DNA of 39,354 nt from an uncultured Dehalococcoidales bacterium (GTDB lineage Bacteria; Chloroflexota; Dehalococcoidia; Dehalococcoidales; CAYFFA01). Shown here piece after piece: positions 1-39,354 of this stretch. The stretch spans positions 1-39,354 of the forward strand of contig CAYFFA010000002.1 of NCBI GenBank assembly GCA_964342375.1, in the 5' to 3' direction. The first letter of the stretch is position 1. Each line of letters starts with the position of its first letter. The notes beneath the pieces are model-generated. The model saw nothing but the letters and a program-made list of their open reading frames with translations. It did not search any database and was not told the DNA's origin. Both the position numbers and the translations under genes were made by a program.

Positions 1-380
1 TGGTGGGCAGCCGGCCCTATTTCGCTGATGTCGAGCTTACCGATGACCATCTGGACGGGTTGGCCCACCGCTACTTAGTAGATCTCAAACACCCCCGCAC
101 TTTTGTGGCGACCCCTGTTGACTCGACCAAAAAAATTTACCTGGAAGACCTGGAAAACAGGTTCCATTATGTAAAAGATTATGCCGAAGAATGGAACGCC
201 AACGGGGTTGTCCTGGAGACGATGCGGTATTGTGATGTTTATGGCTACGATGTGCCCGCGCTCCGAGATTATCTTGATAACGTTGGTTTGCCAAACACCC
301 ACATTGAATGGGACTACAGCGAGGCAGCTCTGGCGCCACTGAGGACAAGAATTCAAGCCTTCGTTGAGGTAGTTGGCTAG
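1..380 (+). CDS. C-terminal part of a 2-hydroxyacyl-CoA dehydratase / benzoyl-CoA reductase B/C-type (HGD-D family) subunit; the 5' end is cut by the window edge
   Basis: Frame 3 is open from the window edge to TAG 378-380. The tail (...ETMRYCDVYGYDVPALRDYLDNVGLP...) resembles HgdB/BcrB-type C-termini as I remember them. It is followed directly by two BcrAD/HgdC-type ATPase genes, so the family call rests partly on context. Confidence 0.5.
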   Translation, partial: VGSRPYFADVELTDDHLDGLAHRYLVDLKHPRTFVATPVDSTKKIYLEDLENRFHYVKDYAEEWNANGVVLETMRYCDVYGYDVPALRDYLDNVGLPNTHIEWDYSEAALAPLRTRIQAFVEVVG

Positions 381-1278
381 GGACTGTCCCACTTATAACC
401 GAAGCAATGCGATAATTCAACAGGAGGGGTTTGCTATCTTTTTTGCTGGGGTTGATATAGGTTCCACCATGACCAAGGTGGTGATTCTGGATGCGGATGG
501 GGCAATGCGTGCCCATATCGCCAGCACCACCGGTGCCGAGCACTGCCGGTTGGCCAACAAAGTAATGGAAGAGGTGTTAAAGCAGGCCAATCTACCATTC
601 GATGAGATAACTTATGTGGTAGCTACCGGCTACGGGAGAATCAATGTCCCCTTTGCTGACCGTCAGGTAACAGAGTTAACCTGCCATGCCAAGGGGGTAG
701 CCAGCATCTTTCCGTCTGTCAAAACAGCTCTTGATATTGGGGGGCAGGACGCTAAAGGGCTCAAGATAAGGGATGGCAGGCTGGTTGATTTCGTCATGAA
801 TGATAAGTGCGCGGCGGGAACAGGCAGGTTTCTCGAAGTTCTAGCTGATACTCTTGGCCTTCAGGTGGAGGAGCTGGGAAGTATTTCCTCAAAATCCGGG
901 GAAAAACTGAACATCAGTAATACCTGTACCGTTTTTGCCCAGATAGAGGTGGTATCCCGCCTCTCTGACGGGATACCGGTGGAAGATATCATAGCCGGAG
1001 TTCACGACGCCATAGCCAGAAAGGCAGTCAATATGATTAAGCGGTTAAAGGTAGAGCCCGAAGTGGTGTTGACCGGAGGCGTAGCTAAGAATACCGGGAT
1101 GGTAGAAGCGGTGAGTGCGAATCTGGGATGTGAGGTTCGCGTGCCTGAGGACCCGCTTCTTAGCGGGGCGCTTGGCGCTGCCATTTTGGGGAAGGACTAT
1201 ACGCTTAAAGCCCAGAAAAGAGGCGAGCCTGTTCAGAGGAAGGAGCGGCGTCTGGAAGAGGCTACCTTCTTCGAATAA
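373..1278 (+). CDS. BcrAD/BadFG/HgdC-family ATPase (electron-activating ASKHA ATPase), copy 1
   Basis: It has the GVDIGSTMTKVV phosphate-1 motif, plus NDKCAAGTGRFLE and NTCTVFA, which carry the two Cys that bridge the [4Fe-4S] cluster in HgdC-type proteins. The stop is TAA. The start is uncertain: TTG 373 gives an N-terminal extension of about 20 aa, while the AGGAGG at 422-427 sits 8 nt before an in-frame ATC at 436. Confidence 0.85.
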   Translation: MARDCPTYNRSNAIIQQEGFAIFFAGVDIGSTMTKVVILDADGAMRAHIASTTGAEHCRLANKVMEEVLKQANLPFDEITYVVATGYGRINVPFADRQVTELTCHAKGVASIFPSVKTALDIGGQDAKGLKIRDGRLVDFVMNDKCAAGTGRFLEVLADTLGLQVEELGSISSKSGEKLNISNTCTVFAQIEVVSRLSDGIPVEDIIAGVHDAIARKAVNMIKRLKVEPEVVLTGGVAKNTGMVEAVSANLGCEVRVPEDPLLSGALGAAILGKDYTLKAQKRGEPVQRKERRLEEATFFE

Positions 1279-1289
1279 GGAGTCTTAGC

Positions 1290-2078
1290 ATGGCTTGGTT
1301 TATGGGCATTGACATTGGTTCAGGAACCAGCAAGGGAGTTATAACCAGTGACGGTAAGCTTTCAGTTCGCCATGTGCTTCCTTCCGGTGTAAATTACCAT
1401 GCAACAGCACAAAGATTAAGAGACGAGCTTCTGGCAAAGGCAGGGCTATCCCCGGAGGATATAGCTTATACTATAGCCACCGGTCACGGTGCGGACAACA
1501 TTTCTTTCAGCGCCGGAAAGATAGATGATATTCGTTGCTGCGCCAGGGGAATAAGCAGCATTTTCCATTCAGTGAGGACGGTCATTGATATACAGGGGAT
1601 GTCCAGTCAGGTAATTCGGCTCAATGATAAGGGGCAGACGCTTAATTTCGTGGTCAGCGAGAAGTGTGCTGCCGGCAGCGGGCGCTTCCTTGATGTCATT
1701 GCGAATATCCTGCGGATAGACCTCAAAGATATTGGGACGCTCTCCCTCAAGTCCAAGAACCCGGTTGCCTTCACTACCGGGTGTGCCGTTTTTGGGGAAT
1801 CAGAGGCTATCTCCAGAGTATCCGAAGGCGCCTCCATAGAAGATATCCTGGCTGGAGTCCATGAAGCACTGGCGAACAAGATTTCCTCTCTCGCAGGTAG
1901 GATTGGTGTGGAGAAGGACTGTGCTATCAGCGGCGGCGGTGCCCTCGATGTTGGACTTGTCAAAAGCGTGGGAGAGAAGCTTGGGATTCAGCTGCTGGTG
2001 CCGCCTCAACCCCAGCTCGTTACCGCCTTGGGTGCTGCCATAATGGCTGAAGAGAGGCATAAGGGCGATACCAAATAA
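1290..2078 (+). CDS. BcrAD/BadFG/HgdC-family ATPase, copy 2 (distinct paralog)
   Basis: The start is ATG with AAGGAG 7 nt upstream. It has GIDIGSGTSKG, SEKCAAGSGRFLD and TGCAVFGESE motifs, so the Cys pair is retained. It lies 11 nt downstream of copy 1. Confidence 0.85.
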   Translation: MAWFMGIDIGSGTSKGVITSDGKLSVRHVLPSGVNYHATAQRLRDELLAKAGLSPEDIAYTIATGHGADNISFSAGKIDDIRCCARGISSIFHSVRTVIDIQGMSSQVIRLNDKGQTLNFVVSEKCAAGSGRFLDVIANILRIDLKDIGTLSLKSKNPVAFTTGCAVFGESEAISRVSEGASIEDILAGVHEALANKISSLAGRIGVEKDCAISGGGALDVGLVKSVGEKLGIQLLVPPQPQLVTALGAAIMAEERHKGDTK

Positions 2079-2122
2079 CTGCACAGAGTACAGACTGTTT
2101 AATTATCTTCAGGAGGTAGGTT

Positions 2123-2557
2123 ATGGCAGAAAAAGAATCATCTATTCTGGATAAGCTCGGGGTCGACATCGGCTTCAAAACCACCCATGCGAAGACCATC
2201 ACCGAAGCTGATATCGACCTTTTTGCCGAGGTCTCCGGGGACTTCAACCCTGTTCATGTGAATGAAGAGTATGCCAAGAAGACCTTCTTCGAAGGTAGGA
2301 TTGCTCATGGGGCATTTTCCTGAGCATTGCTCTCGGCGGCAGTGGCTAAACTCCTTGGTCTGGTTATATTTCTTTCCCAGTCGGTCAAGTTCCTGCAGCC
2401 GGTGCGAATCGGTGATACCATAACAGCTGAAGCCGAGGTAACAGAAACACGCCGGGACAAGGGAATTGTAACCCTGAAAAATATCTGTGTAAATCAAAAT
2501 GGAGAGACAATAGTGGAAGTGGGAGCCGCGATGAGATTCTTTGAGGGGCTCTCTTAG
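2123..2557 (+). pseudogene. MaoC-like (R)-specific enoyl-CoA hydratase (hot-dog fold) interrupted by an in-frame TGA at 2321-2323
   Basis: ORFs 2123-2323 and 2327-2557 are in the same frame. Joined, they give a single MaoC domain of about 143 aa, with the FAEVSGDFNPVHV hydratase motif in the first half and a typical hot-dog C-terminal half. AGGAGG lies upstream of the ATG. Confidence 0.75.
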
Positions 2558-2567
2558 CTCAGGCTTC

Positions 2568-2972
2568 TTATTGCTTAACAGCTATAGCGTCCTCGATGCA
2601 GGAAACTATTTCTTCTTTGGTTGCTGATAAGAATGTGCCGCTAAACCCCATCTCTTTTAGCTTGGGGATATCCGCAGGCGGGAATATCCCTCCGAGGAGG
2701 AATACTGTCCGCTCCTTTATACCTTTCTTCTCAGCCTCCTTGAGCAGCACATCACCAAGGACTAACTCACCACCGCAATAGGTGCTTATCCCAACCACAT
2801 CCACATACTCTTGAACGGCTGTGTCAATTATCTGTTCTGGCCGGGCGTTGCCCATCAAGACCACTTCCATCCCCGCATCCTTGAGCATGCCGGCCACGGT
2901 AAGCAGACCTCTACTGTGGGTCTCTAACGAAAACTGAGCTAATAACACTTTGACTTTACCCTGTTTTGTCAT
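2568..2972 (-). CDS. Cobalamin (B12)-binding small subunit of an acyl-CoA mutase
   Basis: The 134-aa protein has a Rossmann-like B12-binding domain. LETHSRG sits at the DxHxxG position, GISTYCGG at the SxL...GG region, and LLGGIFP is present. It lies 25 nt downstream of the mutase large subunit. Confidence 0.85.
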   Translation of the reverse strand: MTKQGKVKVLLAQFSLETHSRGLLTVAGMLKDAGMEVVLMGNARPEQIIDTAVQEYVDVVGISTYCGGELVLGDVLLKEAEKKGIKERTVFLLGGIFPPADIPKLKEMGFSGTFLSATKEEIVSCIEDAIAVKQ

Positions 2973-2997
2973 AATCTTCTAACCTCTGAGTCATATG

Positions 2998-4758
2998 TTA
3001 TACAAATATGGGCGATTTCCATGTACCAAAGGCTTCGGTAAAGGCTCGGCGCATTTCCCCTTCGGTAACATCGGCTCTGGCGCATTCAACACAGGCCGCC
3101 ATCACGTTATCGCCCCGCTTACACACTTCTACTAAAGCTGTAATAGTATTACTCGCCTTTTCGTTGTCCCTTCGCATCCTTAGCCTGGCTAGCTTGTCTC
3201 GCATCTCTTTGGCTAGATTCTCATCGTATTCTTGAACCCAGACATCAGGCGTCTTCAGGTCAGGGTCTCTGAAATAGTTACGCGCTACTACTTTTATTGT
3301 GCCATCAGCAATCATCTGTTGCTCACGCTCAATATATTTGGTAATCTTACGATGTAGCCAGCCACTGGCGACAACTTCCACTAGGCTACCCATCTTCTCA
3401 ATCTCATCTATTTCCTCAATAATCTTTCGTTCTACATTATTGGTAAGTGCTTCCACATAAAAGGAGCCGCCCAGCGGGTCAACTACCTGAGTAGCTTGCG
3501 TCTCCACTTCGAGAATCTGCTGGTTGCGCAATGACAGGATTGAAGATTCTTCCGATGGGACTGAATAGGCTTCATCATAGCCATCTATATTGAGAGACTG
3601 AGCGCCGCCCAGTACTGCCGCCAGCCCGTGGTAAGAGGCTCTGATAACATTACTCAGCGGCTCTTCCCTTTGCAGTGAGACGCCCGAAGTTTGCATATGG
3701 CATCTCATCCACATGGACCTCGGCTGTTGGGCATTGAATCGATACCTCATTATCCTGTACCAGAGCCGCCTCACTGCCCGAAGACGGGCAATTTCTTCGA
3801 AGAAGTCATTGGCTGGAGCCCAGAAGAAGGCTAGCCTTTGTGCTGCCCAGTCAATATCATGACCTCTTCTGGCCATCTCTTCAAGGGTTTCAATTCCGTT
3901 AGCCACAGCCACTGCCATCTCGGTAATACCTGAGGTTCCCCACTCCCGTAGGTTATAGCCGTTCAAGGTAGCATAATTCCATAACGGCACGTTTTGTCTG
4001 AGGAACTCTATGTTGTCGCACTGTACTCTGAAATCATCTCTGGGCGGTATATATTCCGAAGCGCTACGGACGACACTTTCCATTATGAAATCGTTCTGCA
4101 CACTGCCCGGTAACTTATCCCAGGGGATGCCACGGCGTTCGGCCATTACCAGATACATGGGAAATACTATTGCAGTATTTCTGGGGTAATGGGTAACTAT
4201 GGAAGCGCTTATTTTATCCAGGGGAATATCCCTGTAGATTACTTCCATGTCTTCCACGCAGTCAACCGGAACGCCGACAGTTCCTACTTGCCCCAGGGCT
4301 TCAGGCTCGTCCGAGTCAAACATCTGAACTGTAGCCAGGTCAAGAGCCAGGTTTGTTCCGGTGGCGCCGTGTTCGAGGAGCATCTTAATTCTTTTGTTCA
4401 CGTATTCGGGGGAGCCTGAAGCGGACAATTGCCGAATAGTAAATGATCTGCCCCGGTACATATTGGGATGGACGCCACGGGTAAAGGGTTCCTCCCCGGA
4501 AAAACCTAAATCTCCTTCATAATCAACCTCAGCATTATCAAGCGGGGTATAGAGTAGGCCCCGTGGTATTTCTGAACCTAGAATAGTATGAGGCGTAACC
4601 GTCCAGTTCTCCCGGTCTTTCTCCCGAACCACCGTATTCTTCCACCGCTCCAGATCTGCTTTCATCTTTTCCAGAGCTTTCGGGTTATATAGAGGGATGT
4701 GCTCCCCGGAGGCTAACTTTTCCTCTAAAATTTCCTTTGTGGTTTTTCCATCATTCAT
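2998..4758 (-). CDS. Methylmalonyl-CoA mutase-family large (catalytic, TIM-barrel) subunit; substrate specificity unclear
   Basis: The 586-aa protein carries FTRGVHPNMYRGR..TIRQ, GSVQNDFI..VVR, WNYATLNGY..E.G, QTSGVSL and DPLGGS.YVE blocks. These are collinear with MutB-type mutases. Confidence 0.9.
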   Translation of the reverse strand: MNDGKTTKEILEEKLASGEHIPLYNPKALEKMKADLERWKNTVVREKDRENWTVTPHTILGSEIPRGLLYTPLDNAEVDYEGDLGFSGEEPFTRGVHPNMYRGRSFTIRQLSASGSPEYVNKRIKMLLEHGATGTNLALDLATVQMFDSDEPEALGQVGTVGVPVDCVEDMEVIYRDIPLDKISASIVTHYPRNTAIVFPMYLVMAERRGIPWDKLPGSVQNDFIMESVVRSASEYIPPRDDFRVQCDNIEFLRQNVPLWNYATLNGYNLREWGTSGITEMAVAVANGIETLEEMARRGHDIDWAAQRLAFFWAPANDFFEEIARLRAVRRLWYRIMRYRFNAQQPRSMWMRCHMQTSGVSLQREEPLSNVIRASYHGLAAVLGGAQSLNIDGYDEAYSVPSEESSILSLRNQQILEVETQATQVVDPLGGSFYVEALTNNVERKIIEEIDEIEKMGSLVEVVASGWLHRKITKYIEREQQMIADGTIKVVARNYFRDPDLKTPDVWVQEYDENLAKEMRDKLARLRMRRDNEKASNTITALVEVCKRGDNVMAACVECARADVTEGEMRRAFTEAFGTWKSPIFV

Positions 4759-4793
4759 TTTATTGATTCCTTGTTAGGGTCCTTGGTCGGGTA

Positions 4794-5939
4794 TCAGCTT
4801 TCTTTAATGAGCTGCTTGGCAATAGTCATTCGCTGCATCTCGGATGTACCTTCATAGATTTCTGTAATTTTAGCATCACGGAGATAGCGCTCCAGGGGAT
4901 AGTCCTTAACATAGCCATAACCCCCGTATATCTGGATGGCTTTATTGGTTACTGATCTGGACACTTCTGTTGCAAAAACCTTAGCCATAGATGCTTCTTT
5001 AACAAAGGGTAAGTGTTTGTCCTGGAGATAGGCCGCTCGGTAGGTTAGTAGGCGAGCCGCATCAATCTCAGTGGCCATATCAGCTAACATCCATTGAATT
5101 GCCTGAAAGTTGGCAATAGGTTGGCCGAATTGTTGCCGCTCTTTGGCATGGGCTAAAGCTTTATCAAAAGCCCCCTGGGCGATACCTACTGCCTGGGCGG
5201 CGACGGTAACCCTGCTTGCATCTATGGCATTGAGGGCTATCTTAAATCCTTCCCCCTCGTTGCCCAGACGGTTTTCCTCGGGCACAAAGCAGTCTTCAAA
5301 TAGCAGTTCAGTTGTTGATGAAGCTCGTATGCCCAATTTATTCTCATGCTTGCCTACGGAAAAACCGGGGCTCTCTTTCTCAACAATAAAGGCTGCAACC
5401 CCCTTATGTCTTAGTGACTTATCAAGAGTAGCAAAAACCAATATGATATCAGCCTCGGCTCCATTAGTGATAAATATTTTGGTTCCATTAAGGATATAAC
5501 CATTGTCGTGTCTGGTGGCAGCGGTCTCCAGGGCAGCCGGGTCACTGCCGGCGCCAGCTTCGGTCAGGGCAAAACAGGTTAGTTTCTCTCCCTGCGCTAC
5601 TGGGACCACAATACGCTGCCTTTGCTCTTCGTTGCTAAATACATGCAAAGGCTTTCCGGCAAGTCCCGCGGTGACAAGATAGATGGTAGCCGTGGAAGCA
5701 CAGACTCGGGCAAGCTCTTCTTCAGCAATAACAAAGCTAAGTTCACCTCCACCACTGCCGCCGTATTCCTCTGGGAAAGGAATGCCCATCAGCCCGAGCT
5801 CAGCCATCTTCTTGACACTCTCGGCAGGAAATCTGGCCTCCTCATCTATTTGAGCGGCAATCGGCTCCAACTCCTTGGCGGCGAAATCTTGAACCATCGC
5901 CTTGAGCATTTTCTGCTCTTCAGTTAACGAAAAATTCAT
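4794..5939 (-). CDS. Acyl-CoA dehydrogenase (short/medium-chain type)
   Basis: The 381-aa protein has LTEAGAGSD and QIYGGYGY..DYPLERYLRDAKITEIYEGTSEMQ, which are classic ACAD signatures. Confidence 0.9.
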   Translation of the reverse strand: MNFSLTEEQKMLKAMVQDFAAKELEPIAAQIDEEARFPAESVKKMAELGLMGIPFPEEYGGSGGGELSFVIAEEELARVCASTATIYLVTAGLAGKPLHVFSNEEQRQRIVVPVAQGEKLTCFALTEAGAGSDPAALETAATRHDNGYILNGTKIFITNGAEADIILVFATLDKSLRHKGVAAFIVEKESPGFSVGKHENKLGIRASSTTELLFEDCFVPEENRLGNEGEGFKIALNAIDASRVTVAAQAVGIAQGAFDKALAHAKERQQFGQPIANFQAIQWMLADMATEIDAARLLTYRAAYLQDKHLPFVKEASMAKVFATEVSRSVTNKAIQIYGGYGYVKDYPLERYLRDAKITEIYEGTSEMQRMTIAKQLIKES

Positions 5940-5988
5940 GCTTATCCCCTGTGTTTTTGCTTTTTGTCTCCGGTCTACGGGTTGTGGC

Positions 5989-6957
5989 CTAGTTAAAATG
6001 TTTGCTCAACTGGTCAATAATCTTCAGTGCGGAGGAGTGGGGATTCACTTTTTTCTGGGCTAGATCGTCTACCAGCTTTTCCAAGGAGCCCCCCTCTTTT
6101 TCAAACTCATGGTAACAGTAAAGCTTTACAAAGCTTTCTATAGTCTCAATCAATTCTTCTTTAGCTCTCTCCCTCCTCCGTTTCTCAAGTTCATCGCTGG
6201 AAAACAGGAATTCTTTATGTTTGAGAATTGCCCCAACCAATTCGTCTGTGCCCTTACCCGAGATTGCTTCAGTTAGGATTATACGCGGCTTCCATTCGCT
6301 GTGATGATAAGTCCTCATTCCGAGCATGAGTTCTATTCCCATGGCTACATTATCCGCCCCACCTTTGTCTGCCTTGTTTACGACAAAGATATCAGCCGCT
6401 TCCAGGATACCGGCCTTCATCATTTGCATTTCATCTCCTGCCCCGGGAGACATAGCCAGAATAGCTGTATCCGCAACTTTGGTGATCTCTATTTCCGATT
6501 GTCCTGAGCCTACGGTTTCTACCAGGATAATGTCCTTGCCCATGGCATCCATAATATGAATCATGCCTAGTGTAGCCTTTGCCAGCCCCCCTCTCCAGCC
6601 TCTTGTAGCCATGCTTCTGATAAATACATCCTGATCTGTGCTGTACTGCTGCATCCTCACCCTGTCCCCCAGTATAGCGCCGCCGGTAAAGGGGCTCGTC
6701 GGGTCAACGGCAATAACTCCCACGGTCATACTTGTCTTTCTGAAGGCACCAATTAGGGTATCAACCAGTGTGCTCTTGCCTACACCAGGGGTACCGGTCA
6801 GCCCCACTATATAAGCTTTTCCTGTGTGAGGATAGAGACCGTCCAATTCGTCAATTGCGCTTGGTATTTCGTCTTCCACGTTTCGCATTAACCTGGCAGC
6901 GGCTCGAATGTTGCCTTCCAGTATCTTCTCAGCTAGTTCCATATATTTACCATTCAA
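5989..6957 (-). CDS. meaB: MeaB/ArgK-type G-protein chaperone for B12-dependent mutases
   Basis: It has the GTPGVGKST P-loop, VETVGSGQSE, and NKADK (the NKxD motif). It sits inside the mutase operon. Confidence 0.9.
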   Translation of the reverse strand: MNGKYMELAEKILEGNIRAAARLMRNVEDEIPSAIDELDGLYPHTGKAYIVGLTGTPGVGKSTLVDTLIGAFRKTSMTVGVIAVDPTSPFTGGAILGDRVRMQQYSTDQDVFIRSMATRGWRGGLAKATLGMIHIMDAMGKDIILVETVGSGQSEIEITKVADTAILAMSPGAGDEMQMMKAGILEAADIFVVNKADKGGADNVAMGIELMLGMRTYHHSEWKPRIILTEAISGKGTDELVGAILKHKEFLFSSDELEKRRRERAKEELIETIESFVKLYCYHEFEKEGGSLEKLVDDLAQKKVNPHSSALKIIDQLSKHFN

Positions 6958-7050
6958 GACCTGTTTGACGGTCTTGTCCTCCCTTTTTCTAGTCTATTAT
7001 CTCCTCCACGGGTGTGCTTGGCAGGATTCAAAATCAATCGGCCAGAGCGC

Positions 7051-8607
7051 TCAGGCTTTACCATGTTGTTCTCGCAGTACCCTCTTGAGCACTTTACCCA
7101 TAGGGTTGCGCGGAAGTTTATATATAAAAACGACTGACCTTGGTCTCTTGAAACTGGCTATTCTGGCCCGGCAATACTCCATTATCTCCTCAGGCGCGGC
7201 TGTCTCCCCCTTTTTGATGACCACCACTGCCATGGGCTGCTCACCCCATTCCTCGTCAGGAACACCAATTACCGCTGCCTCCTCAATCTTGGGATGAGAA
7301 TGCAATACCGCTTCTACCTCCTCGGGAGCGATATTTTCCCCTCCTCTGATAATCATGTCCGTTGTCCTGCCCGCCAGGAAGAAGTAACCGTCTTCATCCA
7401 TATAGCCCATATCACCGGTATGGACCCATCCGTCTGTATCGATAGTCTTTTCCGTCTTTTCCTGGTCTTTCCAGTAGCCGCTCATCACCCTGGGTCCTCT
7501 GGCTACAATCTCGCCTGTCTCTCCGGAGGATAGCTCATGACCCTCTTCATCCACTATCTTCATCTCAATATCGGGCATAGGTTTACCAATTGAAGAAAGC
7601 CTCTTCAGCTTCTTTCCCCGTTCCTCTTCGCTTCCATTAAGGACGTGGTCTGCAGGGCTCAGCGTGGTAATAGTTGATGCAGTCTCCGTCTGGCCAAAGG
7701 CATTTATGAAGCTAACGCCGGGAAAGGTATCTAATGCCTTTTTTATGACTTCAAGGGGCATTGGGGCAGCACCGTAGGTTATGACTTTCAGACTGCTCAA
7801 GTCACGCTTACCGAAGTCAGGATGGTCTAACAATTGTTTTAGCATGGTGGGAACCATCATAGCCCGGTTAGCCTTCTCCTTTTCCACCAACTCCATCCAC
7901 GCACCGGGCTCGAACTGGCGTTCCATAAGAAGGGTTCGCCCCCCGTAAATCGCTGCCATCATCGCCTGAATCCCGGCTACATGGTACAGAGGAACGGTAA
8001 TGGTATTTCTCTCCTCAAGCTCCGGGTCCGCCGGGGTTACATTCTCCAGCACATAAATGGAAAAGCTGTTATGAGATAGCATAACCCCTTTGGGAAAGCC
8101 TGTAGTGCCAGCGGTGTACATCAGTATGGTGGTATCATCATCATCGATTTCGGCCACTATTTCCTCAGCAGGGGCTGATGAGAGCATATCTTCATAATAC
8201 AGCATACCATTGCGTTGACCATCTATTGATATGTAATGACTCACCGAGGTCAGGTCGGGTTTTATGGAGTTCGTCAGGTCAATGTACCGTTCACCTGCAA
8301 AGAGAACAGAGGCTTCCGAGCTATTGAGCATGTAGGCGAGCTCATCCCCTTTAGCTCTGAAGTTTAGTGGAACGTGGATAGCTCCAATTTTCGCCACGGC
8401 AAAATAGGCCTCCACACATTGGTTGCAGTTGACTTGCAGCATGGCTACCCTGTCACCATTTTTCACTCCCAGGTTTGATAAGGCGTTAGCCAGCCTGGCC
8501 ACTCGCTCATTTAGCTGGCTGAAGGTAAGCCTTTTTTCTTCAAAGATAATGGCTACCCTATCTGGGCAAATGGAAGTAGATATATTGAGAAAGTCAGCGG
8601 TATTCAT
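7051..8607 (-). CDS. AMP-forming acyl-CoA synthetase/ligase (ANL superfamily)
   Basis: The 518-aa protein has the YTAGTTGFPKGVMLSH AMP-binding motif, GWVHTGDMGYMDEDGYFFLAGR, and a C-terminal GK. GGGGAGG lies upstream of the ATG. Confidence 0.9.
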   Translation of the reverse strand: MNTADFLNISTSICPDRVAIIFEEKRLTFSQLNERVARLANALSNLGVKNGDRVAMLQVNCNQCVEAYFAVAKIGAIHVPLNFRAKGDELAYMLNSSEASVLFAGERYIDLTNSIKPDLTSVSHYISIDGQRNGMLYYEDMLSSAPAEEIVAEIDDDDTTILMYTAGTTGFPKGVMLSHNSFSIYVLENVTPADPELEERNTITVPLYHVAGIQAMMAAIYGGRTLLMERQFEPGAWMELVEKEKANRAMMVPTMLKQLLDHPDFGKRDLSSLKVITYGAAPMPLEVIKKALDTFPGVSFINAFGQTETASTITTLSPADHVLNGSEEERGKKLKRLSSIGKPMPDIEMKIVDEEGHELSSGETGEIVARGPRVMSGYWKDQEKTEKTIDTDGWVHTGDMGYMDEDGYFFLAGRTTDMIIRGGENIAPEEVEAVLHSHPKIEEAAVIGVPDEEWGEQPMAVVVIKKGETAAPEEIMEYCRARIASFKRPRSVVFIYKLPRNPMGKVLKRVLREQHGKA

Positions 8608-8653
8608 TTCACCTCCCCTGTGGCTTAACTTGATTACCTGTAACCAAATGGAT

Positions 8654-8682
8654 ATTTTAGTCTAAACCACTGGCAAAGTCAA
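8654..8682 (-). promoter_or_regulatory. Sigma70-like promoter for the ligase-meaB-acd-mutase operon
   Basis: The minus strand reads TTGACT (8682-8677), a 17-nt spacer, then TAAAAT (8659-8654). This is about 45 nt upstream of the ligase ATG at 8607. It was found by pattern only. Confidence 0.5.
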
Positions 8683-8698
8683 ACGTTGGCTTTTCCTT

Positions 8699-8981
8699 TT
8701 ACCCATTTACCTGATGTAATATCTTCGGCAATGTTTCCCCTGCCCTGGCTCTAATCATAACTGTTGCCTGCTCGTCCATAGGGGTGGAGCTGAGGTTGAT
8801 AATTACCAGTTTAGCTCTGTAATCGACGGCATAGACGGGTATATAGGCAGCCGGATAAACAACCAACGTTGAACCGACGACGATGAAAAGGTCACAGTTA
8901 GATGAGCGGCGAGCATGTCCTCAGCATGTTCTGCGATAACTTGAGAAGGTCCTTGGCAGGCGAGCAGTTGCTCAACGTCAT
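8699..8981 (-). pseudogene. Remnant (C-terminal third only, frame-broken) of a Sir2/CobB-family NAD-dependent deacylase
   Basis: My minus-strand translation of 8920-8699 gives ...SSNCDLFIVVGSTLVVYPAAYIPVYAVDYRAKLVIINLSSTPMDEQATVMIRARAGETLPKILHQVNG*. This is the typical sirtuin (V/I)GTS..V.PA end. It has no start codon, a TGA lies just upstream in frame, and weaker similarity continues in another frame to about 8981. The N-terminal Rossmann/Zn module is absent. Confidence 0.65.
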
Positions 8982-9033
8982 AGATATAAAGAGAGGATAC
9001 TGAAAATATTCTCTTTTGATGAGGAGTTGGAAT

Positions 9034-9747
9034 TCACAAGGAAGCTCCAAGCCTGGCTTCCAGCTCTAAACCTTGTTCCAGACTCATGTCGAGTCCTCTG
9101 GTGATTGCCTGCTTGGCTGCGGTTACAGCAGTCGGGCTGTAGCCTTTGATCCTATTAGCTAACCTCTCAGCTGCTGGCAACAGGTCGGTGCGGGATACGA
9201 CCCGGTTGACCAGTTTCAGGCGGTGCGCCTCCTCTGCCGTAATCCATCTGCTGGTCAGCAACATTTCCGATGCTTCGGCTCTGCCTATCGCCCGGGGCAG
9301 GGTCTGAGTGCCGCCGGCGGCAGGAATTATCCCCAGTCCTACCTCAGGCAAGCCAAATAGAGCATCTTCTGAGGCGAGCCTGATGTCGCAGCACAGGGCT
9401 ATCTCTATGCCTGAACCCAAAACGTAGCCGTGGAGGGCAGCAATGAGCGGCTTGGCAATGCTCAGGAAAAGACCCCAGATATCTCGTTCCCAGCGGACCT
9501 GCCGTGCAATAAAAGGAGACGGAGCGGTGAGAAACTCGGACAGGTCAGCGCCGGCGCAGAAAGCCCTATCTCCGGCACCCCGAAATATAACCGCCCTAAC
9601 CTCAGGGTCATCCTGGATAGCACCCAACACCTGATACAGCTCGTCTCTCATCTGAATGTTGTAGACATTTAAGGCTTGAGGTCGGTTGAGGGTAACATAG
9701 CCTACATCATCCTTCTTCTCGTAGGTAATGACTTCAAAAACGCTCAT
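9034..9747 (-). CDS. Enoyl-CoA hydratase/isomerase (crotonase) family protein with both canonical catalytic Glu positions
   Basis: The 237-aa protein has ITLNRP-like VTLNRPQALN, FCAGADL, GSGIEIALCCD and FGLPEVGLGIIPAAGGTQ. Confidence 0.85.
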   Translation of the reverse strand: MSVFEVITYEKKDDVGYVTLNRPQALNVYNIQMRDELYQVLGAIQDDPEVRAVIFRGAGDRAFCAGADLSEFLTAPSPFIARQVRWERDIWGLFLSIAKPLIAALHGYVLGSGIEIALCCDIRLASEDALFGLPEVGLGIIPAAGGTQTLPRAIGRAEASEMLLTSRWITAEEAHRLKLVNRVVSRTDLLPAAERLANRIKGYSPTAVTAAKQAITRGLDMSLEQGLELEARLGASL

Positions 9748-9791
9748 TGGGATTGTCTATCTACCTTGTCTCCTCGGGCTTTCCCTGGTAA

Positions 9792-10589
9792 CTATTGACC
9801 CTTGAACCGTGGGGGTCTTTTCCGCAGAAAGGCTTCGATGCCTTCCGTCCGGTCCGTAGTTGTGTGCAATAGGAAATAGAGGTCAGCCTCCAGGCGAAGC
9901 CCCTGCTCAAGGGTCAGGTCCAGCCCTTTATTTACCGCTTCCTTGATGTACTTGAGGGCGATAGGTGCCTTATCGGCAAGGGTTCTGGCTAGAGCCTCAG
10001 CTTCAACAGCTAGCTTCTCCTGGCCGACTATCTTGTTGACCAGCCCTATTTCAAATGCCTCCTCAGCACTTATAGTTTGGGCAGCGAGGATTAACTCCAT
10101 GGCTTTACCCTTACCCACAATGCGGGGCAGCCGCTGGGTGCCGCCATCGGTGGGCATGAGTCCCAGCGCCACCTGGGGAGCGCTAAACCGCGCTTGGTGC
10201 GAAGCCAGCCTGATATCACAGCTTAGGGCTAACTCCAGCCCCTGTCCCAGCGCATCTCCATTGATGGCGGCAATAACCGGTTGCTCTATGCTGGCTACAG
10301 CTCTAGCAACACTGTATCTTGCGCTCAACTCCTTCGGCTTTGCTGAGGGAGTCTCAGCTGGACTGCCAGCTTGAATCGATTGCTCTAGCTCGCTCCCACC
10401 ACAGAATGCACTGTATCCAGCACCGGTAATTATGGCCGCATAAATATCATCATCCTGGTTTATCTGATGGCAAACCTCTGCCAGTTCCCTGGCTAGCTGC
10501 TGATTGATGGCATTATTCGATTCAGGTCGGTTGAGGGTTATGTGTGCAACATGGTCCTTATTGGTGTAGATGATAGTAGTATAAGGCAT
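9792..10589 (-). CDS. Crotonase-family protein, variant with Gln at the second catalytic Glu position
   Basis: The 265-aa protein has ITLNRPESNN and GQGLELALSCD, then FSAPQVALGLMPTDGGTQ, with Q139 where hydratases have Glu. GAGGAG lies upstream of the ATG. Confidence 0.85.
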   Translation of the reverse strand: MPYTTIIYTNKDHVAHITLNRPESNNAINQQLARELAEVCHQINQDDDIYAAIITGAGYSAFCGGSELEQSIQAGSPAETPSAKPKELSARYSVARAVASIEQPVIAAINGDALGQGLELALSCDIRLASHQARFSAPQVALGLMPTDGGTQRLPRIVGKGKAMELILAAQTISAEEAFEIGLVNKIVGQEKLAVEAEALARTLADKAPIALKYIKEAVNKGLDLTLEQGLRLEADLYFLLHTTTDRTEGIEAFLRKRPPRFKGQ

Positions 10590-10631
10590 AAGCCTGGCTC
10601 CTCGTTAAGGGAATGGAAGTATAGTCAAATC

Positions 10632-11324
10632 TTAACCGATTGGGTTGTCAGCGTCAAGGGTGACATAGAACTGGCAGATGTCGTTGAGGCAGCATTGCTG
10701 GCACAGAGGACGATTGCGGCAGACATTCTTAGCCAGGCGGACCATGAGGGCGTGGTATTCATTGAACAGCTCGGCATCAGCCGGCAGATTATCCATGAAA
10801 AGGCTCTGGTAAGCCGGGTAGCTATTTTTTTCTACTGCCAGACCAATGCGGCTGATGATACGGCGAGTGTAGGTATCAATTACGAAAATTGGTTTGCCAG
10901 CCGCATACAGCATTATGGAATCGGCTGTTTCAGGACCAATGCCATGAATGGAAAGAAGTTGCCCGCGGAGGCGGTCAGTATTTTGGGCAAACAGTGCATC
11001 AAGGTCGTCATCATAATTCTCACCCAGCCAGTCGGCAAGAGATTTGAGCTTTAGTGCCTTTGCGTTATAGTAGCCAGAGGGATAGATAAGCGTGGCGACT
11101 TCAGACAGGCTTAATCGGCGTAGCGCTTTAGGTGATAACACTCCTGCTTCTTTCATGTTGGTTAGGGCTTTCTCCACGTTACTCCAGGCGGCTGATTGAG
11201 TGAGGATGGCGCCCACTATTACCTCGAAAGGCTCCTCTGCTGGCCACCAGTGTTGTGCTCCGTAGTGGTGTAGAAGTTGTTGGTGGATGTCTAGTAGTGT
11301 CTGGCTTATAGCGTGGCTATCCAT
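10632..11324 (-). CDS. HhH-GPD superfamily base-excision repair protein (endonuclease III-related) with an Fe-S cluster loop
   Basis: It has the LLSIHGIGPETADSIMLYA helix-hairpin-helix, VIDTY (the Asp), and a C-terminal C-x6-C-x2-C-x5-C (CRNRPLCQQCCLNDIC). Confidence 0.8.
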   Translation of the reverse strand: MDSHAISQTLLDIHQQLLHHYGAQHWWPAEEPFEVIVGAILTQSAAWSNVEKALTNMKEAGVLSPKALRRLSLSEVATLIYPSGYYNAKALKLKSLADWLGENYDDDLDALFAQNTDRLRGQLLSIHGIGPETADSIMLYAAGKPIFVIDTYTRRIISRIGLAVEKNSYPAYQSLFMDNLPADAELFNEYHALMVRLAKNVCRNRPLCQQCCLNDICQFYVTLDADNPIG

Positions 11325-11782
11325 GATGGTACTTCGGCATCAGTTGCTGCATCGCTTCCGGGGATGTAGGGTTTAATATCTATTACTGGTGTGCTATCGA
11401 TGGCGTCAAGCCCTTCAATCCTTAGAATGTTACCCCGCCGCTGGAGGAGTCTGACTGTAGTTTTTCCTATCGGATTTGGTCTATGTGGTGACCTGGTGGC
11501 GAAAAGTCCTACCAGAGGGAGCTCCTGTTTGCCCTGATGGTGGAGCTTAGTCGGCACCTGACCGCCGGTAGCAATGTTGTGCATCCAGAAGATGCCCATG
11601 GTGTGAAAAAAATCATCCAGCCCGTCCAGAGCCCCGCTCAGGCCGCTATTAATCACAATATCTGAAACGGTTTTCCGCCAGGCGTATCCTAGCCCTGGTG
11701 ACTGATTGATAGCGTTTCTGACGATCCCTATTGCTTTTACCGTCAGGCGGGGTAGTTCGTTAGCCATTTTATTATTTTGCAC
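11306..11782 (-). CDS. trmO: TsaA/YaeB-family tRNA (adenine37-N6)-methyltransferase TrmO-like protein
   Basis: It has the RSPHRPNPIG...L.I.GLDAID.TPV.DIKPY signature. It overlaps the downstream gene by 19 nt. Confidence 0.75.
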   Translation of the reverse strand: MQNNKMANELPRLTVKAIGIVRNAINQSPGLGYAWRKTVSDIVINSGLSGALDGLDDFFHTMGIFWMHNIATGGQVPTKLHHQGKQELPLVGLFATRSPHRPNPIGKTTVRLLQRRGNILRIEGLDAIDSTPVIDIKPYIPGSDAATDAEVPSWIATL

Positions 11783-11807
11783 TCTGTCGATCTACCAGCC
11801 GATAATT

Positions 11808-11837
11808 AAAAAGAGACTGCCTTGTGAAAACAGCCTC
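11808..11837 (-). terminator. Candidate intrinsic terminator after the LeuA/NifV-family gene
   Basis: The minus strand reads GAGGCUG - 11-nt loop - CAGUCUC (7 bp including one G.U) followed by UUUUU. It lies 23 nt after the stop at 11860. Confidence 0.4.
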
Positions 11838-11859
11838 CTTTGTTATTGTCGCGATATAA

Positions 11860-13098
11860 CTACTCAAGAGGAGCAAGGGTTAGGAGCTTTTTAGCAATCT
11901 TGGGGTACTTTGCTATGAAGAGTAATTCATCTTCAACCAGTGGCCTTTGTGATTCTACATTGGCGTACCTTGTCAATTCCAGAATCTCTCTAGCTTCTTT
12001 CTCGTCGGTAAATGCTATCTCCATCTTGCCCATTATATGACTGAAGCCGGATATCCCACTATATTCGCCGGCAATAATTTCTGTCCCAGTCTCAACGAAC
12101 TTCGGTTTACCCCTGCCCAGTTCCTTGAAGCTATACAGCTCGTAGTTTTCCGGATCCTTTAATACGCCGTCAGCATGTATGCCAGAGGCATGGGCAAAAG
12201 CGTTAGCACCAACCCCAGGCTGGTTTATTGGAATCGGCACACCAAAGGCATAGCTGGCAAACTCGGCTATCTTTGTTGCCCTGGTGAGCTTGACCGGGCC
12301 CGCCAAGCGGTATTTCTCAGCGAACCCCTTTGATTTAGTGGCAGCCAGAATGACTGCCACCAAGTCGGCATTTCCCGCCCTCTCTCCAATACCGTTGATG
12401 GTGGTATTGATATAGGCATCCTGCCCACCGTCTATCGCTCCTTTAGCTCCGGCAATGGAATTGGCAACAGCCAGCCCCAGGTCGCCATGGCAGTGAATCT
12501 CAATGGGGATACCGATTTTCCCAGCCAGCGCCCTGATAGTTTCGTAGATAGTGAACGGATTCTCGTACCCGAGGGTATCACAGTACCTGAACCTGTCAGC
12601 ACCATGCTCTTCGGCGGCAAGCCCGAATTTAACCAGGAAGTCAAAGTCTGTCCTTGAAGCATCTTCGGCGTTAACGCCTACGGTCTCAGCGCCCAGAGAT
12701 CGAGCGGCATCAACCGCCTCGACCATATCGCCTATGATGTCATCCTTGTTCTTTCTGCCCCGGAACTTACCATCTATCATCTGGGATGATGTCGATATTG
12801 AGAGATTGAGATGACGAATTTCGGGCACCAGCTTAAAAGTGGTTTCTACATCATCGGCGATGGCTCTTATCCACCCCTCCAAACGGATAGGGCGCAGCAC
12901 TCCCATATCGGCCAGTTCCAGGTTTGCCTGCAGGTAAAGGGATTCGTGTCTGGTGGTGGGGAAACCAAACTCAGACTGAAAGACGCCCATTTCATTCAGG
13001 TAAATATTTATCAGGGTCTTTTCGAGCTTGGATAAGCCGAGCTTCGCTGTCTGCACTCCATCTCGATTGGTTACATCAATAAGATAAATCTTAGGCAT
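11860..13098 (-). CDS. HMGL-like / LeuA-NifV family acyl-transferring synthase (homocitrate/isopropylmalate/citramalate synthase family; possibly Re-citrate synthase type)
   Basis: The 412-aa protein has DVTNRDGVQT at the DTTLRDGEQ position, HCHGDLGLAVANS, and INGIGERAGNADL. It is the short form, lacking a LeuA regulatory domain. Confidence 0.8.
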   Translation of the reverse strand: MPKIYLIDVTNRDGVQTAKLGLSKLEKTLINIYLNEMGVFQSEFGFPTTRHESLYLQANLELADMGVLRPIRLEGWIRAIADDVETTFKLVPEIRHLNLSISTSSQMIDGKFRGRKNKDDIIGDMVEAVDAARSLGAETVGVNAEDASRTDFDFLVKFGLAAEEHGADRFRYCDTLGYENPFTIYETIRALAGKIGIPIEIHCHGDLGLAVANSIAGAKGAIDGGQDAYINTTINGIGERAGNADLVAVILAATKSKGFAEKYRLAGPVKLTRATKIAEFASYAFGVPIPINQPGVGANAFAHASGIHADGVLKDPENYELYSFKELGRGKPKFVETGTEIIAGEYSGISGFSHIMGKMEIAFTDEKEAREILELTRYANVESQRPLVEDELLFIAKYPKIAKKLLTLAPLE

Positions 13099-13314
13099 AA
13101 CTCGCTCCTGTTGGAAACCTGAGTGAGATACATCATACTATCATATATTCACCGCTCTCGGCAAGTATTCGACTTCGTTTGAGTGCTATGGCGAGCTATT
13201 ATATGCTACAATTGGCCTATAATTTTGATTGTACTATTTATCGGTCCTTATAACTGCAACCACCTTTGACATGGTATGATAAAGCCAAACCCATTAAGAG
13301 TGTAGGTAAGAGCT

Positions 13315-15036
13315 ATGCCTCAATTCGACCCAATTATCAGTATTGGCATTCTGCTGGCAGCAGCGTTGGTGGGGGGGATGATCGCCCATCGGCTGAGGCA
13401 GCCGGTGATATTAGGTTACCTCGTTGTCGGTGTGGCGGTAGGTCCTCACGCTTTTGGTCTGGTGAGTGACTTAGCCCTGATTGAGGCTGCAGCAACTATC
13501 GGGGTTGCCCTATTAATGCTCACCCTAGGATTGGAAATTTCCGTTGGTCAGCTAAGGCAGGTGGGCAAGGTAGGGTTGTGGGGTGGCATAGCTCAGATTC
13601 TGGTTACTTTTGCCTTGGGCTTACTGGTGGGCAGTGTTTTATTCCAGTGGTCATTAACCCAAGCTGCCTTATTTGGGTTGGTTATCTCGCTCAGCAGCAC
13701 CATGGTTTGCCTCAAAATATTGATGGATAGGGGTGAACTCGACTCTGTGCACGGGCGGATTATGATTGCTATCCTTATTGCTCAAGATGTTAGCGTGGTT
13801 TTGATGATGGTGGTAACGTCTGTCCTCGGTGGTGCGGTAGAAAGCCTGCCTCTGGCTTTAGCTATGGCTATAGGTAAAGCGGCTCTTTTTATCGGGATAG
13901 CGATTGTATTGGGGCTGTGGGTACTCCCATGGTTGATGGGCAGGATCGGTGGGGTTCGGTCTCGTGAGTTGTTCCTGCTAATAGTTCTGGTGCTGGGATT
14001 AGGAGCTGCCCTAGCCACTCAAATTTTCGGACTTTCGGTGGTCTTTGGTGCCTTTGTAATTGGCTTAGTGCTCCGGGAGACAAGATTTGCTCACCAAGCT
14101 CTGGCTGAAATTACGCCATTGCGAGATATTTTTGCTACCTTATTCTTTGTTTCTCTAGGCATGTTGCTAAGTCCAAGATTCGTTGCCGATAACCTGGGGT
14201 TGATAGTCATAACGATAGCCGTTATTATCTCCATAAAATTTCTGGTGGTTTTTGGCATTGTTCATTTCTTTGGTTATAGCCGAAGGATAGCCGTCCTCAC
14301 CGGCGCTGGTCTTTTCCAAATCGGGGAGTTCGGTTTCATTCTGGCGCAAGCTGGAATTAATCGGGGCATCATCTCTGACCAGTTTTACTCCTTAATCCTT
14401 GCCAGCGCCATTATCAGCATGATATTGACGCCGTTATTTATGAATTTAGTTTCCTGGCTGTATCCCAGATTGGTACGGGCTCCAGCGGGTAGGGAGGTGA
14501 TAGCCGAAGATATTTCGGCTCTGCCCGCTTCAGAGTCATCTCGGCCGATAAGTCCGGTGATAATTGCCGGCTATGGAAGAGTCGGGCAGAATATTGCTAA
14601 AGGCTTGCAGGATGCCGGAATACCCTATACCGTTATTGAAATTGACCCTTCGCTGGTTTATGATATGCGGTGTGGCGGGATCTCCTGTATCTATGGAGAC
14701 GCCAGCAATGCTCATGTCCTATCTCGTGTAGATGTAAATAAAGCCAAAGTATTAGCGGTTACCTTTCCCGACCCACTGGCCGTGATAACTACTGTTCAGG
14801 CGGCATTGCAGAGCAACCCCAAGATTAAGGTCGTGGCACGAGCTCATCGAGCTAAAGATGCCGAGTTGCTTAAAGGTCTGGGAGTAACAGAGTTAATAAG
14901 TCCAGAGTATGAAGCCGGCCTTGCATTTATAAGCAGAATTCTGTCTGTCTTCGGTTGGAAAGGAGCAGAAATTAAGCGGGCTTTAGCCGAAGTGCAACAA
15001 GACGAGGAAATTACCGAATTTAGCACTGAGGAATAA
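13315..15036 (+). CDS. CPA2-family monovalent cation:proton antiporter (KefB/KefC-like) with a C-terminal RCK/TrkA-N domain
   Basis: The 573-aa protein has about 12 hydrophobic segments, then IIAGYGRVGQNIAKGL, a Rossmann GxGxxG. Confidence 0.85.
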   Translation: MPQFDPIISIGILLAAALVGGMIAHRLRQPVILGYLVVGVAVGPHAFGLVSDLALIEAAATIGVALLMLTLGLEISVGQLRQVGKVGLWGGIAQILVTFALGLLVGSVLFQWSLTQAALFGLVISLSSTMVCLKILMDRGELDSVHGRIMIAILIAQDVSVVLMMVVTSVLGGAVESLPLALAMAIGKAALFIGIAIVLGLWVLPWLMGRIGGVRSRELFLLIVLVLGLGAALATQIFGLSVVFGAFVIGLVLRETRFAHQALAEITPLRDIFATLFFVSLGMLLSPRFVADNLGLIVITIAVIISIKFLVVFGIVHFFGYSRRIAVLTGAGLFQIGEFGFILAQAGINRGIISDQFYSLILASAIISMILTPLFMNLVSWLYPRLVRAPAGREVIAEDISALPASESSRPISPVIIAGYGRVGQNIAKGLQDAGIPYTVIEIDPSLVYDMRCGGISCIYGDASNAHVLSRVDVNKAKVLAVTFPDPLAVITTVQAALQSNPKIKVVARAHRAKDAELLKGLGVTELISPEYEAGLAFISRILSVFGWKGAEIKRALAEVQQDEEITEFSTEE

Positions 15037-15063
15037 TAGGGCAGCAGTCATAGGGGGTTTGTA

Positions 15064-16104
15064 ATGAGTAAGACCAAAGTAGGCATTATCAATGTTACCG
15101 GTTATGCCGGCGTTGAGCAGGCAAGGTTACTGTCCCAGCACCCGGCGGTAGAGCTCGCCTCTGTTACCGGGCGGAGTGCTGCCGGGCAGAGGCTGGGCGA
15201 TGTTTTTCCCCACTTGGCCAGCTTGGATTTGACCATTGAGGCTGAACTGGAGGAGGTCGAGCTTGCCTTCTCGGCCATGCCGCATAAGGAGAGTGCTGAA
15301 GTAATCATACCGTTGCTTCGCGATGATACTAAGGTTGTGGACATCAGCGTTGACTTCAGGCTGACCGATGCTGCCGAATACCCGCGCTGGTATAGTTTCG
15401 CTCACCCCGCCCCGCAACTGCTGGAACAGGTGGTATATGGTCTCCCCGAGCTATACAGGTCTGATGTTGCCTCTGCCCAACTGGTGGCTAATCCCGGTTG
15501 CTATCCCACAGGGGCCGTTCTGGCTCTAGCCCCGGCAATTAAGGAGGGGATGATTGAGCCTGATATCGTTATTGATAGCAAGTCCGGAGTGTCCGGGGCA
15601 GGCAGAGCCCTCACCTTGAATACCCACTACTCGGAAGCCAACGAAGATGTCGTTGCCTATGCTTTAGACGGACACCGCCATCTGCCCGAAATTATTCAGG
15701 AGTTGAAGTCGCTCAGCCACGGAAAGGCGGTTTCGGTGACCTTTGTTCCTCACCTGATACCGATGACCCGGGGAATATTGACCACCTGCTATGCGCCACT
15801 GTCTTCAGGCAAAGTTTCTGCCGATGAAAAGGGGAAGGAGAAGATAAGGCAGCTCTATCTGGACTTCTACCGGGATGAGCCCTTTGTCAGGATAGCAGAA
15901 TCTCCTCCTCATACCAAACATACCTGGGGGAGCAACCTATGTCTCGTTTACCCCGCCATTGACCGCAGGACGTGGAAGCTCATTGTCATCAGTTGTATTG
16001 ATAATCTGGTCAAGGGAGCAGCCGGGCAAGCCATTCAAAATATGAACATCATGCTTGGATTGCCGGAAACTGCGGGGCTTGAGGCACCGGCAGTTTATCC
16101 CTGA
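15064..16104 (+). CDS. argC: N-acetyl-gamma-glutamyl-phosphate reductase
   Basis: The 346-aa protein has VGIINVTGYAGVE, the active-site motif NPGCYPT, and DNLVKGAAGQAIQNMN. The stop is TGA. Confidence 0.9.
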   Translation: MSKTKVGIINVTGYAGVEQARLLSQHPAVELASVTGRSAAGQRLGDVFPHLASLDLTIEAELEEVELAFSAMPHKESAEVIIPLLRDDTKVVDISVDFRLTDAAEYPRWYSFAHPAPQLLEQVVYGLPELYRSDVASAQLVANPGCYPTGAVLALAPAIKEGMIEPDIVIDSKSGVSGAGRALTLNTHYSEANEDVVAYALDGHRHLPEIIQELKSLSHGKAVSVTFVPHLIPMTRGILTTCYAPLSSGKVSADEKGKEKIRQLYLDFYRDEPFVRIAESPPHTKHTWGSNLCLVYPAIDRRTWKLIVISCIDNLVKGAAGQAIQNMNIMLGLPETAGLEAPAVYP

Positions 16105-16138
16105 ATTTGCGATAAACGGCAGATAGAAGGTGAGGTTG

Positions 16139-16468
16139 ATGGTGGATAAGTATACTAATCTGGAATTAAATAAAGAGGTAAACTCCATCGCCGGGTATTA
16201 TATTCCTGAAAAGGAAGTGAGGTTGAAATATGATGATCGGGAGGTTTTGTATGTCGTCGGGCAAGCGACGGTAGAATCCTCCTGCTGTGCTTGCGGTTGT
16301 TGGGGGTACGCCCTGGTACCCGGTTACATACTCAACTGGCAGAATGAGAAAAACGAAGCTGGTTTGCCGGTATCGGAAATAGAGCCTATCTCAGGCGAGG
16401 AGACACGGAAAAGCATTGGCCGAATTATCGCCGAGGCAGAGGCTATTTCGCAAGTTGAGTTCTGGTAG
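16139..16468 (+). CDS. Hypothetical small Cys-rich protein (CCxCxC motif), about 109 aa
   Basis: The ORF follows argC by about 30 nt. AAGGTGAGG lies before ATG 16139, and the ORF track starts it at GTG 16130. It contains VESSCCACGCWGY. I recognise no family. It converges on the rSAM/SPASM gene with a 23-nt gap. Confidence 0.45.
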   Translation: MVDKYTNLELNKEVNSIAGYYIPEKEVRLKYDDREVLYVVGQATVESSCCACGCWGYALVPGYILNWQNEKNEAGLPVSEIEPISGEETRKSIGRIIAEAEAISQVEFW

Positions 16469-16491
16469 GATTGCAGGGATCATTGCCTCGG

Positions 16492-17511
16492 TCAGGCGGC
16501 AAGAGGACAGCATGGGTCTGCCTCTAATGGGTCTCCGGAAAGCTTGGTGGTTCGGGCCAGGCATCCGCAACAAAATTCAAACTGCGCACATTCGCCACAG
16601 GCACCTTTACGTGCACTCTGGTCAGCCCACCCGGTGAGCAATTTGCTTTGCTTCATCCTCTGCCATATATCCCTCAGGGGTTCCTTGGCGGCGTTACCGA
16701 AGGTGAGTTCCTCTGGGGAAAACATGCAAGGGCGGACGCTGCCGGTGGTCTGAATATAAAGTGAATAGGCAGCGGCGCATCCTTTCACCTCGGGTATGGT
16801 AACCCCGCTATCAGTCTTGCTGAGGCCGAAATCATGCCTGGCAGCGAGGTTCCACAGGAAAGGCTCATCATAGAAAATATCCAGGCTGCTCCCGTAGCCG
16901 TATATCTCCTTTATCACCGCCTCCTGTTCCTCTGGAGTGAGGGCATATTGCTGATAATATCCGTTGGAAAGCTCATTCATACCAAAGGGTTTCAGCGGGA
17001 GAAAGATAATCTCTTTCCCGCCAAGGCTTTCAGTTAATTCAATAAGCTCTCTGACCTGTCCCATGTTGAGTTTAGAGAGAACTGTGGTTACTCCGTGGAA
17101 AATTCCCAGAGCGGCACATTGCGTCGCCCACTCCCTGGCGACGTCAAATTTGGCGCCTACCTTAGTAGATTCGTAGGTGGCGGCGTCAGCGCCATCTATG
17201 CTGAAGAGGACCTTGGGGGAGAATGATACCAGTTCTTGCAGCCTGTCCTGGCTGAAGGCATTGCCGTTGGTGATGACAAACACGTCAATCCCCTCTCGCC
17301 TGAACATTCCGCCAATCTGGGATAGGTCATGACGGAGCAGGGGTTCGCCCCCCTCAAGTATCACCCACCGTGGTGACAGCCCAATAATATCCCTGGCTAC
17401 CTTAGCCGCGTCATCATGGGTTAGCTCGCCCTCCTCCATTCCGACACAGTGCCGGCAACTCAGATTGCACGCGTTGGTAATCGCCCAGTCCACATATATC
17501 GGGGCAATCAT
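16492..17511 (-). CDS. Radical SAM enzyme with a C-terminal SPASM domain
   Basis: It has CNLSCRHC (Cx3Cx2C at C15/C19/C22). Its SPASM-type pattern is C-x11-G-x4-C (CAAAYSLYIQTTGSVRPC), then CGECAQFEFCCGC and DPCCP. Its ATG overlaps the stop of the upstream gene (ATGA). Confidence 0.85.
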   Translation of the reverse strand: MIAPIYVDWAITNACNLSCRHCVGMEEGELTHDDAAKVARDIIGLSPRWVILEGGEPLLRHDLSQIGGMFRREGIDVFVITNGNAFSQDRLQELVSFSPKVLFSIDGADAATYESTKVGAKFDVAREWATQCAALGIFHGVTTVLSKLNMGQVRELIELTESLGGKEIIFLPLKPFGMNELSNGYYQQYALTPEEQEAVIKEIYGYGSSLDIFYDEPFLWNLAARHDFGLSKTDSGVTIPEVKGCAAAYSLYIQTTGSVRPCMFSPEELTFGNAAKEPLRDIWQRMKQSKLLTGWADQSARKGACGECAQFEFCCGCLARTTKLSGDPLEADPCCPLAA

Positions 17512-18551
17512 ATTCTATCCCTCCAATAAACATAATCAAGAACTGACCCTTCTGCCTTATCTATCATCATATGCTTTACCAGCGGCTCATAACATCCCCC
17601 GCATAACCCGTTTCCCACCATGGCATAGCCCTGAGCAGCTGCCTTGCTCCGATTTGATATTACAGGCAATGGGCTTACGGCATATCCCAGTTCTTCCAGA
17701 CGAACTCTTATCGGGTTGTATATGTTTTCATACTTGGTCAACCGTCCGGAGAGGTAAACTTCGCTGCTCCCGGATAACGCCCTCTGGCTGCATGCGGCAA
17801 ACAGGACGCCTTCGGTGAAGGCATTGAATGCTTCGGGATGCGATTCTCCGGTAAATTTTTCTATATCGAGGCTCTCCAGTCCAGCAAGGTAGCCGGCGCC
17901 GCCTTCAAAGAGTAAGCTCTTCTCAAAACCTCTGAGAAGGTAAGCAAGCTCGCTGTCCATGGCTCCTGCATTCATAAACCCCGGGCCGGGAAATAGAGTG
18001 CCGCCGATGCCGTTTATTATCCTGCCCTTCTCTAGGGTGACTACACAATTATACCCTCCCCCGAGCTCAATGACGATGTGATTAACATCGTCGTAGGCGA
18101 TCCCTTCCTGCCGTGCCGCCATTTCTACGGATAAGGCTCCTATGCACATCTTGTCTGCCGTGCCCATATCTATCTTATTTAATTTTCGCCAGGGGGGAAC
18201 GGTGGGCAGTTGAATCACCCCCGGAAGGAAAAAAATATCTAGGCCGGACCCTCCGACTATGGCAAAGAATTTCTTCATTCCCTCAAGAACTGGTATCCTC
18301 TCTCCCTCCCGGACCAGCGTTAGTTCGAATATCTCCCTTTCACCGATTTCGCTTAATCTGCGGTTAGGAAGTCCATAACCAGAGGGAGCTATTATGGCAT
18401 CAGGCTTCAAGCTAATGCACCTTTTCGCCATGTCTTCCGGCCTCTCGGCTACCACGCTTGATGGTATGCTTTCTTCGAACTTGACCTCCCTGTCCTCAAG
18501 AAGGCACAGGTCAAAAGATACCGTCCCCGGGTCAATGCCCAAAATTCTCAC
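17508..18551 (-). CDS. DUF1464-like ASKHA-fold (actin/sugar-kinase-like) protein of unknown function
   Basis: The 347-aa protein has N-terminal MRILGIDPGT (a phosphate-1-like motif) and internal IELGGGYN. It resembles the family annotated as 'predicted butyrate kinase, DUF1464' as I recall it. Confidence 0.65.
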   Translation of the reverse strand: MRILGIDPGTVSFDLCLLEDREVKFEESIPSSVVAERPEDMAKRCISLKPDAIIAPSGYGLPNRRLSEIGEREIFELTLVREGERIPVLEGMKKFFAIVGGSGLDIFFLPGVIQLPTVPPWRKLNKIDMGTADKMCIGALSVEMAARQEGIAYDDVNHIVIELGGGYNCVVTLEKGRIINGIGGTLFPGPGFMNAGAMDSELAYLLRGFEKSLLFEGGAGYLAGLESLDIEKFTGESHPEAFNAFTEGVLFAACSQRALSGSSEVYLSGRLTKYENIYNPIRVRLEELGYAVSPLPVISNRSKAAAQGYAMVGNGLCGGCYEPLVKHMMIDKAEGSVLDYVYWRDRI

Positions 18552-18569
18552 TTTATTAATTTTCTCCTT

Positions 18570-19139
18570 TCAATGCGACGAAATAATTTTGCTCAGGTTT
18601 TTTTCTATATCTTCTTTGCTTGAAAAAGCCCCGAATTTTATGCCTTGAATTACGCCGTCTTTGTCAATGAGGAAGGTGGTGGGGAGAGCGCGGATATTAT
18701 ACTTTAGGGCTACATCCTGTTTGGTGTCAAGTAATACTGGGAAGGAAAGCATATTGCTGTCCAAAAATTCCTTTACGGTGGAGAGGCTTTCACCTATGTC
18801 AACAGCCAGTATCGTCAGTCCCTTGTCTGACCATTCCCCGCCATCGAATATCTCCTGTATAAAGGGCATTTCAGACCGGCAGGGGCCGCACCAAGTTGCC
18901 CAGAAGTTGACTAGTACCGGCTCACCCCGAAAATCGCTGAGGGAAACGGTCTGTCCATCAAGACCTTGAAGCTGAAAGTCAGGTGCCAGGTTACCTACTT
19001 GCGTGCCTTCAGGTAGTTGAATTATAGGACTTGGAGTCGGCCGGGATGGAGGGCTTATGTAACAGCCAGTCGCCACCAACCCCGAAGCCAGTATTGGAGC
19101 TAGCATTATCACCAGTATTGCCTTTAGTACTCTGTTCAT
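18570..19139 (-). CDS. TlpA/ResA-like extracytoplasmic thiol:disulfide oxidoreductase (thioredoxin fold)
   Basis: It has an N-terminal hydrophobic anchor/signal (ILVIMLAPILASGLVATGC) and the WATWCGPC CxxC active site. Confidence 0.85.
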   Translation of the reverse strand: MNRVLKAILVIMLAPILASGLVATGCYISPPSRPTPSPIIQLPEGTQVGNLAPDFQLQGLDGQTVSLSDFRGEPVLVNFWATWCGPCRSEMPFIQEIFDGGEWSDKGLTILAVDIGESLSTVKEFLDSNMLSFPVLLDTKQDVALKYNIRALPTTFLIDKDGVIQGIKFGAFSSKEDIEKNLSKIISSH

Positions 19140-19163
19140 AGTTTCCTCCTATGATTTAGAATT

Positions 19164-19862
19164 TTACGCAGTAAGCGAGGCTATCCGGGCCAGGTTGTTG
19201 GTCAGGATGAGTATACCCACAGCTATGAGCAATAAGCCTCCGATAATTTGCAATAGGACGGAATGGCGATGGATACGCCTCAATAATGGGGTCATGGAAT
19301 CAAAAGCTACCGCTATAATCAGGAAAGGAAGCCCCAATCCCAGAGAATAGATGCCTAGCAGGTAAGCCCCCTTCCATGCTGTTGCTGAGTTCAGGGCAAG
19401 AGTCAGGATGCCCCCCAGTATAGGGCCAACACAGGCTGTCCAGGCCGGGGCAAAGACAGCTCCAATGATAAATGAGCGCGAATAACCAACAGTAGTGCCC
19501 AGAGATGGGGTCAGGCGTTTCCCATAATTCAGGCGCGGGATTTTCAGGGCAGCCAGCATGAACAGACCAAAGGCTATCAGCAGGCTGCCGGATATTTTAT
19601 TTATTAGTGCTTGACTGGGGTCGATGGCAAATCCTGTCAGTCCGGCAATCGCCCCCATGGTGGTGAAGATGAGAGAAAAGCCAATTACAAAACTGAGGGC
19701 ATGAAGAAATATGGGGATACGGTTTCTCTTAGCCGCGGGCTCAAATATCTCGGGCCCGTACAAACTGGCAAGGTATACCGGCGCTAATGGCAGCACGCAC
19801 GGTGACACGAAGGACAATAGCCCAGCGCTGAAGGCAAATATAAGCGATATATTTTCTGTCAT
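19164..19862 (-). CDS. ccdA: CcdA/DsbD-family transmembrane thiol:disulfide electron transporter
   Basis: The 232-aa polytopic protein has SPCVLPL in the first TM and a second conserved Cys region (AWTACVGPILG). Confidence 0.85.
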   Translation of the reverse strand: MTENISLIFAFSAGLLSFVSPCVLPLAPVYLASLYGPEIFEPAAKRNRIPIFLHALSFVIGFSLIFTTMGAIAGLTGFAIDPSQALINKISGSLLIAFGLFMLAALKIPRLNYGKRLTPSLGTTVGYSRSFIIGAVFAPAWTACVGPILGGILTLALNSATAWKGAYLLGIYSLGLGLPFLIIAVAFDSMTPLLRRIHRHSVLLQIIGGLLLIAVGILILTNNLARIASLTA

Positions 19863-20064
19863 CTGTCTCTATAGTTAATGCTATCCGACCTGACCTGAAA
19901 TATCAAATTCGCAAGCAATCGCCTATACTCTGCATGCGGCCAGCCAATGCCAGCATGTTAGAAGGACTTAAAATAGTCTATAATGATATTAAAGCCACCC
20001 TGTCCTCGGTGGAGGTCGGGTCAGCTACTCGTTGAGAGTAAGATTAAACATAAGGGGGAAAGCC

Positions 20065-21202
20065 ATGAAGCCGCTGAGCTATACCCAGATTTCTCTGTAC
20101 CAGTCCTGCCCCCTGTGTTATAAACTTCAATACATTGATCGCTTGAAGCCAAAGGATAAGTGGTATTTTAGCTTTGGAAAGACAATGCATACCTGCGCCG
20201 AGCATTTTTTCAGGGTCATGGTGCCGTCACCACCGTCACTGGACGAGTTGCTAGAGTTCTATGAGGCGCACTGGCTCTCCGAAGGGTATGCTTCAGCCGA
20301 TGAGGAAGCCAGTTATAGGGCTTACGGGAGGCAGATATTGTCTGAATTCTGGAAGATTCACAGTGCCGATTTCATAATGCCGATGGCTGTTGAGAAGATG
20401 TTCTATATTGACGTTGAAGGAGTGAAGCTGAGGGGTTTCATTGACAGGGTGGATAAACTGGATGGCGGCGGACTTTCCATAACCGATTATAAGACGGATA
20501 AAGAGTTATTTGACAGGGGTGCCCTGGAGACCAATCTCCAATTGACCCTGTACCAGTTAGCGGCTGAGCAGATATGGAACCCTTCCCGTGGAGAGGCTTA
20601 CGTTGTATCATCTCAGGTCAAATACCCCGTGTAGCTGCGGGCCGAGGGATGAGACGCGACTTGTAGAAGCCAGTCACCTGGTATCGGAGGTGGCTAAAAA
20701 TATTGCGGAGAAGAGATTCCCGGCTGTTGAGAACCAGTATTGCCCTTGTGATTTCCCTGAACATTGCCCGTACTACCGGCATCAGGTTGTGCCGGAGCTA
20801 AAAGAAACTGACGTTTTGCGGGGAGTAAAGGTAGGTGAGGCTGCTGAGCGGTATGCATCATTGCAGAGTCAGATAAAAGAGATGGAGTCACAGCTTGAAG
20901 AGGTAAAGCAGATTATCATCGATTTCTGCCAGGCTGAAGGGCTGAGCCGGGTTTACGGGATAGAAAACGCTATTACGTATAAGATGGTGGAGAGGCTGGG
21001 CTTCGGCGAGGATGGGGTCAGAGCGTTGCTTGAACCCGATGGACTGTGGCAACGGGTGCTCAGTCTTGACCAGGCTAGGATTAAGCAACTTGTCGATGAT
21101 GAAGAAGTAGCCGGAGATATCAGACATAAGCTGGAAGCGTTGAGGCAGGTCGTTTCCTCTTATCCGCAGCTTCGGGTCAAAAGGCTCGCTGAGGAAGAGT
21201 AA
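20065..21202 (+). pseudogene. PD-(D/E)XK (RecB/Cas4-like) nuclease family gene split by a +1 frameshift at the C-run 20580-20582
   Basis: ORF 20032-20634 contains IDRVD...ITDYKT (D...DxK) and an N-terminal SCPLCY. ORF 20588-21202 continues with VERLTLYHLRSNTP...CPCDFPEHCPYY. Removing one C from AACCCTT restores ...QIWNLPVERLTLY.... The likely start is ATG 20065, after AAGGGGGA. Confidence 0.75.
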
Positions 21203-21261
21203 GCGAGGGCAAGGGAATCAGCTTGCTTTTTTGTTCAAATTGTTATATCCTGTGTAAAACT

Positions 21262-21392
21262 GAATAGGTGGCTCGGAGATGCCTGAAGCGGTTCAGGCAT
21301 AATCGGAAAGCAAGTCGGTGAAAGTCCGACGCAGTCCCGCCTACTGTGACTGGTAATCGTGCCAGAAGCCAGAACGCCGAACCTCCAAGTGC
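21262..21392 (+). promoter_or_regulatory. Cobalamin (B12) riboswitch aptamer
   Basis: AAUCGGAAAGCAAGUCGGUGAAAGUCCGACGCAGUCCCGCCUACUGUGAC matches the conserved core (GGGAA..GGUGAAA.UCC..GC.G.CCCGC.ACUGU). A B12-box-like GAAGCCAGAACGCC follows. There is a perfect 9-bp hairpin AUGCCUGAA-GCGG-UUCAGGCAU. Candidate P1 is GGCUCGG (21270-76) with CCGAACC (21377-83). The element is upstream of cbiB. Confidence 0.85.
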
Positions 21393-21445
21393 CCTAAAAC
21401 CTCCGCGGAGAAAGGGGGTGGGATAATAAGCAGAGTGTGCTGAAT

Positions 21446-21486
21446 AATCCCCCTCGCTGTATCAAGTAGAGGGGGATTTTATTTTG
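21446..21486 (+). terminator. Intrinsic terminator forming the riboswitch expression platform
   Basis: AAUCCCCCUC (21446-55) pairs perfectly with GAGGGGGAUU (21469-78), followed by UUAUUUU. The upstream AAAGGGGGUGGG (about 21411-22) could compete for the C-run as an antiterminator. Confidence 0.8.
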
Positions 21487-21610
21487 TGCGAATTGTATTA
21501 ACTGGAGGACGCCTTGTGATATCGATGCGATTGGGCATTGGAATTAGTATCATGAGCCAGTTGGTCAGCGTTGAATAGAAGGTTCTAACGGAGGATAAGT
21601 CATTGACATT

Positions 21611-22534
21611 TTGCCGATACTGTCCGTAGCTTTAGCTATTGACCTGGTTTTGGGTGAGCCGCCTCGCGCTATTCATCCCGTGGTATGGATAGGGAAGGTC
21701 GTTTCATTCTTGGAAAAGAAGGGTACTGGCCAAAAGAAATCGGTTCAGTTTGTCTACGGGTGCGGAATAACCCTGCTGACTATCGGGCTGTTTGCGGCTC
21801 CTGCCTATTTTATGCTCGTTTATTTGAAGGGCTTTAGTTTTGTGGCGTATGTGGTTGTGGGATCTATACTCCTCAAATATACCTTTTCCCTTAGGGAACT
21901 ACGCCGGGTAGCCCTCCGAGTCAAGGGGCTTCTGCTGAAGGATAAACTGGATAAAGCCCGCTTTGAACTGCGCTCGTTAGTTGGACGGGACGCTCGGGAT
22001 TTGACAAAGCCGTTGCTCGTATCAGCCGCCGTGGAGTCGGTAGCCGAGAATGCTTCTGACAGCTTCGTTGCTCCGCTGTTTTACTTTTTACTCTTTGGTA
22101 TCCCGGGGGCTATTGCCTATCGGGTGGTCAATACTCTGGATGCTATGGTAGGCTATCACGGCGAATACGAATATTTGGGAAAGTTTGCCAGCAAATTGGA
22201 CGATGTGCTCAATTTCCTGCCGGCAAGATTGACGGCGCTGCTCTTGGCTTCGGTTGCCTTTCTGTCCGAACGGCGTGCCTCCGCCTCGTGGCGGGTTGCG
22301 CTCAGCGACCATTCCGGGACCGAGAGCCCCAACGCCGGCTGGCCTATGGCAGCTGCTGCCGGTGCGCTCGGTGTGCAGCTGGAAAAGGTGGGACACTATA
22401 AGCTGGGAAAAGCGACTGTCCCTCTGGTGCCGGAGACCATTGATGCTGCCTTAAAGCTGGTGCTAATGGCAATGGTGTTGTGGGTGGTGATATGTTTAGC
22501 AGTAGGAGTTATTCATTTTGTCATTACGACCTAA
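21611..22534 (+). CDS. cbiB: Adenosylcobinamide-phosphate synthase
   Basis: The 307-aa membrane protein has DLVLGEPP..IHPVVWIGK and ESPNAGWPMAA motifs. The start is TTG. GGAGGA at 21590-95 is better spaced for an in-frame ATT at 21602, so the exact start is uncertain. Confidence 0.85.
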   Translation: MPILSVALAIDLVLGEPPRAIHPVVWIGKVVSFLEKKGTGQKKSVQFVYGCGITLLTIGLFAAPAYFMLVYLKGFSFVAYVVVGSILLKYTFSLRELRRVALRVKGLLLKDKLDKARFELRSLVGRDARDLTKPLLVSAAVESVAENASDSFVAPLFYFLLFGIPGAIAYRVVNTLDAMVGYHGEYEYLGKFASKLDDVLNFLPARLTALLLASVAFLSERRASASWRVALSDHSGTESPNAGWPMAAAAGALGVQLEKVGHYKLGKATVPLVPETIDAALKLVLMAMVLWVVICLAVGVIHFVITT

Positions 22535-23615
22535 ACCGGAGATAGAAAATCTGGAAATCTGTCCTCACGGCGGGCCGGATTGGGCCGAGCTAAAGGCTAT
22601 GGGGCTTGCTCTTGAGGAGGTGCTCGACTTCAGCGTAAGCTCTAACCCTTTCGCGCCGCCGCCCGGGGTGGAGAAGAGCCTTAGCGGCGCAGCCATCAAT
22701 CGCTATCCTGATTCTGAGACAACCGAACTCAGGCAGGGTCTCTCGGAAAAGCTGGGGATGACCCCGGATAATATTCTGGCGGGAAACGGCTCAATGGAGC
22801 TTATCCGTCTCATCGCTCTGGCTTACTTCGGGAAGGGAGACAATATATTAATTCTTGAGCCAACCTTTGGCGAATATGAGGTTGCCTGCCGGATTGTCGG
22901 GGCGGAGGTTGTCAAGCAATGGAGGAGGGCAGAGAAGGGTTTTGCGCTGAGTATAGAAGAGATGATTGGCCTTATTCGACAACACCGGCCTAGAGGGGTT
23001 TTTCTCTGCAATCCCAATAACCCCACCGGCGATTACCTCTCTCGGCAGGAGGTTGAGACGATTTCGGATAGCTGTGAAGATAGTCTGCTTATACTGGATG
23101 AGGCTTTCAGTGCATTCGCTGACGAAAGCTGGTCGTCTATCGATTTGGTTCACCGGGGCGATGTGGTTCTTGTGCGTTCTATGACCAAAGACTACGGTTT
23201 GGCTGGTCTGCGCCTTGGTTATGCCATTGCCCGTCAGGAGATTATTGATAGTCTGCGTCGGGTTCGCCCGCCGTGGAATGTTAACGTGATGGCTCAGAGA
23301 GCGGGAATCGCCGCCCTGGAGGATGCAGGCTATCTTGAGTGGTGTAAGCAGAAGCTCGGAGAAGCAAAGCAATTCCTGATAGGTGAGCTTCACCGGATTG
23401 GCTACGCCGTGATTCGTTCAAGGGCTAATTTTTTCTTGGTAAGAGTGGGCGATGCCAGGGCATTCCGGGCCGCTTTGCTCAAGCACGGTATACTGGTACG
23501 TGATTGCAGTTCCTTCGGTCTGCCTGAGTATATCCGCGTCACCACTCGCACCGTGTCTGAGTGCCATAAACTCATCGCCACCATAGAGACGTTAAAGCGT
23601 GAGGGAGCGTTATAA
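22518..23615 (+). CDS. cobD: L-threonine-O-3-phosphate decarboxylase (class I/II aminotransferase fold, CobD/HisC-like)
   Basis: It has YPD...L, NGS.E.I, CNPNNPTG and SMTKDYGLAGLRLGY (PLP-Lys) motifs. Its TTG start overlaps the end of cbiB. The call over HisC is made from its position between cbiB and cobT. Confidence 0.7.
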   Translation: MSLRPKPEIENLEICPHGGPDWAELKAMGLALEEVLDFSVSSNPFAPPPGVEKSLSGAAINRYPDSETTELRQGLSEKLGMTPDNILAGNGSMELIRLIALAYFGKGDNILILEPTFGEYEVACRIVGAEVVKQWRRAEKGFALSIEEMIGLIRQHRPRGVFLCNPNNPTGDYLSRQEVETISDSCEDSLLILDEAFSAFADESWSSIDLVHRGDVVLVRSMTKDYGLAGLRLGYAIARQEIIDSLRRVRPPWNVNVMAQRAGIAALEDAGYLEWCKQKLGEAKQFLIGELHRIGYAVIRSRANFFLVRVGDARAFRAALLKHGILVRDCSSFGLPEYIRVTTRTVSECHKLIATIETLKREGAL

Positions 23616-23701
23616 GATTTTGGATGGACAATACAGCGCTTGACGTTTGCTCTCCCGCACGGCTAAAGTAGCTTTTAAGTAGGCATAAAGGAGGCGGAAA
23701 A

Positions 23702-24688
23702 ATGAAAGAAGACTCGCTTACCATATCCCAGATATATGCAAAGGGCAAAGAGAACTTGGAAAAAATGGGGGTCGAGAGGTGGTTTCCTCCGGACAGCGAT
23801 ATCGCCGCTTCTGCTCGGTTGAATCGGAAATATCTGGACTCCATGTTTTTTGAGACCAGATTTTTTGACCCTGTTGACGTGGACACAAGCCTTGCCATTT
23901 TTGGCGCGAAGCTAAGAACGCCGGTCTTTTGCGCGGCTATCTCAAGGCTTGCGCACATGTCAGACGCTGACATGGTTGATATTGCCCGGGGTTTGAATAA
24001 TGCCGGGTCTTTACTGATGCTCGGCATTGGTGGTTCGCAGGCATTACAGGGTGCTATCGACACCGGAGTGCCTGTGGTCAAGATGGTGAAGCCGTATCGG
24101 GAGACTGAGCTAATCTATGAGAAAGTGCGTGAAGCCGGGGAACGGGGCTGTGTGGCGGTTGGCATGGATATTGACCACTTTTATGGAACGCTAAGGGAAG
24201 ACAGGCCTGCGCTGACGGAGCTATTTGGCCCGCAGCGCACGGATGAGTTGAAAGAGGTGTTCTCCCAGACCAGGCTGCCGGTTATCATAAAGGGCGTGCT
24301 CAGTGTCAGTGATGCCGAGAAGGCGGCACAGTTAGGCGTTTCTGCCATAGTAGTCAGTAATCACGGCAGGGGCTCGGTTGATTTTTCAGTTCCTTCCATG
24401 ATAGCGCTTCCTAGAATTGTTGACAGGGTTGGTGACAAAGTGACCGTGCTCGTCGATACCGGTTTCAAGACCGGCAATGATGTTCTCAAGCCGCTGGCCT
24501 TCGGCGCCAGGGCAGTGGGGTTCGCCAGCTCTATAGTGCTTGCCCTAGCAGCAGACGGTGCGAATGGGGTTGAGCTCCTTGTCAATCAGATAACGGCGGA
24601 ACTGAAACGTACTATGGCAGTTACCGGTTGTCCTAATCTGTCTGCCGTTAACCGGTCAATCATTGTCCAGGTATCCGGCATAGGGTAA
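23702..24688 (+). CDS. FMN-dependent alpha-hydroxy-acid dehydrogenase/oxidase family (TIM barrel) protein, divergent
   Basis: The 328-aa protein has VIIKGV (the Lys), IVVSNHGRG (the His), and DTGFKTGNDVLKPLAFGA, typical of the glycolate/lactate oxidase family. AAGGAGG lies upstream of the ATG. An 86-nt gap separates it from cobD. Confidence 0.7.
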   Translation: MKEDSLTISQIYAKGKENLEKMGVERWFPPDSDIAASARLNRKYLDSMFFETRFFDPVDVDTSLAIFGAKLRTPVFCAAISRLAHMSDADMVDIARGLNNAGSLLMLGIGGSQALQGAIDTGVPVVKMVKPYRETELIYEKVREAGERGCVAVGMDIDHFYGTLREDRPALTELFGPQRTDELKEVFSQTRLPVIIKGVLSVSDAEKAAQLGVSAIVVSNHGRGSVDFSVPSMIALPRIVDRVGDKVTVLVDTGFKTGNDVLKPLAFGARAVGFASSIVLALAADGANGVELLVNQITAELKRTMAVTGCPNLSAVNRSIIVQVSGIG

Positions 24689-24792
24689 ATAATTATAAGT
24701 CAGTTATCACTTTACGAAATTTAATTGGAGGTGTTGTGGAGAACCTTAAGCGTATAATCAAAATGATAAAGCCTCTGGATTAAGAAGGCAAG

Positions 24793-24981
24793 ATGGATTA
24801 CTTATATCTATTATATATAGTAGCGGGATTGGCAGTATTAATTTCCCTCATTGCAGTCAGGTTGCTTGTATCTTTATCCTTAGTGATTGTAACTTCGATA
24901 CTATTAGGAAACTATTTGACGAAGAAAGATTATAAAATAATGGGAGGCAGGGATGCCGGAACTCTTGTCCAACATAATTGA
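24793..24981 (+). CDS. Possible small hydrophobic membrane peptide (62 aa) in an AT-rich insert; overlaps the cobT start by 29 nt
   Basis: The ATG is preceded by GAAGG. About 40 consecutive hydrophobic residues (YLYLLYIVAGLAVLISLIAVRLLVSLSLVIVTSILL) follow. The local sequence is markedly AT-rich relative to its flanks. There is no homology evidence. Confidence 0.3.
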   Translation: MDYLYLLYIVAGLAVLISLIAVRLLVSLSLVIVTSILLGNYLTKKDYKIMGGRDAGTLVQHN

Positions 24982-26023
24982 AATGATAAGACCCCTCGAC
25001 AAGAAAGCAATGGCTGAAGCTCAGGTGCGGCAGGACACTTTGACCAAGCCGCAGGGCAGTCTGAGCAGGCTAGAGGAACTATCTGTTCAATTGGCTGGCA
25101 TTCATGGTAAACCAATCCCTCAAATCAGCCACAAGGCTGTTATCACTATGGCTGGCGACCATGGGGTGGTAGCTGAGGGAATAGGTAACTGGCCCCAGGA
25201 GGTAACATCTCAGATGGTTTACAACTTTCTCGGTGGTGGGGCCGGGATAAATGTGCTTGCCCGCCATGCCGGAGCCAGAATCATTGTGGTTGATATTGGA
25301 GTAGCCACTGAGATGAAGTCCGTTCCCCAACTTATGTCCAGGAAGGTTGCCTCCGGCACTCAGAATATGGCTCTGGGTCCAGCCATGGCTGGGGAGCAGG
25401 CGGTGACGGCAATAGAGACAGGGATTGAAATAGTAACCGCCGAGGCGGCTGAGGGTCTGGATATAGTCGGCACCGGTGATATGGGTATTGGTAATACTAC
25501 TGCCAGCAGTGCCATCTGTGCCGTTATGACCGGGAAATCGGTGGCTGAGGTGACTGGCAGAGGCACCGGCATAGACGATAAACAGTTAGCTCATAAGGTA
25601 GAAGTAATAAACAGGGCTCTGTCGGTGAATCGGCCCGACCTCAGGCAGCCTCTGGATGTGCTGGCAAAGGTGGGCGGCTTTGAGATTGGTGGGCTGGCCG
25701 GAGTTATGCTGGGGGCAGCCGCTCATCGAGTTCCGGTGGTTATCGATGGTTTTATCTCTGGGGCAGCCGCTCTAATTGCCACCGCACTGGCACCAGGACT
25801 AAAAAACTATCTTATTGCGGCTCACGTTTCGGCGGAGGGAGGGCATCCATTATTACTTGAGCATCTGGGGCTCAAACCTTTGCTTAATTTGGGTATGCGC
25901 TTGGGTGAAGGCACCGGTGCCGCCCTGGGAATATTTCTGGCGGAGGCAGCCGCCAGAGTTCTGGCAGAGATGTCTACCTTTGCTGAGGCTGGAGTGTCAG
26001 AGGGGAGTGAATCAGGCGGTTGA
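24953..26023 (+). CDS. cobT: Nicotinate-nucleotide:dimethylbenzimidazole phosphoribosyltransferase
   Basis: The 356-aa protein has LTKPQGSLGRLE-like LTKPQGSLSRLEE, GDMGIGNTT, and MRLGEGTGAA. Confidence 0.9.
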   Translation: MPELLSNIIEMIRPLDKKAMAEAQVRQDTLTKPQGSLSRLEELSVQLAGIHGKPIPQISHKAVITMAGDHGVVAEGIGNWPQEVTSQMVYNFLGGGAGINVLARHAGARIIVVDIGVATEMKSVPQLMSRKVASGTQNMALGPAMAGEQAVTAIETGIEIVTAEAAEGLDIVGTGDMGIGNTTASSAICAVMTGKSVAEVTGRGTGIDDKQLAHKVEVINRALSVNRPDLRQPLDVLAKVGGFEIGGLAGVMLGAAAHRVPVVIDGFISGAAALIATALAPGLKNYLIAAHVSAEGGHPLLLEHLGLKPLLNLGMRLGEGTGAALGIFLAEAAARVLAEMSTFAEAGVSEGSESGG

Positions 26024-26799
26024 GGTTTTTAGCGGCGCTAAAGTTTCTGACCATCGTACCCTTGCCATGGTCACGTGAAGCCAGCCCGGAGGAGTTGGGA
26101 CGCTCCGTGGTTTATTTTCCTGTTGTCGGCATTATTATTGGCGTTATCATGGCTGGTTTGAGCTGGCTGCTGGGTCTGATTTTACCGTCGGCGCTGGTCA
26201 ATGTATTGGTGGTTGTTTACCTGGCAGTGATTAGCGGCGCATTGCACCTCGATGGCTTTGTTGATACCTGCGACGGAATAGCTGGGCACAAGACGGTTGA
26301 AGACAGGTGGCTGGTAATGCACGATAGCCGGGCCGGCGGCTTTGGTATTGCTGGCGTCTGTTTACTGCTGCTGCTCAAGTATATCTCGCTGAATAGCGTG
26401 CCCGGGCAATTGTTGACGGTGACACTCATAGTTGTGCCGGTGATAAGTCGCTGGGCGATGGTCTATGCCCTTTTCGCCTATCCTTATGCTCGGCCATCAG
26501 GTTTGGGAAAAGTATTAAAGCAGGAAACCAATTGGAAGAAGTTTGGCTTGGCAACAGTTATAACCCTAGCGGTGGTTATGGGTTTGACCCAATGGTCAAA
26601 CATTGCTTATTCTTATTTGTCGGTCCTGGCGGTAATAGGCGGCACCTGGATTATAATTATGGCGCTGGCAGCCTATCTGAAACGCAAATTTGCAGGTCTT
26701 ACCGGCGACACCTATGGGGCGATAAACGAGGTGGCCGAGGTCAGCGTTTTTATTCTGGTCAGCCTGCTGGCTCATAACCAGTGGTTGGGGCTGGCCTAG
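26020..26799 (+). CDS. cobS: Adenosylcobinamide-GDP ribazoletransferase (cobalamin 5'-phosphate synthase)
   Basis: The 259-aa membrane protein has LHLDGFVDTCDG and a TGDTYGA motif. Its TTG start overlaps the cobT TGA (TTGA). Confidence 0.9.
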   Translation: MRFLAALKFLTIVPLPWSREASPEELGRSVVYFPVVGIIIGVIMAGLSWLLGLILPSALVNVLVVVYLAVISGALHLDGFVDTCDGIAGHKTVEDRWLVMHDSRAGGFGIAGVCLLLLLKYISLNSVPGQLLTVTLIVVPVISRWAMVYALFAYPYARPSGLGKVLKQETNWKKFGLATVITLAVVMGLTQWSNIAYSYLSVLAVIGGTWIIIMALAAYLKRKFAGLTGDTYGAINEVAEVSVFILVSLLAHNQWLGLA

Positions 26800-26812
26800 C
26801 TGGGAGGGGTAT

Positions 26813-27427
26813 TTGTCCAAACTACTTTTAGCAAGACACGGTGAAACCGAATTAAACAGTGCTCGGATGTTCGTCGGGCATAGCGATGCCGAACTAAGTG
26901 CCCTCGGGCGCAGTCAGGTTGAGAAGTTGCGTGACCGACTGGCAGCGGAGAAGATTGACGTTATTTACTCCAGCGACCTGAGGCGAGCCCTGGCGACCGC
27001 TGAGACTATTGCCTCCGGGCATCGGTTGGAGGTTATCACCTGCCCCGACCTGAGGGAGATTGACTACGGGAAGGTCGAGAAGCTGACATTTGACGAGATA
27101 AGGCGTCTCCATCCTGACGTAGCTGAATTGTGCGTTGACTGGAGTCCCAAGCTCAAGTTCCCCGATGGTGAAAGTGTTAGCGAGCTTGAGGAGCGGGTGA
27201 GCGAATTTCTGGATAGATTGAAGCAACATACCCCGGAGCAGACAGTACTTATCATAGCTCACGGCGGACCGCTGCGACTGATGGTGTGCCATCTGCTGGA
27301 GATAGACCTGTGGCACTGGAGGCAGATTCATCTTGACTTGGCTTCGCTCAGTATAGTGGACACATATCCAGAGATTGCGCTAATAAGATTGTTAAATGAT
27401 ACTTCTCATTTGAGAGGTGTGGCTTAG
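26813..27427 (+). CDS. cobC: Alpha-ribazole-5'-phosphate phosphatase (histidine phosphatase family)
   Basis: It has the LLARHGETELN RHG motif and an internal AHGG. The start is TTG, after GGGAGGGG. Confidence 0.8.
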   Translation: MSKLLLARHGETELNSARMFVGHSDAELSALGRSQVEKLRDRLAAEKIDVIYSSDLRRALATAETIASGHRLEVITCPDLREIDYGKVEKLTFDEIRRLHPDVAELCVDWSPKLKFPDGESVSELEERVSEFLDRLKQHTPEQTVLIIAHGGPLRLMVCHLLEIDLWHWRQIHLDLASLSIVDTYPEIALIRLLNDTSHLRGVA

Positions 27428-27458
27428 AGTCTCAATGCTCGACCATACAGGAGAGAGA

Positions 27459-28031
27459 TTGAGTAAAAAGAGCGTCTTGTTAATTGGCGGCGCCCGCAGC
27501 GGGAAAAGTCGATTTGCCCAGGAGCTCGCCTCAAGGTTGGGTGAGCCGGTCCTCTTTGTGGCTACCGCTGAAGCCGGTGATGAGGAGATGCGCCAGCGCA
27601 TCGAGGAGCATAAGCGGGGAAGGTCAGCGGACTGGAACACCCTTGAAGTCGCCACTCATATAAGCAGTCACATTGAGCAGAAAATTGGTGGGGCACGGAC
27701 AGTTATTGTTGATTGCATCACCTTGCTGGTTAGTAACGTCCTTGGTCAGTATAGCCACCAGGCTGACGAACAAATTGAGGTCCCTCTTATTGAGAGAGAA
27801 GTCGCCAGTGAGATTGGTGAGCTGGCAGGCTGTATCGACCGGGTAGATGCCAGCTTTATAATCGTTACCAATGAGGTTGGGTTGGGCCTAGTGCCAGCCG
27901 ATAAACCGAGCAGGTTGTACCGCGATTTACTCGGTAAAGCTAACCAGATGTTGGCAGAGAGTGTCGATGAGGTCTACCTGATGGTCGCTGGCTTACCCGT
28001 GCCGATAAAACCGGCCGAACACCCAGGATAA
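27459..28031 (+). CDS. cobU: Bifunctional adenosylcobinamide kinase / cobinamide-phosphate guanylyltransferase
   Basis: It has the LLIGGARSGKS P-loop and VTNEVG. The ORF track starts it at GTG 27417. I prefer the in-frame TTG 27459, with AGGAGA 5-6 nt upstream, which gives the usual short N-terminus (MSKKSVLLIGG...). Confidence 0.85.
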   Translation: MSKKSVLLIGGARSGKSRFAQELASRLGEPVLFVATAEAGDEEMRQRIEEHKRGRSADWNTLEVATHISSHIEQKIGGARTVIVDCITLLVSNVLGQYSHQADEQIEVPLIEREVASEIGELAGCIDRVDASFIIVTNEVGLGLVPADKPSRLYRDLLGKANQMLAESVDEVYLMVAGLPVPIKPAEHPG

Positions 28032-28045
28032 TTAATGAGGTATTA

Positions 28046-28357
28046 TCATCCCTGGCGGCCTAACTCTCTCCTTACTGATTCCACCTTACCGCTCATGCTC
28101 GATGCTCTATCTCGCCTGTCGTCGATTTTAATTGTGGTTAGTACCCTCACCGCTCCGGCATCAAAGATTGCCTCGTGCATCTTGCGTGCTAAGGTCAGAA
28201 GCCGCTCCAAATCACCCTCGATAATCGTTCCCATTGACGTTAGTTCATACTTTATGTCTTGTTCCTCATCCAACACCTTTGCCGCTCGGGCTACATATCG
28301 GCTGAGCGAAGCGGTTTCCGTTCCCAAAGGGACAGTGCCGACCTCAATTATTGCCAT
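28046..28357 (-). CDS. MTH1187/YkoF-family (DUF77, thiamine/HMP-binding-like) small protein
   Basis: It has MAIIEVGTVPLGT..SLS.YVA......L......YELTSMGTIIEG, a pattern typical of the family. GGGAGG lies 8 nt before ATG 28357. The GTG at 28366 sits inside that SD. Confidence 0.8.
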   Translation of the reverse strand: MAIIEVGTVPLGTETASLSRYVARAAKVLDEEQDIKYELTSMGTIIEGDLERLLTLARKMHEAIFDAGAVRVLTTIKIDDRRDRASSMSGKVESVRRELGRQG

Positions 28358-28389
28358 GTTTCTCACCTCCCACTTGCTTTTTCGATTCT

Positions 28390-28419
28390 ATTATAGGGCC
28401 TGCGGATGCTTATCGCCAA
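28390..28419 (-). promoter_or_regulatory. Candidate promoter of the YkoF-like gene
   Basis: The minus strand reads TTGGCG, an 18-nt spacer, then TATAAT (28395-28390), about 33 nt upstream of the ATG. Found by pattern only. Confidence 0.4.
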
Positions 28420-28475
28420 CAATGATACTCTCCATGAGTAGCCCAGGGCGGCGGATAATCTCAACCGCGGCTGTT

Positions 28476-28504
28476 TTTACATATGCTCGAAAACAGGGTA
28501 AAAT
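28476..28504 (+). promoter_or_regulatory. Candidate promoter of the archease-rtcB operon
   Basis: It reads TTTACA (28476-81), a 17-nt spacer, then TAAAAT (28499-504). This predicts a leader of about 125 nt before GTG 28635. Found by pattern only. Confidence 0.4.
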
Positions 28505-28634
28505 GTTTTACCAGCTTTTGATGTATAAACAGGCACTATGAAAAGGGAGACCGAGAGGGATTTTAAAGGGGACAGGTTCCTAAATAATCTCTAAAAGTCA
28601 TGCGTGAAATACGCCTTTGTGATATTATGAATTT

Positions 28635-29045
28635 GTGAGACGCTTTGAGTTAATAGAGCATACGGCTGATACCGGACTGGTTGCTTACGGCAATAACTTA
28701 GCCGAGGCTTTTGCCAATGCTGCTTATGGCCTTTTCTCAATCATTGCCGAGATCGACAACGTAAGAGAGGTAGAATCACGAGAGGTGGAGGTAAGTGCTG
28801 AAGACGTTGACGGACTGCTGTTCGACTGGATTAATCATCTCATCTACGTCTTTGACGTGGAGCATCTTTTGTTCAGAAGGTTTGATATCTTTGACTTTGC
28901 GGAAACCGACCTTAAAGCTACCTGCCGTGGGGAAAAATATGACCCTTCCTGGCACCAGTTGAAGACAGGCGTTAAATCAGCTACCTATCATATGCTCGAA
29001 GTGGATGCGGAGAAAAGCAGGGTTCAGCTTATCTTTGACGTCTAG
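28635..29045 (+). CDS. Archease (RtcB activator/chaperone)
   Basis: The 136-aa protein has the N-terminal (M)RRFELIEHTADTGL hallmark and the C-terminal VKSATYHML motif. It starts with GTG and has no obvious SD. Confidence 0.85.
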   Translation: MRRFELIEHTADTGLVAYGNNLAEAFANAAYGLFSIIAEIDNVREVESREVEVSAEDVDGLLFDWINHLIYVFDVEHLLFRRFDIFDFAETDLKATCRGEKYDPSWHQLKTGVKSATYHMLEVDAEKSRVQLIFDV

Positions 29046-29057
29046 GAGGTGAGGAAC

Positions 29058-30515
29058 ATGACCCGGTGGTCAGGGCGGCTGGAGAAGGTGGACGATTTCC
29101 GGTGGCGAATACCGAAAAGTTATAAAGCCGGGATGCGGGTCGATGGGTTGATATTTGCCAGCCAGAAAGTGCTTGATAGCGTGCTGGAAGAGCAGGCACC
29201 GGAGCAGGTGGCCAATGTTGCCTTTCTGCCTGGCATTGTGGGTCATTCCTTAGCCATGCCGGATATCCACTGGGGCTATGGCTTTCCCATCGGGGGCGTG
29301 GCGGCGATGCGGATGAGTGATGGGGTGGTATCGCCGGGAGGGGTTGGATTTGATATCAACTGCGGCGTTCGGCTGCTGCGCACCAATTTGCAGGAAGTTG
29401 AAGTCAGCCCTGGGATAAAAGAATTGATGGATGCCCTCTATAGAGCTGTTCCCTCCGGGCTTGGTTTGGAGGGTAAAATCCGGCTGCGTTATGGGGAAAT
29501 CGACGAAGTCCTCGTCAGGGGAAGTCGCTGGGCAGTGGAGAAGGGATACGGACGGCGCGAGGATTTGGAGACTACCGAAGAACAAGGGGAGATGTCCGGT
29601 GCTGACCCTGCCCACGTTGGTCGCAAGGCCAAAGAGCGTGGTGTGCCTCAGCTAGGAACATTAGGTTCAGGCAATCACTTCCTTGAGGTCGCCGTGGTTG
29701 ACCAGATACATGATAAGACCATTGCCGGGGATATGGGTATCAACCGGTTAGGACAGGTTATGTTGCTTGTCCACTGTGGTTCACGGGGGTTGGGGCATCA
29801 GGTTGCCGGTGATTATATCGCGGTGATGGTTAACTCCATGAGGAAGTATAATATTGAGCTACCCGACCGCCAGCTGGCCTGTGCGCCGCTCGGTTCTCAG
29901 GAAGGACAGGCATATCTGGCTGCGATGAGGTGTGCTGCCAACTATGCATGGGCTAACCGTCAGTGCATTGCTCACTGGGTCAGGGAGGCTTTCTGCAAGG
30001 TGATGGGAAAGAGCGAAGAGGATGCTGGACTGGAGCTTATCTATGACGTCGCCCACAACATTGCCAAAATAGAGGAACATGAGGTAGATGGCGAACGGGT
30101 TAAGCTGTGTGTTCATCGTAAGGGGGCAATCAGGGCTTTCCCTGCCGGACACCCTGAGGTTCCTCGTAAATATGCCCGCATTGGCCAGCCGGTGTTCGTC
30201 CTTGGGGATATGGGGCGATTCTCCTACGTGCTGGTGGGGACAGAGCAGGCAATGAAAGAGAGCTTCGGCTCCACCTGCCACGGCGCTGGCAGGGTCAAGA
30301 GCCGGACTGCCTCCAAGCGTATGCTCAGAGGCGAGGAGGTACTCAAAGATCTGGAATCCCGGGGCATAACCATCAGGGCAGGCAGCCTGAAGAGCCTGGC
30401 CGAGGAAGCCCCCCATGCTTATAAGGATGTAAGCGAGGTTGTCAGTGTGGCGCATAACGCTGGCATCTCTCAGATTGTTGCTCGTACCAGACCCATAGGG
30501 GTGATAAAAGGCTAA
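29058..30515 (+). CDS. rtcB: RNA-splicing/repair ligase RtcB (3'-phosphate/5'-hydroxyl ligase)
   Basis: It has PDIHWGYGFPIGGV, GFDINCG, GSGNHFLEV, and CHGAGR motifs. AGGAGG lies 8 nt before ATG 29058. The GTG at 29049 in the ORF track lies within the SD. Confidence 0.92.
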   Translation: MTRWSGRLEKVDDFRWRIPKSYKAGMRVDGLIFASQKVLDSVLEEQAPEQVANVAFLPGIVGHSLAMPDIHWGYGFPIGGVAAMRMSDGVVSPGGVGFDINCGVRLLRTNLQEVEVSPGIKELMDALYRAVPSGLGLEGKIRLRYGEIDEVLVRGSRWAVEKGYGRREDLETTEEQGEMSGADPAHVGRKAKERGVPQLGTLGSGNHFLEVAVVDQIHDKTIAGDMGINRLGQVMLLVHCGSRGLGHQVAGDYIAVMVNSMRKYNIELPDRQLACAPLGSQEGQAYLAAMRCAANYAWANRQCIAHWVREAFCKVMGKSEEDAGLELIYDVAHNIAKIEEHEVDGERVKLCVHRKGAIRAFPAGHPEVPRKYARIGQPVFVLGDMGRFSYVLVGTEQAMKESFGSTCHGAGRVKSRTASKRMLRGEEVLKDLESRGITIRAGSLKSLAEEAPHAYKDVSEVVSVAHNAGISQIVARTRPIGVIKG

Positions 30516-30570
30516 TAAAAGTGTTGCCATACAAATTGGGTATAATTACCATATTTAAGAGGAGGAGTAT

Positions 30571-31149
30571 ATGTGGCTTCAAGCCCGGATGTTTCTGCTG
30601 GTTGCAGTTTTATTTGGCATTCTCTATGGCGTAATCACCGGCATAGATACCTGGACAGGGGCCGGGAACGCTGTCTTTTATATTGTCCTAGCCTTTGCCT
30701 TCCTCGGCTTCCAGTATCTGCTTGATCCGATTATAGTTGCCCGGACGATGAAGGTGAAGTGGGTTTCTGAGAAGGAGGAGCCGGAGTTGCACAGGATGGT
30801 GGCTGAACTGGCCAACGGGGCGCATTTGCGTAAGCCTAAAGTCGGGATATCCCAGCTAGCTATACCGAATGCCTTTGCCTTCGGTCGAACGCAGCGGAAC
30901 GGGCATATCTGTGTTACCCGGGGCATCCTGAATCTATTGAGCAAAGACGAACTGAGAGCGGTTCTGGGGCATGAGATATCTCACATCAAGCACCGTGACA
31001 TGGCATTCATCACCCTGCTTTCGGCTATCCCGCTGATAATGTACTGGATTGCCTTGGGATGGTCAAACGGGACGAGGCTACGGCAGGAGTTATTTTCCGG
31101 CTGGGCTAATGCCTCAAATCCAGAGGGAATGGCAGATAATGGCATATAA
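30571..31149 (+). CDS. htpX: HtpX-like M48 zinc metalloprotease, apparently 3'-truncated (192 aa against a canonical length of roughly 280-300 aa)
   Basis: It has two N-terminal TM segments and the HEISH zinc motif at about residue 134. The ORF ends about 55 aa later, overlapping the rhomboid start. The distal TM region and third zinc-ligand region are missing. TATAAT at 30541-46 and AGGAGGA lie upstream. Confidence 0.65.
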   Translation: MWLQARMFLLVAVLFGILYGVITGIDTWTGAGNAVFYIVLAFAFLGFQYLLDPIIVARTMKVKWVSEKEEPELHRMVAELANGAHLRKPKVGISQLAIPNAFAFGRTQRNGHICVTRGILNLLSKDELRAVLGHEISHIKHRDMAFITLLSAIPLIMYWIALGWSNGTRLRQELFSGWANASNPEGMADNGI

Positions 31150-31711
31150 TAGATACCAGGATTTCAAGGCTAATCCCGTATGGGCGATGATACTGATAAA
31201 TTTCCTGATGTTTATAGCCACCCTTATAAACAGGGGGCTTATTATCAATGCTTTCGGTTTACAGCCAGCCGGCTTTACTGCTCACCCCTGGACAATAATA
31301 ACCAGCATGTTTGTCCACGGCGGCTTCTTCCATATCTTTTTTAACATGATAAGTTTCTACTTCTTAGGAACATACCTGTTTAGGATAGTAGGAGAGAACA
31401 AGTTTCTCATCGTTTATTTTGGTGGCGGCATACTGGGCGGTATTTTTTATATACTTTTGGCATTCCCCTTGTCCATAGCCGTTGGTGCCTCCGGGGCTAT
31501 ATTTGCCCTGGGAGGGGCGCTTGCCGTGATGAGACCTAAAATACAGGTAATGGTCTTTCCCATACCGGTGCCTATCCCCCTGTGGATAGCAGTCATTGGA
31601 GGTTTCATCATACTCTCCTTTTTATCCTTTATAGCCTGGCAAGCCCACCTCGGAGGCTTAGTCTTTGGCCTCGTGGCCGGTTATTTCTTCAAGAAACGCT
31701 ATTTCTTCTAA
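31139..31711 (+). CDS. Rhomboid-family intramembrane serine protease
   Basis: It has HGGFFHIFFNM (HxxxxHxxxN), GASGAIFALGG (catalytic Ser) and AHLGGLVFG (catalytic His). The start is placed at ATG 31139 (MAYNRYQ...). The ORF track's 31049 start lies inside htpX. Confidence 0.85.
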   Translation: MAYNRYQDFKANPVWAMILINFLMFIATLINRGLIINAFGLQPAGFTAHPWTIITSMFVHGGFFHIFFNMISFYFLGTYLFRIVGENKFLIVYFGGGILGGIFYILLAFPLSIAVGASGAIFALGGALAVMRPKIQVMVFPIPVPIPLWIAVIGGFIILSFLSFIAWQAHLGGLVFGLVAGYFFKKRYFF

Positions 31712-31844
31712 GTATGTTGATGATGTGGACTATGTGCGCATCTGCATTTCACATCTGCAACAGAAAATAGAGCCAGACCCCGCCCTTCCCAAGTATATCC
31801 TAACCGAATCTGGGGCAGGCTATTACTTCGATAAATCTGGCTGA
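31710..31844 (+). pseudogene. 3'-terminal remnant (about 44 codons) of an OmpR/PhoB-family response regulator (winged-helix end)
   Basis: My translation is KYVDDVDYVRICISHLQQKIEPDPALPKYILTESGAGYYFDKSG*. It matches the family's C-terminal pattern (TVDVHI..LR.KIE.DP..P.YI.T..G.GY.F). No receiver domain or N-terminal part of the DNA-binding domain lies upstream. Confidence 0.55.
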
Positions 31845-31993
31845 TATACTCTTACCGGCCACAGGTCTGTGCGGTATCGTCTTCCTGGCCGACCTCTTGA
31901 ACATAGTCAGTATCGAACTCTATTAAGCCATCGAGGTTTTGTCCATAAATTTATATCATGCGTTGCAATATCGTTTTTGCTATAGCTGAGTTA

Positions 31994-32023
31994 TTGACAA
32001 TTGACTTCTAGTTGTGGTAAACT
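31994..32023 (+). promoter_or_regulatory. Candidate promoter of the str/S10 ribosomal protein operon
   Basis: It reads TTGACA (31994-99), an 18-nt spacer ending in TGG, then TAAACT (32018-23). A second TATAAT lies at 32054-59. Found by pattern only. Confidence 0.4.
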
Positions 32024-32160
32024 CATCCGATAGTGCAGTTTGCAGTTTATCTGATATAATGGAGGGTCGAAATTTAGTACTCAACCCTTCATTATGGCGT
32101 TAAATGGATGAGCCTTAGCTCATCCATTTAGATTGTGTAGAGGAAAGGGAAGAGAAGAGA

Positions 32161-32592
32161 TTGCCTACTATTAATCAGCTCGTCCGTAAAGGTCGCAGGA
32201 CGGTCGCAAAGCAAACTAAAACGCCGGCATTAAGGCTTGGCTATAATGCTTTGAAGAATAAGAGGGTTATGGGTAAAGGCTCTCCGCAGAAGCGAGGGGT
32301 TTGTGTGCAGGTTAAGACTACTACGCCCAAGAAGCCCAATTCAGCACTGCGCAAAATAGCCAGGGTGCGGTTGACAAACGGGATAGAGGTCACAGCTTAT
32401 ATCCCGGGTGAGGGGCATGAGTTACAGGAGCACTCTGTGGTTCTGATTCGCGGTGGGCGGGTGAAGGATTTGCCAGGCGTTCGTTATCATATCGTCCGTG
32501 GGACATTGGATACCAGTGGAGTAGAAAACCGCCGTCAAGGTCGTAGTAAGTATGGCGCTAAACGCGCCAAGGCTCTGGCTGAGAGTGAATAA
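32161..32592 (+). CDS. rpsL: 30S ribosomal protein S12
   Basis: (M)[11 protein letters not shown]..., [10 protein letters not shown], and [13 protein letters not shown] are present. The start is TTG. Confidence 0.97.
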
Positions 32593-32601
32593 GGGGGTAA
32601 G

Positions 32602-33072
32602 ATGCCAAGGCGAGCCCGAGCTATAAGAAGAAACATACTACCTGATGCTAAATACCAGAATGTAACCGTAGCCATGTTGATCAATAAAATAATGATGTGT
32701 GGTAAAAAAAGCGTGTCAGAGAGTATTATTTATGATGCTCTCCATATTATGGAGCAACAGGAGAAAAAGGAGCCAGTTGCTATCTTGGAACAGGCAGTAA
32801 AGAATGCGACACCTCTGCTCGAGGTTAAGCCGCGCCGGGTTGGGGGTGCGACCTACCAGGTGCCAGTAGAAGTTCGAGCGGATCGTAGTCTGTCTCTGGC
32901 TATACGCTGGCTTGTAAAGTCAGCTAGGGACAGGACGGGTAAATCTATGGCAGAGAAGCTGGCGTCTGAACTCCGCGATGCTGCAAAGGGGCAGGGGGCA
33001 GCCATTAAAAAGCGTGAGGATACTCATAGAATGGCTGAGGCTAATAGAGCCTTTGCTCACTACAGGTGGTGA
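32602..33072 (+). CDS. rpsG: 30S ribosomal protein S7
   Basis: The 156-aa protein has PD.KY......MLINKIM..GKKS and GGATYQVPVEV motifs. Confidence 0.97.
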   Translation: MPRRARAIRRNILPDAKYQNVTVAMLINKIMMCGKKSVSESIIYDALHIMEQQEKKEPVAILEQAVKNATPLLEVKPRRVGGATYQVPVEVRADRSLSLAIRWLVKSARDRTGKSMAEKLASELRDAAKGQGAAIKKREDTHRMAEANRAFAHYRW

Positions 33073-33139
33073 GAGGTTCTCTGTTTCATTCCGATGTTAG
33101 AGTGAAAAGCCTAATATCATAAAATTAGAGGGTGAAGTT

Positions 33140-35224
33140 GTGCCTAGAAGTTTCCCACTAGAGCGTATACGAAATATAGCTATTATTGCTCACATCGATG
33201 CTGGTAAGACCACCGTCACCGAGAGGATATTATATCATACCGGTTGTACCTACAAGATAGGTGAGGTAGATCAAGGAACGGCTGTGATGGATTGGATGGA
33301 GCCGGAAAGAGAGCGTGGTATCACTATTACGGCGGCGGCTACCACCTGTTATTGGCGCGACCACCGTATCAATATTATCGATACGCCAGGGCATGTGGAT
33401 TTTACCGCTGAAGTGGAGCGCAGCCTTAGAGTACTAGATGGTGGGGTGGTGGTTTTTGATGCTGTGGCTGGGGTTGAAGCTCAATCAGAGACAGTATGGC
33501 GGCAGGCTGACAGATATAATGTGCCCAGAATATGCCTTATTAATAAGATGGACCGGATTGGTGCCGATTTTGACCGTACTGTGAAAATGATTGAAGAGAG
33601 ACTGCTGGCCGTGCCTCTGCCGATACAATTGCCCTTAGGCACCGAAGATTCATATGAAGGCATTATTGATTTGATAGAGAATAAGGCATGGCGCTTTGAT
33701 GGAAGACTTGATTCAGAGCCGGTGGAGGTAGCTATTCCTGATGCGGAACGGGCAAGGTGTGATGAATTCCGTCAGGCACTGATTGAGAAAGTGGCTGAAC
33801 TTGACGAGCAGATTATGATAGCTTATATTGAGGGTACCACTATTACTGCTGATGAGTTGAGACAAGGCGTGAGGCGGATAACCTTGGCTGATGCAGCGGT
33901 CCCTATCCTTTGCGGTAGCGCATCGAAGAATAAGGCCATTCAGCCTTTGCTTGATGCTATTGTCAGCTATCTGCCTTCCCCGTTGAATATGCCACCGGTG
34001 TCGGCTATCGACTCGAGGGTGGGTGCCAAGGTTACCTGCTCTGCCAGTGATGATGCTCCATTTGCTGCCCTGGCGTTTAAAGTAGTGGCTGACCCCTTTG
34101 TCGGCAGGCTGGCTTACTTCAGGGTGTATTCCGGACAGGTGAAGGCGGGGGCGCAGGTATTTAATTCCACCCGGGGCAAGCGTGAACGTCTTGGACGGCT
34201 ACTACTAATGCATGCCAATCGACGTGAGGAGTTATCTGAAGTTGGTACCGGAGATATTGTAGCTACATTAGGCCTTAAACATACTTTTACTGGCGATACC
34301 CTGTGTCATGTCTCCCATCCAGTGCTTCTTGAATCTATCCGCTTTGCTGAGCCAGTGGTATCTGTTGCCATTGAGCCTAAAACTAGGGCTGACCAGGAAA
34401 AGATGGATGCCTCCTTGCAAAGGCTAACTGAGGAAGACCCTACCTTTAAAGTAAATTATAACCATGAGACAGGACAGTTGGTTATCTCGGGTATGGGCGA
34501 GCTTCATCTGGAAATACTGGTAGATAGAATGGTTAGTGAATTTGGAGTTGGGGCTAAGATAGGTACACCGCAGGTCGCCTATAAGGAGACTATCACCATA
34601 CCGGCGCAAGCTGAAGGAAAATTTGTCCGCCAGAGCGGAGGGCGCGGCCAATATGGTCATGTCTCTATTGAGCTTGAGCCTATGGAGCGCGGCAGCGGCT
34701 TTGAGTTAATTGACCGGGTTAAGGGTGGAGTCGTCCCCAAAGATTATATTCAGGCTGCTGGGGTCGGGATTAAGGAGGCGATGGAGGCCGGGGTGATAGC
34801 AGGTTATCCTGTTGTCGATGTTAAAGCTACCATTTATGATGGTAGCTTTCATGAGGTTGACTCTTCACCGATAGCCTTTAAGATGGCGGGCTCAATAGCA
34901 CTGAAGGCGGGCGTCCGTAAGGCTAAGCCGGTTCTTCTGGAGCCGATTATGAGGCTGGAAGTAGTGACCCCGGGGCAGTTTATGGGTGATGTGATAGGTG
35001 ACCTCACTGCAAGACGGGGGCACATTGAAGCTATTGAGACCCAGTATGCTGGATTATGTATTATTCGTTGTCTTATACCATTAGCCGAAGCCTTTGGCTA
35101 TGCTACCGGTCTCAGGTCATTGACTCAGGGTAGGGCTACCCATTCCCTGGAGCCTTATCGTTACCAGGAGCTACCATCCGGGTTGAGCGGGCACCTGTTG
35201 GATCAGGTTTTGGCTACGCGGTAA
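33140..35224 (+). CDS. fusA: Elongation factor G
   Basis: The 694-aa protein has [17 protein letters not shown], and NKMD GTPase motifs, and is collinear with EF-G throughout. The start is GTG. Confidence 0.97.
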
Positions 35225-35238
35225 GCTGGGAGTTTTAT

Positions 35239-35547
35239 ATGCCGAAGCAGAAGATTCGTATCAAGTTAAAAAGTTTTGACCACAGGATGCTTGACCAATC
35301 TGCGCAGCAGATCGTAACGGCTGTGGAGCGTACCGGAGCAGTTGTTGTTGGACCTATACCCCTGCCTACCCGTATTCAGAAGTTCAGCGTTGTCCGGTCC
35401 CCTTTTATAGACAAGGACTCACAGGAGCAGTTTGAGATTAGAACTCATAAGCGTCTTATTGATATTGTAGAGACAACCTCTAAAACTATAGACGCCTTAA
35501 CTAGCCTGAATCTACCCTCAGGGGTTGATATAGATATTAAGCTATAG
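35239..35547 (+). CDS. rpsJ: 30S ribosomal protein S10
   Basis: The 102-aa protein reads [13 protein letters not shown]......GPIPLPT. Confidence 0.97.
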
Positions 35548-35564
35548 GATGAGATAGTATAAGA

Positions 35565-36188
35565 ATGATTCAAGGTATTATCGGCAGAAAGCTAGGTATG
35601 TCCCAGATATTCAGTGATGATGGCAAAGCTGAGGCAGTAACTGCCATTGAGGCTGGCCCGTGCACTGTAACGCAGGTTAGAACTGTGGATAAGGAAGGAT
35701 ATAATGCTGCCCAGATTGGGTTTGGGGAAGCCAGGCGCCTCAGTTCTCCTCAGCGAGGGCATCTCAAGGAGCTGGAGCAGTTCAGACATCTCCGGGAGTT
35801 CAGGGTAGATGATAGCGAGGCAATTGAGGTGGGGCAGAAGATTGATGTCGGCCTGTTCGAGGTCGGTGACCTGGTCGATGTTACCGGGGTATCAAGGGGC
35901 ATGGGCTTTGCTGGCGTGGTGAAACGTCATGGTTTTGCCGGTGGCCCTAAAACCCACGGGCAATCAGACCGGCACCGCCATCCCGGCTCCATAGGGGCTG
36001 GTACCTCGCCGGGTAGGGTACTCAAAGGGAAAAAGATGGCAGGACATATGGGAAATAACCGGGTAACGGTGCGCCACTTAAAGGTGTTGGAGACTGACCT
36101 AGCTCGAAACCTGTTGCGGGTTAAGGGTGCAGTCCCCGGGTCTAGGAATGGACTACTACTGATAAAGAAATCGGAGGGGAGGAGGTAA
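35565..36188 (+). CDS. rplC: 50S ribosomal protein L3
   Basis: It has GIIGRKLGMSQIF and GKGFAGV-like GMGFAGVVKRHGF motifs. Confidence 0.97.
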   Translation: MIQGIIGRKLGMSQIFSDDGKAEAVTAIEAGPCTVTQVRTVDKEGYNAAQIGFGEARRLSSPQRGHLKELEQFRHLREFRVDDSEAIEVGQKIDVGLFEVGDLVDVTGVSRGMGFAGVVKRHGFAGGPKTHGQSDRHRHPGSIGAGTSPGRVLKGKKMAGHMGNNRVTVRHLKVLETDLARNLLRVKGAVPGSRNGLLLIKKSEGRR

Positions 36189-36192
36189 GGAA

Positions 36193-36849
36193 GTGCAAGT
36201 GCCAGTCTATAGTCTCGCCGGTGAGGTCATCAAACATATCGAGATAAATGATGACGTTTTTGGTGTGCCGTTCAATGAGTCTGTGGTACATCAGGCAATG
36301 GTAAGACAGCTAGCGAACGTCCGTCAAGGTACGGCTAATACTAAAACTCGCAGTGAGGTTGCCGGTAGCAAGGGGAAGTTGTTCCGGCAAAAACACACTG
36401 GCATGGCTCGGGCTGGCAGCAAGAGGTCGCCACTGCGCCGAGGAGGTGGCGTTGCTTTCGGTCCTAAGCCCAGAAGTTACAGGCAAGCGATGCCGAAAAA
36501 GATGCGCCGATTAGCTCTTAAGTGCGTCCTGTCAGCGAAGGTCGGAGACGGAGAGTTAAAGATTCTGGAGCAACTCGAGCTTGAGAAACCAGTGACCAAG
36601 GAAATGGTGAAGATTTTAACCGCGTTGGGGGTGGGCTCCTCGGCTCTTATCGTTACCTCTGAGCCAGAAGATGACATTATTAAGTCAGCCTGTAACCTTC
36701 CGAAAGTTAAAACTCTCCCCGCCAATCTACTTAATGTAGTTGACATCCTTTCATGTAAGATGCTATTAATGACCGAGGCTGCGGTGCACAAATCTGAGCA
36801 ACTCTGGGGTCAGAAGTTATCGCCAGGAGGAAGCGATGCATCTCTATGA
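36193..36849 (+). CDS. rplD: 50S ribosomal protein L4
   Basis: It has a typical L4 core (RQGTANTKTRSEV.GS..K..RQKHTGMARAGS). The start is GTG, after GAGGAGG. Confidence 0.95.
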   Translation: MQVPVYSLAGEVIKHIEINDDVFGVPFNESVVHQAMVRQLANVRQGTANTKTRSEVAGSKGKLFRQKHTGMARAGSKRSPLRRGGGVAFGPKPRSYRQAMPKKMRRLALKCVLSAKVGDGELKILEQLELEKPVTKEMVKILTALGVGSSALIVTSEPEDDIIKSACNLPKVKTLPANLLNVVDILSCKMLLMTEAAVHKSEQLWGQKLSPGGSDASL

Positions 36850-37120
36850 GGTATTACGCCGTCCGTTAATAACGGAGAAGAATGCCGCCCTGCAAGCTGA
36901 GGGCAAATACGTTTTTGAGGTAGCTGGTGAGGCTAATAAGAATCAGATTAAGCAGGCTGTGGAGAAGGCATTCAAGGTCAAGGTGACCGCGGTTAATGTG
37001 ATAAAAGTGCCTAGTAAAACGCGCAGGGTAGGGAGACAACTGGTATTGACTCAACCCCGGAAAAAGGCAGTTGTCACCCTGCAGCCGGGGGACAAGATTG
37101 AACTCTTTGAAAGTGTATAA
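36836..37120 (+). CDS. rplW: 50S ribosomal protein L23
   Basis: The 94-aa protein has L.RPLITEK and KVTAVNV motifs. It overlaps the end of rplD by 14 nt. Confidence 0.95.
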   Translation: MHLYEVLRRPLITEKNAALQAEGKYVFEVAGEANKNQIKQAVEKAFKVKVTAVNVIKVPSKTRRVGRQLVLTQPRKKAVVTLQPGDKIELFESV

Positions 37121-37139
37121 TGTTAGCGGGGGAGACTAA

Positions 37140-37967
37140 ATGGCATTAAAGGTATATCGTCCCACTTCTCCAGGTAGGCGGGGTATGACTAGCTCCACCT
37201 TTGAGGAGATAACTAAGAGCGAGCCAGAGAAATCGTTACTGTTACCGCTTAAAAAGAGGGCGGGACGCAATAATCAGGGAAGAATAACGGTTCGCCACCG
37301 GGGTGGCGGTGCCAAGCGAAATTTGCGCGTTATTGATTTCAAGCGGGACAAGCTTGGTGTTCCGGGCAGAGTGGCGGCGATTGAATATGACCCTAATCGT
37401 TCTGCGCGTATTGCTCTAATTCATTATGCCGATGGCGAGAAGCGTTATATCATTGCTCCCCTCGAACTTAATATTGGGGATACAATAAAGTCAGGCACCG
37501 ATGCTGAAATAAAACCAGGAAACACTTTGCCGATGCAATTAATCCCCACCGGGACTTTAATCCATAATATTGAGTTGGGAAAGGGGAGAGGCGGACAGTT
37601 GGTGCGGGGCGCCGGGACTGCAGCTCAACTAATGGCAAAGGAGGGTGAGTATGCCCTAGTACGACTGCCCTCTGGAGAGATGCGGCGTGTCCGCAGTGAT
37701 TGTTCGGCCACTGTTGGGCAGGTAGGAAATGCTGACCATGAGGGCATTAGTTTGGGTAAGGCGGGTCGTAGCCGCTGGTTGGGTCGGCGTCCTACAGTGA
37801 GAGGTTCAGCGATGAGTCCACGTGACCACCCTCATGGTGGGGGAGAAGGTAGGTCCCCGATAGGTATGCCTGGGCCAAAAACACCATGGGGAAAACCTGC
37901 CCTGGGATATAGAACTCGCAGGCCAAAAGCTTCAGATAAGTTGATTGTTAAGCGCCGAGGGAAGTAG
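37140..37967 (+). CDS. rplB: 50S ribosomal protein L2
   Basis: The 275-aa protein has RHRGGG.KR, YDPNRSA.IAL, and HPHGGGEG motifs. Confidence 0.97.
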
Positions 37968-37972
37968 GTAAA

Positions 37973-38257
37973 ATGTCAAGATCAATTAAAAAGGGGCCAG
38001 CCGTTGATGCCAAGCTGCAAAAGAAGGTAGAAGCACTTATTCGCTCTGGGCAGAAGGCAGTAATAAAAACATGGGCGCGCTCGTCCACTATCTTACCCGA
38101 TATGGTGGGGCTTACGATTGGCGTGCATGACGGGCGGAGACATGTGCCTATCTATATCACTGAGAATATGGTGGGGCATAAGTTAGGTGAATTCGCGTCA
38201 ACCCGAACTTTCAGGGGGCATGCAGGTAAGACGGAAAGGGTTACCCGGATAAAATAA
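37973..38257 (+). CDS. rpsS: 30S ribosomal protein S19
   Basis: The 94-aa protein has SRSIKKGP and [13 protein letters not shown] motifs. Confidence 0.97.
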
Positions 38258-38297
38258 TAAAAAATCAGGTTATATGGGTTTTAATAAGGCATAAACT

Positions 38298-38636
38298 ATG
38301 GAAGTGAGATCAGTAGCTAAAGATACTGGGGTATCACCGCGTAAGGTGCGACCGCTGGTAAATATGGTGAGGGGTAAAAATGTGGATGAGGCATTAACCA
38401 TGCTCAGGTTTACCCCTACACCGACGGCTCGAGTAGTGGCTAAGGCAGTGAAATCAGCAGCGGCTAATGCGGAGAATAATTCTCAGATGTCCCCATCAGA
38501 ATTAAAGATTGTCAGTATCTTTGCTGATGAGGCGCGAACCTTGAAGAGGTTTCGTCCTCGGGCTCGAGGGCGAGCCAATTCTATTCTTAAACATTCTAGT
38601 CATATTACGGTTATTGTTTCCGAGCAGGAGGGTTAG
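38298..38636 (+). CDS. rplV: 50S ribosomal protein L22
   Basis: The 112-aa protein has SPRKVR and RARGRA...KRTSHITV-like motifs. Confidence 0.95.
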   Translation: MEVRSVAKDTGVSPRKVRPLVNMVRGKNVDEALTMLRFTPTPTARVVAKAVKSAAANAENNSQMSPSELKIVSIFADEARTLKRFRPRARGRANSILKHSSHITVIVSEQEG

Positions 38637-38637
38637 T

Positions 38638-39354
38638 TTGGGACGTAAAGTTCATCCTATGGGCTTCAGAATCGGCGTCATACGAGATTGGCAGGCGAAG
38701 TGGTATTCTGAGAAGCATTATGGAGAGTTTTTGCACGAAGACCTGAAGCTTAGGAAGGCTATTCAATCTAAATATGCTGACTCAGCTATTTCTGCTGCGG
38801 ATATTGAACGCCAGGCGAATAAGGTGGCGATAACTATTTATACTACTCGCCCTGGCATCGTAATCGGGCGGGGAGGACAGCGAGTTGATGAAATGAGACT
38901 CTTCCTTGAGAACCTTATAGGGAAGAAGGTTCAATTGAATATCAGGGAGGTTCAACAGCCTGAACTTGACGCCTATTTGGTAGCCAGGACGGTAGCCGAC
39001 CAGCTTGGGCGCCGTGTCGCTTTTCGGAGGGCAATGAAGCAGGCAATCTTTCGCACTATTCAGGCTGGAGCTAAGGGAATAAAAATCAGTTGTTCTGGCA
39101 GATTGAGTGGTGGCGATATAGCTCGCCATCAGACCATGAGTGAGGGACGAGTGCCCTTACAGACACTACGGGCTGATATTGATTATGGCCTTGCTGAGGC
39201 GCATGTTGCCTTAGGCCTGATTGGAGTAAAGGTCTGGATATATAAAGGTGATATTCTGCCCGAGCTTGAGGTAGCAGAAGTTGAGGAAGCACTGGCTGAG
39301 CCAGTAGCGGAGGTAAGTGCGGAAGCAGCGCCCCCCGCGGAATCAGAGGAGAAG
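38638..39354 (+). CDS. rpsC: 30S ribosomal protein S3 (3' end runs off the window)
   Basis: This gene is not in the ORF track because no stop lies within the window. My translation from TTG 38638 is (M)GRKVHPMGFRIGVIRDWQAKWY...IVIGRGGQ...GRLSGGDIAR...EGRVPLQTLRADIDYG.... It is open to position 39354. Confidence 0.93.
   Translation, partial: MGRKVHPMGFRIGVIRDWQAKWYSEKHYGEFLHEDLKLRKAIQSKYADSAISAADIERQANKVAITIYTTRPGIVIGRGGQRVDEMRLFLENLIGKKVQLNIREVQQPELDAYLVARTVADQLGRRVAFRRAMKQAIFRTIQAGAKGIKISCSGRLSGGDIARHQTMSEGRVPLQTLRADIDYGLAEAHVALGLIGVKVWIYKGDILPELEVAEVEEALAEPVAEVSAEAAPPAESEEK

What the first reader, a model, noticed from the sequence alone, without database searches (positions are those of the whole stretch)
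1..10589. One locus joins an ATP-driven Bcr/Hgd-type radical enzyme to a B12-dependent acyl-CoA mutase: candidate undescribed anaerobic acid-degradation pathway
Two halves converge, with stops only 10 nt apart at 2557/2568. The + strand half has an HGD-D subunit tail (more subunits are presumably upstream of the window), two BcrAD-type ATPases and a MaoC hydratase. The - strand half has two crotonases, then a promoter, an acyl-CoA ligase, MeaB, an acyl-CoA dehydrogenase, and the mutase large and small subunits. From established knowledge, ligase + Bcr + crotonase-family Dch/Oah is the logic of the benzoyl-CoA pathway. Ligase + MeaB-like chaperone + mutase is the logic of the 2-hydroxyisobutyryl-, isobutyryl- and pivalyl-CoA mutase loci. 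I know of no characterised pathway that places both radical chemistries in one cluster. A substrate that needs both ring or alpha-hydroxy radical chemistry and carbon-skeleton rearrangement (alicyclic, aromatic or tertiary-branched acids) is a reasonable guess, but only a guess.
Basis: partly seen in the sequence, partly recalled or inferred. Interest (0 to 1): 0.7.

Follow-up and report, generated by a model that had tools for sequence, protein, structure and literature searches.

The report
Radical iron-sulfur enzyme coupled to B12 mutase
An uncultured marine anaerobe carries a gene cluster that joins an ATP-powered iron-sulfur radical enzyme to an unusual vitamin-B12 mutase; the same pairing recurs in at least three bacterial phyla, so it is probably an uncharacterised pathway for breaking down small organic acids, not a chance adjacency.

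Summary
All listed genes are present at the stated coordinates, and the two halves converge with 10 nt between their stops.

Extending the contig leftward gives the full + strand operon: membrane FeS/CCG oxidoreductase, thiolase, DUF35, HGD-D alpha (445 aa), HGD-D beta (390 aa), two BcrAD ATPases and MaoC.

Among 39 species-representative genomes with a mutase at least 64% identical, 26 carry the HGD-D/ATPase genes in the same locus. Nine of the other 13 end at a contig edge. Five lineages encode everything on one strand. One has only MeaB-alpha-beta-ATPase-ATPase-mutase.

Neither enzyme belongs to a characterised subfamily. The mutase has Leu, Arg and Asn at the MCM Tyr89, Arg207 and His244 positions, and ExHxxG in the small subunit. 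The radical enzyme is intermediate between benzoyl-CoA reductase and 2-hydroxyacyl-CoA dehydratase.

Accessory enzymes are short-chain types, so the benzoyl-CoA-pathway analogy is weak.

The closest precedent is the unexplained Bcr/Hgd-like pair in acetone-induced mutase clusters of sulfate reducers.

My best guess, at about 0.35, is a shared tertiary 2-hydroxy-2-alkylacyl-CoA intermediate. The substrate remains unknown.

The parts
1..380 (+). C-terminal 125 codons of the HGD-D beta subunit (390 aa in full; BzdN/HadC-like), cut by the window edge
   Evidence: Pfam PF06050 2.2e-20. The full gene is seen in L002 6419..7591. Closest PDB chain is BzdN 8s02_B, 9e-44. Only 3 of the 6 BzdN cluster cysteines are kept in this lineage.
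373..1278 (+). BcrAD-type ATPase 1 (electron-activating subunit). The TTG start at 373 overlaps the beta-subunit stop.
   Evidence: PF01869 2.2e-62; TIGR00241 272.7 bits. Closest PDB chains are HadI 4eht (235 bits) and MbdQ 9gai_D (229 bits). The 269-aa automatic call (start 469) would remove the GVDIGST motif seen.
1290..2078 (+). BcrAD-type ATPase 2, a paralogue 36% identical to ATPase 1
   Evidence: PF01869 3.3e-46. PDB HadI 219 bits, HgdC 181 bits, MbdQ 178 bits. Identity to ATPase 1.
2123..2557 (+). MaoC-type (R)-specific enoyl-CoA hydratase, interrupted by an in-frame TGA at 2321-2323 (probable pseudogene in this population)
   Evidence: PF01575 1.2e-27. Stop seen in the sequence and in 5 assemblies. 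Homologues are intact, 143 aa, with Gln/Leu/Ile at that column.
2568..2972 (-). Mutase small (B12-binding) subunit with ExHxxG in place of DxHxxG
   Evidence: PF02310 6.6e-16; TIGR00640 79.6 bits. The motif LETHSRG is conserved in the clade; the two most distant mutases in the alignment have LDGHxRG.
2998..4758 (-). Acyl-CoA mutase large subunit of a distinct clade (Leu, Ala, Arg and Asn at MCM-Tyr89, HcmA-Asp117, MCM-Arg207 and MCM-His244)
   Evidence: PF01642 2.7e-149. PDB: HcmA 4r3u 2e-110, human MCM 8e-96. 37.5% and 34.7% identity respectively. Signature is invariant in 44 relatives.
4794..5939 (-). Short-chain (butyryl-CoA-type) acyl-CoA dehydrogenase
   Evidence: Four ACAD Pfam domains. 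Closest PDB chains: C. difficile Bcd 5ol2_C 1.9e-130, A. fermentans Bcd, SCAD. Best NCBIfam hit is AcrC, 512 bits against a cut-off of 640.
5989..6957 (-). MeaB-type G-protein chaperone of the mutase
   Evidence: PF03308 1.5e-86; TIGR00750 328 bits, above its cut-off of 240.75.
7051..8607 (-). AMP-forming acyl-CoA ligase (substrate activation)
   Evidence: PF00501/PF13193. PRK06187 534 bits, above its cut-off of 476. Closest PDB chains: FadD5 and feruloyl-CoA synthetase.
8702..8911 (-).
   Evidence: tblastn against the full-length SIR2 of L014 at the same position: 74% identity, 3e-34. SIR2 Pfam hits in L014 and L031.
9034..9747 (-). Crotonase-family enoyl-CoA hydratase (237 aa)
   Evidence: PF00378 5.5e-57. 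Best NCBIfam hit is short-chain enoyl-CoA hydratase PRK05809, 217.5 bits.
9792..10589 (-). Crotonase-family enoyl-CoA hydratase (265 aa); last gene of the cluster
   Evidence: PF00378 2.2e-64. PRK05809 254.3 bits. The following genes are housekeeping.

Best explanation
The locus is one member of a conserved catabolic module. Its core is an ATP-activated iron-sulfur radical enzyme of the benzoyl-CoA-reductase/2-hydroxyacyl-CoA-dehydratase family (alpha, beta and two ATPase subunits), together with a distinct B12 acyl-CoA mutase (large and small subunits plus MeaB).

The core works with a short-chain beta-oxidation-like set: thiolase + DUF35, an SDR in relatives, an (R)-hydratase or crotonases, a butyryl-CoA-type dehydrogenase and a CoA ligase.

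Shown: the genes, their family placement, their divergence from all characterised subfamilies, and their linkage across phyla.

Inferred: the two radical enzymes act on consecutive intermediates. The most economical shared intermediate is a tertiary 2-hydroxy-2-alkylacyl-CoA.
- The iron-sulfur enzyme interconverts it with a 2-alkyl-2-enoyl-CoA (ketyl-radical dehydration or hydration).
- The mutase interconverts it with a straight-chain 3-hydroxyacyl-CoA (the 2-hydroxyisobutyryl-CoA mutase type of shift).
- Hydratase, SDR and thiolase connect both ends to ordinary acyl-CoA pools.

The net effect would be redox-neutral interconversion of alpha-methyl-branched and linear 3-hydroxyacyl-CoA esters. 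It could feed from branched or tertiary acids, ketone-derived esters, or condensed propionyl-CoA units.
For: Linkage:
- 26 of 39 species-representative loci with a mutase at least 64% identical also carry the HGD-D/ATPase genes. Nine of the 13 without have under 2 kb of flank on the relevant side.
- The arrangement is convergent in Chloroflexota and Syntrophales.
- It is co-directional in Thermodesulfobacteriota, Leptospirales and Syntrophaceae MAGs. L040 is reduced to MeaB-alpha-beta-ATPase-ATPase-mutL-mutS.
- Mutase homologues at 33-58% identity have no such neighbours.

Chemistry:
- The best HMM and PDB match of the alpha subunit is HadB, a 2-hydroxyacyl-CoA dehydratase.
- Both ATPases are closest to the dehydratase activator HadI.
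- The mutase's best solved relative is 2-hydroxyisobutyryl-CoA mutase.
- Conserved partners are thiolase + DUF35, an SDR of the FabG/acetoacetyl-CoA-reductase type, and a PhaJ-like MaoC.
- The dehydrogenase is of the Bcd/SCAD type.
- Every conserved gene gets exactly one step in the proposed sequence.

Precedent:
- In acetone- and ketone-grown sulfate reducers, a 2-hydroxyisobutyryl-CoA mutase, MeaB, an SDR, thiolases, DUF35, a hydratase and two Bcr/Hgd subunits are co-induced.
- In Desulfotomaculum they are encoded together (PMC7888143, PMC8084838, PMC4103992).
- The nearest outgroup of the alpha subunit (50% identical, L056) sits with HMGL-like, thiolase/DUF35, SDR, PF09719 and two ATPases. 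This matches the D. biacutus acetone 'cluster B'.
Against: - The mutase keeps Arg at the MCM-Arg207 position, which in MCM binds the substrate's free carboxylate. It lacks HcmA-Asp117, which binds the hydroxyl (residue roles from my own knowledge; positions).
- The alpha subunit has an invariant Arg where BzdO has His131. Two active-site arginines could mean a dicarboxylic substrate.
- 21 of 26 relatives keep all six cysteines of the BzdN double-cubane cluster. All have two distinct ATPase genes. Both are benzoyl-CoA-reductase traits that suggest a two-electron reduction, not a redox-neutral dehydration.
- No 2-hydroxyacyl-CoA dehydratase is known to take a tertiary alcohol.
- No experiment bears on these proteins.
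Confidence: 0.35

Rival explanations
1. A benzoyl-CoA-reductase-like enzyme performs an ATP-driven two-electron reduction of an aromatic, heteroaromatic or conjugated acyl-CoA, for example one released by side-chain beta-oxidation of phenylpropanoids. The mutase then rearranges a dicarboxylic product of ring cleavage.
For: - Four-subunit Bzd-like architecture with two different ATPases.
- The beta subunit is closest to BzdN and keeps six cluster cysteines in 21 of 26 relatives.
- Equivalents of BzdO Trp46, Glu65 and the three cysteines are conserved in alpha (roles from PMC11971306).
- Arg is retained at MCM-Arg207, and there is an invariant Arg in alpha.
- The ligase resembles feruloyl-CoA synthetase and 4-coumarate ligase.
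- The ACAD + ECH + SDR + thiolase/DUF35 set resembles the Bbs-type beta-oxidation set.
Against: - All bzd/bcr equivalog scores are far below their cut-offs: bzdN 160.7 against 453.8, bzdO 68.6 against 448.6, bzdQ 172.5 against 380.2.
- BzdO His131 is replaced by Arg.
- The window and five relatives have lost three of the six beta cysteines yet keep the cluster.
- No Dch/Had/Oah-type models are among the best hits of the crotonases.
- The ACAD is of the Bcd/SCAD type.
- The seven-gene minimal operon is hard to explain if the mutase acts many steps downstream.
Confidence: 0.2
2. The pathway handles a C5-C6 dicarboxylic CoA ester, such as 2-hydroxyglutaryl/glutaconyl, citramalyl/mesaconyl, or methylsuccinyl/glutaryl. 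The iron-sulfur enzyme acts as an alpha-hydroxy-dicarboxyl-CoA dehydratase. The mutase shifts the thioester on the same carboxylated skeleton.
For: - Arg at the carboxylate-binding position of MCM is invariant in the mutase clade.
- There is an invariant Arg in the alpha-subunit active-site region.
- Known family members include 2-hydroxyglutaryl-CoA dehydratase.
- MaoC hydratases serve mesaconyl/itaconyl-CoA; RipB/Ich gives a weak hit of 41 bits.
- The ACAD also scores 315 bits on the non-decarboxylating glutaryl-CoA dehydrogenase model.
Against: - No decarboxylase, carboxyltransferase, lyase or CoA-transferase is conserved in the clusters.
- Tyr89, the second carboxylate ligand of MCM, is Leu.
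- The accessory enzymes look like monocarboxylic short-chain types.
- The double-hot-dog MaoC of the Syntrophales clusters matches no NCBIfam model.
Confidence: 0.15
3. The iron-sulfur/ATPase system is not a pathway enzyme. It is an ATP-driven low-potential reductant that keeps the mutase's cobalamin active, analogous to the reductive activators of corrinoid enzymes.
For: - The minimal operon contains only MeaB, the four iron-sulfur/ATPase genes and the mutase.
- ATP-coupled electron activation is the family's defining ability (PMC11971306).
- A divergent HGD-D pair also sits directly upstream of the mutase in L033.
Against: - The alpha subunit keeps the three cysteines and the Glu of the substrate-facing [4Fe-4S]-OH2 site shared by HadB and BzdO.
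- The sister clade occurs with thiolase/DUF35/SDR but no mutase within 10 kb.
- The thiolase/DUF35/SDR/hydratase genes travel with the iron-sulfur genes.
- I know of no precedent.
Confidence: 0.05
4. The adjacency of the two halves is accidental, and each half has an unrelated role.
For: - In this window the halves are on opposite strands.
- In one relative (L011/L006) they are about 7.5 kb apart, separated by recA, recX and rny.
- Two informative relatives (L028 and L046) lack the iron-sulfur genes nearby.
Against: - Linkage holds in 26 of about 30 informative loci from at least three phyla. It holds in two different orientations, including single-strand operons.
- Linkage is absent in the more distant mutase homologues.
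Confidence: 0.03

Closest known systems
Acetone/ketone-induced gene clusters of sulfate reducers (Desulfotomaculum arcticum and D. geothermicum; Desulfococcus biacutus clusters A and B; Desulfosarcina cetonica). Sources: PMC8084838, PMC7888143, PMC4103992.
   Same: [quoted passage not shown] In D. arcticum the Bcr/Hgd genes (04026-27) lie three genes from the mutase (04030-31). The nearest outgroup of our alpha subunit (L056, 50% identical) has the PF09719, HMGL-like and thiolase context of D. biacutus cluster B.
   Different: No thiamine-diphosphate (acetolactate-synthase-like) ketone-activating enzyme, carboxyltransferase or Na+-decarboxylase genes occur in the window or its upstream extension. 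Orthology of the mutase and the Bcr/Hgd subunits to the acetone-induced proteins could not be tested. The role of the Bcr/Hgd proteins is unknown in those organisms too.
Class I benzoyl-CoA reductase of the Bzd/Mbd type (BzdNOPQ, PDB 8s02; MbdONQP, PDB 9g87)
   Same: Two HGD-D subunits of about 445 and 390 aa plus two different BcrAD ATPases. The beta subunit is closest to BzdN. Six double-cubane cysteines are kept in most relatives. The alpha subunit has equivalents of BzdO Cys95, Cys128, Cys380, Glu65 and Trp46.
   Different: Scores are far below the equivalog cut-offs. BzdO His131 is replaced by Arg. The window lineage keeps only three beta cysteines. There is no dienoyl-CoA hydratase or ring hydrolase context. 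The genes are always linked to a B12 mutase.
(R)-2-hydroxyisocaproyl-CoA dehydratase HadBC with its activator HadI (PDB 3o3m, 4eht)
   Same: HadB is the best HMM and PDB match of the alpha subunit. HadI is the best PDB match of both ATPases. The three-cysteine beta pattern of the window matches HadC. An ACAD of the Bcd/AcdB type is nearby.
   Different: There are two paralogous ATPase genes instead of one homodimeric activator. Most relatives have a six-cysteine beta subunit. There is no CoA-transferase or 2-hydroxyacid dehydrogenase. HadB scores 92 bits against a cut-off of 750 and HadC 158 against 700.
2-Hydroxyisobutyryl-CoA mutase operons (HcmAB or RcmAB with MeaH and the ligase HCL); HcmA is PDB 4r3u
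   Same: Split large and small subunits, a G-protein chaperone and a dedicated CoA ligase in one operon. HcmA is the closest solved structure. A hydrophobic residue sits at the Tyr89 position.
   Different: Only 37.5% identity. Ala instead of Asp117, Arg instead of Gln at MCM position 207, Asn instead of His244, and ExHxxG. Those operons contain no iron-sulfur radical enzyme.
Thiolase/DUF35 pairs (archaeal acetoacetyl-CoA thiolase complex; benzoylsuccinyl-CoA thiolase BbsAB)
   Same: The thiolase scores 374 bits on the Methanothermococcus thiolase model and 211 bits on BbsB. The DUF35 protein scores 42 bits on BbsA.
   Different: All scores are below the equivalog cut-offs. No HMG-CoA synthase or Bbs partners are present.

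Membership tests
Class I benzoyl-CoA reductase (Bzd type) | Four subunits: two HGD-D catalytic subunits plus two non-identical BcrAD ATPases | tested here: met
   L001/L002 gene tables and Pfam. The two ATPases are 36% identical to each other.
Class I benzoyl-CoA reductase (Bzd type) | Six cysteines in the BzdN-like subunit ligating a double-cubane [8Fe-9S] cluster (Cys36/73/100/263/293/327; PMC11971306) | tested here: not met
   The window protein has His, Cys, Cys, Leu, His, Cys at these columns. Five relatives also keep only three cysteines. 21 of 26 relatives keep all six.
Class I benzoyl-CoA reductase (Bzd type) | BzdO active site: Cys95/128/380, Glu65, His131 and Trp46 | tested here: inconclusive
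   The cysteines, Glu and Trp are conserved. His131 is an invariant Arg. MbdO, a true reductase, also differs at positions 46 and 131 in my alignment.
Class I benzoyl-CoA reductase (Bzd type) | Scores above the NCBIfam equivalog cut-offs for the bzdN/O/P/Q or bcrA-D models | tested here: not met
   bzdN 160.7 against 453.8; bzdO 68.6 against 448.6; bzdQ 172.5 against 380.2; bcrC 146.5 against 421.
Class I benzoyl-CoA reductase (Bzd type) | ATP-dependent two-electron reduction of an aroyl-CoA | not testable with these tools
   Needs an anoxic enzyme assay.
2-Hydroxyacyl-CoA dehydratase (HAD: Had/Hgd/Lcd/Fld) | Alpha/beta heterodimer with single-cubane clusters held by three cysteines in each subunit | tested here: met
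   Met for the window protein. Not met by the 21 relatives with a six-cysteine beta subunit.
2-Hydroxyacyl-CoA dehydratase (HAD: Had/Hgd/Lcd/Fld) | One activator gene encoding a homodimeric ATPase | tested here: not met
   Two paralogous ATPase genes occur in the window and in nearly all relatives.
2-Hydroxyacyl-CoA dehydratase (HAD: Had/Hgd/Lcd/Fld) | Equivalog-level similarity to a characterised dehydratase | tested here: not met
   HadB 92.3 bits against a cut-off of 750; HadC 158.4 against 700.
Methylmalonyl-CoA mutase | Tyr89, Arg207 and His244 in the large subunit and DxHxxG in the B12 domain (P. shermanii numbering; residue roles from my own knowledge) | tested here: not met
   Leu, Arg, Asn and ExHxxG. 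PRK09426 scores 412 bits against a cut-off of 876.
2-Hydroxyisobutyryl-CoA mutase (HcmAB) | Ile90, Asp117 and Gln at the MCM-Arg207 position (from my own knowledge of the HcmA structure papers) | tested here: not met
   Leu, Ala and Arg in the HMMER alignment to 4r3u_A. 37.5% identity.
Isobutyryl-CoA mutase (IcmAB/IcmF) | Phe and Gln at the MCM Tyr89 and Arg207 positions (from my own knowledge) | tested here: not met
   Leu and Arg. The IcmF model scores 180 bits against a cut-off of 1500.
RcmAB-type (R)-specific 2-hydroxyisobutyryl-CoA mutase, including the D. biacutus enzyme | Sequence clustering with RcmA | not tested
   No RcmA or D. biacutus sequence could be fetched. The relevant papers (PMC4551191, PMC5244315) are not held.
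Anaerobic acetone/ketone degradation cluster of sulfate reducers | A thiamine-diphosphate-dependent ketone-activating enzyme (acetolactate-synthase-like) encoded with the mutase | tested here: not met
   No TPP-enzyme domain was found in the cluster, the 8.5 kb upstream of it, or the rest of the window.
Anaerobic acetone/ketone degradation cluster of sulfate reducers | Mutase + MeaB + thiolase/DUF35 + hydratase + two Bcr/Hgd subunits together | tested here: met
   compared with the gene lists in PMC8084838.

The most novel reading that the evidence does not exclude
The module is the missing enzymology for redox-neutral linearisation of alpha-methyl-branched acyl-CoAs.

Proposed steps:
1. Thiolase/DUF35 condenses two propionyl-CoA to 2-methyl-3-oxopentanoyl-CoA.
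2. SDR and a hydratase give 2-methylpent-2-enoyl-CoA.
3. The ATP-activated iron-sulfur enzyme adds water at C-alpha to give 2-hydroxy-2-methylpentanoyl-CoA.
4. The mutase shifts the thioester onto the methyl group to give 3-hydroxyhexanoyl-CoA.
5. That product is cleaved to acetyl-CoA and butyryl-CoA.

This carbon mapping reproduces the 13C labelling reported for Smithella propionica (de Bok 2001, recalled from the abstract). The enzymes of that 'six-carbon' propionate dismutation were still unidentified in 2026 (PMC13248872).

If correct, it would give marine and subsurface Dehalococcoidia and Syntrophales such as FEN-1087 a propionate route without carboxylation or succinate oxidation.
Probability: 0.1. 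Interest if true: 0.9.

Novelty: new variant of a known kind. Interest (0 to 1): 0.66.

Why it matters
The benzoyl-CoA-reductase/2-hydroxyacyl-CoA-dehydratase family and the B12 acyl-CoA mutases are the two main ways anaerobes use radicals to do otherwise impossible chemistry on CoA esters. An obligate genomic pairing of the two has not been explained.

- **Evolutionary intermediate.** This clade includes members with a reductase-type double-cubane beta subunit and members that have lost it, all in an aliphatic short-chain context. That makes it a natural intermediate between 'Birch reductases' and dehydratases.
- **Acetone degraders.** The pairing gives a concrete, testable hypothesis for the unexplained Bcr/Hgd proteins of acetone-degrading sulfate reducers.
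- **New mutase signature.** It defines a mutase clade with Leu89, Asn244 and ExHxxG.
- **Ecology.** The cluster occurs in abundant uncultured anaerobes of aquifers, fens, the subseafloor and oxygen-poor sea water. The pathway may therefore matter for the turnover of fermentation acids or branched and tertiary compounds there.
- **Propionate dismutation.** It offers candidate genes for the unresolved six-carbon propionate dismutation pathway.

Tried and rejected
1. **Selenocysteine or recoding at the MaoC TGA.** Rejected. Homologues have Gln/Leu/Ile and never Cys at that column.
2. **A promoter in the 8608-9033 gap.** The one sigma-70-like match is no more than chance. The gap is a SIR2 gene remnant.
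3. **A link to Smithella.** No Smithella-named protein or genome appeared in four searches. I therefore keep propionate dismutation only as a low-probability reading.
4. **Naming the nearest outgroups of the alpha subunit.** The representatives search plus cluster look-up gave only generic MAG names.
5. **Taxon names for the window's own proteins.** None are on record. The Chloroflexota/Dehalococcoidia assignment rests on the names of the closest homologues.
6. **Published active-site signatures for RcmA, HcmA, PCM and ECM.** The papers are not held. Residue roles are therefore given from my own knowledge.
7. **Literature searches for a described Bcr-plus-mutase cluster.** Searches on Dehalococcoidia, Syntrophales and MeaB found nothing. 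The acetone papers surfaced only through a broader query.
8. **The limonene-enrichment paper (PMC12583861).** Unrelated.
9. **Bona fide methylmalonyl-CoA mutase reading.** Rejected on the signature residues and the cut-off.

Full report
**1. Observation**

+ strand:
- Last 125 codons of an HGD-D subunit (3..380).
- Two BcrAD/BadFG ATPases (373..1278 and 1290..2078).
- A MaoC hydratase (2123..2557).

- strand:
- B12-binding small subunit (2568..2972).
- Mutase large subunit (2998..4758).
- Acyl-CoA dehydrogenase (4794..5939).
- MeaB (5989..6957).
- AMP-forming ligase (7051..8607).
- Two crotonase-family genes (9034..9747 and 9792..10589).

The convergent stops are 10 nt apart. The next genes are an HhH-GPD glycosylase, TrmO and an HMGL-like synthase, so the cluster ends at 10589.

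- MaoC has an in-frame TGA at 2321-2323. It is present in all five independent metagenome assemblies that carry this locus. In 19 homologues that column is Gln, Leu or Ile, so it is a nonsense mutation and not a selenocysteine codon.
- The 'promoter' gap contains the last 70 codons of a SIR2-family gene (8702..8911, - strand). This remnant is 74% identical to a full-length SIR2 at the same place in a relative. The only sigma-70-like match there is what shuffled sequence gives.

**2. Extension of the contig**

An exact-protein look-up found the same locus on marine metagenome contigs, including a Tara Oceans scaffold. Upstream of the window the + strand operon reads as follows:
- a 716-aa membrane FeS/CCG (HdrD-like) oxidoreductase,
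- thiolase (395 aa),
- a DUF35 zinc-ribbon/OB protein (136 aa),
- HGD-D alpha (445 aa),
- HGD-D beta (390 aa),
- the two ATPases and MaoC.

The radical enzyme therefore has the four-subunit layout of a Bzd-type class I benzoyl-CoA reductase.

**3. Are the halves linked?**

The mutase large subunit has more than 120 relatives at 75-98% identity, named Chloroflexota, Dehalococcoidales or Syntrophales where named at all. Three of them were looked up.
- Two Syntrophales MAGs and one unnamed 167-kb contig show MeaB-mutL-mutS converging on MaoC-ATPase-ATPase-beta-alpha-DUF35-thiolase-SDR.
- One groundwater Chloroflexi MAG has the halves about 7.5 kb apart, with recA, recX and rny between them.

A scan of one genome per species returned 44 loci. 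I mapped 15 reference proteins onto them with tblastn.
- 39 loci have a mutase at least 64% identical.
- 26 of these hold at least two of the four radical-enzyme genes (at least 50% identity).
- 9 of the 13 without have under 2 kb of sequence on the relevant side.
- The informative exceptions are four:
  - L011, the separated case. Its contig also carries an alpha subunit (P0131).
  - L028.
  - L046.
  - L033, where a different HGD-D pair sits directly upstream of the mutase.
- Mutase homologues at 33-58% identity have no such neighbours.

In MAGs labelled Thermodesulfobacteriota, Leptospirales and Syntrophaceae, all genes are on one strand. L040 is reduced to MeaB-alpha-beta-ATPase-ATPase-mutL-mutS.

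Linkage across at least three phyla, in two orientations, and down to a seven-gene core is strong evidence for functional coupling.

**4. The mutase**

The closest solved structures are 2-hydroxyisobutyryl-CoA mutase HcmA (2e-110, 37.5% identity) and human MCM (8e-96, 34.7%). The MCM equivalog model scores 412 bits against a cut-off of 876.

Signature positions, from the HMMER alignments:

| Reference position | This mutase | Note |
|---|---|---|
| MCM Tyr89 (marked by the Y89F entry 5req) | Leu | |
| HcmA Asp117 | Ala | |
| MCM Arg207 | Arg | retained |
| MCM His244 | Asn | motif NGYNLRE |

- These residues are invariant in 44 relatives. That includes the 55-59% outgroup. MCM-like and ICM/HCM-like mutases in the same data keep His.
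- The small subunit has ExHxxG where the two most distant mutases in the alignment have DxHxxG.
- By signature it is not MCM, HCM or ICM. The functional roles of these residues are from my own knowledge of the literature.

**5. The iron-sulfur enzyme**

| Subunit | Best matches |
|---|---|
| Alpha | HadB (92 bits against cut-off 750; PDB 3o3m_A 2.5e-17), then BzdO and MbdO |
| Beta | BzdN (8s02_B 9e-44), then HadC and the double-cubane protein |
| Both ATPases | The dehydratase activator HadI; MbdQ is almost equal for the first ATPase |

Fuchs et al. 2025 (PMC11971306) give a structural discriminator.
- BzdN holds an [8Fe-9S] double cubane through Cys36/73/100/263/293/327.
- Dehydratases have lost it and keep three cysteines.
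- BzdO holds [4Fe-4S]-OH2 through Cys95/128/380, next to Glu65, His131 and Trp46.

My alignments show the following.
- Beta: 21 of 26 relatives keep all six cysteines. The window protein (His, Cys, Cys, Leu, His, Cys) and five Chloroflexota relatives keep only the three dehydratase-type ones.
- Alpha: the three cysteines, Glu65 and Trp46 are conserved throughout. His131 is an invariant Arg.

The clade is therefore intermediate between reductases and dehydratases. The window lineage has moved to the dehydratase-like cluster pattern while keeping the whole gene cluster.

The family is small. The search of 1.84 billion representatives found 1033 with E up to 0.001 and 117 with E up to 1e-30.

**6. 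Accessory genes**

- The dehydrogenase is closest to the butyryl-CoA dehydrogenases of C. difficile and A. fermentans and to SCAD.
- Both crotonases score best on short-chain enoyl-CoA hydratase models.
- The thiolase is of the archaeal/DUF35-partnered type and distantly BbsB-like.
- The ligase is generic, FadD5/feruloyl-CoA-synthetase-like.
- Relatives add an SDR of the FabG/acetoacetyl-CoA-reductase type. Syntrophales also add a second MaoC, a ferredoxin-domain protein and a PhaC-like hydrolase.

This is the toolkit of short-chain (R)- and (S)-3-hydroxyacyl-CoA metabolism, not of ring cleavage.

**7. Literature**

No paper describing this cluster in Dehalococcoidia or Syntrophales was found. 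A broader query led to the anaerobic acetone/ketone pathway of sulfate reducers.

- Acetone is converted to 2-hydroxyisobutyryl-CoA, and a B12 mutase turns that into 3-hydroxybutyryl-CoA.
- In Desulfotomaculum arcticum these are encoded three genes from the mutase (PMC7888143, PMC8084838, PMC4103992).
- The nearest outgroup of our alpha subunit (50% identity, L056) lies with HMGL-like, thiolase/DUF35, SDR, a PF09719 protein and two ATPases. This matches D. biacutus 'cluster B'.
- The pairing is therefore on record but unexplained.
- Our locus lacks the thiamine-dependent ketone-activating enzyme.

**8. Mechanism**

Shown: gene content, family placement, divergence from characterised subfamilies, and conserved linkage.

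Inferred: the two radical enzymes handle consecutive intermediates.

- The only class of CoA esters known to be handled by relatives of both enzymes is 2-hydroxyacyl-CoA carrying a 2-alkyl branch.
- HCM-type mutases interconvert 2-hydroxy-2-methylacyl-CoA and 3-hydroxyacyl-CoA.
- HAD-type enzymes interconvert 2-hydroxyacyl-CoA and 2-enoyl-CoA.
- With hydratase, SDR and thiolase/DUF35 at both ends, every conserved gene has one step. The sequence is redox-neutral.

I hold this at about 0.35, for three reasons.
- The mutase keeps the carboxylate-binding Arg of MCM and lacks the hydroxyl-binding Asp of HcmA.
- The alpha subunit has its own invariant Arg.
- Most relatives have reductase-type traits: the double-cubane cysteines and two ATPases.

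Rivals:
- A true reductase acting on an aromatic or conjugated ester (0.2).
- A dicarboxylic C5-C6 pathway (0.15).
- ATP-driven reactivation of the mutase (0.05).
- Chance adjacency (0.03).

**9. Novel reading**

Applied to two condensed propionyl-CoA units, the proposed sequence yields acetyl-CoA plus butyryl-CoA. Its carbon mapping matches the labelling reported for Smithella propionica (recalled from the abstract of de Bok 2001; the paper is not held). The enzymes of that dismutation are still unknown (PMC8892533, PMC13248872).

No Smithella-named sequence appeared in any search. One carrier, L010, is from the FEN-1087 family, said to be close to Smithellaceae. I give this reading 0.1.

**10. 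Verdict**

The coupling is real and uncharacterised, but the benzoyl-CoA analogy and the claim of no precedent are not.
- The finding is a new variant of known kinds of enzyme systems.
- It is worth experimental follow-up: interest 0.66.

Noticed in passing
window 2321-2323 (within MaoC, 2123..2557, + strand): In-frame TGA splits the MaoC hydratase into 66-aa and 71-76-aa pieces. The same stop is in all five independent assemblies of this locus. Homologues are intact, with Gln/Leu/Ile at that column, so it is a fixed nonsense mutation and not Sec.
   Followed up: yes
window 8702..8911, - strand: C-terminal 70 codons of a SIR2-family deacylase, 74% identical to a full-length SIR2 that sits between the crotonase and the ligase in L014 (and next to the crotonases in L031). 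Sirtuins regulate acyl-CoA synthetases in other bacteria. Here only a remnant is left.
   Followed up: yes
window 1..380 and L002 6419..7591 (beta subunit), compared with 26 related loci: The window lineage (His/Leu/His) and five Chloroflexota relatives (Asp/Ser-Thr/Ser) have replaced three of the six double-cubane cysteines that the other 21 relatives keep. This looks like a reductase-type to dehydratase-type cluster loss within one orthologous clade, possibly twice.
   Followed up: partly
window 21611..28031, + strand: A run of cobamide nucleotide-loop and salvage genes lies about 17 kb from the B12 mutase: CbiB/CobD, a class I/II aminotransferase (CobD-like), an FMN-dependent dehydrogenase, CobT, CobS, CobC-like phosphatase and CobU.
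   Followed up: partly
L046 1592..7382 and L047 7376..15035: More distant members of the same Asn244 mutase clade (65% and 58% identity) are not with HGD-D genes. They sit in amino-sugar modification clusters: PglD-like hexapeptide N-acyltransferase, DegT aminotransferases, WbqC, PIG-L deacetylase and a glycosyltransferase. This suggests the mutase there supplies an unusual acyl-CoA for glycan N-acylation.
   Followed up: partly
L007 20268..21761; same gene in L009 and L010: A 599-642-aa alpha/beta hydrolase next to the Syntrophales clusters gives a sub-threshold match to class III PHA synthase PhaC (87 bits, cut-off 365). It lies beside a FabG/PhaB-like SDR, a thiolase and a PhaJ-like MaoC.
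   Followed up: no
L002 923..3073 (upstream of the window); also in L015, L022, L023, L027, L032: A 716-aa protein with an N-terminal membrane domain (QmoC-like stretch) and HdrD-like Fer4/CCG domains leads the + strand operon in several Chloroflexota. It resembles the ETF:quinone FeS oxidoreductases of syntrophic fatty-acid oxidisers. No etfAB gene is nearby.
   Followed up: partly
window 373..469: Automatic gene calls start ATPase 1 at 469 (269 aa). That would delete the GVDIGST phosphate-binding motif. The TTG at 373, overlapping the beta-subunit stop by 8 nt, gives 301 aa and fits the 277-292 aa of relatives.
   Followed up: partly
L033 7605..9973: A Chloroflexota MAG has a different, distantly related HGD-D pair (33% and 26% identity) directly upstream of a 69%-identical mutase. 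This is a second, independent HGD-D/mutase pairing.
   Followed up: no
L030 1..1218: A second mutase large subunit of ICM/HCM type (Gln at MCM position 207, His244 kept) lies immediately upstream of MeaB-ACAD-mutase in a groundwater Chloroflexi MAG.
   Followed up: no
window 16492..18551, - strand: A radical SAM/SPASM protein (339 aa) overlaps by 4 nt a DUF1464 protein (347 aa), followed by an AhpC/TSA-thioredoxin-like protein and a DsbD-type membrane protein. This is a possible maturation or redox module of unknown function.
   Followed up: no
L006 1733..4530: In the groundwater Chloroflexi relative, a four-subunit 2-oxoacid:ferredoxin oxidoreductase (delta ferredoxin, alpha, beta, gamma) directly precedes the crotonase-crotonase-ligase-MeaB-ACAD-mutase operon. 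It is a possible source of reduced ferredoxin for the ATPases or a feeder of acyl-CoA.
   Followed up: no
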